From assembly GCA_016869025.1 (NCBI GenBank), contig VGFA01000001.1:140309-204308 (forward strand): a stretch of DNA of 64,000 nt, written 5' to 3'. The stretch is from Armatimonadota bacterium (GTDB lineage: Bacteria > Sysuimicrobiota > Sysuimicrobiia > Sysuimicrobiales > Humicultoraceae). Made by a program: the position numbers and the translations under genes. Below the pieces are notes generated by a model that saw only the letters and a list, made by a program, of their open reading frames with translations, made no database searches and was not told the origin of the DNA. Positions 1 to 64,000 of this stretch are shown here, in pieces (the stretch's first letter is position 1; the number at the start of each line of letters is the position of its first letter).

Positions 1-1
1 C

Positions 2-169
2 GTGTCCCGGTCAATGGACCTGGCCATGGAACTGCTGGCGACAGGCGGCGTGGACCTGCGGCCGCTGATCACGCACCGGTTTCCCCTGGCGGAGTTCCAT
101 CGCGCGATCGAGGTGGCTCTCGACAAGCGGCGGCACCGCGCCGTCAAGATCCTCCTGGCGCCCTCATAG
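2..169 (+). CDS. C-terminal fragment of a zinc-dependent medium-chain alcohol/polyol dehydrogenase; 5' part lies outside the window
   Basis: The frame reads ...GGVDLRPLITHRFPLAEFHRAIEVALDKRRHRAVKILLAPS*, which is a typical MDR-family C-terminus. The stop codon is at 167-169. Confidence 0.6.
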   Translation: MSRSMDLAMELLATGGVDLRPLITHRFPLAEFHRAIEVALDKRRHRAVKILLAPS

Positions 170-196
170 GGGTACGGATGCACCCCTCCCCTTCGT

Positions 197-206
197 CTGA
201 TAGAAT
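197..206 (+). promoter_or_regulatory. Candidate extended -10 element (TGaTAGAAT) upstream of the uspA-like gene
   Basis: The sequence tgatagaat at 198-206 is followed by a GGAGG ribosome-binding site 8 nt before the ATG at 240. Confidence 0.35.
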
Positions 207-239
207 ACGGGCACGCGCGCGCTCCACGGAGGTGTAGAC

Positions 240-695
240 ATGCCACCTCGCATCAGCACGATCTTGGTACCGGTTGATTTCTCCACGGGGTCCGCGGCTG
301 CGGTCGAGTGGGCTCAGGCCCTTGCCGGCGCTTTCGGCGCGAAGATCGTCCTGCTCAGCGTGATTGACGTATCGGTGAGTGCTATCATGGGCGGCCCTGG
401 CGGCGTCATGGTTCCGCCGCCCCCGGAATCGCTCCTGGACCAGATGCGTGAAGAGGCGCGCACGGAGATGGCGGCAGTGGCCGCCCGCGTGCCGGGCGCG
501 ACGCCCGTGATCAGGGAAGGCACGCCGCGGCACGAGATCCTCGAGGTTGCCGCCGAGGTCAAGGCAGACCTGATCGTCATGGGCACGCACGGACGCACGG
601 GGCTTGCGCACCTGCTGTTTGGGAGCGTGGCGGAGCACGTGGTCCGGCACGCCGAAGTACCCGTCTTCACCGTTAGGGGGTCAAAGGAGTCATGA
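240..695 (+). CDS. Universal stress protein (UspA family)
   Basis: 151 aa. The N-terminus ILVPVDFS and the motif IVMGTHGRTGLAHLLFGSVAEHVVRHAEVPVFTV are the classical Usp ATP-binding signature. Confidence 0.85.
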   Translation: MPPRISTILVPVDFSTGSAAAVEWAQALAGAFGAKIVLLSVIDVSVSAIMGGPGGVMVPPPPESLLDQMREEARTEMAAVAARVPGATPVIREGTPRHEILEVAAEVKADLIVMGTHGRTGLAHLLFGSVAEHVVRHAEVPVFTVRGSKES

Positions 696-1348
696 GATCC
701 AAGCGCCGTTCCCGGAAGGGGCTGTGGGCAATCGTCGGGGTCGTGGCCGTCGCTGGCGCAATCGGCGCGGCAGTCCTCCATTGGAGGACCGCGGCGCCCC
801 CGGCGGCCGCGCCGCCGCCACCTGCGCCGGAAGGATCTTCCGGCACGGCCCGCGGGCGCCTTGGCGCGCCGGTGACCCTCGAGATCTTCTCGGACTTCCG
901 GTGCAAGTACTGCGGCATCCTGGCCGAGTCGGTCGAGCCGCTCATAGTGTCCGAGTACGTCAACAAAGGGATCGTCCGAATGGTGTACAGGCAGTTCCCG
1001 GTGGGAGGCCCGCTTTCCGAGCAGGCCGCCGAGGCCAGCCTGTGCGCAGCCGACCAGGGCAAGTTCTGGGCGTACCACGGCGCGCTGTTCGCCCGCCTGC
1101 CCCGGGGTGAGCTGCGCGGGGCCGGGGACCTTGATTCCGCCGCGCGCGAGATCGGTCTCGACCAGGCGGCGTTCACCCGCTGCCTGCGCAGTGGGCAGAT
1201 GCGCGCCCGGGTAGCCGCCGACATGAATGAGGGGCTGCGGCGCGGCGTGCAGGGTACCCCGACCAGTTTCGTGGGCGGTCGGGCGATCGTAGGCGCTCAA
1301 CCCATAGAGGTGTTTCGTGCCGCCATCGAAGCCGCGCGCCCGCGCTAG
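692..1348 (+). CDS. DsbA-family thiol:disulfide oxidoreductase, membrane-anchored or secreted
   Basis: 218 aa with an N-terminal TM/signal segment. It has an FRCKYCG (CxxC) active site and a DsbA-like fold (QFPVGG...FWAYHGALF). The ATG overlaps the usp stop codon. Confidence 0.8.
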   Translation: MRSKRRSRKGLWAIVGVVAVAGAIGAAVLHWRTAAPPAAAPPPPAPEGSSGTARGRLGAPVTLEIFSDFRCKYCGILAESVEPLIVSEYVNKGIVRMVYRQFPVGGPLSEQAAEASLCAADQGKFWAYHGALFARLPRGELRGAGDLDSAAREIGLDQAAFTRCLRSGQMRARVAADMNEGLRRGVQGTPTSFVGGRAIVGAQPIEVFRAAIEAARPR

Positions 1349-1778
1349 CACGGTCGGCACCTCGGGCAGCGCCTGGCTGGCAGCGGCGGCGGTCGCGGTG
1401 GCCGGCATCGCGGTCTCCGGATACCTGCTCTTCAGCTATGCCCGGAACATCGCTCCCGTGTGCCTGGCAGGCCCGTGCGCCGAGGTCGCCACCAGTTCCT
1501 ATGCCCGGTTCCTCGGGATCCCGAACGCGGCCCTGGGGTTGATGCTCTACGTGGCCGTCGCCGCCGTAGCGATCGCGGCCTTGTCCCGCGTGCCGGTCAG
1601 GTCCTGGGCGTCTCCCGTAATGTTCGGCCTAGGGGTGTTCGGGGCGACCTTTTCTGTCTACCTCACCTGGCTGCAGGTGGCCGTGCTGCAGGCGGTCTGC
1701 GCCTGGTGCGCGCTGAGCGCGGTACTGTGGGTTGTGATGCTTGTGCTGTCGGTGGTGATCGCGCGCCGGGGTCCCTGA
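1317..1778 (+). CDS. Vitamin K epoxide reductase (VKOR) family protein, partner of the preceding DsbA
   Basis: 153 aa multi-TM protein with VCLAGPCAEV and CAWCAL motifs, which are the VKOR CxxC pairs. It overlaps the dsbA-like gene. Confidence 0.75.
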   Translation: MPPSKPRARASTVGTSGSAWLAAAAVAVAGIAVSGYLLFSYARNIAPVCLAGPCAEVATSSYARFLGIPNAALGLMLYVAVAAVAIAALSRVPVRSWASPVMFGLGVFGATFSVYLTWLQVAVLQAVCAWCALSAVLWVVMLVLSVVIARRGP

Positions 1779-1894
1779 GCCGCCCTCAGACTGAAGCCCG
1801 GCCAATATCCGTCCGGAACCCTATTGTGCCCCCATGTGGCTTCCCTACGATGGAGCCAGCCGCAAGCGCGGCGGAATCGGCGGGGTTGTGTGCC

Positions 1895-2605
1895 ATGCTT
1901 GTTCGCGATCGGATGAGTGCTCCAGCGATCACCGCGGAGACCAGGACCTCACTGGCAGAGGCCCTGGGCCTGATGCGCCGGCTCGGGATCCGCCGGCTCC
2001 CGGTGCTGCAGCGAAGCCGGCTCGTGGGGATCGTCACCTGGACCGACCTCATGCGCGCGCAGCCCTCCCTTGTCGCGGGGGTGGATGCCGAGGCGGCCGC
2101 TGCCTTCCTGGAGCGGACCGCGGTACGCGAGATCATGAGCCCGGGCCCCATCACGATAGGGCCCGACGCGCCGATCGAGGCCGCAGCGGTAATCATGCGG
2201 CGCGAGAAGATCGGCGGACTCCCGGTCGTCGAGAAGCGGTCGCTTCTGGGCGTGGTCACCGAGAGCGACATCTTCGAGGCGTTCATTGACCTCACCGGCC
2301 TGCGCCAGGACGGCGCACGTCTGGTGGTGGATCTTTCTGGCCGCGCAAATGCCATCGCCGGACTCGCGGCCATCGCCGACGGTGCCGGTGTTCCCCTTGA
2401 CTCTCTGGCCACCTACAGGCAGTGTGATCGAAGGCTGGCCGTAGTGCGCGTGGCCGCGCCGTACCCCCTGCACCTTGTTGAAGCGTTGAGCGAAGGGGGA
2501 TTCCCGGTGCTGCACCTTGCCGCCGCCCCGTCGGAATTGGACTCGATGAAGGGGAAGCGGCGGTACTCGACCTACTCTCGCGCCTGGGAGTCCACGGCGC
2601 GGTAG
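1895..2605 (+). CDS. CBS-CBS-ACT domain protein (AcuB-like paralogue 1)
   Basis: Two CBS motifs are present (GIRRLPVLQRSRLVGIVTWTDL and IGGLPVVEKRSLLGVVTESDIFEAF), followed by an ACT-like C-terminus. The start is chosen at MLVRDRM. The ORF-track N-terminal extension back to 1460 is Arg/Gly-rich and rejected. Confidence 0.75.
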   Translation: MLVRDRMSAPAITAETRTSLAEALGLMRRLGIRRLPVLQRSRLVGIVTWTDLMRAQPSLVAGVDAEAAAAFLERTAVREIMSPGPITIGPDAPIEAAAVIMRREKIGGLPVVEKRSLLGVVTESDIFEAFIDLTGLRQDGARLVVDLSGRANAIAGLAAIADGAGVPLDSLATYRQCDRRLAVVRVAAPYPLHLVEALSEGGFPVLHLAAAPSELDSMKGKRRYSTYSRAWESTAR

Positions 2606-2778
2606 GAGCAATCCTGGCGACGGTGGTGGTGCGGACACTCCTCACCCCCCGTCGGACAACCGATGCGGAGACTGCGCCGCCACCCCGCCAGGAGTTCCGC
2701 GACGACCCTGAAGCGTCCATAGAGCCGGGAGAGTATTCCCCGGTCTGACCCAATGTGCAATACTCTACCTCCGGAGCC

Positions 2779-3015
2779 ATGTGTCTGGCATTGCCGCACC
2801 GCATCACTCGGATTCTCGATTCTCGGAGGGCCCTAGCAGAGGGCCCCGACGGGGAGCGCACGATTTCGACTGACCTTGTCGGTGAACTTGCCCCAGGAGC
2901 GTATGTCATTGTGGTCTATGGGGCCGCTATCCGCGAAGTCGCCCCGGACGAGGCGGCCGAGATCCTCGGGCTCGTGGCCGAGCTCACCGCGCAGGATCCG
3001 CCCCTAACGCAATGA
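2779..3015 (+). CDS. hypC: Hydrogenase maturation factor HypC/HupF
   Basis: It begins MCLALP, the invariant Met-Cys-Leu-(A/G)-(I/V)-Pro N-terminus of HypC, and is 78 aa long. Its TGA overlaps the ATG of the next gene. Confidence 0.8.
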   Translation: MCLALPHRITRILDSRRALAEGPDGERTISTDLVGELAPGAYVIVVYGAAIREVAPDEAAEILGLVAELTAQDPPLTQ

Positions 3016-4571
3016 TCCGCTCACAGCCCTTGCGCCCCGCGGGTGCGCGCCGTCCCCTGGCAGCGTTGGTCGTGGCGCTGATCCTCCTGCTCGCTTGCTC
3101 TGGTGGCGCCGGGGCGTTGCCTGCCGGGCCGTTGCGGCTGGTGTGGTGGACTGATGTGGGGTTTCCGACGCCGTTTGCCGTCTCCACCCTGGGACCGGGC
3201 GGAGTGGTGCGCCTCTCGCTCCTCTACGACACCCTTGTCTGGAAGGATCACACCGGTGTGATTCCCTGGCTGGCAGAGTCGTGGCGGATCTCCGGCGACG
3301 GCAGGCGGTGGACGTTCACCCTGCGCCCTGACGTGGTCTGGCACGACGGCCGCCCCCTGACGGCCCGCGACGTGCAGTTCACCTTTGAGTACTACCGCCC
3401 CCACCCCTTTGTATGGGTTGACACATCCGTTGTTGCTGAGGTCACCACGGACGGCCCGCGCACCGTGACCTTCGTGCTCCGCGAACCCTTCGCGCCCTTC
3501 CTCGAGGACATCGCCGGAATCATCCCCGTCGTTCCGGCGCACGTCTGGGAAGGGGTGGCAGAGCCGCGTAAGGCGCAGGGTGTGGGTATGGCGACCGGCT
3601 CAGGGCCGTATCGGCTGGCAGAGTACCGGCCGGGAACCGGTGAGTACCGGCTCGAGGCAAACCACCGGTACTTCCGGGGTCGGCCCAGGTTCGAGGAGAT
3701 CCAGTACACGGTCATCCCCGCGGAACGGCAGTTGCTGGCCATTCAGAGCGGCCAGTCGGATGTGGCAATGGCCGATACCTACGACGTGGTGCGCGCGTTC
3801 TCCGGTCACCCATACTTACGGACCTGGCAGAGCGAGCCCCTGTCGGTTGCGCGCCTGCTGTTCAACACGGAGCGGCCGCCATTCGACCAGAGGGCGGCTC
3901 GCCAGTCCGTGGCCTACGGGATCAACCGCACGCAACTGGCGACGCTGGTCACGCGCGGGCCAGGGGTTCCTGGAAGCCCGGGCATCGTCCCGCCCACGGA
4001 CCGCTGGCATAACCCGCGCATCCGGGCCTATCCCTACGATCCAAGCAAGGCGCGGAGTCTGGTCGCGCAGGCAGGCCTGACGTCCCTGGCGTTTGAGCTC
4101 CTGGCCAGCCCTTCGCCGGTGGTGCCGGTAGTGCAGGAGATGCTGCGGCGCGCCGGGATCGAGGTGTCGGTGCGCACCGTGGACGCCCGGACCAGGGCCG
4201 CCCTGGTTGCGGAGGGCAAGTACCAGGCGGCGTTGACGTTTCACATAGGGGCCGGTGGGGACCCCGACTACCTGCGGCGGTGGCTCGGCGGCGGAGAGGC
4301 GAACCTCTTTGGGCAGTCCGCGGGGTTTACCCACCCCGAGTTCCGGCGCCTGGCCGCAGGGCAGGCCCGGACCCTGGATCAGGCCGCCCGCCGCGCGAGC
4401 GTCCACCGGATGCAAGAAATCCTGGCTGACGAACTTCCTACCCTTGCGCTCTACTACAGGCGGTTCTACTGGGTCTACGACAGCCGCAAGTTCATCCCCA
4501 CAGCCACGGCCGGGGGCCTGATGAACGGGATCCCGCTGATAGAGAACAAGCTCGCGTTCCTGGGGCGGTAG
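3012..4571 (+). CDS. ABC transporter substrate-binding protein, family 5 (Nik/Opp/Dpp type), probably nickel-related given its position
   Basis: 519 aa with a signal peptide and a family-5 solute-binding fold. Its start overlaps the hypC stop codon (ATGA). Confidence 0.8.
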   Translation: MIRSQPLRPAGARRPLAALVVALILLLACSGGAGALPAGPLRLVWWTDVGFPTPFAVSTLGPGGVVRLSLLYDTLVWKDHTGVIPWLAESWRISGDGRRWTFTLRPDVVWHDGRPLTARDVQFTFEYYRPHPFVWVDTSVVAEVTTDGPRTVTFVLREPFAPFLEDIAGIIPVVPAHVWEGVAEPRKAQGVGMATGSGPYRLAEYRPGTGEYRLEANHRYFRGRPRFEEIQYTVIPAERQLLAIQSGQSDVAMADTYDVVRAFSGHPYLRTWQSEPLSVARLLFNTERPPFDQRAARQSVAYGINRTQLATLVTRGPGVPGSPGIVPPTDRWHNPRIRAYPYDPSKARSLVAQAGLTSLAFELLASPSPVVPVVQEMLRRAGIEVSVRTVDARTRAALVAEGKYQAALTFHIGAGGDPDYLRRWLGGGEANLFGQSAGFTHPEFRRLAAGQARTLDQAARRASVHRMQEILADELPTLALYYRRFYWVYDSRKFIPTATAGGLMNGIPLIENKLAFLGR

Positions 4572-4589
4572 CCGGGGGCAGAGGAGACC

Positions 4590-5549
4590 GTGCGGCGCCT
4601 GGTACGCTACGCCGGGCTGGTGTGCATTGTAGTACTGCTGAACTTCCTCGTGCCGCGGCTGCTTCCCGGGAGTCCGGCAGCAGGCGGGGGCGGCGACGAG
4701 GCGGCGGTTCTGCCGTCTGCCGCCTACCGATCCCTGGTTGCCACCTATCACCTCGACCTCCCGCTGCCGGCCCAGCTCGCCAGATACATTGCCGGGTTGC
4801 CCAGGGGAGACCTGGGGTGGTCGTTGACATCGCACCGTCCGGTTGCCCGCATTCTGATGGAGCGGCTGCCCTGGACGCTCCTTCTTGTTGGCAGCGCCGT
4901 GGTGCTGGCCGCCGCGTTCGGCGGTGTCCTGGGGTGGGCGGCCGCCTGGTACGGTCGCCGCCGGGCCGTCCGCGTTCTGACCGCGGCCACCGTGGGAGTG
5001 GGCGCCCTGCCCGAGTTCCTGATCGGCATGGCGCTGATAGTTGTGTTCTCTTCTCGCCTGCAGATCTTCCCATCCGGTGGTGCCACCACCCCGTTTGCCG
5101 GCCATCATGGACTGATGCAGGCCGTGCTCGATGTGGCCTGGCACGCGGCGCTCCCGGGGTTCACGCTCGTCCTTGGCCTCACGCCGGCCTTTGCCCTGCT
5201 GATGCGCAATGCGCTCGTGCCGCTGCTGAGTGAACGGTACCTGGTGACGGCACGGGCCAAGGGGCTCACCTCCAGGCGTGTCGCCTGGCACGCGCTTCGC
5301 AACGCGTTGCCACCCGTGGCCACGCTCCTGGGACTCCGGCTGGGTACGGCAGTCGCCGGAGCGGCCGTGGTCGAGCGCATCTTTGCCTACCCTGGGATGG
5401 GCATGCTTCTGTACGAGGCGATAAGCACGCGCGACTACCCCTTGATGCAGGGCGTGTTTCTGGTAGCCAGCCTGGCGGTGCTGACGGTGAACCTGCTTCT
5501 GGACCTCGTTGCCGCCAGGCTCGATCCTCGACTCGAGGGCCAGGCGTGA
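4590..5549 (+). CDS. ABC transporter permease (DppB/NikB-like)
   Basis: 319 aa polytopic protein. It carries the binding-protein-dependent permease signature around RNALPPVATLLGLRLG. Confidence 0.8.
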   Translation: MRRLVRYAGLVCIVVLLNFLVPRLLPGSPAAGGGGDEAAVLPSAAYRSLVATYHLDLPLPAQLARYIAGLPRGDLGWSLTSHRPVARILMERLPWTLLLVGSAVVLAAAFGGVLGWAAAWYGRRRAVRVLTAATVGVGALPEFLIGMALIVVFSSRLQIFPSGGATTPFAGHHGLMQAVLDVAWHAALPGFTLVLGLTPAFALLMRNALVPLLSERYLVTARAKGLTSRRVAWHALRNALPPVATLLGLRLGTAVAGAAVVERIFAYPGMGMLLYEAISTRDYPLMQGVFLVASLAVLTVNLLLDLVAARLDPRLEGQA

Positions 5550-6397
5550 ACGCGCACGGCCGCCCGCGGCGCCGGCCGAACGGGCGAGGCACGGCCGCGA
5601 CCGGAGCCGCGGTGCTGGTCGCCCTTATCCTCCTGGCGATGGCCGCGCCCCTGCTGTCCCCTGAGGAGCCCGACCGCATAGCCGGAGATCCGGCCGCACC
5701 TCCTGGCCCGCGGTTCTGGCTGGGCACCAACGCGATGGGGCAGGACCTGTTCAGCCACCTGCTCTACGGCGCGCGGACCTCTCTCCTGGTGGGGTTTCTT
5801 GCCGCCTGCCTGTCCACGGGCCTCTCCGCCGCGGTCGGCATCTCCGCGGGGATGTGGCGGCGGGGCCAGGGCATGCTCATGGCGCTGGTGGACCTCTTCC
5901 TGGCCTTGCCCCAGGTGCCGCTCATCGTGCTGATGGTGGTCTTCTGGGGCCCGGGCTTCTGGCCGCTCGTGGGAACCCTGGCCCTGATCGGATGGGCCGC
6001 GTTCGCGCGCATCGTGCGCGCACAGGTTTCGGTTACCCTACGGAAGGAGTACGTTGAGGCGGCGCGCGCGCTGGGGGCTTCGGAAGGACGCGTGCTGCGG
6101 GCAATCGTCCTGATGGAGGTGGCCCCGATCCTGTTCACGAAGTTCCTGCTGACGGTGCGGTGGGCGGTCCTAATGGAGGCCACGCTGGGGCTGCTGGGAC
6201 TCGCCGATCCCGGTCGCGTGAGCTGGGGGCTCGTGCTCCACCAGGCCTTTGGGTACCCGCTGCTCTTCCTGAATGGCGCCTGGCTCTGGTGGGCTGTTCC
6301 CCCGGCTATCGGGATCGTGGTCGTGACCCTGGCCTTGATGGCCGTGGGGCAGGACGTTGACTTGTGGCTCAACCCGGCCATGCGTCCTCCGGCGTGA
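5546..6397 (+). CDS. ABC transporter permease (DppC/NikC-like)
   Basis: 283 aa polytopic permease. Its ATG overlaps the previous stop. No ATPase gene follows. Confidence 0.8.
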   Translation: MNAHGRPRRRPNGRGTAATGAAVLVALILLAMAAPLLSPEEPDRIAGDPAAPPGPRFWLGTNAMGQDLFSHLLYGARTSLLVGFLAACLSTGLSAAVGISAGMWRRGQGMLMALVDLFLALPQVPLIVLMVVFWGPGFWPLVGTLALIGWAAFARIVRAQVSVTLRKEYVEAARALGASEGRVLRAIVLMEVAPILFTKFLLTVRWAVLMEATLGLLGLADPGRVSWGLVLHQAFGYPLLFLNGAWLWWAVPPAIGIVVVTLALMAVGQDVDLWLNPAMRPPA

Positions 6398-6480
6398 ACC
6401 CTAGGGACGTCGCAAACGACCGGTCGTGCGCGGCACCTATGGGCGCCTCGCGGCCCATATCCTATGATGTCCACGGAGGG

Positions 6481-7269
6481 ATGCCCCGAATGCTGACTGG
6501 GTCGCTTCAGGTCGGCCCCCCTGTTCCTGCCGCCGCGGGAGCAGGAGGCGTCCTGGACGGCACGCTGCTGTTTGCCCGGTTCGCCTTCATGCCCAATCAC
6601 CTGGGCTACTGCGGCGACGACTCCAACGCCACGCTCCTCGCCTACATGCGGGAAAGCGTATCCGATCAGGGGCTGCGCCGCCACCTCAACGCGTTCTCCG
6701 GAGCCCTGCCCTATCTTCGTGTGATCGCGGAGTCCAACGGCATAGCCGATCCGTTTGACGCGCGGGTTGTGGAGGCATACTGGATCGGCAACGGCCTTCT
6801 GGAGACCGTGGACTGGGCGTTTCACGCCAGGCGTCTCCACGAGCGGTTCAGCGGCCGCGTGCGCCCGGCCACCATGGAGCTGCTGGTGGGCAAGCCGCGC
6901 GCCGGTGCGCGTGCCCACCACGCCTTCCACGTGTTCGACGTATCATTCCGTACCGGACTGCCCCAGGGCGATGCAGCGCTGGATCTCTGCCGCATCGGCT
7001 GGGGGACGGTCAACGCAGTGGAACCCGTTGCCTTCACGGTGACGTACCGGCCGATCGTCCTGCGACAGGGACGGCTTTGCTTTGGCGAGCCCCAGACGGA
7101 GCGTGTGCTTCGGGCGATGGGCACGGATCAGTTCCTGGATGAAGCGTCGGTGGGAGACGTGATCGCCTTCCACTGGCGGTGGGCATGCCTCAAGCTCACC
7201 CCGGCGCAGGTGGCCAACCTCGAACGGTACACCCAGGGCATGCTGGCCCTGGCAAACCAGACTTTCTGA
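6481..7269 (+). CDS. Conserved hypothetical protein embedded in the nickel-transport/hyp cluster
   Basis: The ORF runs 6364-7269. The likely start is the ATG at 6481 or 6490, because a GGAGGG sits 9 nt before 6490. No recognisable catalytic motif was found. It has four Cys residues. The sequence is soluble. Confidence 0.5.
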   Translation: MPRMLTGSLQVGPPVPAAAGAGGVLDGTLLFARFAFMPNHLGYCGDDSNATLLAYMRESVSDQGLRRHLNAFSGALPYLRVIAESNGIADPFDARVVEAYWIGNGLLETVDWAFHARRLHERFSGRVRPATMELLVGKPRAGARAHHAFHVFDVSFRTGLPQGDAALDLCRIGWGTVNAVEPVAFTVTYRPIVLRQGRLCFGEPQTERVLRAMGTDQFLDEASVGDVIAFHWRWACLKLTPAQVANLERYTQGMLALANQTF

Positions 7270-7280
7270 GGCAGAGCCGG

Positions 7281-7520
7281 ATGCACGAGGTGGCAATCGC
7301 ACAGGCCCTGCTGACCGAGGTAGAAGCCGCGGCTTCGCGGCACGGCCTGAAGAGCGTTTCAGCGGTGGGCATCTGCGTGGGACAGAACAGCGGCGTCGCG
7401 GCAGAGCCCTTGATGCAGGCGTTCGAGATCCTACGCGGGGGCTGCGCGGGTTGCGCGGTGCTCGATCTGAGGACCACCGAGGGCACCGACCTCCGCATGG
7501 AGTGGCTGGAGGGAGAATGA
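7281..7520 (+). CDS. hypA: HypA-like nickel-insertion protein, N-terminal Ni domain only (zinc finger absent)
   Basis: It starts MHEVAIAQALL, which carries the HypA Met-His-Glu nickel-binding N-terminus. It is only 79 aa. It has a single CAGC pair instead of the CxxC-x12-CxxC zinc site. The stop overlaps the hypB ATG. Confidence 0.65.
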   Translation: MHEVAIAQALLTEVEAAASRHGLKSVSAVGICVGQNSGVAAEPLMQAFEILRGGCAGCAVLDLRTTEGTDLRMEWLEGE

Positions 7521-8251
7521 CCGTGCGCGTGGAGGTAGTGGAGCGCATCCTGCGTGCCAACGATGCGCTGGCCGCCGAGGTCCGCGGACTGCTCGACCGG
7601 GCTGGCATCACGGCCGTCAACCTGATTGGTTCCCCGGGCAGCGGTAAGACCTCTCTCCTGGAACGGACTGCGGCCCTGCTCCACCCACGCCTTCGCCTCG
7701 GTGTCATAGAGGGAGACATCGCCACGACCCGCGATGCGGAGCGCGTTGCCCGCTGCGGTATCCCCGCAGTGCAGATCGAGACCCGCCTGGTAGGCAACGC
7801 GTGCCACCTGGACGCGAGCATGGTACAGACCGCGCTCGGTCGCCTGCCGCTGGCGGACGTGCAGGTCCTGTTCATCGAGAACGTCGGAAACCTGGTCTGT
7901 CCCGCGGCGTACGACGTCGGCGAGCACCTGCGCGTCGTGGTGGCAAGCGTTCCCGAGGGCGACGACAAGGTGTACAAGTATCCGTCCACATTCTCCAGGG
8001 CAGACGCGGTGGTCCTGAACAAGATAGACCTCGTTGCGGCCACCGAGTTCTCGCTCGAGGTCTTCACAGCCGGGCTGCGCGAGGTAACGGCGGCGCCGCT
8101 CTTCCCGGTCTCGGCACGCACCGGAGAAGGCGTGGCGGACTGGATCACCTGGATAGAGGCACGGCAGACCTGTCACGCGCGCGATGCGGCCCACCCCGCA
8201 ACGGCCGCCGGTCAGGATCCGGCGGTGTCAGACGGCACAGGGGCGGGCTAG
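7517..8251 (+). CDS. hypB: Hydrogenase nickel incorporation GTPase HypB
   Basis: It has a GSPGSGKTSL P-loop, an ENVGNLVCP motif and an NKIDL motif. The N-terminus lacks the Cys/His-rich metal site found in many HypB proteins. Confidence 0.9.
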   Translation: MTVRVEVVERILRANDALAAEVRGLLDRAGITAVNLIGSPGSGKTSLLERTAALLHPRLRLGVIEGDIATTRDAERVARCGIPAVQIETRLVGNACHLDASMVQTALGRLPLADVQVLFIENVGNLVCPAAYDVGEHLRVVVASVPEGDDKVYKYPSTFSRADAVVLNKIDLVAATEFSLEVFTAGLREVTAAPLFPVSARTGEGVADWITWIEARQTCHARDAAHPATAAGQDPAVSDGTGAG

Positions 8252-8265
8252 TCAAGGGGGACGAC

Positions 8266-8742
8266 ATGGAGGGATACTCTCCGACCGAGTTGCTGCGCTC
8301 CTCGCACCTGTTTGGGGCGCTGGAGCCCCAGCATCTGGAGAAGCTGGCCGCGATTGCCTCGGAGGTCACCTGGGCCGAGGGCCAGGTGATATTCCGGGAA
8401 GGCGAGGCCGATGACAGGTTGTACCTGGTGGTTGAGGGACTGGTGGCGCTGGAGATGTACATCCCCAATCGCGGCCGCGCCACGATCCTGACCGCCGGCC
8501 CGCACGAGATATTCGGGTGGTCGGCGGCCGTACCGGTTGTCGGGAAGAAGACCGCCGGCGCGCGCGCCCTGCAGAGGACGCGGGCCATTGCCATAGATGC
8601 GGGCGCGCTGTGCGCGGCCTGCGAGCAGGATCACGACCTCGGCTTCTACGTCTATCGCACCCTGGCAGATGTTATTGCCAGCCGCCTGACCGCGACGCGC
8701 CTGCAACTGCTGGACGTGTACGCGGTTGGCAAGGGAGAGTGA
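8266..8742 (+). CDS. Stand-alone cyclic-nucleotide-binding (CAP effector) domain protein, no DNA-binding domain
   Basis: 158 aa with a CAP_ED fold (FGALEP...IFGWSAAVPVVGKKTAGARALQ). The phosphate-binding Arg-Thr-Ala is Lys-Thr-Ala here. Its 3' end overlaps the hydrogenase beta subunit gene. Confidence 0.7.
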   Translation: MEGYSPTELLRSSHLFGALEPQHLEKLAAIASEVTWAEGQVIFREGEADDRLYLVVEGLVALEMYIPNRGRATILTAGPHEIFGWSAAVPVVGKKTAGARALQRTRAIAIDAGALCAACEQDHDLGFYVYRTLADVIASRLTATRLQLLDVYAVGKGE

Positions 8743-9877
8743 GGGACGGTTGATGGTTGAGCAGACACCACCGCTTGGCGGGCAGGTGGTAATCTCCAAG
8801 CCAGCCCTGCAGCAGATCTTCGATGCGCTGCGCACGGTCGGCTACTGCCTGATTGGCCCGACCGTGCGCGGGGATGCCATTGTGTACGACGAGATCGCCC
8901 TCCTGGACGATCTTCCCATCGGGTGGGCCGATGAGCAGGGGCCGGGCACCTACCGGCTCCATCGCCGCGACGATCAGGCGCACTTCGGGTTCGTCGTCGG
9001 TCCGCACTCGTGGAAGAGGTATCTATACCCGCCGTCGCTGAGACTCTTCTCGACGCGCCGGGACGGGGACGGGTTCAGCGTCGAGGCGAACACCGATTCT
9101 CCGCCCTTGTACGCGTTCATTGGCGTGAGAGGGTGCGAGCTGGCGGCCATCGCCGTGCAGGATCGGGTGTTTCTCGAGGGTCCGGTGCAGGAGCCGCACT
9201 ACAAGACCCGCCGCGAGCGCGCTTTCGTCCTGGCCGTGAACTGCACCGAGCCAGGCGGCTCCTGCTTCTGCGCATCCGTGAGGACCGGCCCCAGGTGTTC
9301 GTCTGGTTTCGACCTGGCCCTGACCGAGATGGACGACGTCTTCCTGCTGGAAGTCGGCTCGGCACTGGGAGCGCAGATGCTGTCCGGGGTTGAGTGGCGG
9401 CTGGCCGGCGCCTTCGACCTGAGCCGCGCCCGGCAGGCAATGGCCGATGCCTTGACGCGCATGGGCAGGGGGCTCAACACCCACAACCTGCCTGATCTGC
9501 TGTACGACAACCTGGAACACCCCCACTGGGAGGACGTGGCGAAGCGCTGCCTCTCGTGCGCCAACTGCACCATGGTGTGCCCCACCTGCTTCTGCTCTGA
9601 CGTGCTGGAGGCAAGCGATCTCACCGGCGAGACCGCCGCGCGTGTGCGCGTCTGGGACTCCTGCTTCAATCGCGAGTTCTCCTACGTGTTCGGCGGGCAC
9701 CTTCGGCCAAACACACGCGCCCGATACCGCCAGTGGCTCACGCACAAGCTGGCATCGTGGAAGGACCAGTACGGCGTCTCGGGGTGCGTGGGGTGCGGTC
9801 GGTGCATAACGTGGTGCCCGGTGGGCATTGACCTGACCGCGGAACTTGCGGCCATCAGAGGGGAGAGCCCGCTATGA
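8726..9877 (+). CDS. [NiFe] hydrogenase group-3b-type beta subunit (HydB/AsrA-like 4Fe-4S protein)
   Basis: 383 aa with the ferredoxin motifs CLSCANCTMVCPTCFC and CVGCGRCITWCP. Confidence 0.75.
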   Translation: MARESEGRLMVEQTPPLGGQVVISKPALQQIFDALRTVGYCLIGPTVRGDAIVYDEIALLDDLPIGWADEQGPGTYRLHRRDDQAHFGFVVGPHSWKRYLYPPSLRLFSTRRDGDGFSVEANTDSPPLYAFIGVRGCELAAIAVQDRVFLEGPVQEPHYKTRRERAFVLAVNCTEPGGSCFCASVRTGPRCSSGFDLALTEMDDVFLLEVGSALGAQMLSGVEWRLAGAFDLSRARQAMADALTRMGRGLNTHNLPDLLYDNLEHPHWEDVAKRCLSCANCTMVCPTCFCSDVLEASDLTGETAARVRVWDSCFNREFSYVFGGHLRPNTRARYRQWLTHKLASWKDQYGVSGCVGCGRCITWCPVGIDLTAELAAIRGESPL

Positions 9878-10743
9878 ACCCAACCCAGGCCAAGAGCCAA
9901 CGCCCACCATCTACCGGCCACCCCCTGGTACCCCAGCCGGCGGTGATCACCCACGTGCAACCCGAGGCGCAGGGCGTTACGACGTACACGCTGGAGTTCA
10001 ATGACCCGGCCGTGCGCGAGGCATACCGCTTTTGCCCTGGCCAGTTCAACATGCTCTACCTGCCGGGCATCGGGGAGTCGGCCATATCCATCAGCTCGGA
10101 TCCGGCTGAGCCCGCCCTCCTGCGTCATACGATCCGCTTCGCCGGCAACGTCACCCAGGCCATCTCCAGGATGGATGCCGGCGGCGTGATAGGCGTGCGC
10201 GGCCCCTACGGAAACCCCTGGCCCGTGGACCGGGCAGTGGGCAACGACCTGATAATCGTGGCCGGAGGCATCGGCCTGGCCCCTCTGCGCCCGGTAATCT
10301 ACCACGTTCTCAGGCACAGGGCCGACTACGGCAAGGTTACCATCCTGAACGGTGCGCGTCTCCCGACCGACCTGCTCTACCCGCAGGAGTACGACCTGTG
10401 GCGTAGCCGAGACGTCGAGGTCGTCGTGACCGTGGACCGCGCCGACGAGGCGTGGAAAGGCCGCGTGGGCGTGGTACCCATGCTGTTCTACGCGGTGAGG
10501 CCCGACCCCAAGCGCACGACCGTCTTCACTTGCGGGCCGGAAATCATGATGCACTTCGTGGTCTACGAGGCGCTGGCGCGTCGAGTCCCCAAGGAACGCA
10601 TCTACCTGTCGCTGGAGCGCAACATGAAATGCGCTGTTGCATTCTGCGGTCGCTGCCAGTACGGCCCGACCTTCCTGTGCAAGGATGGGCCGGTCCTGAG
10701 TTACGACCGCATTGAGCCGTTCTTCACCGTGGAGGAGTTCTGA
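9874..10743 (+). CDS. [NiFe] hydrogenase gamma subunit (FAD/NAD(P)-binding, 2Fe-2S; HydG/AsrB-like)
   Basis: 289 aa with a ferredoxin-reductase-type fold. The C-terminus carries [17 protein letters not shown]. Its ATG overlaps the previous TGA. Confidence 0.75.
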
Positions 10744-11543
10744 TGGCTACTCCCAAGAAGCGCAAGCCCAGCCTGGCGGTGTTCAAGTTCGCGTCATGCG
10801 ACGGCTGCCAGCTTTCGCTGCTGGATTGTGAGGATGCCGTGCTCGCCGTGGCCGACGCGGTGGAGATTGCCTATTTCGTCGAGGCCCGCCGGCAGGCACT
10901 TGCCGGCCCCTATGACGTGACCCTGGTCGAGGGCTCGGTAACCACCGAAGAGGAAGTCGAGCGCATCAAGGAAGTACGGCGCCAATCCGGGCTGCTGGTG
11001 ACCATCGGCGCGTGCGCCACCTCCGGCGGCATCCAGGCACTGCGCAACTGGGCGGACGTGGGCGAGTTCACGCGGACCGTTTACGCCAGCCCCGAGTACA
11101 TCCACACGCTGGATCGCTCGCGTCCGATCAGCGATTTCGTGCCCGTGGACTTCGAGCTGCGCGGTTGCCCCATCAGCAAGCAGCAGCTCGTGGACCTTGT
11201 CACCTCGCTGCTGATCGGGCGCAAGCCGTCGGTACCGGAACACGCGGTGTGCAACGAGTGCAAGCGGCAGGGGACGGTCTGCGTGATGGTCGCGGAGGGG
11301 GTCCCGTGCCTGGGTCCGGCCACGCAGGCCGGGTGCGGCGCGATCTGCCCGGCCTACAACAGGGGGTGCTACGGGTGCTTCGGCCCAATGGATCTGTCCA
11401 ATCCGGCCGCGCTCGGCGCCCGCTTCATCGCGATGGGACAGACCGCTCGTGACGTCAGCCGCGCCTTCCGCGGCTTCAACGGCTACTCGGCGGTCTTCCG
11501 GGCGGCCAGCGAGCAGTTTGAAAAGGACGCCATCCCAAGTTAG
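10743..11543 (+). CDS. [NiFe] hydrogenase small (delta) subunit
   Basis: 266 aa with Cys clusters typical of the hydrogenase small subunit / NuoB-like family ([22 protein letters not shown]). Confidence 0.8.
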
Positions 11544-11559
11544 TCAGGGGAGAGAGGCA

Positions 11560-12864
11560 ATGGCCGAGAGACGCATCAACGTGGACTACCTGGCCCGCGT
11601 CGAGGGTGAGGGCGCGCTGCGGGTCGTGATCAAGGACGATCGCGTTACCGACGTCCAGCTCAACATATTCGAGCCGCCACGCTTCTTCGAGGCGTTTCTG
11701 CGAGGCCGCACGCCCCAGGAGACCGTGGACATCACGGCCCGAATCTGCGGCATCTGCCCGGTGGCCTACCAGATGAGCGCCGCCCACGCGTTGGAGAAGG
11801 CCCTGGGCGTGACCCCTCCGCCCGGCGTACGCGCCCTGCGCCGGCTGCTCTACTGCGGCGAGTACATCGAGAGCCACGTGTTGCACATCTTCATGCTGCA
11901 TGCGCCGGATTTCATCGGACACGAGTCGGCCATCAGCATGGCCACCGATCCGGCCCTGCGTCCGCTGGTCGAGCAGGCGCTGCGAATGAAGAAGATCGGC
12001 AACCACCTGGTGACGGTCATCGGTGGGCGCGAGATCCACCCGGTCTCGGCATGCGTGGGCGGCTTCTACCGGGCGCCGCGCAAGTCGGAACTCGTGGCCC
12101 TGGTTCCGGATCTCGAGTGGGGCCTCGAGAGGGCGGTGGAGGCCGTGCGGTGGGCGGCCACGCTGGACTATCCTGACTTCACCGCCGACTACGAGTTCGT
12201 CTCCCTGTCACATCCTGATGAGTACCCCTACAACGAGGGGCGCGTGGTGTCGTCCAGAGGGCTGGACATCCCGATAGAAGAGTACGAGCGGCACTTCCTA
12301 GAGGAGCACGTCGAGCACTCCAACGCGCTTCACTCGCGCCGCGCGGGCAGCAAGACGAGCTACATGGTGGGGCCGCTGGCGCGGGTGAACCTGAACTTCG
12401 ACCGGCTCTCGCCCAGGGCCCAGTCGGCGGCGCGTGACATCGCGCTGACCCTGCCCGTGCGCAACCCGTTCATGAGCCTGCTCGCGCGCGGGCTGGAGCT
12501 GGTTCATGCCTATGAGGAGGCGCTCCAGTTGATCGCCTCCTACGTGGAACCCGTTCCCTCAAGGTCGCCCATCCCCACGCCTCCGAGGGCCGGGGAGGGA
12601 GCCCATGCCACCGAGGCACCGCGCGGTCTGCTGTACCACCGGTACACGGTAGACGCAGCGGGCCTGATCGCCGGTGCCAGGATCGTACCGCCGACCGCGC
12701 AGAACCTGAGGCGCATGGAGGACGACCTGTGGCAGTACGTGCCCGGGGTGCTGGCTCTACCGCTCGAGGAGGCCACGCTGCGCTGCGAGCAGCTCGTGCG
12801 CAGTTACGATCCGTGCATCTCGTGCGCCACGCACTTCTTGAAGCTCGACCTTGAGCGGGAATAG
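11560..12864 (+). CDS. [NiFe] hydrogenase large (alpha) subunit
   Basis: It has the N-terminal [10 protein letters not shown] motif (first CxxC Ni ligands). The C-terminal [10 protein letters not shown] is followed by a short tail, which is the protease cleavage site. 434 aa is the size of a group-3 enzyme. Confidence 0.9.
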
Positions 12865-13360
12865 GGAGAGAACTGCCGGGGCCAAGGCCCCATCCGCGCT
12901 GATCATAGGCATTGGTAACGCGTCGCGGGGCGACGATGCGGCAGGGCTGATCGCCGCCCGCCTGATCAGGGATGCGCTTCTTTCCCTCCCGGATCCCCCG
13001 GATCCGGGGCGCGTTGCGGTGCTCGAACAGGATGGCGAGGGCACCGCCCTTGTCGCGGCCTGGAAGGGCGCGGAGACCGTGATCCTGATAGATGCCGCCC
13101 TCTCCGGCGCGGCTCCCGGCAGCATACACCGCTTCGATGCCCTCGGCCAGCCGCTCCCGGCCGGGTTCCGCGCTTGCTCGACTCACGCGTTCGGAGTGGC
13201 AGAGGCGATCGAGCTGGCCAGGGCGCTGGACCGGCTGCCGCAGCGGCTCATCGTCTACGGAATCGAGGGCCTGTCGTTCTCGGCAGGCGAGGTGCCCTCG
13301 GAGGCGGTCGAGGCCGCGGTACGGGCGGTGGTCGAGCGCGTGCTGGCCGACGTAAGGTAG
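12851..13360 (+). CDS. Hydrogenase maturation endopeptidase (HycI/HoxW family)
   Basis: It has the [16 protein letters not shown] motif and the D...H core. It overlaps the large-subunit stop. Confidence 0.8.
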
Positions 13361-13368
13361 CGCCGCCG

Positions 13369-13383
13369 GAAATACTGTTTCCG
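13369..13383. promoter_or_regulatory. Short palindrome GGAAA-TACTG-TTTCC 40 nt upstream of acuA
   Basis: Perfect 5-bp arms with a 5-bp spacer, read directly from the sequence. It is not GC-rich, so it is more operator-like than terminator-like. Confidence 0.25.
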
Positions 13384-13424
13384 TCCGATGGCCTGCCGGA
13401 CCCGGGCGGGCTATTCTGTCATAG

Positions 13425-14057
13425 GTGAGAACAGCCATGGCCCCGGCCGCTGAGCAGGCACGGGCATTCCCCGAGATCCTCGCGCTCGAAGGCGGCGCAG
13501 CACTCGCGGAGTACGAGATCGCTCCAGGCCTGGGCGCGTTCTCCTCTTACGGACGCCGGCGCGCGCAGGTCGTCCGCGAGACGCTGGGCAGGGGGCTGCG
13601 GGCTCCGGGTGGGGAGGCCTTCGCCGCAGTCCTTGGCGACACAATCATCGGCTACCTGCTCCTGGTGCCGGCCGGCATTGACCAGCCCTGGGGCCGGCTG
13701 GGGGATCCCAGGGTGCTTGAGGTCGGCATAGAGGTGGCGCGCGGGCACAGAGGGCAGGGAATCGCTCAATCGTTGTTCCGCCGTGCCTTCGCCCGACCGG
13801 TGGTGGAGTCGCGGATATACGTGGCCACCGGGTACGTGTGGTGCTGGGACATCGAGGACACCGTCATCGAGGCCGGGATCTACGCCGACCGCCTGCTGGC
13901 GCTCTTCGGGCGGTTTGGGTTCCGGCGCGAGTGGACCAACGAACCCAACGTGGCCCTCGAGCCGCTGAACTTCCTGGCGGTGCGGATCGGGCAGGACGTG
14001 CCCGCGGCGCTCGTCAGCCGCTTTCGCCTGGCACAGCGGGGCGAACAGGTGGCCTGA
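13425..14057 (+). CDS. acuA: AcuA-family GNAT protein acetyltransferase
   Basis: 210 aa, the same length as B. subtilis AcuA. It aligns with AcuA across the GNAT core (IIGYLLLVP, VLEVGIEVARGHRGQGIAQSLF, YVATGYVWCWDIED, NFLAVRIGQDV). Confidence 0.7.
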   Translation: MRTAMAPAAEQARAFPEILALEGGAALAEYEIAPGLGAFSSYGRRRAQVVRETLGRGLRAPGGEAFAAVLGDTIIGYLLLVPAGIDQPWGRLGDPRVLEVGIEVARGHRGQGIAQSLFRRAFARPVVESRIYVATGYVWCWDIEDTVIEAGIYADRLLALFGRFGFRREWTNEPNVALEPLNFLAVRIGQDVPAALVSRFRLAQRGEQVA

Positions 14058-14067
14058 GGGAGCGGCT

Positions 14068-14715
14068 ATGCGCGTGCGCACCCTGATGACGTCGCCGGCG
14101 CTCGTGGTTGGGCCGGAGGCCCCGGCCTGGGAGGCCCTGGGGCTCATGCGGAGGCACCGCATCCGGCGCCTGCCGGTTGTGGACGGCGAGGTCCTGGTCG
14201 GGATCATTACCTGGACCGATGTGGTCCGCGTGCATGCTCCGGCGGTTGAGGGCCCCAGGCGCACTCCAACCCTGTCGGTGGGAGTGCTCGTCAGGCACCT
14301 GATGGCCAGCGCGCCCGTGACGGTTGATCCGGACGCCACGATTGAGCAGGCGGCCGCGCTCATGCGCCGACACAAGATCGGGGGGCTGCCTGTGGTCGAG
14401 GACGGCCGGCTGGTCGGCGTCATCACCGAGAGCGACCTGTTCGAGGCCTTCGCGGAGATGCTTGGGGCCGGCCCGCATGAGGTCAAGCTCCACCTGGCAG
14501 TTGGCAGCATTTCCGTTGAACTTCCAAGAATCGTGTCTAGGCTGACGAAGGCCGGAATCCCCATAGTTGCCGTGCACACGCTGCGCACCTCGGGTGCGGA
14601 GGTCGTAGAACTCGTGGTTCACGAGAACGACGTGGGGCGCGCCCGGGAGGTATTGCACCGTCTTGCCCTCGAAACAGACGTCGTGGAAGCGCAGGAGAGG
14701 GGGGACCGCGCGTGA
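14068..14715 (+). CDS. acuB: AcuB-like CBS-CBS-ACT protein (paralogue 2)
   Basis: 215 aa with two CBS motifs and a C-terminal ACT domain. It lies immediately downstream of the acuA homologue, as in the Bacillus acuABC operon. Confidence 0.75.
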   Translation: MRVRTLMTSPALVVGPEAPAWEALGLMRRHRIRRLPVVDGEVLVGIITWTDVVRVHAPAVEGPRRTPTLSVGVLVRHLMASAPVTVDPDATIEQAAALMRRHKIGGLPVVEDGRLVGVITESDLFEAFAEMLGAGPHEVKLHLAVGSISVELPRIVSRLTKAGIPIVAVHTLRTSGAEVVELVVHENDVGRAREVLHRLALETDVVEAQERGDRA

Positions 14716-14993
14716 CCGCGAGCAGAGAAGGCAATGCTTCCGTCGGGGTGATCCCGCCGCAGCGGGTGCTCATCGCCGCCGAGCGGTGCAAGGGCTGCGG
14801 GCTTTGCGTGGCCGTCTGCCCGCCTGAGATCATGGAGTTGGGGTCGCTCAACCGCCTGGGGTATGCTGTTGTGCGCGTGACCGATCAGGCCCGGTGCACT
14901 TCCTGCACGGCGTGCGCGCTGGTCTGCCCGGAGGTGGCCATCACTGTGATGCGCCCCCAGCGGGCCCGCCAGACGCGGGAGGGCGCCAAGTGA
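14712..14993 (+). CDS. korD: 2-oxoacid:ferredoxin oxidoreductase delta subunit (2x[4Fe-4S] ferredoxin)
   Basis: 93 aa with the motifs [12 protein letters not shown] and [12 protein letters not shown]. Confidence 0.85.
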
Positions 14994-16042
14994 AGCGCAC
15001 CTTGATGAAGGGAAACGAGGCGCTGGCCGAGGCGGCCATTCGCGCCGGTTGCAGGGCCTATTTCGGCTATCCGATCACGCCCCAGAACGAGGTGCCGGAG
15101 TACATGGCCCGCCACATGCCAGGGGCGGGTGGCGTCTTCGTGCAGGCAGAGAGCGAGATCGCGGCCATCAACATGGTCCACGGCGCTGCGGGCGCCGGCG
15201 TCCGCGCTATGGCCACCACCAGCAGCCCCGGATTTAGTCTGATGACAGAAGGCCTTTCCTACATGATCGGCTCCCGGCTGCCGTGCGTCGTGGTCAACGT
15301 GATGCGCGGAGGTCCTGGGCTCGGCAACATTGCACCGGCGCAGGGAGATTACTTCCAGGTTACCCGCGGGCTGGGACACGGTGACACCCACGGCATCGTG
15401 CTAGCGCCGTCCACGGTCCAGGAGATCGTTGACCTCATGCCCGTCGCGTTCGAGCTGGCCGAGCGCTACCGGCTGCCAACGGTGATCGCCGCAGACGGCA
15501 TACTCGGGCAGATGATGGAACCGGTGGCGCTGCCTGAACCCATCGCGCCTCCGCCTCCTCCTGAGTGGGCCACGACCGGCGCGGTGGGAAGCCCCCGCGT
15601 GATCTCGTCCATCTATCTGGCGCCGGAAGAGCTCGAACAGCACGTCCTTTCCCTGATGAGGACCTACCAGGAAATCCGCGAGCGCGAGCAGCGATGGGAG
15701 GCCTACCGCGCCGACGACGCGGAGGTGCTCGTTGTGGCCTACGGGACCGCGGCCCGCGTTGTGCGATCGGCCGTGGATCGCGTGCGCGCGCAGGGAGTCG
15801 CAGCCGGATTGATCAGGCCGATCACCCTCTGGCCGTTCCCGACTTCCGCGTTCGAGATGTCGCCGCGCCGGTGGCTGGTTGTGGAACTCAGCGCGGGACA
15901 GATGGTGGAGGACGTTCGCCTCGCCGTATCGGGCAGGGCGCCGGTCGGATTGTACGGCCGCGTCGGTGGGGTAGTGCCTTCTCCGGCGGAGGTGTCGGAG
16001 GCGATTCGGGCGGCCGTGGCCGAGGAGGTGGCCTGGGCATGA
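14990..16042 (+). CDS. korA: 2-oxoacid:ferredoxin oxidoreductase alpha subunit
   Basis: It has the [11 protein letters not shown] and [18 protein letters not shown] signatures. A GTG start overlaps the korD stop. An alternative ATG lies at 15005. Confidence 0.85.
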
Positions 16043-16800
16043 TCAAGGACATGGTTGAGGTTACGGCCAGGCCCCGCTCGCTGGTGGACGTGCCCCTGCA
16101 CTACTGCCCGGGTTGCACGCACGGCATAATCCACCGTCTGGTGGCCGAGGCCATTGACAGTCTGGGCATCCGGGAGCGGACTATCGGCGTAGCGTCGGTT
16201 GGGTGCTCGGTCTTCATCTACAACTACCTCGACGTGGACTTCCAACAGGCCCCGCACGGCAGGGCGCCGGCGGTTGCCACGGGCATCAAGCGCGTACTGC
16301 CCGACCGCGTCGTGTTCACCTACCAGGGGGACGGCGATCTGGCCTCGATAGGCGCCGCTGAGATCCTCCACGCCGCCGCGCGGGGCGAGCGCATCACGGT
16401 CATCTTCGTGAACAACGCGATCTACGGCATGACCGGCGGTCAGATGGCGCCGACCACGCTGTCCGGAATGAAGACCACGACCACCCCCTTCGGCAGGGAG
16501 ATCCGCCAGGCGGGGGGGGCGCTGCGCGTGGTCGAACTCCTGGCCGGCATGGACGGCGTGGCATACGCCGCGCGCGAAGCGGTCACGAGCCCTGCCCGTA
16601 TCCACCGGGCCCGCCGCGCCGTAGAGGCCGCGTTCAGGGCGCAGATCGAGGACAGGGGTTTGGGCATAGTCGAGCTGCTCTCGACCTGTCCGGTGAACTG
16701 GAAGCTCCCGCCGGTCGAGGCGGTCGCGTGGTGCGAGGCCAACATGATCCCCGCGTTCCCGCTGGGCGTCCTGAAGGACACCACCGGGAGCGGGGGGTAG
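16039..16800 (+). CDS. korB: 2-oxoacid:ferredoxin oxidoreductase beta subunit (TPP-binding)
   Basis: It has YCPGCTHG and [12 protein letters not shown] motifs. Its ATG overlaps the korA TGA. Confidence 0.85.
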
Positions 16801-16804
16801 CAGC

Positions 16805-17344
16805 ATGGCCGTCCACGAGATCGTGATAGCCGGCTTCGGGGGACAGGGCGTGCTGTTTCTGGGTGAAGTCCTCGCGCAGGCGGCCCTCAGCGAGGGGCGC
16901 GAGGTAACCTGGCTGCCCGCTTACGGACCGGAGCAGCGCGGCGGCACCGCGTACTGTACGGTCGTGATCAGCAGCGAACCCATCGGCTCGCCTGTGGCCT
17001 CAGACCCAACCGTGGTGATCGCGATGAACCGGCCGTCGCTGGACCGGTTTGAGCCCGCGGTTCGGCCCGGGGGCCTGATCGTATGCGATAGCACGCTGAC
17101 GGGGAGGGTACCTGAGCGCGCCGACGTCCAGGCCATTGCGGTGCCGGCGACGGCCATCGCCGCCGAGCTGGGCGCGGCGCGGGCGGCGAATGTCGTGCTG
17201 CTGGGCGCCACAATGGCGGCGAGACCGATCCTTACGATAGAGAGCGTGCGCGCGGCCCTGGACGGGATGGTGGCAGACCCTCAGGTCATGGCGCGTAACC
17301 TTGCGGCGTTCGAGCGCGGCGCGCGCGAGGGCTCCCGCCCATGA
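16805..17344 (+). CDS. korC: 2-oxoacid:ferredoxin oxidoreductase gamma subunit
   Basis: 179 aa. It has the gamma-subunit signature IAGFGGQGVLFLGEVL...GPEQRGGTAYCTVVIS. Confidence 0.85.
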   Translation: MAVHEIVIAGFGGQGVLFLGEVLAQAALSEGREVTWLPAYGPEQRGGTAYCTVVISSEPIGSPVASDPTVVIAMNRPSLDRFEPAVRPGGLIVCDSTLTGRVPERADVQAIAVPATAIAAELGAARAANVVLLGATMAARPILTIESVRAALDGMVADPQVMARNLAAFERGAREGSRP

Positions 17345-18027
17345 AGCAGGCCCGAGACGCTTCGCCGGGAGGCCCCAGGACCATCCGGCTCATTGTCGCC
17401 GACGACCATGCCATCGTGCGCGAGGGCATCAAGCGCCTGCTCCAGGCCGAGCCGGACATCGAGGTCGTGGGTGAGGCGGGTGACGGTGTCGCGGCCGTGG
17501 AGATGGCCCAGGATCTCAAGCCCGACGTTGTGTGTCTGGATGTCAGCATGCCCAGGATGAATGGGGTGGAGGCGACCCGGCGCATCAGGGCCTCCCTGCC
17601 GGACGTCGGGGTGGTCGTCCTGACAATGCACGAGGACGAGGACTACGTGTTCGAGTTGGTGAAGGCAGGCGCTTCGGGCTACGTCTTGAAGCGGGCCAGC
17701 GCCCGCGACCTGGTGGATGCCGTGCACGCCGTGGCCGGGGGCCACACATTCCTGCATCCAATGATTGCGCGGCGGCTGGTCTCGGATCACGAGACATCCA
17801 GCAGCCGCGACGAAGAACGCCGGCGGTTCGACGGCCTGACCGAACGGGAACGCGAGGTCGTACGCCTGATCGCCGATGGCCTGACCAACAAGGAGATCGC
17901 GGAACGGCTCCACATCAGCGTCAAGACCGTCGAAACCCATCGCACGCACATCATGGAGAAGCTCGATCTGCACGATCGCGCACACCTGGTGCGCTACGCT
18001 GTCCGGAAGGGGCTGGTCACCGCATGA
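17341..18027 (+). CDS. Orphan two-component response regulator, NarL/FixJ (LuxR-HTH) family
   Basis: The receiver domain is IRLIVADDH...VVCLDVSMP...VLK. The C-terminal LuxR HTH is LTEREREVVRLIADGLTNKEIAERLHISVKTVETHR. Both ends overlap neighbouring genes (ATGA). Confidence 0.85.
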   Translation: MKQARDASPGGPRTIRLIVADDHAIVREGIKRLLQAEPDIEVVGEAGDGVAAVEMAQDLKPDVVCLDVSMPRMNGVEATRRIRASLPDVGVVVLTMHEDEDYVFELVKAGASGYVLKRASARDLVDAVHAVAGGHTFLHPMIARRLVSDHETSSSRDEERRRFDGLTEREREVVRLIADGLTNKEIAERLHISVKTVETHRTHIMEKLDLHDRAHLVRYAVRKGLVTA

Positions 18028-18716
18028 TCCCGAAGGATCAGGGATGGCCGTACTCGGCCCGGGCCCTGGCCGCCCGCATCGAGCACTCGGTCCTGGCGCC
18101 CGAAGCCGGACAGGCCGACGTGGAATCCGGTTGCACCGTGGCCCGTGCCCGGGGAGTTCGATCCGTGGTGGTCAAGCCGGTGCACGTCGCCTTGGCCCGC
18201 CGGCTGCTGGAAGGGACCGGGATCCGCGTGGTGAGCGTGATCGGGTTCCCCCACGGTAACTCGACGCCGGAGGTGAAGGCCCTGGAGGTCTCCGCCGCGA
18301 TCCGGGACGGTGCCGATGAGGTGGACGTCGTGGTGAACGTCGGCGCCCTGTGCGAGGGCCGATGGGAGCCGGTGGCGGAGGAACTTCGGGCGGTCGTGGC
18401 CGCGTCAGGCGGCAGTCCGGTGAAGGTGATCCTGGAGACCGCGCTGCTGACCGATGCCGTCAAGGTTCGTGCGTGCGGGCTCGCGGATGCCTCGGGCGCG
18501 GCCTATGTGAAGACTTCCACGGGATTTGGCAGGGCAGGGGCAACGGTGGCCGACGTGGCGCTGTTGCGGGGCAATGTGGGGTCTGGCGTCGGAGTGAAGG
18601 CGTCAGGGGGAATCCGCACGCTGGCGGATGCGGCGGCAATGATCGCCGCGGGAGCCGACCTCATCGGAACGAGCCAGACCGAAGCGATCCTGGACGAGGC
18701 CGGCTCCGCCGCCTGA
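18024..18716 (+). CDS. deoC: Deoxyribose-phosphate aldolase
   Basis: It has the VVKP and KTSTGFG class-I aldolase Schiff-base lysine context and is DeoC-sized at 230 aa. Confidence 0.8.
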   Translation: MIPKDQGWPYSARALAARIEHSVLAPEAGQADVESGCTVARARGVRSVVVKPVHVALARRLLEGTGIRVVSVIGFPHGNSTPEVKALEVSAAIRDGADEVDVVVNVGALCEGRWEPVAEELRAVVAASGGSPVKVILETALLTDAVKVRACGLADASGAAYVKTSTGFGRAGATVADVALLRGNVGSGVGVKASGGIRTLADAAAMIAAGADLIGTSQTEAILDEAGSAA

Positions 18717-18790
18717 CCTCGCGCGGCGCGGCGACCCTCGGTTATCCCGCAGAGGAGAAAGCAAGTCCCGCCCTGAAATATGAGGGCGCG

Positions 18791-19192
18791 ATGGCGGATG
18801 AGGAACGCGCCACACAAGGCGAGCCCTCAGGCGACCTGCTGCGCCGGCTGCTCGCCGACGCGGCAGCCCTGGGCGGAGTGTACGGACGCGCCACACGAGA
18901 ACACCTGCTCGCCCTGGCAAGGGACTTCGCGTTTGCCGCGTTGATGGTAGGCGCCGCTGTGGCGCTGGGCGTTATGGCCATAGGCCTGGCCGTCGCCGCG
19001 ATCGTGATGGTGGCCGCGATCTGGCTGCCTGGCTGGCTGGCCGCCCTGGTGGTCCTGGGCATCATGATAACCGCGATGGGCATCCTGCTGTCGCTCGGCA
19101 AGGTCCGGCTGCAGCGGCGGAGGGCGGCCTGGGCGGTGCGCATGGCCGAGGAGATCCGTTGGCTGCAGACCCTTTTCACACGCCGGAGCTAG
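18791..19192 (+). CDS. Holin-X-like (phage_holin_3_6 family) small membrane protein
   Basis: 133 aa with two TM helices and a charged C-terminus. The pattern is typical of the actinobacterial Holin-X family. This call rests on the pattern only. Confidence 0.5.
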   Translation: MADEERATQGEPSGDLLRRLLADAAALGGVYGRATREHLLALARDFAFAALMVGAAVALGVMAIGLAVAAIVMVAAIWLPGWLAALVVLGIMITAMGILLSLGKVRLQRRRAAWAVRMAEEIRWLQTLFTRRS

Positions 19193-19398
19193 CCGCGCTC
19201 CACCAGCGCATCGGTCGGGACGTGGCCGAACTGCGCTCTCGGTTGCGCAAGGGCGGCGTTACCCTCCGCCTTGGTCCGGTCGTCTCTGATCGGGCGGGTG
19301 TTACCTGGATCACCGCGCTGGGCGCGGCCGCAGGACTGCTGGCAGGGCGGCTCCTGCGGGCGCGGTGCGGTGGCGGACGCCCGGCCCGGGGCCTATAA
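19159..19398 (+). CDS. Small hypothetical protein overlapping the end of the holin-like gene
   Basis: 79 aa ORF with a C-terminal hydrophobic segment. No homology was recognised. It may or may not be real. Confidence 0.25.
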   Translation: MAADPFHTPELAALHQRIGRDVAELRSRLRKGGVTLRLGPVVSDRAGVTWITALGAAAGLLAGRLLRARCGGGRPARGL

Positions 19399-19420
19399 TG
19401 AGTTCTGGAGGTAACTGAAG

Positions 19421-19630
19421 ATGACTGGATTCGTACCACCGGCCGTGATCGGCAACGTGGGTCCCCTGGAGATGCTCGTTATCCTCTTGATATTGCTGCT
19501 GCTCTTTGGAGCCAGCCGGCTCGCAGGCCTGGGGGCGGCGGCTGGGAAGACGATAAAGGAGTTCCGCAAGGCGATCCGGGACGTGGAGGACGACGTGAAC
19601 GAAACGAAACCCTCGAAGCCGGATGCCTAG
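19421..19630 (+). CDS. tatA: Sec-independent translocase TatA/E
   Basis: It has the TatA hinge and amphipathic helix (GPLEMLVILLILLLLFGASRLAGLG...IKEFRKA). A GGAGG ribosome-binding site lies upstream. Confidence 0.9.
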   Translation: MTGFVPPAVIGNVGPLEMLVILLILLLLFGASRLAGLGAAAGKTIKEFRKAIRDVEDDVNETKPSKPDA

Positions 19631-19635
19631 ATCAC

Positions 19636-20370
19636 ATGCACGACCGACCGATGACGATCGTGGAGCACTTGGAGGAGCTGCGGCGGCGGCTCCTCATCGC
19701 GTTTGCCGCGCTGGGTGTGGGTGCGGTGATTGGATTCGCCTTTGTGGACCGAGTGCTCGACCTGCTCATCCGCCAGTTGCAGGTATCGCATGTCGTCTTC
19801 TTTGCCCCGGCGGAGGCGCTGTTCATCCGCATCAAGATCGCCCTGCTGCTGGGTGTCTTCGTCGGCCTGCCGGTGATACTGTACCAGCTCTGGGCGTTCA
19901 TCGCCGTGGGGCTCACCAGGACCGAGCGGCGCGCGGTGATGGGACTGCTGCCGCCTTCGCTGGTGCTATTCGGGCTGGGCGCTGCGTTTGGGCTGTTCGT
20001 GATCATGCCCGTGGGCGTCCGGGTCCTGCTCGGGTACCAGACCGAGAGGCTGCAGCCGATGCTGGCGGTTGGGCCGGCCCTCTCGTTCCTTATGGCTTTC
20101 GTGCTGGCGTTCGGGTTCATCTTCCAGCTGCCGATAGTCGTGGTCTTCCTGGCCCGGATGGGCATAGTATCGCCCGCCACGCTGGCGGCGGGCCGCCGGT
20201 ACGCCATAGTCGGCATCGTCGTGCTTTCCGCGGTACTGACGCCTGGGACCGACGTGGTCTCCCAGATGCTCATGGCGGTGCCAACGTACGCGCTCTACGA
20301 AATCAGCATCTGGCTGGCACGATTGGTCGCTCCTCGGCCGGCCTCGAGCGTTCAGGCTTACGTCGAGTAG
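19636..20370 (+). CDS. tatC: Sec-independent translocase TatC
   Basis: 244 aa six-TM protein with the TatC N-terminal EHLEELRRRL motif. Confidence 0.9.
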   Translation: MHDRPMTIVEHLEELRRRLLIAFAALGVGAVIGFAFVDRVLDLLIRQLQVSHVVFFAPAEALFIRIKIALLLGVFVGLPVILYQLWAFIAVGLTRTERRAVMGLLPPSLVLFGLGAAFGLFVIMPVGVRVLLGYQTERLQPMLAVGPALSFLMAFVLAFGFIFQLPIVVVFLARMGIVSPATLAAGRRYAIVGIVVLSAVLTPGTDVVSQMLMAVPTYALYEISIWLARLVAPRPASSVQAYVE

Positions 20371-20379
20371 AGGTGAGCG

Positions 20380-20640
20380 ATGGCCCGTCGCACCCGGAAT
20401 CCCTGGTGGGTCCTGTTCGTAATCATCCTGTTTGGCGGCCTGCTGGGTAGCGTCATCGCCGAGGCGGTGGTCGGCTATCCGGTGCTCGGCTTCCTGGCCC
20501 GCGAGGTCCGCGCCGGCGTTGACCCTCCGGTCACCCTCGACCTGCGAATAATAAGCCTGACCGCGGGCGGGATCGTCCGGCTCAACCTGGCCATGCTGCT
20601 GGGCGTGGTGATCGCGGTCTGGATCTACCGGTTGTTGTAG
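20380..20640 (+). CDS. DUF4321-like small membrane protein
   Basis: 86 aa with two TM segments. It sits between tatC and maf, as in many Firmicutes. Confidence 0.5.
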   Translation: MARRTRNPWWVLFVIILFGGLLGSVIAEAVVGYPVLGFLAREVRAGVDPPVTLDLRIISLTAGGIVRLNLAMLLGVVIAVWIYRLL

Positions 20641-20672
20641 CCCCTCATTCCGGCTGATATACTTGCCCTGAC

Positions 20673-21314
20673 GTGCATATTTCGGCCCCTTTGGGGGACG
20701 GGGTGCCGCCGCTGGTGCTGGCTTCCGCCTCTTCCCGGCGCGCTGAGCTCCTTCGTCAGGTCGGGTGGTCTTTCGAGATCGCCGCAGCGACCCCTGAGGA
20801 GGAGACGCTGGGGGTGATTCCCTCCGGCGCTGACCACCAGGGGTGGACGCTTGACCAGGTGCGGGCGCGCGCTCGAAGGGCCGCGCTGGATAAGGCCAGG
20901 CCTGTCAGCGAAGCACGGCCGGACGCGGTGGTCATCGCTGCCGATACGGTGGTGACGGTGGATGGGATCGTGCTGGGAAAGCCCACGACTGCGGGCGAAG
21001 CCGTGGAGATGCTACATCGCCTCGCGGGCCGCACGCACCACGTGGTCACCGGGGTCGTCGTCGCCCACGGCCGCCGTGGCGTGACGCTGGCCGATGATTC
21101 CACCACGGCAGTGCAGTTCCGGGTGTTGCCGCCGGAGGAGGTCCTCCGGTATGTCGCGTCCGGCGAGCCGATGGATAAGGCGGGGGCGTACGGCATTCAG
21201 GGCCGTGCGGCGCTATTCGTGGAGAAGCTGGAGGGGGACTACTTCGGGGTGGTGGGTCTCCCGCTGGCACGGCTGGCACGCATGCTCGAGACGATCGGCG
21301 TGCGACCGGCCTAG
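20673..21314 (+). CDS. maf: Maf-like nucleoside triphosphate pyrophosphatase (septum formation protein)
   Basis: It has the LVLASASSRRAELL signature. The true start may be the GTG near 20703. Confidence 0.85.
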   Translation: MHISAPLGDGVPPLVLASASSRRAELLRQVGWSFEIAAATPEEETLGVIPSGADHQGWTLDQVRARARRAALDKARPVSEARPDAVVIAADTVVTVDGIVLGKPTTAGEAVEMLHRLAGRTHHVVTGVVVAHGRRGVTLADDSTTAVQFRVLPPEEVLRYVASGEPMDKAGAYGIQGRAALFVEKLEGDYFGVVGLPLARLARMLETIGVRPA

Positions 21315-21399
21315 CTCGGCCAGCCGCTCTGGCCCAGCCCGACGCCTCCTGCGCGGGGGCGAACGGGTATCCCCAAGTGGCGCTGGAACCGGAGCGTTG

Positions 21400-22098
21400 A
21401 TGGTGGTGGCTGGCGGGCTGTCCGTCAAACTGCTTCCCCTAGAAGACAGACCCAGGGAACGCCTCCTGCGCGATGGCGCCGCAGGGCTATCCTCCGTGGA
21501 CCTGTTGACGGTGCTGCTGCGGACCGGCACCCGTACCCTTGGGGCGGCCGAGGTCGCGGCCGAGCTGCTTGTGTCCTACGGCTCACTCCAGGCCCTAAGC
21601 CAGGCAGGGCCGGACGAACTGCTTCGGCGGTGCGGGATAGGTCCGGCCAAGGCCGGGGCAGTGCTCGCGGCGTTCGAGTTGGGGCGGCGGGTTCAGGTTG
21701 CGCCGGCGGCGCGCCGGCCGTTGATCAGGGCGCCGGGTGACGTTGCGGCGCTGCTGGCCGGGCAGATGCGGCACCTGGACCGCGAGCACTTCCGGGCAGT
21801 GATGCTCAACACCCGGCACGAGGTGCTGGACGTTACCAACGTGGCCGTTGGAGGGCTGGACAGCGCGCCCATCCACCCGCGGGAGGTCTTCAAGGAGGCG
21901 ATCAGGCGGAGCGCTGCCGCGGTCATCCTTGTGCACAACCACCCTTCGGGCACGCCGGAGCCCAGCGGAGATGACCTGCGTATAACCGCCCGTCTGCAGG
22001 AGGCCGGGCGCGTGGTGGGCATTGAAGTGCTCGACCATGTCATCATCGGTGATGGACGCTTTGTGAGTTTGAGGGAACGCGGCGCGCTGGCGGGCTGA
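21400..22098 (+). CDS. radC: RadC-like JAB-domain protein (UPF0758)
   Basis: It has the JAMM motif [14 protein letters not shown] and the N-terminal HhH region. Confidence 0.85.
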
Positions 22099-22120
22099 CG
22101 CCCGCGCCCTGGAGGCTGAG

Positions 22121-23158
22121 ATGATATTGGACAGGTTGCTGGCGCAGTTTGGGCGCGACATGGGGGTGGATCTGGGCACGGCCAACACACTGGTCTATGC
22201 ACGAGGGGCAGGCATAGTCCTGCGCGAGCCTTCGGTGGTCGCAAAGCGCCTCGACGACGGCCAGATCCTGGCGGTGGGCGAGGAAGCCAAGCGGATGATC
22301 GGCCGCACGCCCGGGGACATAGTCGCCACGCGGCCGCTGCGTGACGGCGTGATTGCCGACTTCGACACGACCGCTGCGATGCTTTCCTATTTTCTCCGCC
22401 GCGCTTCGAACGGCCGGATGTGGATCCGGCCGCGCGTCGTGGTGGGCATCCCATCGGGCTGCACCGAGGTCGAGAAGAGGGCGGTTGTTGACGCAACGCT
22501 GCAGTCGGGCGCCCGAAACGCATACCTCATCGAGGAACCCATGGCAGCTGCGATCGGCGCCGGGCTGCCGGTTTCGGATCCGATCGGCAGCATGGTGGTG
22601 GACATCGGCGGAGGCACGACCGAGGTGGCGGTCATCGCGTTGGGCGGAATCGTGGCCAGCAGGTCCATCCGCATCGCAGGCGACGAACTGGACGAGGCGA
22701 TCATCCAGTACGCCCGCCGCTCGTACAACCTGCTCATAGGCGAGCGATCGGCGGAGGGGATCAAGATCGCGGTGGGGTCAGCGTTTCCCGGCCGCGATGA
22801 GAATGCCGTGGACGTGCGTGGCCGCGACCTGGTCTCGGGCCTGCCGCGTACGGTGCGCATGACCAGTGGGGAGGTCCGCGAGGCGATAGCCGAGCCGGTA
22901 CAGGCGATCGTTGACGCGGTGAAGCAGACGCTGGAGCGCACGCCTCCGGAGCTGGCGGCCGACATCGTGGACCGCGGAATCATCTTGGTTGGCGGCGGCG
23001 CCCTGCTGCGCGGGATGGACCGCTTGCTGGCGGAAGAGACCGGCATGCCGGTTTCGCTCACGGAAGACCCGCTGGCGGCCGTGGTCATGGGGGCCGGGAA
23101 AGTCCTCGAAGAGATTGAGATCTTGCAGAAGGTGCTGGTCGCGTCCAAGCGCGGATAG
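22121..23158 (+). CDS. mreB: Rod shape-determining protein MreB
   Basis: It has an actin-like ATPase fold (GIDLGTANT...) and is 345 aa long. Confidence 0.95.
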
Positions 23159-23194
23159 CAGCGCTGGCGCACCATGGGACCGAGTGTCGCCTAG

Positions 23195-24010
23195 GTGAGA
23201 CGGCGGATCGTGGTTGTGGCGGTGTTGGCGGCCGCAGCGCTTGCGCTGCTGACGTTTCAGGTGCGCCTGCCCGAACGCCGAGCGCTGGGGCCGGTCGGCT
23301 CCTTCCTGCTGGCGTGGCTGGGGCCTGCCCAGGGCGTGCTCTCGCGCGTGGGCGATGCCGGGACGCGGTTCTGGCGCCTCTACTCCGAGATCGGGCGATT
23401 GCGCGTCGAGAACACGCGCCTGCGCGAAGAGATCGAACGCCTCTCCGACGAGACGGTCCGGTTGCGGGAACAGGCCCAGGCGACGCAACGCCTGGAGCGG
23501 CTCCTTGAATTCAGGCGCCAGGTTCCAGGCCGTGCGATCGGCGCGCGGGTGATTGGACGGGGCGGCGCGCAATGGTTTGCGGTGATCCTGGTGGATCGCG
23601 GCGCCAGGGACGGCGTGCGGCGCAACGACACCGTGGTGGGTGCCGGTGGTCTGGTAGGCCGCATCCTGGACGTTGCCCACTCGACGGCGCAGGTGCTGCT
23701 GATAACCGACTCGCGCAGCTCCGTGGGAGTCGTGCTCCAGCAGTCGCGCGAGTCGGGCGTCGTGGAAGGTCAGGGTGGGCCGCTGCTGCGCGTGAAGTAC
23801 CTGTCGCGGGCGCGCGAGATAGCGATAGGTGAGGCCGTGCTGACATCGGGCCATGCCGGCGTGTTTCCCCGCGGCCTGCCGGTGGGAACGATCTCATCGT
23901 TCGTGCGCGAGCAGGGTGCCCTGTATCAGGAGGCAATCGTCCGTCCCGCCGCAGGCCTGGTCCACATCGAAGAGGTACTGATTCTAGTCGGGAGCCCTCC
24001 CGGGCCGTGA
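23195..24010 (+). CDS. mreC: Rod shape-determining protein MreC
   Basis: It has an N-terminal TM segment, a coiled coil (ENTRLREEIERL) and a beta domain. Its position is consistent with mreC. Confidence 0.85.
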   Translation: MRRRIVVVAVLAAAALALLTFQVRLPERRALGPVGSFLLAWLGPAQGVLSRVGDAGTRFWRLYSEIGRLRVENTRLREEIERLSDETVRLREQAQATQRLERLLEFRRQVPGRAIGARVIGRGGAQWFAVILVDRGARDGVRRNDTVVGAGGLVGRILDVAHSTAQVLLITDSRSSVGVVLQQSRESGVVEGQGGPLLRVKYLSRAREIAIGEAVLTSGHAGVFPRGLPVGTISSFVREQGALYQEAIVRPAAGLVHIEEVLILVGSPPGP

Positions 24011-24537
24011 CGCTGCTGAGGATCGTGCTCTTCGCTGGCCTGCTTGCAGCAGGTGCGGTTGTTGACGGCGCCTGGCTGTCCCGGCTGCCCGGGTGGGCCT
24101 CACCCGACCTGCTGCTCCTGGTCGCCGTGGCCTTCGGCCTGCGGCGGGGGGTGGAGGCCGGAGCGCTGGCCGGCGCCGTGGCCGGGTACCTCCGGGATGT
24201 GACCGGCGGCGGCCCGCTTGGGGTTTTCGCCCTCTCCTACCTGGCGGTCGGCACTGCGGCCGGAGCGCTGGCAGCCCTGGTGGATCTGGGGCAGAGGTAC
24301 CTGTATGCCGCTGCTGCGGCGCTCGCCACGGTGGGGCTCTCGCTTGTGAGTGGCCTGGCGGTGACCGTTACCGGCCTCATGACAGTTGATTGGCCCCTGC
24401 TTCTGCGGGAGGCGGCCGCTGCTGCAGCGGTCAACGCGCTCTTTGCCCGGCCCGTTGCCGCGGCTGTGGCGTGGGCCGAGAGTTCTTCCCGCAGGCGCGA
24501 TTCGACGAAGATCGTGGCTCGAAGGGCGTTGCGGTGA
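24007..24537 (+). CDS. mreD: Rod shape-determining protein MreD
   Basis: 176 aa polytopic membrane protein overlapping the mreC stop. Confidence 0.7.
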   Translation: MTLLRIVLFAGLLAAGAVVDGAWLSRLPGWASPDLLLLVAVAFGLRRGVEAGALAGAVAGYLRDVTGGGPLGVFALSYLAVGTAAGALAALVDLGQRYLYAAAAALATVGLSLVSGLAVTVTGLMTVDWPLLLREAAAAAAVNALFARPVAAAVAWAESSSRRRDSTKIVARRALR

Positions 24538-24539
24538 AC

Positions 24540-26306
24540 ATGGAGGGCGCGCCCTGGAGCCCGCGCGTCGCCCGGCTGGGCCTGATAATCCTGCTGGTGT
24601 TCGCGCTGATCGAAGGGCGCCTCTGGTCTATGCAGGCCATTGACGGAGGCCGCTACCTCGAGCTGTCCGAGCAGAACCGGCTGCGCGACTACAAGGTTCC
24701 GGCGCCGCGCGGCGTCATCTACGATCGGCGCGGTCACCCGATGGTGACCAACCGGCCGGCGTTCACAGTGGGCGTGCTGCCGATGGAGGTGTCCAACCCG
24801 CAGGGACTGGCCACTTTGCTCGCTCCCATGCTGGGGGTCGAGCGCGACGAGATGCTGGCCCGGCTGGAAGCCGGCCGCGTCCGCCCGTTTGAGCCCGTGG
24901 CCCTGCGCCGAGACGTGCCGAAGAGCGCTGTGATGACGGTCGAGGAACGCCGGCTCGACCTCCCTGGCGTGATCGTGCAGGCAGAGCCGGTCCGTGAGTA
25001 CCTTCTGGGGGGGCTGGGAACGCATGCCCTCGGCTACCTGGGCGAGATCACCGAGGAGGAGCTCCGATCCAGGCCGCAATACAGGGCCGGCGACCTGATC
25101 GGCAAGTCCGGAGTAGAGCGCACCTACGACACGCATCTGCGGGGCGAGAACGGCCGGTTGCGCGTAGAGGTGGATGCCGCCGGGCGGCCGGTGCGAGTGC
25201 TGAGCCGCAAGTCGTCCCGTCCCGGCCACTCCCTCGTGCTGAACATTGACGCGAACCTCCAGGAGATCGCCGAAAAGGGCCTGCGCGGGCGTACAGGTGC
25301 CGTTGTGGTGATGGATCCCCGGAACGGCGAGGTGCTGGCGCTGGCCAGCGCTCCCACGTTCGACCCCGGCCTGTTCTCCGGAGGGATCAGTCCGGCCGAC
25401 TGGCGGCGATTGACCTCGGACCGGCGACTCCCGTTGATGAACCGGTCGGTCGAGTCCACCTACGAGCCCGGGTCGGTCTTCAAGATGGTCACCGGGCTCG
25501 CCGCGCTCGGCGAAGGTGTGGCGCGGCGCGACAGCCGGTTTGAGTGCACGGGATCGCTCCAGCTCGGCCGCTGGGTCTTTCGGGACCTGGTGGCGCACGG
25601 CACGGTCAACTTCATCAAGGGCACCGCGGTATCGTGCAACGTGATGTTCTGGCAGTTGGGCCGTGCGCTGGGAGAGGCCAGGTTGGAGCACTATGCCAGG
25701 GCCCTGGGACTTGGCCGGGTCACGGGCATTGACCTTCCGGGCGAGGCCACAGGTCTTGTTCCGTCGGCCGCGTGGAAGCAGCGTGTCTGGAAGGAACCCT
25801 GGTACCCTGGCGACACGCTCAACATGAGCATCGGCCAGGGGTTTGTCCTGACCACGCCCGTGCAGATTGCCCGCATGGTGGGCGCGGTGGCGACCGGAGG
25901 GAAGCTGGCTCGACCGCACCTGGCGCGCCGGGTGCTGTCGCCGGACGGCACCGAGGTGATGGCGTTTGGCCGGGAGATCGAGGACGCGCCGCTGACCCTG
26001 ACACCGGCGGCAGTGCACGCGATGCGCGAGGGGATGCGCGCTGTGGTTGAGGGCGGCACCGGTGCCGCGGCTGCGGTGCCGGGCATGACGATCGCCGGTA
26101 AGACCGGTAGCGCCGAGAATCCCAGGGGCATCCCGCATGCGTGGTTCGCGGGTTACGCGCCGGTGGAAGACCCGGCGCTGGTCGTGGTCGTCTTCGTAGA
26201 GCACGGCCGCCGGGGCGGTGAGGTGGCCGCGCCGATCGCACGCGCGCTTTTCGAGGCGGCACGGCCGCTCCTGGTGCCGCATCCGGAAGGCCTGGTGCGT
26301 CCGTGA
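24540..26306 (+). CDS. mrdA: Penicillin-binding protein 2 (elongasome transpeptidase)
   Basis: It has the transpeptidase motifs STYEPGSVFK (SxxK), SCN, and KTGS. An N-terminal TM segment is present. Confidence 0.9.
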   Translation: MEGAPWSPRVARLGLIILLVFALIEGRLWSMQAIDGGRYLELSEQNRLRDYKVPAPRGVIYDRRGHPMVTNRPAFTVGVLPMEVSNPQGLATLLAPMLGVERDEMLARLEAGRVRPFEPVALRRDVPKSAVMTVEERRLDLPGVIVQAEPVREYLLGGLGTHALGYLGEITEEELRSRPQYRAGDLIGKSGVERTYDTHLRGENGRLRVEVDAAGRPVRVLSRKSSRPGHSLVLNIDANLQEIAEKGLRGRTGAVVVMDPRNGEVLALASAPTFDPGLFSGGISPADWRRLTSDRRLPLMNRSVESTYEPGSVFKMVTGLAALGEGVARRDSRFECTGSLQLGRWVFRDLVAHGTVNFIKGTAVSCNVMFWQLGRALGEARLEHYARALGLGRVTGIDLPGEATGLVPSAAWKQRVWKEPWYPGDTLNMSIGQGFVLTTPVQIARMVGAVATGGKLARPHLARRVLSPDGTEVMAFGREIEDAPLTLTPAAVHAMREGMRAVVEGGTGAAAAVPGMTIAGKTGSAENPRGIPHAWFAGYAPVEDPALVVVVFVEHGRRGGEVAAPIARALFEAARPLLVPHPEGLVRP

Positions 26307-27397
26307 GGGCACGCTGGCTCCGCGAGGTGGACTGGGTGCTGATCTCCTCCACGGTCCTGCTCGCGGCCTTCGGGGTCGTGGCGCTGATTTCCGCGCGTGG
26401 GGGCTCCGCCGAGGCGGCATCGTCCTTCCTGCGCGCCCGCGCGCTGCACCTGGCGCTTGGAGCCCTGGTGATGGTTGCCCTGGCGGCGACGGACTACCGC
26501 CAGCTCGCCGGCCCGTGGCAGGTGATCTACGCGGGCACTTTGCTTCTGCTTGCCTCGGTGCTGGTCCTCGGAGACACGCGAATGGGGGCGCAACGGTGGA
26601 TCGCGCTCGGGGCGTTCGGTGGCTTTCAGCCGTCGGAGATCGCCAAGCTCGCCCTCGTGATCACGATTGCCCGGCACCTGGAGGGTGTGAAGTCCCTGCC
26701 CCGCCTGCGTTCGCTCTTCCCGTTTGCACTGCACATCGCCGTTCCGGCTGCGCTCATCGTTCGACAGCCCGACCTGGGCACAGCGCTCGTGCTGCTCGCC
26801 GTGCTGGCGGCCGTGCTGTACGTTGCCGGCGCGCGGGCGCAGGATCTGGCAGGGGTCGCTGCCGCCGGTGCCATAGCCGCCCCGTTCTTGTGGAGGCTGC
26901 TCCACGACTACCAGCGCCGGAGGCTGTCGGCGTTCCTGGATCCGGGTGCGGACCCACTGGGTGCAGGGTACGCGCTGATACAGTCCAAGATCGCCGTCGG
27001 GTCTGGACAGATCTTCGGCAAGGGGCTCTTTGCCGGCACCCAGAGCGTGCTGCGGTTCATACCAGAGCAGCACACCGATTTCGTGTTCACGGTGGTTGGG
27101 GAGGAACTAGGCCTGGCCGGTGCCACCCTGCTGCTCGGGCTTTACCTCGTGTGGTTGTGGCGCGCGCTCCGCATCGCGGAAGGCGCGCGCGACCGCCTTG
27201 GAGCCCTCGTGGCCACCGGCATCGCCGCGATGGTCGCGTTTCACGTTGTGGTCAACGTGGGAATGACGGTGGGGCTGATGCCCGTGACCGGCATTCCACT
27301 ACCGCTGGTGAGTCATGGAGGCACGGCGATAATCACAACTCTTGCCGGAACAGGGATGCTGCTCAGCATCCACCTGCGCCGGCGCCCGGGAAGCTGA
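26303..27397 (+). CDS. rodA: Peptidoglycan glycosyltransferase RodA (SEDS family)
   Basis: 364 aa protein of the FtsW/RodA/SpoVE family. It lies downstream of mrdA with an ATGA overlap. Confidence 0.9.
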   Translation: MRARWLREVDWVLISSTVLLAAFGVVALISARGGSAEAASSFLRARALHLALGALVMVALAATDYRQLAGPWQVIYAGTLLLLASVLVLGDTRMGAQRWIALGAFGGFQPSEIAKLALVITIARHLEGVKSLPRLRSLFPFALHIAVPAALIVRQPDLGTALVLLAVLAAVLYVAGARAQDLAGVAAAGAIAAPFLWRLLHDYQRRRLSAFLDPGADPLGAGYALIQSKIAVGSGQIFGKGLFAGTQSVLRFIPEQHTDFVFTVVGEELGLAGATLLLGLYLVWLWRALRIAEGARDRLGALVATGIAAMVAFHVVVNVGMTVGLMPVTGIPLPLVSHGGTAIITTLAGTGMLLSIHLRRRPGS

Positions 27398-27435
27398 CAG
27401 GGGAGGCGGGCCCGGGAGAACAAGGAGCTGGAATC

Positions 27436-29115
27436 ATGGAAAGAGAGATAATCGCCAGCATCGAAGCAGGCGAGACGCGCGTGGCCGTCCTGGAGGACGG
27501 TACGCTCGTCAACCTGTTCGTTGAACGGTCAGAGCCCGTGGCCGGCAATATCTACAAGGGCCGGGTTACCAACGTCCTGCCTGGGATGGACGCGGCGTTC
27601 GTGGACATCGGCCTCGAGCGCAACGCCTTCCTCCACGTGGCCGACATCCGGTCTCAGCGGCTCGACGGCGAGGAGATCGAGGAGTCAATCGGCCGCGGCG
27701 CGATCGCCGAGCGGCTGCGCCCGGGCCAGGAGATCCTGGTTCAGGTCACCAAGGAGCCGATGGGGTCGAAGGGCGCGCGGGTCACGACATACGTGGCCCT
27801 GCCGGCCCACTACCTGGTGCTCATGCCGACCGTCAACTACGTGGGTGTGAGCCGGCGCATCACCGGTGAGGCCGAGCGCAAGCGTCTGCGCCAGATCGCC
27901 GAACGGGTGCGGCCCGAGAAGATGGGCATCATTGTGCGCACCGCGGCCGAGGGAGTTGAGGAGAAGGTCCTCGCCGACGACGTTGCGTTCCTGCGTCAGA
28001 TGTGGAACCGGGTGCTCGAACGCGCGCGTGCCGGCAAGGCGCCGGCGCCCGTGTACCAGGACCTGCGCCTGATCCGGCGCGTCGTGCGCGACCTATTCAC
28101 CGAGGACGTGGATCGGTTCGTGGTGGACTCGCCGGAGGAGTACGGCAGGATCGCGGACCTGCTTTCCTCGTTTGCCCCGCAGCTTCGGTCCCGGCTTGTG
28201 CTCCACCGCGACGATGAGCCGATCTTCGAGCGCCGGGGGATCGAGCGCGAGATAGACCGCGCTCTGCGCCGCCGGGTCTGGCTGAAGTCGGGCGGGTACG
28301 TTGTGATAGACCGGACCGAGGCGTTGACCGTCATTGACGTGAACACCGGCAAGTACGTGGGCAAGACCGACCTGACCACCACGATACTGCGCACGAACCT
28401 GGAGGCCGTCGGTGAGGTCGTGCGCCAGATCTCGCTGCGGGATATCGGCGGCATCATCCTGGTGGACTTCATTGACATGGAGAAGGTGGATCACCGCAAG
28501 CGGGTCCTGGACGCGCTGGAGGAGGCCGTGAAACGTGACCGGTCCAAGGCCCATGTGATTGACCTGACCGGCCTGGGCCTGGTTGAGATCACCCGCAAGC
28601 GCGTCTACCAGGACCTGGATGAGATTATGCGCACCCCGTGCCCGTACTGCGAGGGCCGCGGCCGGGTGCTCTCTCCGGAGACGATGGCGGTTCGGGTGCG
28701 GCGCGAGGCAAGCAGGCTGGTCCGGGGCACTAAGGCACCAGCGGTGCTCATCGAGGTACACCCCCAGGTGGCCGGCGCGCTGCTCCGGGACGGTGCCGGC
28801 TGGGTGCGATCGCTGGAGGAGGCCTCGGGCAGGCGCGTGCGAATACGCGGCAGGGAAGGGCTGCACCTGGAGCGCCTGAACGTTGCCGAGGGCGAGAGCC
28901 TGAAGGAGCTGGAGGCGGCGACTCCCGAGGGCGGCAAGCGCGTCCAGTTCTGGACGGACCGGGGTTCCGACGAGGTTCTCTCGCTTGCGGAACCGGACCC
29001 GGACTACGAGATGGCCCTGGCGCTGGCCGGGGAGCCGCGGCAGGGGGCCGGGAGGAAGGGAGTCGTCGCGCGGGTGCTGGGGGTGCTGCGGGGCAGGCGC
29101 GAGCGGGCGAATTGA
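27436..29115 (+). CDS. rng: Ribonuclease G/E family endoribonuclease
   Basis: It has an S1 domain (NIYKGRVTNVLPGMDAAFVDIG) and an RNase E/G catalytic core. The in-frame upstream 400 codons in the ORF track overlap rodA and are rejected. Confidence 0.9.
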   Translation: MEREIIASIEAGETRVAVLEDGTLVNLFVERSEPVAGNIYKGRVTNVLPGMDAAFVDIGLERNAFLHVADIRSQRLDGEEIEESIGRGAIAERLRPGQEILVQVTKEPMGSKGARVTTYVALPAHYLVLMPTVNYVGVSRRITGEAERKRLRQIAERVRPEKMGIIVRTAAEGVEEKVLADDVAFLRQMWNRVLERARAGKAPAPVYQDLRLIRRVVRDLFTEDVDRFVVDSPEEYGRIADLLSSFAPQLRSRLVLHRDDEPIFERRGIEREIDRALRRRVWLKSGGYVVIDRTEALTVIDVNTGKYVGKTDLTTTILRTNLEAVGEVVRQISLRDIGGIILVDFIDMEKVDHRKRVLDALEEAVKRDRSKAHVIDLTGLGLVEITRKRVYQDLDEIMRTPCPYCEGRGRVLSPETMAVRVRREASRLVRGTKAPAVLIEVHPQVAGALLRDGAGWVRSLEEASGRRVRIRGREGLHLERLNVAEGESLKELEAATPEGGKRVQFWTDRGSDEVLSLAEPDPDYEMALALAGEPRQGAGRKGVVARVLGVLRGRRERAN

Positions 29116-29141
29116 CCCATTCCGGGCCGCGTGGTAGAATG
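29112..29141 (+). promoter_or_regulatory. Sigma-70-type promoter for rplU-rpmA
   Basis: TTGACC (29112-29117) is separated by 17 nt from TAGAAT (29135-29140), with an upstream TG extended -10 element. Confidence 0.6.
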
Positions 29142-29165
29142 CGTCGGGTTTGGTGGAGGTGGGAT

Positions 29166-29483
29166 GTGTACGCGGTTGTTGACTCTGGAGGCAAGCAGTT
29201 CACGGTCCGCGAGGGCGATCTCGTGCGCGTTGAGCGCATCGCCGGTTCGCCTGGTGACCAGGTAATCCTCGACCGGGTGCTGCTCATCGGTGACGGCGAG
29301 ACGCGGATGGGTACGCCGACGGTAGAGGGCGCTTCGGTGCAGGCACGCGTCGTGCGACAGGCCCGGGCGCGCAAGATCATCGTGATGAAGTACAAGGCCA
29401 AGGCGCACTACCGCCGGAAGACCGGCCACAGGCAGGACTTCACCGAGCTGCGCATTGAGCGCATCGCCGCGCCGGCGGGCTAG
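29166..29483 (+). CDS. rplU: 50S ribosomal protein L21
   Basis: A GTG start gives VYAVVDSGGKQF... (MYAVVxxGGKQ consensus). 105 aa. Confidence 0.9.
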   Translation: MYAVVDSGGKQFTVREGDLVRVERIAGSPGDQVILDRVLLIGDGETRMGTPTVEGASVQARVVRQARARKIIVMKYKAKAHYRRKTGHRQDFTELRIERIAAPAG

Positions 29484-29504
29484 GCAGAACCAGGGGGTAG
29501 GGAG

Positions 29505-29771
29505 ATGGCATCCAAGAAAGGCGTTGGCAGCAGCCGGAACGGCCGTGACTCCAACAGCAAGCGCCTGGGCGTCAAGCGTTTCTCGGGTCAGGCTGTGAGC
29601 GCGGGCAGCATTCTGATCCGGCAGCGCGGCACGAAGGTATTCGCCGGCAACAACGTCGGCCGGGGCCGTGACGACACGCTGTTCTCGCTCATAGACGGCG
29701 TCGTGGCCTTTGAGCGCCGGGGCCGGGACAGCCGGCAGGTTAGCGTCTACCCGGTTGCAGTTGCGGTCTAG
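29505..29771 (+). CDS. rpmA: 50S ribosomal protein L27 (no N-terminal propeptide)
   Basis: It starts [26 protein letters not shown]. There is no prp gene between rplU and rpmA. Confidence 0.95.
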
Positions 29772-29791
29772 CCCAACAGGTGCGCGCTTCT

Positions 29792-31611
<1,820 letters not shown>

Positions 31612-31660
31612 GCCCCGTCCGCGCCGCAAGGCGGCCGCGCCGGAGTCACTGCCCAAGGCC

Positions 31661-31975
31661 ATGCTGGCTGCTGAGGTCGCAGAGGCGAAGCGCGCCGAGG
31701 ACGTGGTCATCCTCGATCTGCGTGAGCAGACCCTCGTTACCGACTACTTCGTGTTGTGCACCGCGGCCAGCCGGGTGCAGATCCGTGCCGTGGCGGACGC
31801 GATTACCGACGCCCTCAAGGACAGCCAGGTCCGTGGTGTGCGCGAGGGTGCCGAAGCCGGGCAGTGGGTCCTGCTCGACTACGGCGACGTCGTGGTCCAC
31901 GTATTCGGCCCTGAGGCCCGGGCCTTCTACCGGCTCGAAAGGCTTTGGGCCGACGCGCCGGTCGTGGACCGGTAG
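31661..31975 (+). CDS. rsfS: Ribosome silencing factor RsfS (Iojap)
   Basis: It has the motif DVVILDLREQTLVTDYFVLCTAAS...LLDYGDVVVHVF. The start is chosen at the internal ATG (105 aa). The ORF track extends it back to 31562. Confidence 0.75.
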   Translation: MLAAEVAEAKRAEDVVILDLREQTLVTDYFVLCTAASRVQIRAVADAITDALKDSQVRGVREGAEAGQWVLLDYGDVVVHVFGPEARAFYRLERLWADAPVVDR

Positions 31976-31982
31976 GCGGACG

Positions 31983-32855
31983 ATGCACCTGGCCGTCCGG
32001 CCGGCGACGATCGAGGACGGCACCACGCTCGTCCGCGTGCTGGACGCCGCATATGCCGGCGGCTACTCGGCCACGTTCGATCGCGACGGTCCTCTTCAGC
32101 CCAACGATCTGTGGTGGGCCCGGTCTGAGAAGGACATCAGTGTGATCGAGGTCAACCGAGATCCCTCCGGCATGCTGGTGGTCGGCCGCAGCGCCGGCCA
32201 GTGGCTCGTGGAGGAGATCCTGCTGGACGGATTCTCCAGGTACCCGGCCAGGACGCAGGAGGCGCTTCTGGGCCGGATCAGCGCACACCTGACGGCCCTG
32301 TTCCAGCGCGCGGGTCAGGACGCGATGCTCCTGCGCGTGGCCGACACGAACCCGTTCGGTCTCCTCCTGGTTCGAAGCCTGCACGCGGCCTTCACCAACG
32401 CCCTGCTGGTCCACCGGTATCGGGGCCCCAAGCGCCCTGGTGCCGGCTCTCCTACGGGCTATGAGGTCCGCCGGTGGATGCCGGCCGACGCGCGCGAGGT
32501 CGGACGGCTGGTGCGCGAGGTGACGGCTGACCGCGGCCGCATAGACGAGGTCGAGCGGGCGGTGCGCGCCAAGGACGCTAAGGGCTACGTGGCGTGCAGG
32601 GACGGCCTGGCCGTCGGCGTTGCCACGGTCGAGCTGCGGCCGGGCAGGCCTGACTGGTTCGTCGGCGTGCGCGAGACGCACCGACGCCGCGGGCTGGGGC
32701 GCGCGCTGGCGCACGCGGCCATCGGCGCGATGGCTGCGCGCGGGACGCCGCCGTACGCGACCGTCTGGGCTCTCGACCCCATCGCCGGGCCGTTCCTGCG
32801 CGCTCTAGGATTCGTCGTAGAGCGAACGTATCTCTATGTGGAGAAGCCGCTGTAG
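31983..32855 (+). CDS. Tandem-GNAT N-acetyltransferase
   Basis: 290 aa with two acetyl-CoA binding segments (...RRGLGRALAHAA in the C-terminal half). Confidence 0.6.
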   Translation: MHLAVRPATIEDGTTLVRVLDAAYAGGYSATFDRDGPLQPNDLWWARSEKDISVIEVNRDPSGMLVVGRSAGQWLVEEILLDGFSRYPARTQEALLGRISAHLTALFQRAGQDAMLLRVADTNPFGLLLVRSLHAAFTNALLVHRYRGPKRPGAGSPTGYEVRRWMPADAREVGRLVREVTADRGRIDEVERAVRAKDAKGYVACRDGLAVGVATVELRPGRPDWFVGVRETHRRRGLGRALAHAAIGAMAARGTPPYATVWALDPIAGPFLRALGFVVERTYLYVEKPL

Positions 32856-32878
32856 CGCCGCGCGATCCGCGTAGCGCG

Positions 32879-35323
32879 ATGAGGATTGCCAGGACCGCAT
32901 CCCTGGCCGCCCTGCTGCTGATCCTGGCGCTTCCCGCGGGCGGGGCTCCTGCTCCTGCTGTCCTCGACCGCCCCCCGGGTGAGTTCGAGCTGCCGTACTC
33001 TCCCGCCGACGGCGCGGTGGTCTCTATCACGCCGCCGGGCTTCGTTTGGATTCCGGTTGCGCGGGGCGCGCGGTATGCCCTGCAGGTGGGGCCGGCCCTG
33101 GATCCGGCCGGGCCTGGGGGCCGAACGGTCCGCGGGATCACGATGGCGTCGCACGCCCCGCGCGAGGTCCTCGCCCCGGGCCGCTGGGCCTGGCGTTACG
33201 GCGTCGAGTCCTCCGATGGCACCGTCGCCTGGAGTCGCGCCCGGGCTTTCACCGTGGGCCCGGACGCGCGCCCCTGGCCCTATCCAGGCGTGGACGCCAT
33301 GGCCGGCCGGGTACCACGGGGCCGGCCGCGTCTGTTCGTGCGCGCCGAGGAGGTGGCCGCCTACCGGGGTCGCGCGCGGGACGGCGACCTCCGGACTCTG
33401 GCGGCCGGGATCGTGCGCTTGGCCGAGCGCGACCTGGGCGGGTCGCTGCCTCCGGAGCCGGATTTCCTGCCGCGCACCCAGCCAGACCGGGGCCGCATCT
33501 TTGCCGAGATCATCCGCACCACGCGGCCGCCGATGGACGCCATGGAGCGGGCTGCGCTGGCCTACCTGCTAACCGGCGATGCGCGCTTCGCCGATGAGGC
33601 GCGGCGCCGGCTGCGGCACTTTTTCTCCTGGGACCCGCTGGGACCGACGGAGCTGGCGCACAACGACGAGCCGGCGATGTGGATGATGATGCGCGGGGTG
33701 AGGGCCTACGATTGGATACACGACAGGATCCTGCCCGAGGAACGTGAGGCGATCGAGCGCGTCATGCGGGTCCGCGCCGAGCAGATGCACCAGGTGTTGC
33801 GACGCCGGCCTTTCGAGAGTAACCCCTACGAGAGTCACGCCGGCCGTATCATCGGGTTCCTGGGCGAGGCTGCGCTCGCGTTCGTCCACGAGTGGCCCGA
33901 GGCGCGCGACTGGCTGGATTACGTGGCCACCGCCTATTGGACCTCCTATCCGGCATGGGGCGGTGACGATGGCGGTTGGGCCGAGGGCCCGGCGTACTGG
34001 GGTTCGTACATGAACTTCATGCTGCACTTCGCGGTGGCGCTGCGGACCGGCGCGGGCGCAGACATAATGGGCAAGCCGTTCTTCGCCACCACGCCGTTGT
34101 ACGCCGTGTACACGGCCCCGCCCTACCACCGGCTGGCACCGTTCGGGGACGGCCAGCACAGCCGTATCGAGCTGGGCAGTCTCATGTATTGGTTCTCGTC
34201 GGTGCTGCGCGATCCGGTGGCGCGCTGGTATGCAGAGGCGCGCCAGCGCGGGCCGAGCCAGGACATTCTGGGGGTCGTTTTGGCGGACGCGACGCTGGCA
34301 GGTCGGCCTCCGACCGCGCTACCCCAGAGCCGTGTCTTTCCATCGGTGGGCCTGGTCGCCATGCACAGCGCGCTGGGCGACCCGGACAACGACATCTACC
34401 TGCTCTTTCGCAGCAGCCCTTACGGATCGCACAGCCACGGACACTCCAACCAGAACGCGTTTGCCATAGAGGCCTACGGCGAAGCACTGGCCATTGCTTC
34501 CGGGTACTATCCATGGTACGCGTCGCCGCACCACGACATGTGGACGCGCGAGACCCGGGCCTCGAACGCGATTACGATCAACGGCGGTCAGGGGCAGGGG
34601 AAACGCAGCATCCGGGCGCGCGGGAGGATCGAGGCGTTCGCCACCGGCGGCGGCTACGACCACGCCTCCGGCGACGCCACTCCTGCCTACGAGGGCCGGC
34701 TGCTGCGCGCGGTGCGCCGGATCGTGCACGTGCGCCCGGGCGTGTTCGTAATCTATGACGAGGTCGCCGCGCCCGGGCCGGTCACCTGGGAGTGGTGGCT
34801 GCACACACTCTCGCGTGTGGAGGTGGACGAGGGCTCTGCCGAGATTCGGGTACGCGAGGCGAAGGCAGGGATGGTCGTGCGTTTCCTGGATCCGGTCGGC
34901 CTTGCGTTCGCGCAGACCGATCGCTTCGCCGTGCCGCCCGAGGACGGGCGGCCCAACCAGTGGCACCTGACCGCCTCGACGCGGTCGGCGCAGTCCAGCA
35001 CGGTCTTCCTGGCGGTGCTCATGCCGCACCGGGCCGGTGATACGGTCGGGCTCCCGCGCGTATCCAGGGTTGAGGGGGAGGGCGCGCTGGGCGTCGCCCT
35101 GGCGTGGCCTGACGGCCGCCGAGATCTGGTGGGCTTTCGCAGACCGGGTCGTACCGAGGCCGTCAGGCTCGAGGCGATCGAGGCCGATGCCGCGGCCTTC
35201 GCGGTGGGCACGGCCCCCGGAGGTGTCCTGCGGCGCTGGCTTATCGGGCAGGGGCGCCGCCTGACCCTGGGTGAAAGGGATCTGGCGCCGGGGGGCCCGG
35301 ACCGCACGGCCACCTGGCCTTGA
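32879..35323 (+). CDS. Secreted heparinase II/III-like (polysaccharide-lyase-like) protein
   Basis: 814 aa with an N-terminal signal peptide. The central (alpha/alpha) toroid-like region is followed by a C-terminal beta region with an SHSHGHSNQNAFAIEAYGE motif, as in the Hepar_II_III family. Confidence 0.6.
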   Translation: MRIARTASLAALLLILALPAGGAPAPAVLDRPPGEFELPYSPADGAVVSITPPGFVWIPVARGARYALQVGPALDPAGPGGRTVRGITMASHAPREVLAPGRWAWRYGVESSDGTVAWSRARAFTVGPDARPWPYPGVDAMAGRVPRGRPRLFVRAEEVAAYRGRARDGDLRTLAAGIVRLAERDLGGSLPPEPDFLPRTQPDRGRIFAEIIRTTRPPMDAMERAALAYLLTGDARFADEARRRLRHFFSWDPLGPTELAHNDEPAMWMMMRGVRAYDWIHDRILPEEREAIERVMRVRAEQMHQVLRRRPFESNPYESHAGRIIGFLGEAALAFVHEWPEARDWLDYVATAYWTSYPAWGGDDGGWAEGPAYWGSYMNFMLHFAVALRTGAGADIMGKPFFATTPLYAVYTAPPYHRLAPFGDGQHSRIELGSLMYWFSSVLRDPVARWYAEARQRGPSQDILGVVLADATLAGRPPTALPQSRVFPSVGLVAMHSALGDPDNDIYLLFRSSPYGSHSHGHSNQNAFAIEAYGEALAIASGYYPWYASPHHDMWTRETRASNAITINGGQGQGKRSIRARGRIEAFATGGGYDHASGDATPAYEGRLLRAVRRIVHVRPGVFVIYDEVAAPGPVTWEWWLHTLSRVEVDEGSAEIRVREAKAGMVVRFLDPVGLAFAQTDRFAVPPEDGRPNQWHLTASTRSAQSSTVFLAVLMPHRAGDTVGLPRVSRVEGEGALGVALAWPDGRRDLVGFRRPGRTEAVRLEAIEADAAAFAVGTAPGGVLRRWLIGQGRRLTLGERDLAPGGPDRTATWP

Positions 35324-35368
35324 CGCCGGCTGCTCGGGCAGGGGCGGCTTCCCGCGTGGGCGAAGCCA

Positions 35369-35644
35369 GTGGTAACCATGAGCGACGCGCTACGCCTCGC
35401 GGTTCTGATTGTTTCCCTGGTGACCCTTGCGACCACAGTGCGCCAGCACGCGGCCTATCTGGGCGGCCGTCGGCAGGGAGGGTTCTTCGCCCACCTGGAG
35501 ACCGCCGGCTGGCTTATCCTCACCCTTGCCTTTGGGGCGACGGCGTTCCGCCCGGATCTGTGGATCCTGGGGGTCAGCACGGCGCCCGTCGGGGCGCTGT
35601 GCATCCTGGTCCGTTCCATGCTGAGGGCCCTCGGCCGTGCCTGA
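35369..35644 (+). CDS. Small two-TM membrane protein of unknown function
   Basis: 91 aa hydrophobic ORF overlapping the smpB start. Confidence 0.4.
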   Translation: MVTMSDALRLAVLIVSLVTLATTVRQHAAYLGGRRQGGFFAHLETAGWLILTLAFGATAFRPDLWILGVSTAPVGALCILVRSMLRALGRA

Positions 35645-36137
35645 GCGCAGTGACGAGAAGCTGATAGCCACAAACCGCCAGGCCCGGCACGAGTACCACA
35701 TCGAGGAAACGGTCGAGGCCGGCCTGGTGCTCACCGGCACCGAGGTCAAATCGCTGCGGGGCGGTCGCGTCACGCTGGGCGAGGCGTTTGCGCGCGTGGA
35801 GCGCGGCGAGGCGTGGCTGCTCCACCTGCACATCCCGCCCTACGACGCCGGTAACATCTTCAACCACGACCCGCTGCGGCCGCGCAAGCTGCTGCTCCAC
35901 CAGCGCGAGATCCGGCGCCTGGCGGAGGCGGCCGCGCGGAAGGGGTACACACTCGTGCCGCTGCGCCTGTACTTCCGCAGGGGCAGGGCCAGGGTCGAGC
36001 TGGCGCTGGGACGCGGGAAGAAGCTCTACGACAAGCGCGAGGCGATCGGGCAGAGGGAAGCACAGCGCCAGGCGCAGCGCGCAGTGAAGCAGCCGGTCGA
36101 GCCGCGCGCTCGCAGGAGAAAGGGAGAGGGCGGATGA
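35637..36137 (+). CDS. smpB: SsrA-binding protein SmpB
   Basis: It has the motifs [12 protein letters not shown] and GTEVKSLR. 166 aa. Confidence 0.95.
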
Positions 36138-36634
36138 CACAGGCTTGGGGCCAGGGACCACTCGTTGGCATCATCATGGGCAGTACCTCTGACCGGCCGG
36201 TCCTTGAGGCAGCGGTCGAGATCCTAACCGAGATGGAGATACCGCACGAGGTCAGGGTAGTCTCCGCGCACCGGACGCCCGACTGGATGTTCGAGTACGC
36301 GGCCGCCGCTGAACGTCGCGGCATCAAGGTGATCATCGCCGGCGCCGGCGGCGCCGCGCACCTGCCGGGTATGACCGCGGCCAAGACCGTACTGCCGGTG
36401 ATCGGCGTGCCGGTGCCCAGCGAGCACCTGCGCGGGCTGGACTCGCTGCTCTCGATCGTGCAGATGCCCGCCGGCGTGCCGGTGGGCACGATGGCGATCG
36501 GCCGCGCAGGCGCGGCGAACGCCGCGTTGCTGGCAGCGCGCATCCTGGGTCTTTGCGATGAGGCGATCCGCGAGCGGCTGCGGCGCCGCCAGGAGGAGCA
36601 GGCAGCCGCCGTGCTGGAGGCAGGCGGCGGATGA
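36134..36634 (+). CDS. purE: N5-carboxyaminoimidazole ribonucleotide mutase
   Basis: It has the motifs [10 protein letters not shown] and [10 protein letters not shown]. Confidence 0.95.
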
Positions 36635-37836
36635 GAGTCGGCGCAGCGGTGCCCCTGCTGCCCGGCGCAACGATCGGCATCGTCGGCGGCGGGCAGCTCG
36701 GCCGCATGCTGGCGTTGGACGCCCGGCGGATGGGCTACGGCGTGGCAGTTCTTGATCCATCCCCGGCGGCCCCGGCTGCGGCGCTGGCCGATGCGCACGT
36801 CCAGGCTCAGTTTGACGACGTCGGTGCGGTCGCCGATCTGGCGGCACGCTCGGACGTGGTGACGTTTGAGCTCGAGCACGTGCCGCTCGACTGCGCGCTG
36901 GCCGCGGCAGCGCGGCGGCCGGTTCGGCCTTCGAGCCAGGTCCTGGCGGCCTGCCAGCACCGCATACGGGAGAAGCAGTTCCTGCGTGAGCACGGGTTTC
37001 CGACTGCCCCCTGGCGCCAGGCCGGCTCTGCCGAGGAGATCGAAGAGGCGGTCGCCGGCCTCGGTCTGCCCTGCGTGGTGAAGATCCCCTTCTTTGGCTA
37101 CGATGGGCGCGGGCAGGTGCGCGTCGCGTCGCGAAACGATCTTCCGGCGGCCGCTACGCTGGGGTTCGAACGCGGGCCTCTGGTCGTGGAGCGGTACATT
37201 CCTTTCGCGAGCGAGGTCGCGGTCGTTGTCGCGCGCGGGATGGACGGCGGGCGGCGCGTCTACCCGGTCGTGCGCACGGTACACGACGACGGAATCCTGG
37301 TGGAGGTGGTGGTGCCGGCGCAGGTTCCTGCCACGGTTGCCGATCGGGCAGCCGGCATCGCCGAGTCCATAGCCACGGCGCTCGACCTCGTCGGCGTCCT
37401 TGCGGTCGAGATGTTCGTGATGGATCGCGGCGAGGTGCTCGTGAACGAAATGGCGCCGCGTCCCCACAACTCAGGCCACTACACGATCAACGCCTGCCCC
37501 ACGTCGCAGTTCGAGCAGCACGTACGCGCGATTTGTGGGTTGCCGCTGGGTGGCGCTGGCCTCCTGGCTTCGGCGGCGATGGTGAACCTGCTGGGTGACC
37601 GGCAGGGCCCGGTCCGGCTCGCCGGGGTCGAGGAGGCCCTGGCCGTGGCCGGGGTCTCTCTGCACCTCTACGGGAAGGGCGAGGCGTGGCCCCGGCGTAA
37701 GATGGGGCACATCACCGCGCTAGGGGAGACCGCCGAGGAGGCGCTGGACCGCGCGCGGCGCGCGGCGGCGATGCTCCGATGGGAGCCGGTCGCGTTATCG
37801 CAGCCGCCCCGGGGGTTGCACCTCTCCGGCGTGTGA
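36631..37836 (+). CDS. purK: N5-carboxyaminoimidazole ribonucleotide synthase
   Basis: It has an ATP-grasp fold and lies downstream of purE with an ATGA overlap. Confidence 0.9.
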
Positions 37837-37841
37837 GGGGC

Positions 37842-38933
37842 ATGCCCGCCCGCATCCTTACGGTCGACCCCCAGGCGCCCGGTGCCGCGGCTATCGGCGA
37901 GGCGGCCGCGGTTCTCTCTGCGGGCGGCCTGGTCGCCTTTCCCACCGAGACGGTCTACGGCCTGGGCGCCGACGCCCTGAACCCGCGCGCGGTGGAGCGC
38001 ATCTACGCCGCGAAGGGCCGCCCGGTTGACAACCCGATCATCGTGCACATCGCCGATCCCGGCGCCCTGGGCGGACTGGTTGGCGACGTGCCCCCGGCCG
38101 CGCAGATCCTGATAGCGCGCTGCTGGCCGGGTCCGCTTACCCTTGTGCTGCCGGCCGCGCCGGTGGTGCCTTCCGTGACGCGAGGCGGACTGCCGACGGT
38201 GGCCGTGCGCATACCCGCGCACCAGGTGGCGCTGGCCCTGATCCGCGCAGCCGGGTGCCCTGTGGCCGCGCCCAGCGCGAACCGGTCGGGCCGACCCAGC
38301 CCGACCACGGCGCAGCACGTGCTTGCCGACGTGGGTGGGTCGGTTGAACTCGTGCTCGACGGCGGTCCAACGCCGGTGGGAGTAGAGTCCACAGTGCTCG
38401 ACCTCACATGCGATCCGCCGGCGCTCCTGCGACCGGGCGGGGTATCGCTGGAACAACTTGTGGCGATCGTCGGTCAGGTGACCGTTCCCGTGCTGGGTGC
38501 CGCCGCGGCAGGCACCGCTGCGCCGGAGGTGCAGGCCGCGCTGGCGCGCTCGCCTGGCACGCGGTACCGCCACTACGCGCCGCGGGCAAGGGTGGTGCTG
38601 GTGGAGGCCCTGCCGGAGGTACCGCCGGAGGAGGCCGGTGCCGCGCAGCCCGCCGCCGAGCTGTCCGCGGCCGTGCGCCGGCTGTGGGACGAGGGTCTGC
38701 GCGTCGGCGTCATGGTGACAGTCGAGGCCGCTTCCAGAGTTCCCGAGGGTGCGGTCGTGCGGGTGATGGGACCGCGCGCCGATCCTGCGGCCGTGGCCGC
38801 CAGGCTGTTCGCCCTCCTGCGCGAGCTCGACGACGCAGGTCTCGATGCGATCGTGGTGGAGGGGATTCCTGAGCAGGGACTGGGCAGGGCGGTGATGGAC
38901 CGGCTGCGCAGGGCGGCAGGCCAGGCCGGGTGA
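37842..38933 (+). CDS. tsaC: L-threonylcarbamoyladenylate synthase, long Sua5-type (YrdC domain plus Sua5 C-terminal domain)
   Basis: It has the motifs FPTETVYGLGADA and KGRP, and is 363 aa long. Confidence 0.9.
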   Translation: MPARILTVDPQAPGAAAIGEAAAVLSAGGLVAFPTETVYGLGADALNPRAVERIYAAKGRPVDNPIIVHIADPGALGGLVGDVPPAAQILIARCWPGPLTLVLPAAPVVPSVTRGGLPTVAVRIPAHQVALALIRAAGCPVAAPSANRSGRPSPTTAQHVLADVGGSVELVLDGGPTPVGVESTVLDLTCDPPALLRPGGVSLEQLVAIVGQVTVPVLGAAAAGTAAPEVQAALARSPGTRYRHYAPRARVVLVEALPEVPPEEAGAAQPAAELSAAVRRLWDEGLRVGVMVTVEAASRVPEGAVVRVMGPRADPAAVAARLFALLRELDDAGLDAIVVEGIPEQGLGRAVMDRLRRAAGQAG

Positions 38934-38943
38934 GCCCCTGCCA

Positions 38944-38953
38944 TGGTATAATA
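38944..38953 (+). promoter_or_regulatory. Extended -10 promoter element (TGGTATAAT) for ssrA
   Basis: It lies about 34 nt upstream of the mature tmRNA 5' end. Confidence 0.55.
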
Positions 38954-38985
38954 AGCGTGCTTGGTCGTAGCCGCAGCCAGAATGT

Positions 38986-39335
38986 GGGGGCGATCGGTTT
39001 CGACTGGGTGGGAAGCAGCAGAGCTGCGAGCCGAGGTGGTCAGGTCCTCGTTAATCAACTGGCAGGCGCACAAACGCCAACACACAGTACGCACTCGCCG
39101 CTTAAATAGCGTCGACGCTCACCTGGTAGGGCCGGCGGCCCGGGCTGAGCGCCACAAGCCGGCTACCGTCGGGCGTCCTGGCCCGGGACGCGCGATGGGA
39201 ATCCCAACGGGCTGGCAGCTGGAGCATCCGGTCTGCGGGAGGCTCCGGCAGCGAGATCCAAAGCGCAGACTACGCTCGTAGACGCTCCGCCCTCATCCAC
39301 TCAGGACGCGGGTTCGATTCCCGCCGCCTCCACCA
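38986..39335 (+). ncRNA. ssrA: tmRNA (transfer-messenger RNA, SsrA)
   Basis: The 5' GGGGGCG pairs with the 3' CGCCUCC-A-CCA, including the G3·U70 alanine identity pair. The 3' T-arm is GGGUUCGAUUCCC. An internal tag reading frame at 39076-39105 encodes ANTQYALAA*. smpB lies 3 kb upstream. Confidence 0.95.
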
Positions 39336-39348
39336 ATCGTCCTTTAGC

Positions 39349-39372
39349 CAGGACGCGGGTTTCCGCCCGCGT
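39349..39372 (+). terminator. Rho-independent-type terminator hairpin for ssrA
   Basis: GACGCGGG-tttccg-CCCGCGTC followed by a T-rich stretch (attggttttggt). Confidence 0.6.
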
Positions 39373-39680
39373 CATTGGTTTTGGTGGCAACTGGGTGGCA
39401 GACTTTGACGTGTGGCGGGGTCGCAGCAAATGCCCGTGGACGGACTGACAGCACGGGAATCGGCTCCTCGGGTACGAGGGCGGCACAGGATCGTCGGCCA
39501 TGATCGAGTCTCGACCCTGTTCTCGGTGAGACGCCTCCACTCAACGACTCGGTGGACATCCCGGAAGAGAAGCCGGTGACACTCTAGGCAGTGCCCCGCC
39601 AGCGGATGCGGTCAGGTCATCAGGTTCTGGGACGACTCCTGGGGCCTAGCGTCGTACCGGCCGGAGCCATGATCTCAGGC

Positions 39681-39718
39681 GCGTATCAAGTGGCGTATCA
39701 GGTGATACGCCGATACGC
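39681..39718. promoter_or_regulatory. Nested direct/inverted repeat operator-like site
   Basis: gcgtatca-agtg-gcgtatca-gg-tgatacgc-c-gatacgc. The core GGCGTATCA-GG-TGATACGCC is a perfect 9-bp inverted repeat with a 2-bp spacer. Confidence 0.45.
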
Positions 39719-39792
39719 TTCCCAGAGAGCCGTCGGCGTATACTTCGCCCCCAACTGGCCAGGCACCGCGACGGTAGCTACCCTTCATGAGA

Positions 39793-40089
39793 TTACGCGA
39801 CGAGCCGCGCCCATATGATGAGAAGCCAGTGAGCGAACCCCAGGATCGCAAGCACGAGACCGGCAAACCCAAGCCTAGACGTTGTCCAGTCCTTCACTCT
39901 AGCCGCGCCGATGATTGCGGCGATCCCCGCAAGGGCGCCGAAGAGCGCTCCGAAGAGCCACACGGATCCCATCAGATCGCATCCTAGAGCGTACGGGTCG
40001 GTACGGACACAGCGCACGGAGGCTACCAGACCAGTAGCGTCAGACGCCACTGAGACGAAACCGACCAGTCTCCACATCTCGGCACTCAT
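39793..40089 (-). CDS. Small membrane protein, island paralogue A
   Basis: 98 aa with two or three TM helices. A C-x3-DP-x4-C motif is shared with the next gene. It is preceded by the conserved leader element. Confidence 0.5.
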   Translation of the reverse strand: MSAEMWRLVGFVSVASDATGLVASVRCVRTDPYALGCDLMGSVWLFGALFGALAGIAAIIGAARVKDWTTSRLGFAGLVLAILGFAHWLLIIWARLVA

Positions 40090-40128
40090 GCGCGCTTGCC
40101 TCCTCGGGTGTGGTCACAAGACGCCCCA
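40090..40128 (-). promoter_or_regulatory. Conserved leader element, short copy A (RBS-proximal part)
   Basis: On the minus strand the leader reads ggggcgtcttgtgaccacacccgaggaggcaagcgcgc-ATG, matching copies B and C. Confidence 0.55.
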
Positions 40129-40179
40129 ACACCTAGCGTTGCTGCAGACCTGCGCACAAGAACAGGCCGGCACTCGCAA

Positions 40180-40398
40180 TCAGGCCCAAAGCGACACTGC
40201 CCTGGCGCGGGTCCGGCCTTTTCGCCCATGCCGGATGGCCAACGACCCCAGCACTACGGCGAGGAGGTTTGTGATCGTTGGAGGCAGCAGATGCAATGGG
40301 ACGGCAAAGGCGCAGATCGGGTCGTAGGAGCGGCAGTCTCCTGTCACCGCCGCATAGGCTGCACCCATCAAGCCGAACCCGAGCGCCCACGCCTTCAT
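40180..40398 (-). CDS. Small membrane protein, island paralogue B
   Basis: 72 aa with GDCRSYDPICAF followed by a TM helix. It is preceded by the long leader copy B. Confidence 0.5.
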   Translation of the reverse strand: MKAWALGFGLMGAAYAAVTGDCRSYDPICAFAVPLHLLPPTITNLLAVVLGSLAIRHGRKGRTRARAVSLWA

Positions 40399-40486
40399 AG
40401 CACTCGCCTCTTCGGTTATCAGACAATAAGACGCCCCGGCCCCTCGGGAACGGCGAGGCGTCTGGTATGGGGGCCGGGCTACCGGC
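40399..40486 (-). promoter_or_regulatory. Conserved structured leader element, long copy B
   Basis: It is about 80% identical over 88 nt to 41616-41706. It contains the pairing AGACGCC/GGCGTCT and CCGGCCCC/GGGGCCGG (pseudoknot-capable). It ends in GAAGAGGCGAGTGCT-ATG. Confidence 0.6.
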
Positions 40487-40787
40487 TATCTACGGCGACC
40501 GTTCGTCAGAAGGGGCTGCCGCCTCCTCCAATCGTGTCTGTCCCTCCCGGCATGGTTGACGCCCCTCGGCGCCCGGCCGACAGGTTGTCGAGCGTGCTCG
40601 CTCTTCGGAACTTGACGAACACCTCCGCCTTTGTGAGGTGCGCGTGTTGGCTGACCATGGCGAGGCTCCCAAGGACAGTACCACAGCACAGAAGCGCCGC
40701 CCGACAAGGCAAGCCTACGCGGCGTGGCAGCCCTTGCCGGACAGCCCTGCCACACGCCGCAGCAGCTTCGGCGCTGAGAGCACGCAT

Positions 40788-41615
40788 CTAGCGTTTCGGG
40801 GCGAAGCGCAGAAGTAGAACACGGCCAGCCTGATCCGGCGCGTTCGTCACCTGCCACGCGTCAGAAAACACACGCACCTCGCCACCTCTCAACGTCTGTT
40901 CGCGATGCCCAGAGAGTCCGACACGCACACTTCCAGAGATCCCAATGATGACCATGGGCTGGTCACTGGAGATGAATGTCCCCACATCCCAGTTTGGTGG
41001 GTAGCGACCGATGGAAATGCGGTAAAGCCAGACCGTGTGGGCTCCACTACTCAGTCCCACTGCTGCAACTGCAAAGGTCCGATATTCCGACGGGAGCGCG
41101 GAAGCAACGTCAGCACCCAACGTAATGAGGCAAAGTCTGGTCCTCAATGTCGAATGCCAGTCATGCGTGTGCTCGGCCCCGTCCGGTATCCACGCGGCCT
41201 CGCCGCTGACATGGTCGCTCGTTCGCCCCGCTATCGTCAGCAGATTGAGCCCCTCCACCGTGTACTCCCAACCCATCGCGTGGCTGTGGGTTCGGACGGA
41301 GGCGCCCGGCTCAACCACGAGTTCACTGACCTTGATGTTTGTGGGGGCGGCCGGCAGAATCGCCTCTTGCTGACCCAGGAGTTTGGTTTCAGGGCCGACG
41401 ATGATGAGTTGAGCCAAAGCATCGCTCGGGGCCAGTGCACCAGGGACGTTCTGTGCCCCGGTCATTTGTACGTAGCCGTCAGTGGTCACGCCCAGCGTCC
41501 ATTCTTCAATGCGCTGGCCCGGCACGATGAGGTTGTCGTCAGGAGCCTGCGCAAAGCCGGGCACCGACAGGGCGAGGGCAACGAACAGAAGCAGGACATA
41601 CGCAGTGGTCTTCAT
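40788..41615 (-). CDS. Secreted bicupin-domain protein
   Basis: It starts with the MKTTAYVLLLFVALALSVPGFA signal peptide. It has two cupin-like beta-barrel halves. It is preceded by leader copy C. Confidence 0.55.
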   Translation of the reverse strand: MKTTAYVLLLFVALALSVPGFAQAPDDNLIVPGQRIEEWTLGVTTDGYVQMTGAQNVPGALAPSDALAQLIIVGPETKLLGQQEAILPAAPTNIKVSELVVEPGASVRTHSHAMGWEYTVEGLNLLTIAGRTSDHVSGEAAWIPDGAEHTHDWHSTLRTRLCLITLGADVASALPSEYRTFAVAAVGLSSGAHTVWLYRISIGRYPPNWDVGTFISSDQPMVIIGISGSVRVGLSGHREQTLRGGEVRVFSDAWQVTNAPDQAGRVLLLRFAPKR

Positions 41616-41706
41616 CGCGCTCGCCTCCTCGGTTTCGGTCATTAGACAGCAAGACGCCCCGGCCCGCTGCGTGGGGCGAATCGCTCGGTACGGGGCCGGT
41701 ACCGGC
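41616..41706 (-). promoter_or_regulatory. Conserved structured leader element, long copy C
   Basis: See copy B. It contains the perfect palindrome GCCGGTACCGGC and ends in GAGGAGGCGAGCGCG-ATG. Confidence 0.6.
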
Positions 41707-41721
41707 GTGGCCGCATCGCAA

Positions 41722-42816
41722 TCATGGTTGCTTCAGAGTCAGCACCCAGATCTGCCACGGATCCTTCGCAAAGGCAATCCTCGCCCCATCTGGCGAAAAC
41801 GCTGCTCCACGGCCGGCGGTCAAGGATCGTGTCTGCGGCTCCGGCACGACGCCAGCGATGGCATCCGCGCTCGTCATGATCCAAAGAACGTCGCCGCGGC
41901 CGTAAACAATGAACTTGCCGTCGGGGGACACCACAGGTGCCATGTGGCCTTGGCCGGTGGCCACCGTGCGCAGTTCACGCGTGCGCGGATCCAACACCTG
42001 CAGATCGTTGGTAGATGACGAATCGATCACCTCCCGAGCATTGGCGACAAGAATGAACTTGCCGCTATCTCCGACGAAGCGTGGGGACTCAACGTTGCCG
42101 GGTCCCTCCCAGACCGACGACGCACCGGACCCATCCGCGTTCATGACATAGACACGACTGTTGCCGCTGGCACCGGCCCCGGAAAATACGATCTTCGTCC
42201 CGTCGGGGGACCACGACGGATCCCTCGCGCGACCCAGGTTCGTCAGTGCCCTGGCACCGCTTCCGTCCGGGTTGATCGTCCAGATCTCTTGGGTCCACCT
42301 CGGGGTGGGTCCCGTGACCAAGACGTCGAGCCCGACCGAACGATTGAAGATGATTCGACGACCGTCCGGAGACCACGACGGGTTGTCATTGTGTTCCCCG
42401 GCGGCCTGCCTGGTGAGGCGCCTGGGAGATTGTCCCTGGATACCCACGACCCAGATGTCCGAGGGGTGGAACTTGAGCCCCGGACGGTCAGGGAGCCTGC
42501 TAACTTCACCAATGCGACTGAACGTGATGGTCTGGCCGTCCGGAGACCAGCTCACCGATCCGTACCTGGATCCCGGCGATCCACTGCCCACATCGCGCTG
42601 GAGAACGAGAGTCGCGTCCCCTGGTTCTGGCAAGGGGCTCTGACCAGCGAGCGGATGCGCCAACAGGGTGACGGCGATGACCGCTGCAAGAAGCAAATTG
42701 ATCGCAAACAGGCGCCATCCCCCGGAGCGACAGCCACGTTCCTTCAGCGGGTTCCCTGGCAGCTTCCCTCCAAGACCTAAGCAGCCACCGTTACTGGCCA
42801 TCTCCGTACCTCCCAA
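41722..42816 (-). CDS. Membrane-anchored TolB-like (PD40/WD40-like) beta-propeller protein
   Basis: It has an N-terminal TM segment and repeated SWSPDG / SPDG blades (SWSPDGQTITF, SWSPDGRRIIF, SWSPDGTKIVF, SPDGKFIVY, SPDGARIAF). Confidence 0.7.
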   Translation of the reverse strand: MGGTEMASNGGCLGLGGKLPGNPLKERGCRSGGWRLFAINLLLAAVIAVTLLAHPLAGQSPLPEPGDATLVLQRDVGSGSPGSRYGSVSWSPDGQTITFSRIGEVSRLPDRPGLKFHPSDIWVVGIQGQSPRRLTRQAAGEHNDNPSWSPDGRRIIFNRSVGLDVLVTGPTPRWTQEIWTINPDGSGARALTNLGRARDPSWSPDGTKIVFSGAGASGNSRVYVMNADGSGASSVWEGPGNVESPRFVGDSGKFILVANAREVIDSSSTNDLQVLDPRTRELRTVATGQGHMAPVVSPDGKFIVYGRGDVLWIMTSADAIAGVVPEPQTRSLTAGRGAAFSPDGARIAFAKDPWQIWVLTLKQP

Positions 42817-42885
42817 CTCCGATCGTCTTGCCGGTTCAGGTCCCCGGAGCCGTCATGCCGCCTTCATGCCCTTTCCCACAGAGCG

Positions 42886-43326
42886 CTATCGACAGTTGGG
42901 ACGTTCACAGCGCCACCAGATCGGGATGAGGACCGTGTCATCGAGCACCTTCTGCTCTACGTCCCTGAAGAGACGAATGCCGTCGTAGACGTCTCCGACC
43001 GATCGTGGCCGGTCGATCAGCGCTCGAGCCCGACCGATGAGGGCGTCCACGTCGGGATTCGCGTAACCGAAGATGTTCAGTGAGCCTTTCGAGTGGGCGA
43101 GAAGTTCAAGCAGGCTGCGCACCCCCACGACGAGGATGTTCAGCCCTGTGTCCTCCGTACAGGCGTTGGTGAACAAGGCCACGTAGAAGAGGTGGATCGC
43201 GGAGGAGCGCACGACGCTGGCGTCACCACCGGTCCGCACCGTAACGCGAAAGCCGAGCTCGCGAAGCTCACTCACGAAATCGTCCGCACCGGCGAGACCT
43301 TCGTTCACCCACAAGCTCACCGGCAC
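42886..43326 (-). pseudogene. Remnant (C-terminal about 30%) of a family-5 ABC substrate-binding protein
   Basis: The 146-aa ORF matches only the C-terminal region of Opp/Nik-type binding proteins (NIFGYANPDVDALIGRA...VLIPIWW). There is no signal peptide or N-terminal lobe. Confidence 0.5.
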
Positions 43327-43455
43327 GTCACTGGGCTTGATGCCTCTGTTCTCAATCGCCTGCTTTGCGGCGGCGAGATCATAAGGCTGCGGCCTCGGTA
43401 GGACCGAATTCTCGACGCACTGCGGAGGTACGATGCCCCGGGCGCGCGAGGCGGC

Positions 43456-43881
43456 GTGTGGGCGCTCGCCGGCAGCACAGTCAGCAGCCGCGCTCCCGAT
43501 GCCCCTTCGCCAGCCGCATCTGCTGAGGAGATGCAGCGCATCGTGACCCGCGCCCGGGCGATGGTGGGCACCGGCCTGACGGCTGTCGTCGGGTGGATGG
43601 CTCTTGGATTGGCGGGGAGCATCCTTGTCGGCTCCCTGCGCACTGCGGCGCTGGCCGTCCTCGTCGGCGCCGCTCTGATAGGGCGTGGCATGCCCGATGC
43701 TGTGTTGTTCGGCACGCCCGCGTTTCTTGTCGCTCTGGGAGGCATGGTCGGCGGAATGCTGGGTCGGATGCAGCAGGCCTGGCTGGGCCGGCCCTGGTGG
43801 GATTTCGTGGGAGGAGCCGTTGGGGGAGCCATCGGATTGGTGGTGGCCCTTGTCCTCCGTTTCCTGTACAAGCTCGGCTGA
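43456..43881 (+). CDS. GlsB/YeaQ/YmgE-like glycine-zipper membrane protein (tandem)
   Basis: It has Gly-zipper TM repeats (GWMALGLAGSILVG; GGAVGGAIGLVVAL). The real start may be the ATG at 43564. Confidence 0.45.
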   Translation: MWALAGSTVSSRAPDAPSPAASAEEMQRIVTRARAMVGTGLTAVVGWMALGLAGSILVGSLRTAALAVLVGAALIGRGMPDAVLFGTPAFLVALGGMVGGMLGRMQQAWLGRPWWDFVGGAVGGAIGLVVALVLRFLYKLG

Positions 43882-43907
43882 TCCGAATGGGTGGGAGGTG
43901 AGCAGTC

Positions 43908-44555
43908 ATGCGCTTGCTCGGAGCCATGCTGTTCGTTCTTGTGGGTGCGGCCACCCAGCCCAGTGCGCCCATCGCGCTGACAAACGTCTACCACTCGCTC
44001 GAAGGCCAGACGCTGGTCATCCACGGGATGGTGGAGAATCGGTCGGCCGCTTCCTTGGGACGCCTTGTCATCGACGCCACCGGACTCACGCCGTCCGGAA
44101 GCGCCGCCTACGGCGGGAGCGATGGGATCCCCTGGGGTGTGGCGCCGGGGAGGGACGAAGCGTTCTCCATCAACCTGTTTCTCACCGGACAGCTCGTGCG
44201 CGAGTATGTGGTGCGGGTGGCGCTCGCCAGCGCTCCCAACCGCCCTCTGGCGAGCGTCCGGCGCAGTGCCGACGGCTCGCTCTACCGGCCGCTGCTCATG
44301 TCCGTCGTGCGGCTTCGGGGAGCCGTCAATGGCGATCTCCTCAGCGTGCGCAGCGACGCGGGCGGGTGGCCTGTTGCACAGGTCACCGTTGAGGCCGTGC
44401 TACTCGTTCCTGGCCATCACGCGCCCCACCTCCGGCGACTGGTCCTGGATGTACCCGCGGACGGCGAAGGCCGGATCCGGCACGGGCTCGCCGGGGCCGA
44501 ACTGGTGGGCCTGCGGGTGGTGGACGTGCGTCCGAAGGTGCTCTGGGAGGACTAG
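43908..44555 (+). CDS. Secreted hypothetical protein
   Basis: 215 aa with an MRLLGAMLFVLVGAAT signal peptide and two beta-rich halves. No known motif was found. Confidence 0.4.
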   Translation: MRLLGAMLFVLVGAATQPSAPIALTNVYHSLEGQTLVIHGMVENRSAASLGRLVIDATGLTPSGSAAYGGSDGIPWGVAPGRDEAFSINLFLTGQLVREYVVRVALASAPNRPLASVRRSADGSLYRPLLMSVVRLRGAVNGDLLSVRSDAGGWPVAQVTVEAVLLVPGHHAPHLRRLVLDVPADGEGRIRHGLAGAELVGLRVVDVRPKVLWED

Positions 44556-44773
44556 GAACCACCGGCGATGGCTGTAATGCCCTGGACACAGGGATTTCGG
44601 GGCCCATGTCGAATATGTCTCCGGAATCCAGTGCAGCAGATTCACGGGAGGTGTTCCCGCACGGCTGCTGCTGAACGTAGCGGCCGGCGGATGTCCAGGG
44701 CCGTCGCTCCAGAACGCCGCGACCACGCATAGCGAAGGGCACGAACCGCACGCGGTGGCCCCGGGGGTCGGCA

Positions 44774-47700
44774 ATGCGGTGTCCTTCCTGCGGTCATGAG
44801 CGGACGTCGCCGCACCTGCGGTGCAGCAACTGCTCTGCAACCTTCCCGCGCGAACTCCTCGAACGATACGATCGTCTGACCTTCCTGCTCGGCGTGGTCT
44901 CGGATTGGGAGCGCGCCGGGCGGATCTCCGAGTCGGCCCGTGCTGAAATCGCGGAACCCTGTCTGAGGGAACTGGAACGGGTCGAGCAAGAGCTCGGCGT
45001 GCGCGCCGCGCCGCCGGTTCCTGAGGCGCTTGTGGTGCCCGTCCCGGTTGCGCCTGTCCCGCCGGCGCCGACCGTCGCCCATGGGCTGATCCCCGCGGCA
45101 CCCGCATCGTCCGTCCCGCCGGAGGGGGCTCTCCCGGAAGGCGGCCCTCCGGAGGTGGCTCCGTCCCCCCCGCGTCCCCTGATCCCTCGGATCTCCTGGG
45201 AGGATGTCTGGCGAGGGCTTCTCTCTGAACGGTCGCTCGAGGTGCTCCTGTTCGCCGGCGCGGTGCTGATCATCGCCGCGGCGGGAACGTTCGTGTACTT
45301 CAACTGGGGACGGTTCCCCCCGGCGCTGCAACTGCTCTCCCTGATCGTAGGCACGGCGTCGTTCTTCGTCGGCGGCTGGCTGCTCCGCACGCGCTGGAGG
45401 TTGACGCAGTCCGCGCCGGCGCTGGTGGGCATCGGAGCTTTCATCGTTCCGGTGGACTTCTACGCGTGGGCCCGCTTCCGCGATGTCCCACCGTCCGCCT
45501 ACGCGGCCCTGTGGTGCACGGCGTCAATCTGCTGCGGGGTTGTCTATGCGGCAACCACCTGGTGGCTGCGCCACTGGTTCTTCTGCGTGCTGCTCCTGCT
45601 GGCCGCCCACAGCCTGGCGCTCGCGGTGCTCTTCCTGCTGGGCGTCCCACCGGCATGGTGGGGAGCGGTCGCGGCGGCGCTCGCCACGGTGTGGATGGTT
45701 CTGAGGCCCCGGTTCTCCCTGGCCGGGCCGGGGTCCGAGCAGGCGGCCACAGGCGTCTCGATCGTCGCGGCGGTGCTGGGCGTGGCGGTACCGGCGCTTC
45801 TCCAGGCCGAGAAGTGGGGCACCCTGTTTGACGGCACAAGCCCCGCGGGCGCCTGGATCCTGCCGGTGGCGGCGGCGGTGTGGATGGGCGCGGTGTTTCT
45901 GTTTGCATTCCACCGGCGTCTGCCCTCCGGCGACGCCGCGACGCTGGCGGCGCTGACACCGGCGGTCGCCGTGGTGATGACCCTCCTGCCGATGATGACG
46001 CGGCCGTGGGTGAGCCTCGGCATCCTGATTCTCGCCGCGGTGTATGTCGCCCTCGAGGACCGCGTCCTGGGGTCGCTGGCCCCGGCCATGCGCGGGACGG
46101 CCATCGGAGCGTCGCTGGTCGCCGTCGCCTGGTCTTTGATGGATCGTGTCACCGCCGCGGTCGTCGTACTCGCGGCGTCGGCGCTCTACGCCTGGTGGGC
46201 GTTCGAGTTTCGGCGGCCGGTGGTGCTCATCGCCGCGCAGATCGCCGCGCTCGTGGGACTGCTGTACGCGCTGGCCGTCGCCCGCGTCGCCGTGGGGTAC
46301 TGGCCTCTCGCCGGTCTCGCGGTCGCCGCGGTCAGTCTCGCGGGCACCGTCGCGGCGCGCGCGGCGCCCGGTTTCGCCAGAGTCCTGTATGTCGGTGCGT
46401 ACGTCTTCCCGGTACTCGGCATCGTCGCCACCGTCGATGTGAAGGCACCTGCGCTGGTGCTCACCACCTTGCTCGGCGGTGCGCTCGCCATCGCGGTCTA
46501 CTCAGCAGTTCTGGTGCACCGGGGCAGCGATCCGGCGCTGAGCGCGCTCGCGGCGCGGCTGCCGGCGGGCGGCGGCCTGCTCTTCCAGTGGGTGGCCGCC
46601 GCTTTGGCCGCCGCTGAGGTGGCGGTCGCGTGGCTGTGGTGGCGTCCGGTGCCCCATGGCTTGGCCGCCGCATGGCTGACGCTCGGCACGGGATTCGTCC
46701 TGATCGGCCGGCGCTTGAGGCACATCGACCCGCGCTATCTCCGTCCGTGGGCGGCTTCGGCTCTGGTGCTCAGCACGCTGGCGACGGTGCTCGCCCTGGT
46801 CGTGGAAGTTCGCGCACCGCTCATCTACACGCTGCTGCTGGCGACGGTGACTTCGGCACTGTGGGCCTGGCTGCTTCGGTCTCCATGGCTCGCGTATGTC
46901 GCCGCCGGGCTCCTACTCGTGCCGTTTGGGCTTGCGCTGCCCGATGCCGTGGCACATGGTCTCATCCCGTCCAGGGCGGCCTACACCTGGCTCATCGCCT
47001 CACTGGGCGCGGTCTATCTGCTTGCCGGTGTGATCCTGGATCGCTCTGAACCCCGATTCGGAGCACCCGTGCACCTCGTCAGCCACCTCTTGATCCCGTT
47101 CTCGCTCGTGTGGGTGCTGCAGGAGCCGCCGCTCGGCCTGCAGACGCTGGCCATCGCCGTCGCGTTCTATGTCGCGTCCGCACGGCTGGTGCACGAGGGC
47201 CGGCACCCGACGGTGATGAGCCTGATTGACCGTCTCACGCAGACGGCCCCGGGTGCCGCGCCACCGCTGCGGGCCATATTCGTCTATGTGTCGGCCTGGC
47301 TGTTCCCGTTCTGGTTTGAACTCGCCGCGTCACGCGTCCCTGCGGTTCGCGAAACGCGGGCGTTTCTTGGCGTCACTGCCGCAGCGCTGGCGTGGGCCTA
47401 TCTAATGGTCGGACAGTGGATACGGCGGGCGAATCCCGCGTACGTGCCACCGTTCAGGATCGCCGCGCAGGCGCTGGTCATCGCCGGCGGTCTGCTGGCC
47501 GTCGAGCACCGCCCGCTGCTCCTTGGGGCGGTCGCGCTCGGCGCAGGGCTGCAGGTGGCGCTGTACGCCCTGTCGGGCCAGACGGTGTGGGTGTACACCG
47601 CGGCCCTGGGAGGCGCGGGCTGGCTGGGGTTGGCGCTCAACCACCTGCATTTCCACTCGGCTCCCGCGGGATGGGTGATGATCCTGCTCGGGATTGGGTA

Positions 47701-49405
47701 CGTCGGTCTTGCCGAGGTCAACTGGCGCCGGACCGCGACGCGCGACGTCCCACCGGTATCGGCCGCCCTCCTGGCGGTGGCGTTCCTGGTCGTGGTGATC
47801 GGCATCCTGCTCACCGCCCTGCGGGTACCCGAGAATGCCTGGGCCGCGTACGCGGTCAGCGCGCTGCTCTTCCTCTGGTGCGGGTGGCGGCTGCGTGAGC
47901 CGCTGCTGGGATACCCGGCGGCGGGTCTGGCCGCGGCGACCTACGTCGCCGTCCAGACCACCCTGCTGAAGGGCACAGGTGCGTCCACTGCGCACCATGG
48001 CGTGGCGCTGTTACCCGGGGTGGCGGTGTTCTTCGCCGTTGCGTGGGCGCTCGATCGACGCGCCGCTGCCGCAGGGCCGCCCTCCCAGAAGGGCGCGTGG
48101 AGTACCCCGATGGACGCGGCGGCGCAGATCGGCATGCTCGTGGCAGTCGTCTTTGCCTCAACGCACCGCTGGCTGTTCCCTGCATCGCTGGGGCTCGCCG
48201 CTGTGCTCTACGGACTATCGGCCGTGCGATTCCGCCGGCCTGTGCTGGTGTACGCGGCACTGCTGGCCGCCCTCGCCTCGGCGTTGTTCGCGTTGCTGCA
48301 GGCACCCATTGCGCCTCGATACATCCCCGTCGCCTTCGTACCGGTCGCCTGGGCGCTGGCCTTCATTGGCTGGCGCACGGAGGCGGTGCACAGCCGTCAG
48401 GCCCTGTTCACAATGACGTGGGCCCAGCCGTGGCATGTGGCGGCCCTCGCCACTGTGGCGCTGTGGGAACTCGTGGGGATGATCGAGGCCCGCGCCCAAC
48501 TGCTCACGTCGTTGGGCTTCGCGGCGCTCCTGTGTGCGTACGCGTTCCGGTGGCGGGAGTGGAGCGCCGCGACTGCGGCGCAGGTGCTTGTGGTGCTGGG
48601 CATCGGCGGCGGTCTCCGCTGGCTGCAGGTGACGTATCCCGCCTGGCTCGCGGCCGCATCGCTCACTGCGCTGGCCTTCGGCGTCCTGTCGGTGATCCTG
48701 GGTGTCCTGCGCAGGGGAGCCTTGTGGCAGACGGGCGCGCGCGGGCTGGCCCACGTGCTGGCCGCCGGCGCGCTCGTGTGGGCATTCTTGGGCGTCGTCG
48801 CGGCGGTGCACGCGAAGGCCGGAGAAGGTCTGGTCTACACGCTGGCCATCGTGGGCCTGCTCTACCTGCTGCTCGCCATCAAGGACCGGCAGGAGTGGCT
48901 CGGCTACCTCGCCGTCGCCATGCTGGAACTCGCCTGGGGTCTCTTCTTGCTGCGCAGACTTCAGGTGACCGAGATCCAGGCGTACGCGATTCCCTCATCG
49001 CTATATCTCCTCGGCATAGGGGTGGTGGAGCGACGGATGCGCCGGCCGACGCTCGCGCGGTTCATCGAGGTCGCGGGCCTCATTCTGCTGCTGGGCTCTG
49101 CGTTCTGGCAGTCCGTGACCGGCGGAGGGTTCTGGTACGCGGTTCTGCTGGCGGTCGAGGCGGTCGCGGTGGCCTGGGCCGGCGCGGCGTGGCGCCTGCG
49201 TCACTACTTCTTCAGCGGCATCGGGATGCTGCTGGTGAACGTCGTCGCCCAGGTCATCGATCCCCTGCGTGCGCTCGACAAGACGATCTTGTTCCTATCG
49301 CTTGGCGTGCTGCTGGTGCTCATCGCGGTGGCCGCGGAACGCAAGCGGGAGGCGATCATTCGGACCACGCGCGAGTGGCGCTCGCGGCTGGAGGCATGGG
49401 AGTGA
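44774..49405 (+). CDS. Giant polytopic membrane protein with N-terminal zinc-ribbon and Pro-rich linker
   Basis: 1543 aa. The N-terminus is CPSCGH-x12-CSNC, followed by a P/A/V-rich linker, then about 40 predicted TM helices with internal repeat units (Y..W.FRRPV motifs recur). The C-terminus overlaps the next gene by 10 nt. Confidence 0.7.
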   Translation: MRCPSCGHERTSPHLRCSNCSATFPRELLERYDRLTFLLGVVSDWERAGRISESARAEIAEPCLRELERVEQELGVRAAPPVPEALVVPVPVAPVPPAPTVAHGLIPAAPASSVPPEGALPEGGPPEVAPSPPRPLIPRISWEDVWRGLLSERSLEVLLFAGAVLIIAAAGTFVYFNWGRFPPALQLLSLIVGTASFFVGGWLLRTRWRLTQSAPALVGIGAFIVPVDFYAWARFRDVPPSAYAALWCTASICCGVVYAATTWWLRHWFFCVLLLLAAHSLALAVLFLLGVPPAWWGAVAAALATVWMVLRPRFSLAGPGSEQAATGVSIVAAVLGVAVPALLQAEKWGTLFDGTSPAGAWILPVAAAVWMGAVFLFAFHRRLPSGDAATLAALTPAVAVVMTLLPMMTRPWVSLGILILAAVYVALEDRVLGSLAPAMRGTAIGASLVAVAWSLMDRVTAAVVVLAASALYAWWAFEFRRPVVLIAAQIAALVGLLYALAVARVAVGYWPLAGLAVAAVSLAGTVAARAAPGFARVLYVGAYVFPVLGIVATVDVKAPALVLTTLLGGALAIAVYSAVLVHRGSDPALSALAARLPAGGGLLFQWVAAALAAAEVAVAWLWWRPVPHGLAAAWLTLGTGFVLIGRRLRHIDPRYLRPWAASALVLSTLATVLALVVEVRAPLIYTLLLATVTSALWAWLLRSPWLAYVAAGLLLVPFGLALPDAVAHGLIPSRAAYTWLIASLGAVYLLAGVILDRSEPRFGAPVHLVSHLLIPFSLVWVLQEPPLGLQTLAIAVAFYVASARLVHEGRHPTVMSLIDRLTQTAPGAAPPLRAIFVYVSAWLFPFWFELAASRVPAVRETRAFLGVTAAALAWAYLMVGQWIRRANPAYVPPFRIAAQALVIAGGLLAVEHRPLLLGAVALGAGLQVALYALSGQTVWVYTAALGGAGWLGLALNHLHFHSAPAGWVMILLGIGYVGLAEVNWRRTATRDVPPVSAALLAVAFLVVVIGILLTALRVPENAWAAYAVSALLFLWCGWRLREPLLGYPAAGLAAATYVAVQTTLLKGTGASTAHHGVALLPGVAVFFAVAWALDRRAAAAGPPSQKGAWSTPMDAAAQIGMLVAVVFASTHRWLFPASLGLAAVLYGLSAVRFRRPVLVYAALLAALASALFALLQAPIAPRYIPVAFVPVAWALAFIGWRTEAVHSRQALFTMTWAQPWHVAALATVALWELVGMIEARAQLLTSLGFAALLCAYAFRWREWSAATAAQVLVVLGIGGGLRWLQVTYPAWLAAASLTALAFGVLSVILGVLRRGALWQTGARGLAHVLAAGALVWAFLGVVAAVHAKAGEGLVYTLAIVGLLYLLLAIKDRQEWLGYLAVAMLELAWGLFLLRRLQVTEIQAYAIPSSLYLLGIGVVERRMRRPTLARFIEVAGLILLLGSAFWQSVTGGGFWYAVLLAVEAVAVAWAGAAWRLRHYFFSGIGMLLVNVVAQVIDPLRALDKTILFLSLGVLLVLIAVAAERKREAIIRTTREWRSRLEAWE

Positions 49406-49977
49406 CCGAGGGCGTGATCCGGGTCGAAGTCCCCGCCGGTTTCTGGCCCCGGCTGCTCGCGTTCTGCCTCGATGCCATCGCTGCGGGTCTCCTCGAATCC
49501 CAACTGGCCGATGCGTTGCCTCCCGGACTGGTCACGGTGGCGTACTTCTGGCTGCTGACCGGCATCCTGGGGCGAACGCCCGGCAAGATCGTCCTTGGCA
49601 TCGAACTGGTCGGGCCAGAGGGCAAGGTGGGTCTTGGCCGCGCGTTCCTGCGCGAGGTCATCGGAAAGCTGATCGGCGCGGTGGCGTTCGGGCTCGGTCT
49701 GCTGTGGATCGCGTTCGATCCGCAGAAGCGCGGGTGGCACGACGTGATCGCCGACACCAGGGCGGTGCGCGTGAGCACGACGCTGTGGGCGGCCGCCTGG
49801 GAGAGCGAGATCGCCGGCCTGCTCGCCGATCGCGGCGAGGCCCGCGCCGAGTGGCTGGTCAGGGTCTTGCCCGAGAGTCGCGAAGCGGCGCTCCGAGGGT
49901 TCGCCGTCAAGCACGCGCGGGGCGTGACGCTGTCGGAGGGAGTGCTCACGCCGACGGGTGAGGTCGAATGGTTCTGA
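49396..49977 (+). CDS. RDD-family membrane protein
   Basis: Conserved Arg and Asp residues are present (FWPRLLAFCLDAI ... GWHDVIADTRAV). It has three TM segments plus an approximately 70-aa soluble tail. It has 10-nt overlaps at both ends (ATGGGAGTGA and ATGGTTCTGA). Confidence 0.7.
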   Translation: MGVTEGVIRVEVPAGFWPRLLAFCLDAIAAGLLESQLADALPPGLVTVAYFWLLTGILGRTPGKIVLGIELVGPEGKVGLGRAFLREVIGKLIGAVAFGLGLLWIAFDPQKRGWHDVIADTRAVRVSTTLWAAAWESEIAGLLADRGEARAEWLVRVLPESREAALRGFAVKHARGVTLSEGVLTPTGEVEWF

Positions 49978-51473
49978 CGCGCGCGGGCATCCGCTGGTGT
50001 CTCGCCGTTCTGGCTCTGCTTTCCCTGGCCTTGGTGCTGGGGGTCGAGCTGGGACTGCGGGACGGGCGAGAATCCGGCGCGGGGTGGATCCGTCATCCCT
50101 GGGCGGACCTGCGCGGTCCCGCGCAGCTGGTCGCGGCGTTGAGCGTTGGTGCGCTGTTGCTGTCGGTCCTCCTTGCGGGACGGCAGCGTCCTCCAAGCAC
50201 GGCCCTGGTTCCCGTGGAGACTGTTGTCGAGCACCGGACCTTCTCGGCGCCGGTCAAGGCACTGCTGCTGGGCATCAGCGCGGTGATGGCGGTGGTCGGT
50301 GGCCTGGCGTTCGCGGGAATCGACGTGCTTCTCGCACTCACACACTCCGAGTTGGCGTTTGCGCTGGCCGTCGGCTGTCTGGTCGGCGGGATCATCACGG
50401 TCGTGCAGGTGCGTCACTCGCTCGCCGGGAGACCGGCACGGCGATTCCGTCTGCCGTCCGTGTTGATGCTGGGCCTCGGGTTCGTCCTCGTGGTCGCAGC
50501 CGGCACGGTCACCCTGTACCTGCGCCAGCGCGTGGGGTTCAGTTTCGCGCCGCTGCTGTTCCTCGGCGCGGCGCTGCCGCCGCTGGCCGCGCTGAGCGTC
50601 GCGGCGGAAGGTGTTGGCCAGCCGGCATCGGCGCGCCGTGTGCTAGTCGCCATGGTGGCCGGAGGCACCGCATCGGTGATCGCCGCGGTCATGTTGGAGA
50701 TGCTCCTGCCCGGGATTATCGCCCTCTTCGTGAAACCCGTGGCCGACATGATACGGGAGGTCATCGCGCTCATCGACCAGGGGAGGTTCAGCGACCTCTT
50801 CAGGTCGCCGGCCGCCATCTTCGCGTTGGTCCAGCTCGCCGTCGTCGCACCCATCGCGGAAGAGGCGGTGAAGCCGATCGGCGTGATGGTCCTGGGGCGC
50901 CGCATCCAGTGCGCCCGCGACGCGCTACTGATCGGCATGGGGTGTGGGGCAGGGTTCGCCATCGTCGAAAACATCATGTACGAGGGCGGAGGGATCTCCA
51001 TCTGGGCGGGCATCACATTTGTTCGCGCGATCGGCGGGGCGCTGCACCCCATTGGCGCGGGACTCGTCTCGCTCGGGTGGTTTGGGGTCTTTCAGCGCCA
51101 ACCCGGGAGGTGGCGCAATCTTGCCCGCAACTACTTGGCGGCTGTCGGTCTTCACGCGATCTGGAACGGCGCCTGCGGGATCTTCTATCTCCTGGAGTCG
51201 GCGCATAGAGACGTCCTCGGACCGGTCGACCTGCAGGGGTGGGTCATTGACATCGGCCTGCTCGCCCTCTTCCTGGTTGAGGGCGCGTTCATGTTCTGGG
51301 CGGTGCGGCGCATCGCGCAGGCGCTCGCAGCCGATGCGGTCCCTCAGCCGGCCCTCCCGCCGGCCCGCCTGTTAGGTCTCTGGGCCGTCGCCTGCATGGG
51401 CGTGCTGCTGCCCATCGCCGCAGCCGCCAGCCGCGCGGTCGTGCGCTACCTGGAGTCCGGCCCGTCACCGTAG
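49968..51473 (+). CDS. PrsW-family intramembrane glutamic protease with extra N-terminal membrane domain
   Basis: It has the motifs EE..K (PIAEEAVKP), F...E (GFAIVEN) and H...N (GLHAIWNG). At 501 aa it is much longer than B. subtilis PrsW. Confidence 0.7.
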   Translation: MVLTRAGIRWCLAVLALLSLALVLGVELGLRDGRESGAGWIRHPWADLRGPAQLVAALSVGALLLSVLLAGRQRPPSTALVPVETVVEHRTFSAPVKALLLGISAVMAVVGGLAFAGIDVLLALTHSELAFALAVGCLVGGIITVVQVRHSLAGRPARRFRLPSVLMLGLGFVLVVAAGTVTLYLRQRVGFSFAPLLFLGAALPPLAALSVAAEGVGQPASARRVLVAMVAGGTASVIAAVMLEMLLPGIIALFVKPVADMIREVIALIDQGRFSDLFRSPAAIFALVQLAVVAPIAEEAVKPIGVMVLGRRIQCARDALLIGMGCGAGFAIVENIMYEGGGISIWAGITFVRAIGGALHPIGAGLVSLGWFGVFQRQPGRWRNLARNYLAAVGLHAIWNGACGIFYLLESAHRDVLGPVDLQGWVIDIGLLALFLVEGAFMFWAVRRIAQALAADAVPQPALPPARLLGLWAVACMGVLLPIAAAASRAVVRYLESGPSP

Positions 51474-51870
51474 GCTCGTGGTCGCAAGGGTCTCTGGAAC
51501 GACCCCGGCAGCGGTGATGCGCTGTGGGGGTTCCTTGCCGCGGCCAGTGGCGTCCGTGCGTCGGCAGGTGCCGGGGTGCGGCGATGCGGGAACGCAGGGT
51601 TCCTTCAGCGACAGCGGGATGGTCGTGATCCGGTACGCGCCCATTACGCGCATAGTCTGGAGCCGGATTTTCCCACATCGTTGCCCGGCGCGACCCAGAA
51701 GGACGTCGACGACTTCCACCGGTTCCACGGAGTCGATGACCCCATGCCCGTTCGTTATGTCAGGTTCCTTTCGCAACTCGCTCCCAGGTGCCGCATCCAG
51801 GCGTCCGAGCCTCGATAGGGTTGTCACCTGATGGACTCGCGGCCTGGACAACGCGTACGTTTGGATCGAG

Positions 51871-52284
51871 ATGCAGGAATTGGAATATCCTCGGGGTCGG
51901 GCCGGACGGATGCTGCCGCGCTTCATAAGGGAGGCAGGTGTGCTGCGAGCGCTAGCCCATCCTGTGCGGCTGGCGATCCTGGCGCACCTGCGTCGCAGGC
52001 CGGCCTGCGTCTGCCACCTCACCAGGGCCTTGGGCCGGCCCCAGGCGTACGTCTCGCAGCAGCTCGCGGTCCTGCGCGGCAGCGGGCTGATCGAAGGGCA
52101 GAGGGAGGGGGCGTACGTCTACTACGGACTGCGCGACCGCGGCGTGCTGGCGCTCGTGGATCTTGTCGGCGGGCTCCTCGGGCGCGCGGTTGTCGGCGCC
52201 TTGCCCCCGGGCGGGCGGGTCGAGGGATGCGAGTGCCCCCGCTGCCGCAAGGACGCCGTGACCACGGTGGGATCCCGCGGATGA
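51871..52284 (+). CDS. arsR: ArsR/SmtB-family metalloregulator
   Basis: It has the HTH motif LAHPVRLAILAHL and an ACVCHL site analogous to the As(III)-binding ELCVCDL. The likely start is the ATG at 51910. Confidence 0.8.
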   Translation: MQELEYPRGRAGRMLPRFIREAGVLRALAHPVRLAILAHLRRRPACVCHLTRALGRPQAYVSQQLAVLRGSGLIEGQREGAYVYYGLRDRGVLALVDLVGGLLGRAVVGALPPGGRVEGCECPRCRKDAVTTVGSRG

Positions 52285-53330
52285 TCGGCGATCTGTTGAT
52301 CGCGGGCCTCCGCGCGCTCTGGGAGTACATCGCCCTGCACGTGCTGACCTGCCTGATTCCGGCGTTTCTGCTGGCCGGCGCGATCGTGGCCTTCGTCTCG
52401 AAAGAGGCGGTAATGGCGCGCCTGGGGAGCGCCGTCTCCAAGACGGCCAGCTTCACGACCGCCGCCGGCGCCAGCTTCTTACTCGCCGCCTGCTCGTGCA
52501 CCGTCATTCCGGTCTCCAGCGGGCTCTACTACGGCGGCGCCGGGATCGGCGCGGCCTTCATCCTGCTGTGGGTGGCCCCGGCATCGAACCTGCTCTCCCT
52601 GGTCTACACCGGGAGCATCCTGGGCGCCCAGATGGTCTGGGTGCGCGTCCTGGCGGCGCTGGCAATGGCCTTCATCGTCGGGTGGGTGATGACGCTGGCC
52701 TTCCGGCGGGAGGAGGCAGGGCGGATGAGCACTGCATCCGGTGGCTCCGGGACCCGGATCCTGGGCCAAGACGACCTCACGCTTCTGGGGCTGCTCGTCG
52801 CCTCGCTGCTGGCTCCCAACTATCTGGTTCGGGGCGGCCCCTACGTCCAGAAGTTGCTGGTATGGGCGGCGGCGACCGCGCTGGTGGCCGCCTATGCCAG
52901 GCGGCGAAAGACCGGCGAGGAGATCCGGCGCTGGTTAGGCGAGACGTGGTGGTTCGCCCGCATGATCTTCCCCTTGCTGTTGCTGGGCGTCTTCATTGTT
53001 GGCATGGTTGGTGCGTCGATCCCTCGGGCGTGGATCGAGTCGTACCTTGGAGGGTCTGGGCTCCTGGCGTCGTTTCTGGCCACGCTGCTCGGGAGCGTCA
53101 GTTACTTCGCCACGATGACCGAGGCGCCGTTCGTGCACACGCTGCTCGGGCTGGGCATGGGCAAGGGGCCTGCCCTGGCCCTGCTGCTGACCGGGCCCGG
53201 GCTCAGCCTGCCCAACTGGCTGGCGATCGGCCGCGTCTTCGGCGCGCGGAAGGCCGCCGTCTATGTAGGCACGATCATCGTTCTGGGCACCATCGGAGGC
53301 TGGTTCGCCGGGACGTTCGTATTCAAGTGA
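52281..53330 (+). CDS. arsP: ArsP-like (COG0701/DUF318) permease with CSC motif
   Basis: 349 aa polytopic protein with AACSCTVIPV, resembling the TPFcSCS motif of the organoarsenical efflux permease ArsP. Its ATG overlaps the arsR stop. Confidence 0.6.
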   Translation: MIGDLLIAGLRALWEYIALHVLTCLIPAFLLAGAIVAFVSKEAVMARLGSAVSKTASFTTAAGASFLLAACSCTVIPVSSGLYYGGAGIGAAFILLWVAPASNLLSLVYTGSILGAQMVWVRVLAALAMAFIVGWVMTLAFRREEAGRMSTASGGSGTRILGQDDLTLLGLLVASLLAPNYLVRGGPYVQKLLVWAAATALVAAYARRRKTGEEIRRWLGETWWFARMIFPLLLLGVFIVGMVGASIPRAWIESYLGGSGLLASFLATLLGSVSYFATMTEAPFVHTLLGLGMGKGPALALLLTGPGLSLPNWLAIGRVFGARKAAVYVGTIIVLGTIGGWFAGTFVFK

Positions 53331-53343
53331 AGGGGGCGATAGC

Positions 53344-53601
53344 GTGATCACCATCGAGATCTTCGGCCCGGGGTGCCAGAAGTGCAGGGCCACCGAGGCC
53401 GCGGTGCACAAGGCGGTGCAGATGCTGGGACTGCAGGCTGCGATAACGCATGTGCGTGACCCAAAGGAGATGGCTGCTCAGCGCGTGATGTTCACGCCGG
53501 CGGTACGGATAAACGGCGAGCTGAAGTGCGCCGGGCGCGTGCCCGAGGTGGCCGAGATCACAACCTGGCTCACAACGGCTGCTGCTGATGGGCCTGTTTG
53601 A
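53344..53601 (+). CDS. Thioredoxin-fold 'redox-active disulfide protein 2'-like small protein
   Basis: 85 aa with a GPGCQKC (CxxC) motif. The family is commonly found in ars operons. Confidence 0.65.
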   Translation: MITIEIFGPGCQKCRATEAAVHKAVQMLGLQAAITHVRDPKEMAAQRVMFTPAVRINGELKCAGRVPEVAEITTWLTTAAADGPV

Positions 53602-54637
53602 GCGCTACCTGAGCCTGTGGGTGGCCGCCTGCATGGCGGTCGGCGTGCTGATCGGGAAGGCGCTGCCGGGTCTGACCGACCTGATGCGGCGCCTGGAGTT
53701 CGGGCAGGGCAGCCAGATCAACGTGCCCATCGCCGTGCTCATCTGGCTGATGATAACCCCCATGATGATGAAGGTCGACCTTGCCTCCATTCGGAATGTG
53801 GGGAAGCGCCCCCGCGGGCTGTTCGTGACGCTGTTCGTCAACTGGCTGGTCAAGCCGTTCTCGATGGCCCTGATCGCCTGGTTCTTCTTCCGCCATGCCT
53901 TCGCGGCGTGGATCGCGCCGGGCGAGGCCGACCAGTACATCGCCGGCGCGATCATCCTGGCCGCGGCCCCTTGCACCGCTATGGTCTTCGTGTGGAGCTA
54001 CCTCACCGACGGCGATCCGGCCTACACCCTCATGCAGGTGTCGGTGAACGACCTGATCATGCTCTTCCTGTTTGCCCCAATCGTGCGCTTCCTCGTCAGC
54101 GGCGCCGCCTCGCTCGAGATCCCTTTTCGCGTGCTGCTCTACTCGGTCGCCGTCTTCATCGTGGTGCCCCTGACCATTGGGGTCGTCTTGAGGGGCTGGT
54201 TCGTCAGGCGCAGGGGTCTCGCGTGGTTCGTCGGCGCCCTGCTTCCGCGCTTCGCGCCGGTAAGCATGGGAGCGCTGCTGGCTACGCTCGTGCTCATCTT
54301 TGCCTTCCAGGCTGACAACATCACCGGCAGGAGCCTGCACGTGCTCCTGATCGCGGTGCCGATACTCATCCAGGTCTACTTCAACTCGTCGCTCGCCTAC
54401 CTGCTGATGCGGCTGTTCCGGGTCAGGCACGCAGTCGCCGCCCCAGGCGCGCTGATAGGGGCCAGCAACTTCTTCGAGCTCGCGGTCGCCACCGCCATCG
54501 CCCTGTTCGGTCCCGGGTCCGGCGCCGCGCTGGCTACCGTGGTGGGGGTTCTGATCGAGGTGCCGGTGATGCTCTCGGTGTGCTCGGTCTGCAACCGCAC
54601 CCGACACTGGTTCCCCGCGGCCGAGGGGGCCGGTTAG
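53588..54637 (+). CDS. arsB: Arsenite efflux transporter, ACR3 family
   Basis: It has the ACR3 signature LIWLMITPMMMKVD ... AAAPCTAMVFVWSYLTDGD. 349 aa. Confidence 0.85.
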   Translation: MGLFERYLSLWVAACMAVGVLIGKALPGLTDLMRRLEFGQGSQINVPIAVLIWLMITPMMMKVDLASIRNVGKRPRGLFVTLFVNWLVKPFSMALIAWFFFRHAFAAWIAPGEADQYIAGAIILAAAPCTAMVFVWSYLTDGDPAYTLMQVSVNDLIMLFLFAPIVRFLVSGAASLEIPFRVLLYSVAVFIVVPLTIGVVLRGWFVRRRGLAWFVGALLPRFAPVSMGALLATLVLIFAFQADNITGRSLHVLLIAVPILIQVYFNSSLAYLLMRLFRVRHAVAAPGALIGASNFFELAVATAIALFGPGSGAALATVVGVLIEVPVMLSVCSVCNRTRHWFPAAEGAG

Positions 54638-54666
54638 GAGAAGGCTTGGATCCAGCGAGGAATGCC

Positions 54667-55230
54667 GTGCAGCAAGTCCCGGCGTGGCGCGTGTTCACAG
54701 CCTTCGTCCGCCTGGGTGCGACCGCCTTCGGCGGTCCGGCGATCGTGGCGCACCTGAAGGCCGAGCTGGTAGGCAGGCGGCGCTGGTTGACCGAAGCGGA
54801 CTTCGCAGACGGCCTGGCGCTCTGCCAGATCATCCCAGGCGCCACCATGGTGATGCTCTCAACCTACGCCGGATACCGTGTCGCAAGGATTCCTGGGGCC
54901 GCAGCCGCAGCGATTGGGTTCGTGCTGCCTGCCTTCGTGGTGATGCTTGTCCTCTCGGCGCTGTACGCGCACTCCGGCGCACTGCCGGCGGTCCGCGCCG
55001 TCTTCCGCGGGCTGGGTGCCCTGGTCGTGGTCGTCGTTCTCAATGCCGCGATCAATCTCGGCCGGTCCGCGCTGTGCGATTGGCAGGGGGTGGTACTGGC
55101 CTGCCTGGCCCTGGTGGCGCTCGTCCTAGGAGTGGGATTCCCGGTCGTCGCCGCCGGCGCTGCAGTGCTGGCTTTGGGGCTGTACCGGACCCAGGCCGTG
55201 CCCGGAAGGAGGCCTCCCGGTCCCTCATGA
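54667..55230 (+). CDS. chrA: Chromate transporter ChrA, N-terminal-type half (short-chain CHR)
   Basis: It has the motif FGGPAIVAHLKAELV.RRWLTEADFADGLALCQIIPG. A GTG start is assumed. Confidence 0.7.
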   Translation: MQQVPAWRVFTAFVRLGATAFGGPAIVAHLKAELVGRRRWLTEADFADGLALCQIIPGATMVMLSTYAGYRVARIPGAAAAAIGFVLPAFVVMLVLSALYAHSGALPAVRAVFRGLGALVVVVVLNAAINLGRSALCDWQGVVLACLALVALVLGVGFPVVAAGAAVLALGLYRTQAVPGRRPPGPS

Positions 55231-55811
55231 GGCCCCGAGGGTGGGCGATCGCCTTCATGCTGGGGATGGCTCTTGTACTGGGCCCCCGGATCTGGAACCC
55301 CGTGCTGGGGCATCTGAATCTGGTGCTCATGAAGCTGGGGATAATGGCCTTCGGCGGAGGGTTCACCCTGATACCGCTGATCCAGCAGGAAGTGGTCAGC
55401 CGCTTGGGATGGCTGACCACGCGCGAGTTCATTGACGGCGTCGCCCTGGGGCAGGTGACGCCAGGACCCATCCTGATCACCGCTACGTTCATAGGCTACA
55501 AGATCGGCGGGCTGGCCGGGGCCGCGACCTCCACGATCGCGGTCTTCCTGCCGTCGTTCCTGGTGCTCGTGGGAGTCGTCCCGCACTTCGACGAACTGAG
55601 ACGCCTCCAGGCGGTGCAGACGATGATCCGGGGCGTGCTGGCCGCCTTCATAGGGCTTCTGCTCTTCATCCTGCATCAGTTCGGGCAGGCGGCGTTGACG
55701 GACTGGAGGACCTGGGCGGTGGCGATCGTTGTGTTCGCCGGCCTGCGCGGGGGCGTGGGCCTCCTTACGCTCGTCGGGCTGACCGCGGTGGTGTCGCTGC
55801 TCGCGCTCTGA
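55227..55811 (+). CDS. chrA: Chromate transporter ChrA, C-terminal-type half (short-chain CHR)
   Basis: It has the motif FGGGFTLIPLIQQEVV ... GVALGQVTPGP. Its ATG overlaps the first half's TGA. Confidence 0.7.
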   Translation: MRPRGWAIAFMLGMALVLGPRIWNPVLGHLNLVLMKLGIMAFGGGFTLIPLIQQEVVSRLGWLTTREFIDGVALGQVTPGPILITATFIGYKIGGLAGAATSTIAVFLPSFLVLVGVVPHFDELRRLQAVQTMIRGVLAAFIGLLLFILHQFGQAALTDWRTWAVAIVVFAGLRGGVGLLTLVGLTAVVSLLAL

Positions 55812-55925
55812 GGCGGCGCCGTGGCGTCGGGCCGGTCTTGTAGGAATGCAACGAAGCGGGTCGAAGCCATCACACAAGCTGGCCGGTGACCAGCCGGGCA
55901 GATTTGCGCATGAGGTAGGTGTACC

Positions 55926-57284
55926 GTGACGGAATCAGCGCGCAAGATAGATGCGTTCCTGTCGGAGCGCCTGGATGAGTACATAGCCGAGACGGCACGG
56001 CTCTGCGCGGCGCCCAGCATCTCGGCGCAGGCGATAGGTCTCCCCGAGTGCGCGGGCCTCGTGGCGGATCTGCTCAAGCGCAAGGGATTCGAGGTTCGGC
56101 GCATTCCCACCGAGGGCGCCCCTGTGGTGGTGGGCCGGCTCGAAGGACGCTCGGCTCGCACGCTGCTCTTCTACAACCACTACGACGTGCAGCCCCCGGA
56201 GCCGCTCGAGTTGTGGACCACGCCGCCGTTTGAACCCGCACTGCGCGATGGCGCGCTCTACGCCCGGGGCGCCAAGGACGACAAGGGCGAGTTCGTGGCG
56301 CGCCTGGCCGCGGTGGACGCGGTGCGCGCGGCGCACGGCGGGACCCCGCCCTGCGGCGTGCTGTTCGTGGTGGAGGGACAAGAGGAGATAGGGAGCCCGC
56401 ACATCGCGCGGTTCGTTCAGGACCACAAGGATCTGCTCTCGTGCCATGGCGCGGTCTGGGAGGAAGGCGGGACCGACGCCGACGGGCGGCCGCAGGTGTC
56501 GCTGGGCCGGCGCGGGGTCCTGGAGGTCGAGCTCGGGGTGGAGACCATGCGGGTGGATGCTCACTCCGGGGCGGCTGATATGCTGCCCAATGCGGCCTGG
56601 CGGCTCCTGCGCGCGCTCGCGAGCCTCAAGGGGCCTGATGAGCGCATCCGCATACCCGGTTTCTACGATGCGGTCCTGCCGCCGTCTGCGAAAGACATCG
56701 AGATGCTCGACGCCCTGCCCGATTACGAGCCACACCTGCGCGCCACCTACGGCGTCAGCGAGTTCGTACTGGGACGGCGGGGCCGGGACCTGAACCGCGC
56801 GGTGTTCGAGCCGACCTGCAACATCCAGGGCCTGACCGCGGGGTACCAGGGCGCGGGCGCCAAGACGGTCATACCCGCGCGCGCTGCTGCGAAGCTCGAT
56901 TTCAGGCTGTTGCCCGACCAGGATCCGGACGAGGTGTTCACGCTCCTGAAGAAGCACCTCTCGCACGAGGGATTCGGCGATGTAGAGGTGACATGGATCG
57001 GCGCGATGTGGCCGTCCCGGGTCTCGGTGGACGATCCGCTCGTCGGGCTCACCGCGCGCACCGGCGAAGAGGTCTACGGGAAGCCCAGCCTGCTCCTGCC
57101 CCTGGGTGGAGGGAGCAGCCCCTTCTACGCCTTTGCCCGTCCTCTGGGCATCCCTGTGGTCACCGCTGGCGTGGGTTACGGGCGCAATCGCACGCACGCG
57201 CCCGACGAGCACGTGCGCCTGGGCGACTTCCTGAACGCATCCCAGCACATCGCACGGATACTGGAGGGGTTTGGCGATCTGTAG
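55926..57284 (+). CDS. M20-family metallopeptidase (dipeptidase/ArgE/DapE-like)
   Basis: 452 aa with HYDVQP and GAKDDKG motifs and a dimerisation domain. Confidence 0.75.
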   Translation: MTESARKIDAFLSERLDEYIAETARLCAAPSISAQAIGLPECAGLVADLLKRKGFEVRRIPTEGAPVVVGRLEGRSARTLLFYNHYDVQPPEPLELWTTPPFEPALRDGALYARGAKDDKGEFVARLAAVDAVRAAHGGTPPCGVLFVVEGQEEIGSPHIARFVQDHKDLLSCHGAVWEEGGTDADGRPQVSLGRRGVLEVELGVETMRVDAHSGAADMLPNAAWRLLRALASLKGPDERIRIPGFYDAVLPPSAKDIEMLDALPDYEPHLRATYGVSEFVLGRRGRDLNRAVFEPTCNIQGLTAGYQGAGAKTVIPARAAAKLDFRLLPDQDPDEVFTLLKKHLSHEGFGDVEVTWIGAMWPSRVSVDDPLVGLTARTGEEVYGKPSLLLPLGGGSSPFYAFARPLGIPVVTAGVGYGRNRTHAPDEHVRLGDFLNASQHIARILEGFGDL

Positions 57285-57366
57285 TTCACAAGGCCGCGGT
57301 TCGCAGGGAGGGATGCTTGATGGAGGCGAGGCGGCTGAGTCACTCGGTGGAAACGGAGGTGGGGGA

Positions 57367-58251
57367 ATGATCGCCCTGCCGACGATCGGCTTCATCGGGC
57401 TAGGCCTCATGGGGATGCCCATGGCTCGCAACCTCCTGCGAAAAGGGTTCCCTGTTACCGTGGTGCGCCACCGCGATCCAGCTGCACCGGCGACGCTCGC
57501 CGCGCTGGGCGCCGGGATCGTGGCCTCGCCCGCCGAACTGCGCGATCACGCCCAGATTGTGATCCTGATGCTGCCGACCTCGCGCGAGGTGGAGGAAGTG
57601 ATCCTCGGCGACGGCGGGCTGGCAGACATCCTGCGTCCGGGCCAGGTGGTCGTGGACATGGGGACGAGCGACCCGGCATCCACGCGCCGCATCGCCGCGG
57701 CGCTTGCCACCCGTGACATAGCGTTCATTGACGCGCCGGTCACCGGCGGGGTGGGGGGCGCGGAGGCCGGAACCCTGACCATCATGGCCGGCGGGCCGTT
57801 CGCGGTTGTTGAACGGATTCGGCCCGCGCTGGCGGCCATGGGAGGCGTCGTGGCGTACGTCGGCGAGGCCGGCTCCGGCCATGTGGTCAAGCTGTTGAAC
57901 AACATGATATCGATCTCAACGACCGCGTTGATTGCCGAGGCGCTGACGCTCGCCGAGCGCTCGGGCGTCGCGCGGTCGGTGGTTCTCGAGGTCCTCGAGC
58001 ATGGATCCGCCAACAGCATCACTCTCCGGGGCGTGGCTGCTCGGCTTCGGGAGGAGCGCTTCAGTCCAGGCTTCAAGCTGGCGCTGGCCCGCAAGGACCT
58101 GCGCCTGGCCGAGGCATTGGCCGAGGCCTTAGGCGTGCGTCTGGAAGTTGCGACCGCGGCCCGCGCCGCCTACGATCGCGCCTGCGACGCGGGGATGGGG
58201 GATCTTGACGTCGCGGCGATCGCTGTGGCCAAGCCCGTCGGGGCGGCCTAG
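57367..58251 (+). CDS. NAD(P)-dependent 3-hydroxyisobutyrate-dehydrogenase-family oxidoreductase
   Basis: It has a Rossmann GFIGLGLMGMPMA motif and the HIBADH signature GAGHVVKLLNNMI. Confidence 0.8.
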   Translation: MIALPTIGFIGLGLMGMPMARNLLRKGFPVTVVRHRDPAAPATLAALGAGIVASPAELRDHAQIVILMLPTSREVEEVILGDGGLADILRPGQVVVDMGTSDPASTRRIAAALATRDIAFIDAPVTGGVGGAEAGTLTIMAGGPFAVVERIRPALAAMGGVVAYVGEAGSGHVVKLLNNMISISTTALIAEALTLAERSGVARSVVLEVLEHGSANSITLRGVAARLREERFSPGFKLALARKDLRLAEALAEALGVRLEVATAARAAYDRACDAGMGDLDVAAIAVAKPVGAA

Positions 58252-58258
58252 AGGCAGG

Positions 58259-59107
58259 TTAGCTCCAGAGCAGCCTGTGCAACGCGGAGTGGTCCAGGTC
58301 GCCACCGCCCTCATCAACCAGGGTCTGGAAGCGCGCGGCCGCGCACTCCAGGTGGGGCAGCCGCGCGCCCACGGACGCGGCCAGGTCCAGGGCCAGCCGC
58401 AGGTCCTTGAGATGCGTCCGGGCCTTGCCGCCTGGCGTGTAGGCCCGGTTGACCATCCGCGTGCCGTGAACCTGCAACACCCTTGAGTCCGCGAACCCAC
58501 CGCGCAGCGCCTGCTGCACGGCGCAGGGATCGAGGCCGCACTTCTCGGCCAGCGTCAGTGCTTCTGCCACGGCCTCGATGGCCAGTCCGACGATGATCTG
58601 GTTGATGACCTTGGTCGTGTGACCGGCGCCGGGCGGGCCCACGTGCACGATGTTGCCGCCGAGCGCCTCGAGCACGGGCCGGGCGCGGGCCACATCCTCC
58701 ACCGATCCTCCGGCCATGATGGCCAGTGAGCCGTCGGCGGCACCCTCCGGACCGCCTGATACCGGAGCATCCACCCAGCCGACGCCTCGCGCTGCCAGCC
58801 GCGCGGCGTGGACCCTGGACGGTGCCGGGTCGGAAGAGCCCATGTCGAGGACGAGATGTGGAGGGCGCAGGTGGGGCTCGAGCCGTTCGAGCACGGCGTT
58901 GGTCGCGCTCGAGTCCTCCAGCATGAAGAGCGAGATGTCCGCGGCTGCCGCGTCTCGAAGCTCCTGGCAGAGAGGTATGCCAGCGACCAGGTCCTCGGGA
59001 AGGCGCGACCGATTCCAGCCGCGCACATCGAACCCCTTCGCGATCAGCCGCCGGGCCATCGGCCGGCCCATTAGGCCCAGGCCCAGGATCGAGATGGTGG
59101 GAAGCAT
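58259..59107 (-). CDS. NAD(P)-dependent HIBADH-family oxidoreductase (paralogue, convergent)
   Basis: It has the motifs ILGLGLMGRPMA and GAGHTTKVINQIIV. Confidence 0.8.
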   Translation of the reverse strand: MLPTISILGLGLMGRPMARRLIAKGFDVRGWNRSRLPEDLVAGIPLCQELRDAAAADISLFMLEDSSATNAVLERLEPHLRPPHLVLDMGSSDPAPSRVHAARLAARGVGWVDAPVSGGPEGAADGSLAIMAGGSVEDVARARPVLEALGGNIVHVGPPGAGHTTKVINQIIVGLAIEAVAEALTLAEKCGLDPCAVQQALRGGFADSRVLQVHGTRMVNRAYTPGGKARTHLKDLRLALDLAASVGARLPHLECAAARFQTLVDEGGGDLDHSALHRLLWS

Positions 59108-59215
59108 GGCGCATCAACTCCTTGTGCGATCCTCGACCACTGTAGCGCCTCAGGCGCCGCAGCGCCACAGTGCCGGGCGGAGGAAGAGAACTCATCGCAC
59201 CGGAATCCATGACGC

Positions 59216-64000: not shown

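Follow-up and report, generated by a model that had tools for sequence, protein, structure and literature searches.

The locus considered here is an island of approximately 4 kb within the window (the whole 64-kb stretch of DNA analysed) from a lake bacterium of the Armatimonadota. The island starts at the 3′ end of a tmRNA gene, has a GC content of about 0.62–0.64 (39–43 kb) as against 0.66–0.72 in its surroundings, and has minus-strand genes with three related non-coding elements, here termed copies A, B and C, between them. In order of coordinates the features are:

38986..39335, plus strand: tmRNA gene with the tag ANTQYALAA, an Rfam match
39793..40089, minus strand: 98-aa membrane protein without homologues; NCBI annotates a 59-aa version only
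40090..40179, minus strand: copy C, 90 nt, between the 72-aa gene (TGA at 40180-40182) and the gene of the 98-aa membrane protein (ATG at 40089)
40180..40398, minus strand: 72-aa hydrophobic protein with no family match
40399..40505, minus strand: copy B, 107 nt, between a 50-codon ORF (TGA at 40506-40508) and the gene of the 72-aa membrane protein (ATG at 40398)
40506..40658, minus strand: the 50-codon ORF (a JGI call), whose stop codon starts copy B and whose 3′ end contains the tmRNA-end repeat of the next line
40518..40535, plus strand: direct repeat of the tmRNA 3′ end, GCCGCCTCCTCCAATCGT, 17 of 18 bases
40788..41615, minus strand: exported 275-aa protein, downstream of copy A, with one weak Cupin_2 match and essentially without homologues
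41616..41721, minus strand: copy A, 106 nt, between the PD40 beta-propeller gene (TGA at 41722-41724) and the cupin gene (ATG at 41615)
41722..42801, minus strand: PD40/TolB-like beta-propeller protein of 359 aa with an N-terminal hydrophobic segment, upstream of copy A

The PD40 protein is NCBI MBM3469348.1 (FJX73_00930), from an Armatimonadetes MAG that has the locus tags FJX73_00920-00930, with MBM3469346.1 as a further protein, and the identity of its homologues does not exceed 44%. The exported protein had been described as a bicupin, but is at most a putative one, its single, weak Cupin_2 match, with an E of 2e-4, being below Pfam's cut-off. It is uncertain that the 50-codon ORF is a real gene. 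The suggestion that the set of genes was acquired has fared better: there is the drop in GC to 63% from the 68–72% around it, the adjoining tmRNA gene, the copy of that gene's 3′ end and the paucity or absence of relatives of the proteins. No mobility gene was found in the island with Pfam, PHROGs or NCBIfam, the PHROGs and NCBIfam searches of it yielded nothing informative and no phage protein families, and its DNA has no match in the plasmid and phage collections.

The three spacers are homologous non-coding modules located directly 5′ of consecutive minus-strand genes, as was claimed in the original prediction, which also had the coordinates of the long copies right. Local alignment of the whole spacers gave z values, relative to dinucleotide shuffles, of 14.7 for A-B, 8.8 for A-C and 3.7 for B-C; the A-B and A-C scores are above those of 1000 out of 1000 such shuffles, and the B-C score was reached by seven of 1000. 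The same type of comparison revealed no similarity to A, B or C in three other spacers of the island. The homology begins at the preceding ORF's stop codon and extends to the next start codon, and the 5′ end, TGATTGCGA, is common to A and C, at the upstream stop codon. As homology covers the entire stop-to-start spacer, copy C is not the short copy it had been taken for, but a full-length, diverged copy with internal deletions, one of them of 8 nt and 3′ of the box described below. Identity among the spacers is 74–90%, with A-C at 89%. For A-B, 72 of the 97 alignment columns are identical, i.e., 74% (90% when gap columns are left out), and the best ungapped pieces are of 32 nt at 87.5% and 25 nt at 88%. 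All 17 of the 17 contigs carrying these genes represent one population, in which the spacers are identical.

What is separated by the spacers is quite another matter. The PD40, cupin, 50-codon ORF, 72-aa and 98-aa products have no similarity to each other (E>0.5 in every pairwise BLASTP comparison), and the combination of conserved spacers with dissimilar genes implies either that the spacer moved alone or that it was retained while the genes it separates were replaced. Are there further copies? Searches with profile HMMs built from the core and from the full spacer detected none in the 64-kb window, flanks included, the next match having an E of 17. Within that range the repeat is, provisionally, confined to the island, the proviso being needed since the search reached 64 kb of a multi-megabase genome. 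The dispersed copies of a REP or MITE family, which the original prediction had raised as a possible alternative, are accordingly not seen in the 64 kb with these profile searches.

Two parts of the module stand out, a 10-nt box, GGGGCGTCTT, and a 16-nt block, CCGARGAGGCRAGYGC, that holds the Shine-Dalgarno (SD) site. All are on the minus strand:

40092..40107, minus strand: SD block of copy C, CCGAGGAGGCAAGCGC, 2 nt from the ATG
40118..40127, minus strand: box of copy C, exact match
40400..40415, minus strand: SD block of copy B, CCGAAGAGGCGAGTGC, 1 nt from the ATG
40428..40437, minus strand: box of copy B, exact match
41617..41632, minus strand: SD block of copy A, CCGAGGAGGCGAGCGC, 1 nt from the ATG
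41651..41660, minus strand: box of copy A, exact match

The box is the sole 10-mer invariant across A, B and C. The 64-kb window has these three occurrences of it and no others, always on the minus strand, with 0.25 occurrences expected from shuffles. It is 28–35 nt upstream of the ATG in each copy, and its spacing from the SD differs by 8 nt among copies, via indels. The SD block precedes each ATG on the same strand with a gap of 1–2 nt, and the consensus given for it in the original prediction, GA(G/A)GAGGC(G/A)AG(C/T)GC-ATG, is correct with the addition that these 1–2 nt lie before the ATG. Its SD core, GGAGG or AGAGG, is at the canonical spacing, 8–9 nt 5′ of the ATG, and other genes in the window have matching GGAGG sites; the 16-nt block as such is unique, within the 64 kb, to these three genes. 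Each copy demonstrably supplies the gene downstream of it with the same predicted translation-initiation region. Derivation of the SD block from the end of the tmRNA, with which it shares GGAGGCG, was considered, and that similarity is not among the significant matches.

Could the box work in DNA rather than in RNA? Together with the GTCT repeated 8 nt after it in A and B, it might be an operator, or an element for an alternative sigma factor, e.g., of the ECF type with CGTC in its −10, so that each gene would have its own promoter co-regulated with the others. The −10 elements of ECF promoters commonly contain CGTC. The box being the one invariant 10-mer and absent elsewhere in the 64 kb is in keeping with this, and every product is either exported or a membrane protein, the type governed by envelope-stress regulons. 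However, no copy has a conserved −35-like element (e.g., GGAAC) at 16–17 nt, 5′ of the box copy C is unrelated to A and B, the distance from box to SD shifts by the 8 nt mentioned, and the genes called within 10 kb include neither a regulator nor a sigma factor. Nor did a promoter scan find a sigma-70-like promoter anywhere in the island; the candidate hexamers TCTAAT and TCTGAT lack an A at position 2, and ECF-type and sigma-70 promoters were both dropped as candidates. At the 89% identity of A and C, a 10/10 match of the box needs no selection. Control at the DNA level is thus quite improbable.

The original prediction was of a riboswitch-like or protein-binding RNA leader with an H-type pseudoknot, formed in each long copy by AGACGCC/GGCGTCT and CCGGCCCC/GGGGCCGG. 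Both helices can indeed be drawn for copy B, and multiple copies in front of neighbouring genes are what such a leader might show. AGACGCC and GGGGCCGG are, however, present only in B. Of the proposed helices copy A has just the 7-bp CCGGCCC/GGGCCGG and copy C has neither; six of the 15 proposed pairs are broken in copy A, and there are no compensatory changes. Even in B no linker separates the two 3′ arms, so that a 6-nt loop alone must span approximately 15 stacked base pairs, and the geometry, as judged from the sequence, would be sterically strained. Rfam 15 at its gathering threshold matched only the tmRNA in the whole window, and at E<=10 gave three irrelevant sub-threshold matches in 39700-42000, none of relevance to the repeat.

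In place of the pseudoknot, hairpins whose 3′ arm is the box can be folded in two of the copies:

40430..40462, minus strand: hairpin of copy B, GACGCCTCG / CGGGGCGTC, −20.5 kcal/mol, z −2.2
41648..41685, minus strand: hairpin of copy A, AGCGA..CGCCCC / GGGGCG..TTGCT, −20.5 kcal/mol, z −1.1

Their register in B differs from that in A. Those of A and B do marginally better than their shuffles, with p 0.03 and 0.04, and copy C lacks a counterpart (p 0.66). Overall the fold energies are ordinary, not being clearly below those of shuffles for the whole spacers (z +0.56, −0.92 and −0.71), the 67-nt cores (−0.8 and −1.6) or the hairpins (−1.1, −2.2 and −0.3). RNAalifold found no shared covarying structure, but differing weak structures for each subset of sequences, with the low power that three sequences confer. 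The two-sided changes it identified amount to one per alignment, in a short 5′ helix for A-B and, for the three cores, in a terminal pair that is broken in one copy. The covariation tests rest on the three copies, a quest for orthologous leaders via homologues of the proteins having yielded no more. In addition, the downstream genes are unrelated, homologue-less and share no pathway, and the leader is absent from the other genomes and metagenomes scanned. The riboswitch or pseudoknot reading is largely refuted, its residual probability being very slight, and as covariation gives essentially no support for structure, one is left with the duplicated upstream region to which the original prediction would in that event have been reduced.

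In a scan for intrinsic terminators, with a GC-rich stem, a loop of 3–8 nt and then a U-tract, copy B alone was flagged (40449-40434, tail CGTCTTATTG), terminator counts are not above those of shuffles either in the island or in the rest of the window, and the hairpins of A and B have 12–15-nt loops and U-poor tails.

A different role for RNA pairing may be considered. The GCGUCUU of the box, or sequence following the stop codon, might pair with the SD and hide it until freed by translation of the upstream gene or, in A and B, by the competing hairpin, in the manner of an RNA-unfolding model or a thermometer-like switch. RNA-unfolding translational coupling over a spacing of +52 nt is documented for rpmI-rplT (PMC12548453). 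Here every element starts exactly at a stop codon, and in three of three minimum-energy folds approximately 16 nt after the stop pair with the SD-to-AUG region. With the three cores, RNAalifold pairs GC.UCUU with A(G/A)GA.GC of the SD, the sole G-to-A difference there being one that keeps the pairing with U; with A and B it pairs (U/C)UCGCC with GGCGAG, where there are three one-sided compatible changes. But none of these helices beats shuffles. The energies from the box to the AUG, the core folds, are not clearly below them (z −0.26, +0.75 and −0.67), the closing helix has p values of 0.17, 0.28 and 0.12, and for pairing of upstream sequence to the SD they are 0.41, 0.20 and 0.27. Masking of the SD was rejected in each of its forms, by the box, by (U/C)UCGCC and by the stop-proximal segment, as never better than shuffles. 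Registers vary by tool and by copy, the SD helices have no two-sided compensatory changes, and by our estimate about one 6-of-7 complementarity is to be expected by chance in a GC-rich leader. Masking or coupling of this type is, in consequence, distinctly unlikely.

Is there any need, then, to invoke function beyond the carrying of an SD? By our estimate the conserved blocks would be no longer than neutral decay allows at 74–89% identity; approximately 0.2 runs of 15 identical bases are expected for A-B on that basis. The spacers may simply be scars left by recent local duplication or recombination as the island was being assembled, with the ordinary SD as their sole functional part. Identity levels and block lengths fit such decay in our estimation, no structural signal or relative elsewhere speaks for anything more elaborate, and chance occurrences of the SD block are found as plain RBSs in unrelated phage contigs. 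Neutral scars would nevertheless not be expected to stay at 74–90% conservation between genes that have no detectable similarity, nor to have kept position and orientation, exactly from stop to start, in three of three copies. A and B have, furthermore, kept an in-phase pair of stop codons, TAATGA versus TGATAA, despite two substitutions, a feature noticed post hoc. We consider this explanation unlikely.

The neighbouring tmRNA gene invites another type of explanation, in which the spacers are sites of recombination or mobile repeats, namely integron-like or tmRNA-att cassette junctions, or members of a REP/MITE family. The direct repeat of the tmRNA 3′ end at 40518-40535 is not in doubt as a similarity, as its score of 31 is above that of 200 of 200 shuffles. 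It is probably an att remnant bounding an inner islet with copies B and C, with copy A outside that islet, and copy B is 13–32 nt from it. A variant in the population has another islet at the same tmRNA 3′ end, which is clearly a recurrent insertion point. As in known tmRNA-linked genomic islands, the DNA abuts the 3′ end of ssrA, is of lower GC, has an inner segment ending with the tmRNA 3′-end repeat, and is replaced from the same point by different DNA in other members of the population; unlike them, no integrase or mobility gene is left in the approximately 4 kb and the islets are very small. The layout, in which conserved spacers separate small, variable and co-oriented genes, is also similar to that of integron attC sites, which are imperfectly palindromic, of 57–141 nt, and lie between promoterless small genes of the same orientation in acquired DNA. 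However, the attC core sites R″ (RYYYAAC) and R′ (GTTRRRY) are absent from both strands of the three spacers (for B the whole 389-nt interval from the cupin gene to the 72-aa gene was taken), there is no integron integrase nearby, no gene called within 10 kb, in either direction, belongs to an integrase or recombinase Pfam family, and the element here, unlike attC, brings with it the next gene's RBS. No significant similarity to the tmRNA end adjoins A or C, and a degenerate remnant of it proposed beside copy A is not among the significant matches. The ends of the unit, TGATTGCGA... and ...GGCGAGCGCG-ATG, are not mutual inverted repeats, as those of a MITE would be, and none of the three copies is flanked by a target duplication. 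There are no copies elsewhere in the 64 kb. A candidate fourth copy in the variant islet (GGGTCGTCTT..CACACCCG) has a p of 0.12, and nothing in that islet is significant (p 0.12–0.88). Spacers that are themselves recombination sites or mobile repeats are highly improbable.

The scans of sequence collections for relatives were with exact patterns, which would miss diverged ones, and the genome from which the window comes is in neither the metagenome nor the genome collection. The pattern GGGGCGTCTTN{5,30}CCGARGAGGCRAG gave single matches in three metagenome contigs, and in five genome contigs from five unrelated phyla, with nothing similar outside the pattern in any of them; those inspected are chance sites within coding sequence. 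Two looser patterns gave 20 and 14 single matches in viral contigs, also with nothing similar outside the pattern; the ones that were inspected proved to be ordinary RBSs.

Modules of related type have been described in other organisms. Putative mobile promoters (PMPs) are homologous non-coding stretches of 50–100 nt directly upstream of non-homologous genes of one genome, one family of which is conserved from approximately −5 to approximately −120 relative to the start codon, and the families are mostly small, 68% of them being two-membered (Matus-Garcia, Nijveen & van Passel, Nucleic Acids Res 2012; PMC3488235). The three 90–107-nt copies, which end 1–2 nt before an ATG and have unrelated genes on both sides, are like PMPs in these respects. 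They differ in that A-B, at 74% over all columns (90% without gaps), is just under the 80% over 50 nt of the PMP pipeline, in having no recognisable promoter, and in being adjacent within one island whereas PMPs are chromosome-wide. A further difference is that the unit here begins at a stop codon, which makes it an intercistronic spacer rather than an obvious promoter region.

A second comparison is with the start-associated sequences (SAS and ESAS) of Cluster K mycobacteriophages (Pope et al., PLoS One 2011; PMC3203893). The SAS is an asymmetric 13-bp motif, GGGATAGGAGCCC, with an SD core and conserved flanks that have no role in pairing to rRNA; it is found in one orientation a few nt upstream of mostly ATG starts of genes of different families, with many per phage genome (93 sites were identified) and conservation across subclusters. 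Around half of the SAS have an upstream extension with inverted repeats, in which mismatches speak against an RNA hairpin (PMC3203893). Here too there is an asymmetric SD-containing block, of 16 nt, 1–2 nt before the ATG of unrelated genes and in one orientation, and the long upstream parts, with inverted repeats that do not covary, are reminiscent of the extensions. Unlike SAS there are but three copies, the sequence is another one, phage genes and similarity to phage DNA are lacking, and there are no relatives in the genomes scanned. Mycobacterial interspersed repetitive units (MIRUs), as summarised in PMC12548453, are short repeats between co-oriented genes that touch stop and start codons. 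Copy A is similar to them in having an internal 27-codon ORF which overlaps the upstream stop (ATGA) and ends, in TAATG, on the in-frame ATG of the next gene. In contrast, the corresponding frame of copy B has no ATG, GTG or TTG start, and copy C has its ORF in another frame that is out of phase with the ATG; the units here also have a strong SD of their own and are neither tandem nor dispersed. Small spacer ORFs as MIRU-like couplers were set aside for being inconsistent between copies.

Our preferred interpretation, to which we give an even chance of being correct, is that the three elements stem from a single intercistronic spacer of approximately 90–107 nt, whose copies, now diverged, were propagated among unrelated genes in acquired islets at the side of the tmRNA. 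The spacer would have spread in a small array of horizontally acquired islets beside this Armatimonadetes tmRNA gene, and its main role would be that of a portable ribosome-binding and intercistronic cassette enabling translation of foreign genes that have no homologues. Its GC-rich upstream half may form hairpins whose detail is not conserved, with the box as 3′ arm in A and B, and these may serve as an mRNA-stabilising, or a weakly attenuating, stem between cistrons. The module would be neither a ligand-sensing riboswitch nor a conserved pseudoknot. A bolder proposal, and one that we view as a long shot, is that the spacers constitute a lineage-specific device for translational control or coupling in tmRNA-side islets: the GCGUCUU box would mask the SD, an anti-box hairpin (in A and B) or a terminating ribosome would unmask it, genes without homologues would thereby acquire linked, conditional expression, and the junctions would be points at which genes are swapped.

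If control or coupling of that type were to prove real, it would be a combination not previously described, of a cis-regulatory RNA with a cassette-like island. The finding would merit greater weight only if the box truly controls translation, or if strains exchange genes precisely at the junctions. Its practical value is as a warning that it is always possible to draw helices and pseudoknots for a GC-rich repeat. The plainer interpretation, propagation of a spacer, adds one case to the literature on the propagation of promoters and RBSs without changing that literature. If true, it would be a small natural example of how acquired genes that lack homologues obtain expression signals, with a ready-made, strong-RBS spacer being reused between unrelated genes as islets accumulate at the tmRNA gene of a member of the poorly studied Armatimonadota.

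The island, a low-GC segment starting at the 3′ end of the tmRNA gene, contains three homologous spacers, A, B and C, each running from a stop codon to the next start codon. The features are, the minus-strand ones in their order of reading:

38986-39335, plus, tmRNA gene
42801-41722, minus, PD40/TolB-like beta-propeller gene, first in order
41616-41721, minus, spacer A
41615-40788, minus, gene for an exported 275-aa protein (cupin) with a single weak Cupin_2 match
between the cupin gene and the 50-codon ORF, minus, non-coding stretch of 129 nt
40658-40506, minus, 50-codon ORF
40399-40505, minus, spacer B
40398-40180, minus, gene for a 72-aa hydrophobic protein
40090-40179, minus, spacer C
40089-39793, minus, gene for a 98-aa membrane protein

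Each spacer has one copy of the box, GGGGCGTCTT, and these three are all that the 64-kb window contains, where 0.25 occurrences are expected. In all three it is followed after 18–25 nt by CCGARGAGGCRAGYGC, the block carrying the Shine-Dalgarno site (SD), with the ATG 1–2 nt further on; the original prediction had this motif and its coordinates right. When whole stop-to-start spacers were locally aligned and compared with 1000 dinucleotide shuffles, A–B gave z 14.7 and A–C z 8.8, with no shuffle as high in either case, and B–C z 3.7, with 7 of 1000 as high; three further island spacers resemble neither A, B or C nor one another. A (106 nt) and B (107 nt) have 72 identities over 97 aligned columns, and A and C both start with TGATTGCGA, whose TGA terminates the gene before it. 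Deletions account for 8 nt in C after the box and 6 nt in B before the SD. As homology thus extends beyond the 3′ part, in the shared start of A and C and in the full-length A–B alignment, the unit is the complete intercistronic spacer: the repeat noticed earlier is real, its extent needs correcting to the whole distance from stop to start, and C is a full copy that has diverged more. Searching with profile HMMs, one for the core and one for the full unit, gave no other copy in the window or in any of the fetched flanks (next match E=17), and dispersed REP-like copies are excluded within the 64 kb searched. At the same place in A (41639-41644, minus) and B (40414-40419, minus) there are two consecutive in-phase stops despite two substitutions (TAATGA versus TGATAA), which may be coincidence or a sign of one translated frame through the box.

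Exact-pattern scans gave 3 metagenome, 5 genome and 34 viral matches, all isolated and none with similarity beyond the pattern; several of the viral ones are no more than good ribosome-binding sites that serve unrelated genes. The island genes are on 17 contigs, all from a single population (JGI 3300020109, 3300020198 and Logan runs). Among 5.8 billion proteins neither the cupin nor the 98-aa protein has a real homologue, and the best relatives of the PD40 protein are 40–44% identical. NCBI has the organism as an Armatimonadetes MAG, with locus tags FJX73_00920 and FJX73_00930; these numbers leave space for just one gene between the 98-aa gene and the PD40 gene, so that annotation probably omits either the 72-aa ORF or the cupin. 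Within this stretch (39793-40398, minus) the NCBI protein for the 98-aa gene, MBM3469346.1, has 59 aa, counted from an internal Met; the conserved SD block lends support to the longer 98-aa start.

Is the element a riboswitch-like, pseudoknot-capable leader, as had been proposed? The structural comparison is of the three copies, the spacers being otherwise 100% identical throughout the 17 contigs, and it does not support that reading. The helices are not common to the copies: AGACGCC and GGGGCCGG are in B only, A has only the CCGGCCC/GGGCCGG helix, and C has neither. Placed on the A/B alignment, the pseudoknot gains no compensatory change and has 6 of its 15 pairs broken in A; in B the 3′ arms of both helices are contiguous, so that a 6-nt loop must bridge both stacked helices, a geometry we judge strained. 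Folding is ordinary for whole spacers, for cores and for hairpins alike (minimum-energy z-scores from +0.75 to −2.2), and Rfam has no match for the spacers. Membership of the attC, MITE and riboswitch classes was also considered, and for each at least one tested defining feature is lacking. A and B each have one hairpin with the box as its 3′ arm, the 5′ arms pairing in different registers, and its complementarity is only marginally above shuffles (p 0.03 and 0.04, respectively); C has no such hairpin (p 0.66). A masking or coupling role could draw on the helices proposed by RNAalifold, of the box with the SD and of (U/C)UCGCC with GGCGAG, and on the ability of the SD region to pair with a stop-proximal segment in all three copies; none of these pairings exceeds shuffled controls, and we regard such a role as improbable.

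Most likely the spacers are a propagated intercistronic and translation-initiation module, since they are conserved between genes without similarity to one another and each ends with an SD that is canonical, strong and normally spaced. The module would supply translation signals and perhaps also an inter-cistron stem. That the similarity of these spacers is purely neutral is unlikely, and it is the first of the alternatives to be kept in mind. Slightly behind even the masking or coupling role comes a DNA-level operator or promoter. In front of the tmRNA gene lies an extended −10 promoter (TGgTATAAT; 38940-38955, plus), so the organism uses canonical sigma-70 signals and their absence in the island is the more noticeable.

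From the tmRNA 3′ end to ~43.3 kb, GC goes from ~0.70 to 0.63, GC3 is down and gene orientation is flipped. The 18 nt GCCGCCTCCACCAATCGT, comprising the tmRNA gene end and flank (39323-39340, plus), recur 1.2 kb downstream (40518-40535, plus) with one mismatch and a score, 31, that none of 200 shuffles reaches. The repeat is a probable att remnant and delimits an inner islet of ~1.2 kb without integrase which holds B, C and two small membrane proteins, A being outside. Searches of the island and surroundings found no integrase, phage, plasmid or defence signatures. Logan SRR7979709_104171, an assembly from the source population, matches the window identically as far as 39310, a base within the tmRNA 3′ end, and past that junction (its 12307-13219) has unrelated DNA with small hydrophobic ORFs of 82 and 134 codons, ending after 913 nt. 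The tmRNA end is thus a place of repeated insertion in this population, and the divergence indicates that part of it has a different or extra islet there. Just inside the tmRNA-end fragment the 21-nt direct repeat GTCCCGCCCCGTTCCGCCCTG (12317-12337 and 12379-12399) sits where integrase arm-type sites do; no integrase is visible on that short contig.

Downstream of the cupin stop codon a GC-rich stem of ~14 bp (40690-40787, minus) stops right before a short pyrimidine-rich CGCUUCU; the 101-nt stretch around it folds at −50.7 kcal/mol (z −0.69, not significant), and the stem may be the 3′ end structure of the cupin gene. The low-GC block has at its outer edge an ORF of 146 codons (42886-43326, minus, GTG start) with no family match or recognisable SD module, perhaps a fragmentary gene on the border of the island. 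An unusual trio neighbours the island (44774-51473, plus): a 1543-aa polytopic membrane protein without Pfam domain, an RDD-family protein and a 501-aa PrsW-family protease.

The nearest published parallels are putative mobile promoters, start-associated sequences and MIRUs. Putative mobile promoters (PMC3488235) are a close fit, although A–B identity is just under their 80% threshold and nothing here can be recognised as a promoter. The start-associated sequences of Cluster K mycobacteriophages (PMC3203893) match in position and in non-rRNA-pairing flanks, but differ in sequence, copy number and host element. A MIRU-like (PMC12548453) internal ORF is in copy A only: its 27 codons (41644-41726, minus) begin with an ATG that shares bases with the PD40 stop (ATGA). 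They end in TAATGA, whose TAATG overlaps an in-frame ATG (41642) lying nine codons before the cupin start that the SD serves, a chain not conserved in B or C. The spacers are a new, very small family within a known kind of repeat.

Follow-up and report, generated by a model that had tools for sequence, protein, structure and literature searches.

Here, we describe a locus that is best explained as a Chloroflexota-specific, vertically conserved membrane module with a gene pair at its core. It lies in the window (the whole analysed stretch of 64,000 nucleotides), and all coordinates given below refer to the + strand. The pair consists of a giant polytopic membrane protein gene (44774..49405; 1543 aa, unannotated family) and the gene of an enlarged intramembrane protease of the PrsW family (49968..51473; 501 aa). 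A small membrane protein gene of the RDD family (49402..49977; PF06271) is situated in between. All three ORFs, whose stop and start codons overlap, are genuine and conserved. For the large PrsW and RDD families, very few partners or substrates are known. A PrsW subfamily that is tied to one specific and very unusual neighbour in dozens of species therefore provides a concrete, testable candidate for a substrate or regulator pair.

Gene order and conservation of the pair

A genome survey with the C-terminal module of the giant protein as query located 77 loci, all of them from one phylum, the Chloroflexota. PrsW is found downstream of the giant gene and on the same strand in 61 out of 68 species-level loci, and within 300 nt of it in 49 of these 68. 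Relatives at 47-48% identity retain the order giant-RDD-PrsW with different flanks, and at 25-30% identity the giant-PrsW pair is still retained while the flanking genes are all different. Since the pairing is strongly conserved and the flanking genes vary, gene order gives good support to the view that giant protein and PrsW form a functional membrane module. Remote giant relatives from Myxococcus, Arthrobacter and Dehalococcoidia do not share the full family architecture and likewise have no PrsW neighbours, so the pairing is specific to the giant family.

The shared phylum of all loci means that common ancestry could partly explain the synteny, and 7 of the 68 loci have no adjacent PrsW, which also counts against the module itself. 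Both points would fit co-transcribed but functionally unrelated membrane genes that are adjacent by descent. We consider this very unlikely, because the pair persists at 25-30% identity amid entirely different flanks, neighbouring genes touch or overlap, the PrsW proteins concerned constitute a subfamily of their own that shares an N-terminal extension, and a fusion of RDD and PrsW suggests a physical link.

A preliminary description of the locus reported overlaps of exactly 10 nt at both gene junctions and derived a fixed stoichiometry from this identical architecture. The overlap of the giant and RDD genes is most likely 4 nt (GTGA), with the RDD start at GTG 49402 (191 aa) instead of the alternative ATG 49396 (193 aa). 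This start is suggested by a Shine-Dalgarno-like GGAGG site within the last codons of the giant gene (49390..49394), which is identical in relative L002, present in L003, and located 7 nt upstream of the GTG but 1 nt from the ATG. In addition, the RDD proteins of L002 and L003 align starting at window residue 3, L003 carries TTGA without an ATG at this position, and the JGI gene call starts at the GTG. Between RDD and PrsW, the window does have a 10-nt overlap, but at this junction a 1-nt TGATG overlap is seen in relatives. With overlaps of 4 nt and 1 nt in the relatives, the reported identity is coincidental, and the stoichiometry argument fails. The proposed translational coupling of the three genes is supported, with the RDD gene of the window clade being coupled to both of its neighbours. 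A promoter and terminator scan of the locus was uninformative.

Architecture of the giant protein

Spurious long ORFs are numerous in high-GC DNA, and a chance ORF in DNA of 68% GC, or a sequencing-error fusion as considered in the preliminary description, would be a trivial explanation for a protein of this size. The homologue data refute it, and we assign it practically no probability. Relatives at 45-50% identity carry the giant ORF at full length, hundreds of more distant homologues exist, the AF2 models are confident, and in the alignment of homologues the conserved motifs are spread over the entire length. Moreover, an independent metagenome contig (JGI Ga0194120_10007106) is 99.9% identical; the sole difference is a 15-nt indel (47330..47344; SRVPA, aa 853-857), which keeps the reading frame and falls in a loop.

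The first search yielded 23 homologues, and the family matches 287, 702 and 1508 representative clusters at E<=1e-30, 1e-10 and 1e-3, respectively. Altogether, it comprises approximately 290-700 clusters at 50% identity with members of 1,500-2,800 aa. It is restricted to the Chloroflexota, a phylum with a poorly understood cell envelope. The giant protein has no family match in Pfam, NCBIfam or PDB, permissive thresholds for Pfam and NCBIfam included, and a scan of 23 members against Pfam and NCBIfam gave nothing usable. A PDB sequence search with the giant-protein profile returned no real match, and the AF2 models have no structural match to a solved membrane protein in the PDB. Hence, hundreds of clusters remain unannotated and have no solved structural analogue.

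The protein begins with a cytoplasmic C4 zinc ribbon (44774..44845; aa 1-24) of the form CxxC-x10-CxxC, whose four cysteines (C3, C6, C17 and C20) each show a conservation of at least 90% among the 23 homologues. The region gives a weak Zn_Ribbon_1 match and short strands in AF2. A conserved two-helix hairpin (44849..44995; aa 26-74) follows, with AF2 helices at 26-47 and 53-74 (pLDDT ~80-90) and a consensus that is conserved in the homologue alignment. It leads into a disordered Pro-rich linker (45002..45196; aa 77-141) with 32% Pro and a pLDDT <50 over aa 80-142. Ribbon and linker thus agree with the preliminary description, as do the internally repeated units reported below, and its estimate of about 40 TM helices was too low.

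The TM helix array (45227..49342; aa 152-1523) comprises 50 TM-length helices in the AF2 models (pLDDT 82-86), connected by loops of 2-10 residues; the overall shape is less certain (pTM 0.58-0.64). For larger relatives, a rough hydropathy-based estimate gives 60-80 TM helices. Proteins with roughly 50-80 predicted TM helices are of relevance to membrane-protein biogenesis and structure. Loops on the N-terminal side contain 57 K+R residues versus 25 on the opposite side, and therefore both termini are placed in the cytoplasm (N-in/C-in). Internal repeats occur as units of ~225 aa and half-units of ~110 aa: off-diagonal segment-profile self-matches reach 46 bits, compared to at most 5 bits in reversed and block-shuffled controls, with dominant offsets of 222-234 aa and weaker ones of 109-127 aa. 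Neither the PrsW extension nor the RDD protein proved homologous to these repeats.

Both ends of the array are conserved modules. The N-terminal TM module (45227..45673; ~aa 152-300) has invariant S151, G201, W247, S251 and Y258 as well as D228 with at least 90% conservation, and is the part common to remote DUF2157-type giant proteins. The family-signature C-terminal module (48821..49402; aa 1350-1543) carries the motif QxYAxPxxxY and invariant Q1402, Y1404, P1407, Y1411, E1419, Q1446, E1462, Q1493 and W1542. It contains many buried polar residues and terminates in a basic cytoplasmic helix.

A classification of the giant protein as zinc-binding anti-sigma factor (ZAS / zf-HC2), serving as substrate of regulated intramembrane proteolysis, was rejected: the ribbon motif is not HxxxCxxC, there is no zf-HC2 match, the protein has 50 TM helices instead of one, and no conserved sigma gene is nearby.

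The protease and its small partners

The assignment of the third gene to the PrsW family (PF13367 / MEROPS M82), already made in the preliminary description, is backed by a PF13367 match of 64.4 bits against a gathering cut-off of 23.5 (E=1.3e-17), which covers aa 235-405 only. The catalytic core (50859..51167) contains E298-E299-x-x-K302, F330-A-x-x-E334, H360 and H396-x-x-W-N400. These motifs are invariant in the protease alignment, and EExxK, His and HxxWN are retained in 59-62 of 62 orthologues. The latter three correspond to the published active-site motifs: EExxK, HxxxD/N and, in the TM helix after EExxK, a conserved His (PMC4602095). Judged by its motifs, the protease is supported as catalytically intact. 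The N-terminal TM extension (49968..50657; aa 1-230), a feature shared by this distinct subfamily of PrsW partners, bears a conserved R161-L162-P163 loop motif. According to conservation among the 62 orthologues, its N-terminal ~95 aa occur in the window clade only. A PDB sequence search with the PrsW profile gave no real match.

The product of the middle gene is a genuine RDD family member (67.2 bits against a gathering cut-off of 24.1, E=2.4e-18), with signature residues R19, D26 and D115/D119 assigned by eye in the translation; it differs from the family by an extra soluble C-terminal domain of ~70 aa and by its place in a PrsW operon. The gene is confined to the clade of the window, with orthologues in L002, L003 and L089. 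Of the zinc-ribbon-polytopic/RDD/PrsW triad that had been proposed for a neighbourhood survey, the giant-PrsW part thus stands, and RDD is clade-specific rather than a fixed third subunit. In one relative, L088, RDD is fused to PrsW in one ORF, and for this reason the RDD protein most likely docks on PrsW. This fusion is a single metagenomic instance: no further one was found among 11 matches, and of the ~500-aa PrsW clade only about 10 members are on record, none of the others being fused. It represents the first contextual functional link for the RDD family, and our literature search found no paper that names both PrsW and RDD.

Most relatives possess another small protein instead, either a signal-anchored 185-aa protein encoded after PrsW (termed 'post') or a different small TM protein encoded before PrsW ('mid'). 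These small neighbours (185-223 aa) of the distant loci were also considered as diverged RDD proteins, an idea that was rejected, as they form two separate families. The 'post' protein, absent from the window clade, has an RsiW-like topology with a short N-in segment, one TM helix and an external domain. Weak matches to an LmeA-like phospholipid-binding family occur in 5 of 46 'post' proteins (best E=1.3e-3, sub-threshold); matches of the 'post' profile to antibody light chains in the PDB were discarded as noise. No recognisable signalling domain was found in the accessory proteins. As the accessory gene varies between RDD, 'mid' and 'post', one of these small proteins, rather than the giant protein, could be what PrsW really cleaves or is regulated by.

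Possible modes of action and known systems

Our first choice, still a tentative one, is that the genes form a dedicated membrane module and that PrsW either processes the giant helical-repeat protein or controls it. The three proteins would be co-translated and assemble in the membrane. In the giant protein, the cytoplasmic zinc ribbon and helical hairpin sit on the long disordered Pro-rich tether. The array, made up of tightly packed helices, combines the conserved N-terminal TM module, expandable repeats of ~225 aa and the conserved C-terminal module. PrsW might act on it by processing and maturation, or by regulated or quality-control cleavage, and the state of the large helical array could thereby be adjusted upon membrane perturbation. 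The analysis demonstrates gene structure, conservation, synteny, the intact active site, topology and repeats; we infer a physical complex, a substrate relationship between PrsW and the giant protein, and a corresponding physiological role; the giant protein may serve as scaffold, substrate or sensor.

The extracytoplasmic loops of the giant protein are almost absent (2-10 aa), whereas characterised PrsW cuts an extracytoplasmic segment of RsiW. A cleavage site in the giant protein is thus not obvious, which speaks against its cleavage by PrsW.

An unlikely elaboration of the preferred reading regards the giant protein as a new class of membrane-embedded alpha-solenoid ('transmembrane TPR') with an expandable array of hairpin-packed helices, whose length and integrity are set by the dedicated PrsW and whose zinc-ribbon head is released or re-tethered by cleavage as a signal of membrane state. 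If true, this would be an undescribed proteolytic membrane-sensing system specific to the Chloroflexota, and the giant protein would rank among the single polypeptides with the most TM helices.

It is possible, though we rather doubt it, that the array acts as a membrane-state scaffold or sensor of lipid packing, curvature or antimicrobial-peptide damage and allosterically controls PrsW, which then cleaves either the small accessory protein or another substrate whose gene lies elsewhere, comparable to the site-1 cleavage of RsiW by B. subtilis PrsW. A stress-responsive role as site-1 protease is established for PrsW (PMC4602095), and the RsiW-like topology of the 'post' protein in most relatives would suit such a role, but this protein is missing from the window clade and the accessory proteins show no signalling domain. 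The first TM module is transitively related to a region labelled DUF2157; a published study groups that region together with LiaI-LiaF-TM, a sensory domain for envelope stress (PMC11237479). This link runs through the remote proteins P0024 and P0025 only, whose own sub-threshold matches (27 bits versus 32.4) fall inside the matched region; the window module itself has no direct match to DUF2157 (PF09925) in Pfam. Finally, neither sigma factor, anti-sigma factor, site-2 protease nor any other gene was found to be conserved beside the module, so that classical signalling by regulated intramembrane proteolysis, as envisaged in the preliminary description, is not evidenced.

Few 'massive polytopic' proteins are known from bacteria, and the giant family adds to them; Arc3A is the only one for which we found a known role. 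Arc3A (DUF2339, P. aeruginosa PA5114) has 35 TM segments and no catalytic motifs, and shields against a phospholipase toxin by preventing lysophospholipid accumulation (PMC8926400). It resembles the window protein in its giant size, very high TM number and density, lack of obvious catalytic residues, wide conservation and adjoining partner gene (PMC8926400). By analogy, the giant protein might bind or sequester lipids, e.g., lysophospholipids, or stabilise the bilayer, with PrsW and the small partners as auxiliaries for quality control or turnover. One family member with a weak DUF2339 match (E=0.002) and the LmeA-like hits point in this direction. Nevertheless, we regard it as unlikely. The window protein has no match to DUF2339 (PF10101) even at E<=10, 22 of 23 members give none and the 23rd stays below the Pfam threshold, and PF10101 is carried by 0 of 62 profile matches; the suspected DUF2339-like nature is therefore not borne out. 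Arc3A shows no significant sequence relationship to the window protein, has no zinc ribbon, and pairs with Arc3B (PF13163), not PrsW (PMC8926400), whereas the window family occurs only in Chloroflexota. The LmeA matches are sub-threshold and belong to a gene absent from the window.

Profile search links the family to the DUF2157/LiaI-LiaF-TM giants and the 'SCO7613 C-terminal domain' proteins of Dehalococcoidia, Actinobacteria and Myxococcus, at E=1e-31 to 1e-4. They share the general plan of a long TM array that may be preceded by a zinc ribbon, and the links run via the ribbon together with the first TM module and via the C-terminal module. Only these end modules match, and the neighbourhoods are without PrsW. 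The family profile matches the C-terminal region of Streptomyces proteins of the SCO7613 type (E ~4e-16 per domain), but the NCBIfam SCO7613 C-terminal domain itself is not matched at E<=0.01, which indicates a remote relationship only. For SCO7613, an effect on PHA accumulation is all that has been reported (PMC8313934).

The B. subtilis sigma-W system PrsW/RsiW has PF13367, EExxK, the conserved His and HxxxN/D in common with the window protease, and in both cases the protease is membrane-embedded and has a membrane partner. With 501 aa, the window protease exceeds twice the length of B. subtilis PrsW (about 218 aa); it has additional TM helices at both the N- and the C-terminal end, and its final motif is HxxWN instead of HxxxD. 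Its conserved neighbour is a 50-TM protein rather than a single-pass anti-sigma factor, and the module has neither a linked sigma factor nor a linked site-2 protease.

In the polymorphic toxins described by Zhang et al. 2012, PrsW is fused N-terminally to a secreted toxin domain, whereas the PrsW of the window has its own gene, adjacent to that of a giant membrane protein that is not secreted, and no toxin or immunity genes are present. The likeness lies in the proposed role of PrsW as a processing peptidase dedicated to one specific linked protein (PMC3482391).

The giant gene and its junctions

Three genes lie on the forward strand of the window, which has a GC content of approximately 68%: the giant gene (44774..49405, 1543 aa), a middle ORF that ends at 49977 and has plausible starts at ATG 49396 or GTG 49402, and a gene for a 501-aa protein (49968..51473). 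By Pfam, the middle protein is assigned to RDD (PF06271, E=2.4e-18) and the 501-aa protein to PrsW (PF13367, E=1.3e-17), the latter match being confined to aa 235-405. Neither Pfam nor NCBIfam gives a match for the giant protein except for one sub-threshold zinc-ribbon match. A sequencing fusion or a chance ORF is ruled out as its origin by the JGI metagenome contig L001 (sample 3300020198, Ga0194120_10007106, 15.5 kb), which is 99.9% identical to window positions 40194-55667. Since the sole difference is an in-frame 15-nt indel (window 47330-47344), which deletes SRVPA (aa 853-857) from a loop of the giant protein, we regard an artefact as practically out of the question.

The preliminary description had seen identical 10-nt overlaps at both junctions and had read them as a sign of fixed stoichiometry; such identical overlaps are not borne out. 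The giant/RDD junction reads CTGGAGGCATGGGAGTGACC. Here, GGAGG (49390-49394) lies 1 nt from ATG 49396 and 7 nt from GTG 49402, and the GTG, which overlaps the stop codon of the giant gene as GTGA, gives an overlap of 4 nt. The JGI gene call for RDD starts at the GTG. The related locus L002 has the same junction, while that of L003, CCTGGGATTGA, lacks the ATG and has a TTG start with a 4-nt overlap; the RDD proteins of both begin aligning at window residue 3. The RDD/PrsW junction of the window, ATGGTTCTGA, has a 10-nt overlap, and its counterpart in L002 and L003 is TGATG, with an overlap of 1 nt. The matching length is thus coincidental and carries no stoichiometric message. What the overlapping or abutting stops and starts do point to is translational coupling of the three genes.

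An unrelated metal-resistance cluster follows directly downstream (51871-55811), with genes for an ArsR-type HTH protein, an ArsP_1 permease, a thioredoxin-like protein, ACR3 arsenite efflux (TIGR00832, E=4e-108) and a chromate transporter; an M20 peptidase gene (55926-57284) lies beyond it. In the stretch immediately before the operon (40001-44000), GC falls to 63%, compared with 67-71% elsewhere, and a cupin-like gene lies within this dip. A PD40/TolB-like beta-propeller gene (41722-42816, reverse strand) and three small ORFs without family (42886-43308 on the reverse strand, 43543-43881 and 43908-44555) were also found upstream.

Architecture of the giant protein

The giant protein was modelled with AF2 in two pieces, aa 1-1200 (pLDDT 82, pTM 0.58) and aa 700-1543 (pLDDT 85.7, pTM 0.64), and the two models are concordant across their shared stretch. 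They place a zinc ribbon at aa 1-24 and a two-helix hairpin at aa 26-74. The cytoplasmic C4 zinc ribbon and the Pro-rich linker proposed earlier are both borne out: C3, C6, C17 and C20 are conserved in at least 90% of 23 aligned sequences, and the linker has a Pro content of 32% (aa 77-141) and is disordered, with pLDDT <50 over aa 80-142. The membrane region (aa 152-1523) is modelled as an unbroken series of 50 TM-length helices, connected by loops of mostly 2-10 residues and followed by a basic helix that closes the C-terminus. The polytopic array had therefore been recognised correctly, and its number of about 40 TM helices has to be corrected to the 50 of the models. The loops carry 57 K+R on the N-terminal side versus 25 on the opposite side, a bias that fits an N-in/C-in topology with all 50 helices membrane-spanning. 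In the models, the fold has no solved analogue and locally resembles a hydrophobic hairpin solenoid; its predicted global shape is less certain than its local packing.

Internally repeated units, as previously suspected, were recovered with profiles of 150-aa segments, which match other parts of the protein with up to 46 bits, whereas no reversed or block-shuffled control scores above 5 bits. The matches are mostly offset by 222-234 aa or by about 660-674 aa, and more weakly by 109-127 aa, so that the unit comprises about eight TM helices, made up of two half-units of about four. Conservation peaks in two places. In the first five TM helices, S151, G201, W247, S251 and Y258 are invariant and D228 is conserved in at least 90%; the last 190 residues or so carry the motif QxYAxPxxxY and the invariant E1419, Q1446, E1462 and Q1493, all polar residues within helices.

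Distribution of the family and its partner genes

A first search found only 23 homologues, none with a Pfam annotation. Five are of similar length with 45-50% identity, and the remainder have 1,900-2,570 aa and 25-30% identity. The suggested likeness to DUF2339 was not substantiated, as none of the 23 reaches the threshold and a single one scores E=0.002. When a profile of the last 504 aa was searched exhaustively against 1.84 billion representatives (50%-identity clusters), 287 clusters matched at E<=1e-30, a number that rises to 702 at E<=1e-10 and to 1508 at E<=1e-3. The match invariably falls at the C-terminal end, in proteins of up to 2,776 aa. By a rough count of hydropathy peaks calibrated on the window protein, the larger members have about 60-80 TM segments. 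When one genome per species was scanned, 77 giant loci emerged, nearly all labelled Chloroflexota (Anaerolineae, Caldilineaceae, Chloroflexia and others); a single short contig is labelled Thioalkalivibrio.

Six-frame ORFs of all loci were searched with HMMs for PrsW, for RDD and for a protein that recurs downstream. In 68 of the 81 non-redundant loci, at least 1.5 kb is available downstream of the giant gene, and 61 of these carry a PrsW gene there on the same strand (within 300 nt in 49), in good agreement with the association first described. The other flanking genes vary, no other family recurring in more than about ten loci. The partners form a single PrsW subfamily with a common N-terminal TM extension bearing an R-L-P loop motif. 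EExxK, FAxxE, the His and HxxWN are kept in 59-62 of 62 partners and agree with the published active-site motifs of PrsW (PMC4602095); the active site is intact and under selection. The giant-PrsW pair is thus conserved, translationally coupled and specific to one Chloroflexota family; mere co-transcription of the two genes appears very improbable. In L007 (15579-16867, on a 755-kb contig), the PrsW gene is apparently split into ORFs of 336 aa and 74 aa, by either an assembly-error frameshift or genuine pseudogenisation.

The third gene of the module is variable. RDD, claimed as part of a triad, is confined to the clade of the window (the window, L002, L003 and L089) and occurs in fused form in L088. 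There, next to a giant protein with 45% identity to that of the window, a single in-frame ORF of 631 aa (L088:9118-11013) joins the RDD TM domain, without the RDD C-terminal tail, to PrsW; this is a Rosetta-stone-type link between the two families, albeit in a single metagenomic instance. RDD is therefore a lineage-specific partner, tied to PrsW by one fusion. Elsewhere, PrsW is followed in 45 of the 57 loci with enough sequence by 'post', a signal-anchored protein of 185 aa. It has no Pfam family, and its alignment (L004:15607-16173, L006:15210-15767 and 44 other loci) shows 11 invariant residues; 5 of 46 members give weak matches to the LmeA-like phospholipid-binding family. About seven loci carry 'mid', a small TM protein with the motif RHxQQALLLV, between the giant gene and PrsW. 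This unannotated family with a helical C-terminal tail was found in loci without 'post' (L010:10574-11290, L070:3779-4663, L007:14861-15532, L031:7385-8167 and, as C-terminal part, L053:3831-5714, in a fusion with a Reg_prop beta-propeller). No homologue of either was found in the window. Between the giant gene and PrsW, three loci (L004:13873-14283, L005:7852-8262, L044:10620-11087) contain a four-helix-bundle gene of the 23S_rRNA_IVP type, which has the look of a mobile insertion; a short repeated motif that codes for a peptide (QIADCKLQIADCRLQI) stands ahead of the L044 copy.

A possible function and known systems

We propose that the giant protein and PrsW (and RDD) may assemble in the membrane, where PrsW would act on the giant protein or be controlled by it. 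This reading is ranked first, tentatively and at somewhat less than an even chance, because the giant-PrsW pair is the sole invariant element, because PrsW is a dedicated processing enzyme in other described contexts (site-1 cleavage of RsiW; toxin-fused PrsW, PMC3482391), and because the tethered cytoplasmic head of the giant protein recalls releasable domains. Against an action of PrsW on the giant protein, there is hardly any extracytoplasmic loop in the models at which a cut of the PrsW type could be made. The second reading, a sensor-gated protease that has a different substrate, is rather doubtful. An Arc3A-like role of the giant protein in lipid homeostasis is suggested by Arc3A being the one characterised massive polytopic protein found (PMC8926400), but a sequence link between the two was not found, and we consider such a role unlikely.

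In the literature searched, whose coverage is incomplete, neither a description of the giant-PrsW module nor a publication naming PrsW and RDD together was found. The four papers there that name both PrsW and Chloroflexi concern polymorphic toxin/deaminase systems, promoter mining from metagenomes and sigma-V/RsiV sensing, and none of them the module.

At greater distance (E=1e-31 to 1e-4), the profile matches giant proteins of Dehalococcoidia (MAG, 1405 aa, P0025), Arthrobacter (1357 aa, P0030), Myxococcus xanthus (1848 aa, P0034) and Streptomyces, the last being 'SCO7613 C-terminal domain' proteins; the first three stem from loci L085-L087. No PrsW neighbour was found for these three. All the distant matches share with the window family only two parts, the zinc ribbon with the first TM module at one end and the C-terminal module at the other. 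This may be a sign of a wider superfamily of giant membrane proteins, zinc-ribbon/DUF2157-like and unannotated, to which the 'SCO7613 C-terminal domain' proteins would also belong. The first module of two distant giants has sub-threshold matches to DUF2157, which has been combined with LiaI-LiaF-TM, a sensory domain for envelope stress (PMC11237479). For the giant family, such a link would be a lead that falls short of demonstrated membership. Both PrsW and RDD are known families, and the giant protein represents an unannotated one without a solved structural analogue. What the finding adds is a PrsW protease whose partner is dedicated and highly unusual, and the probability that the module constitutes a new type of system for membrane sensing or processing is modest.
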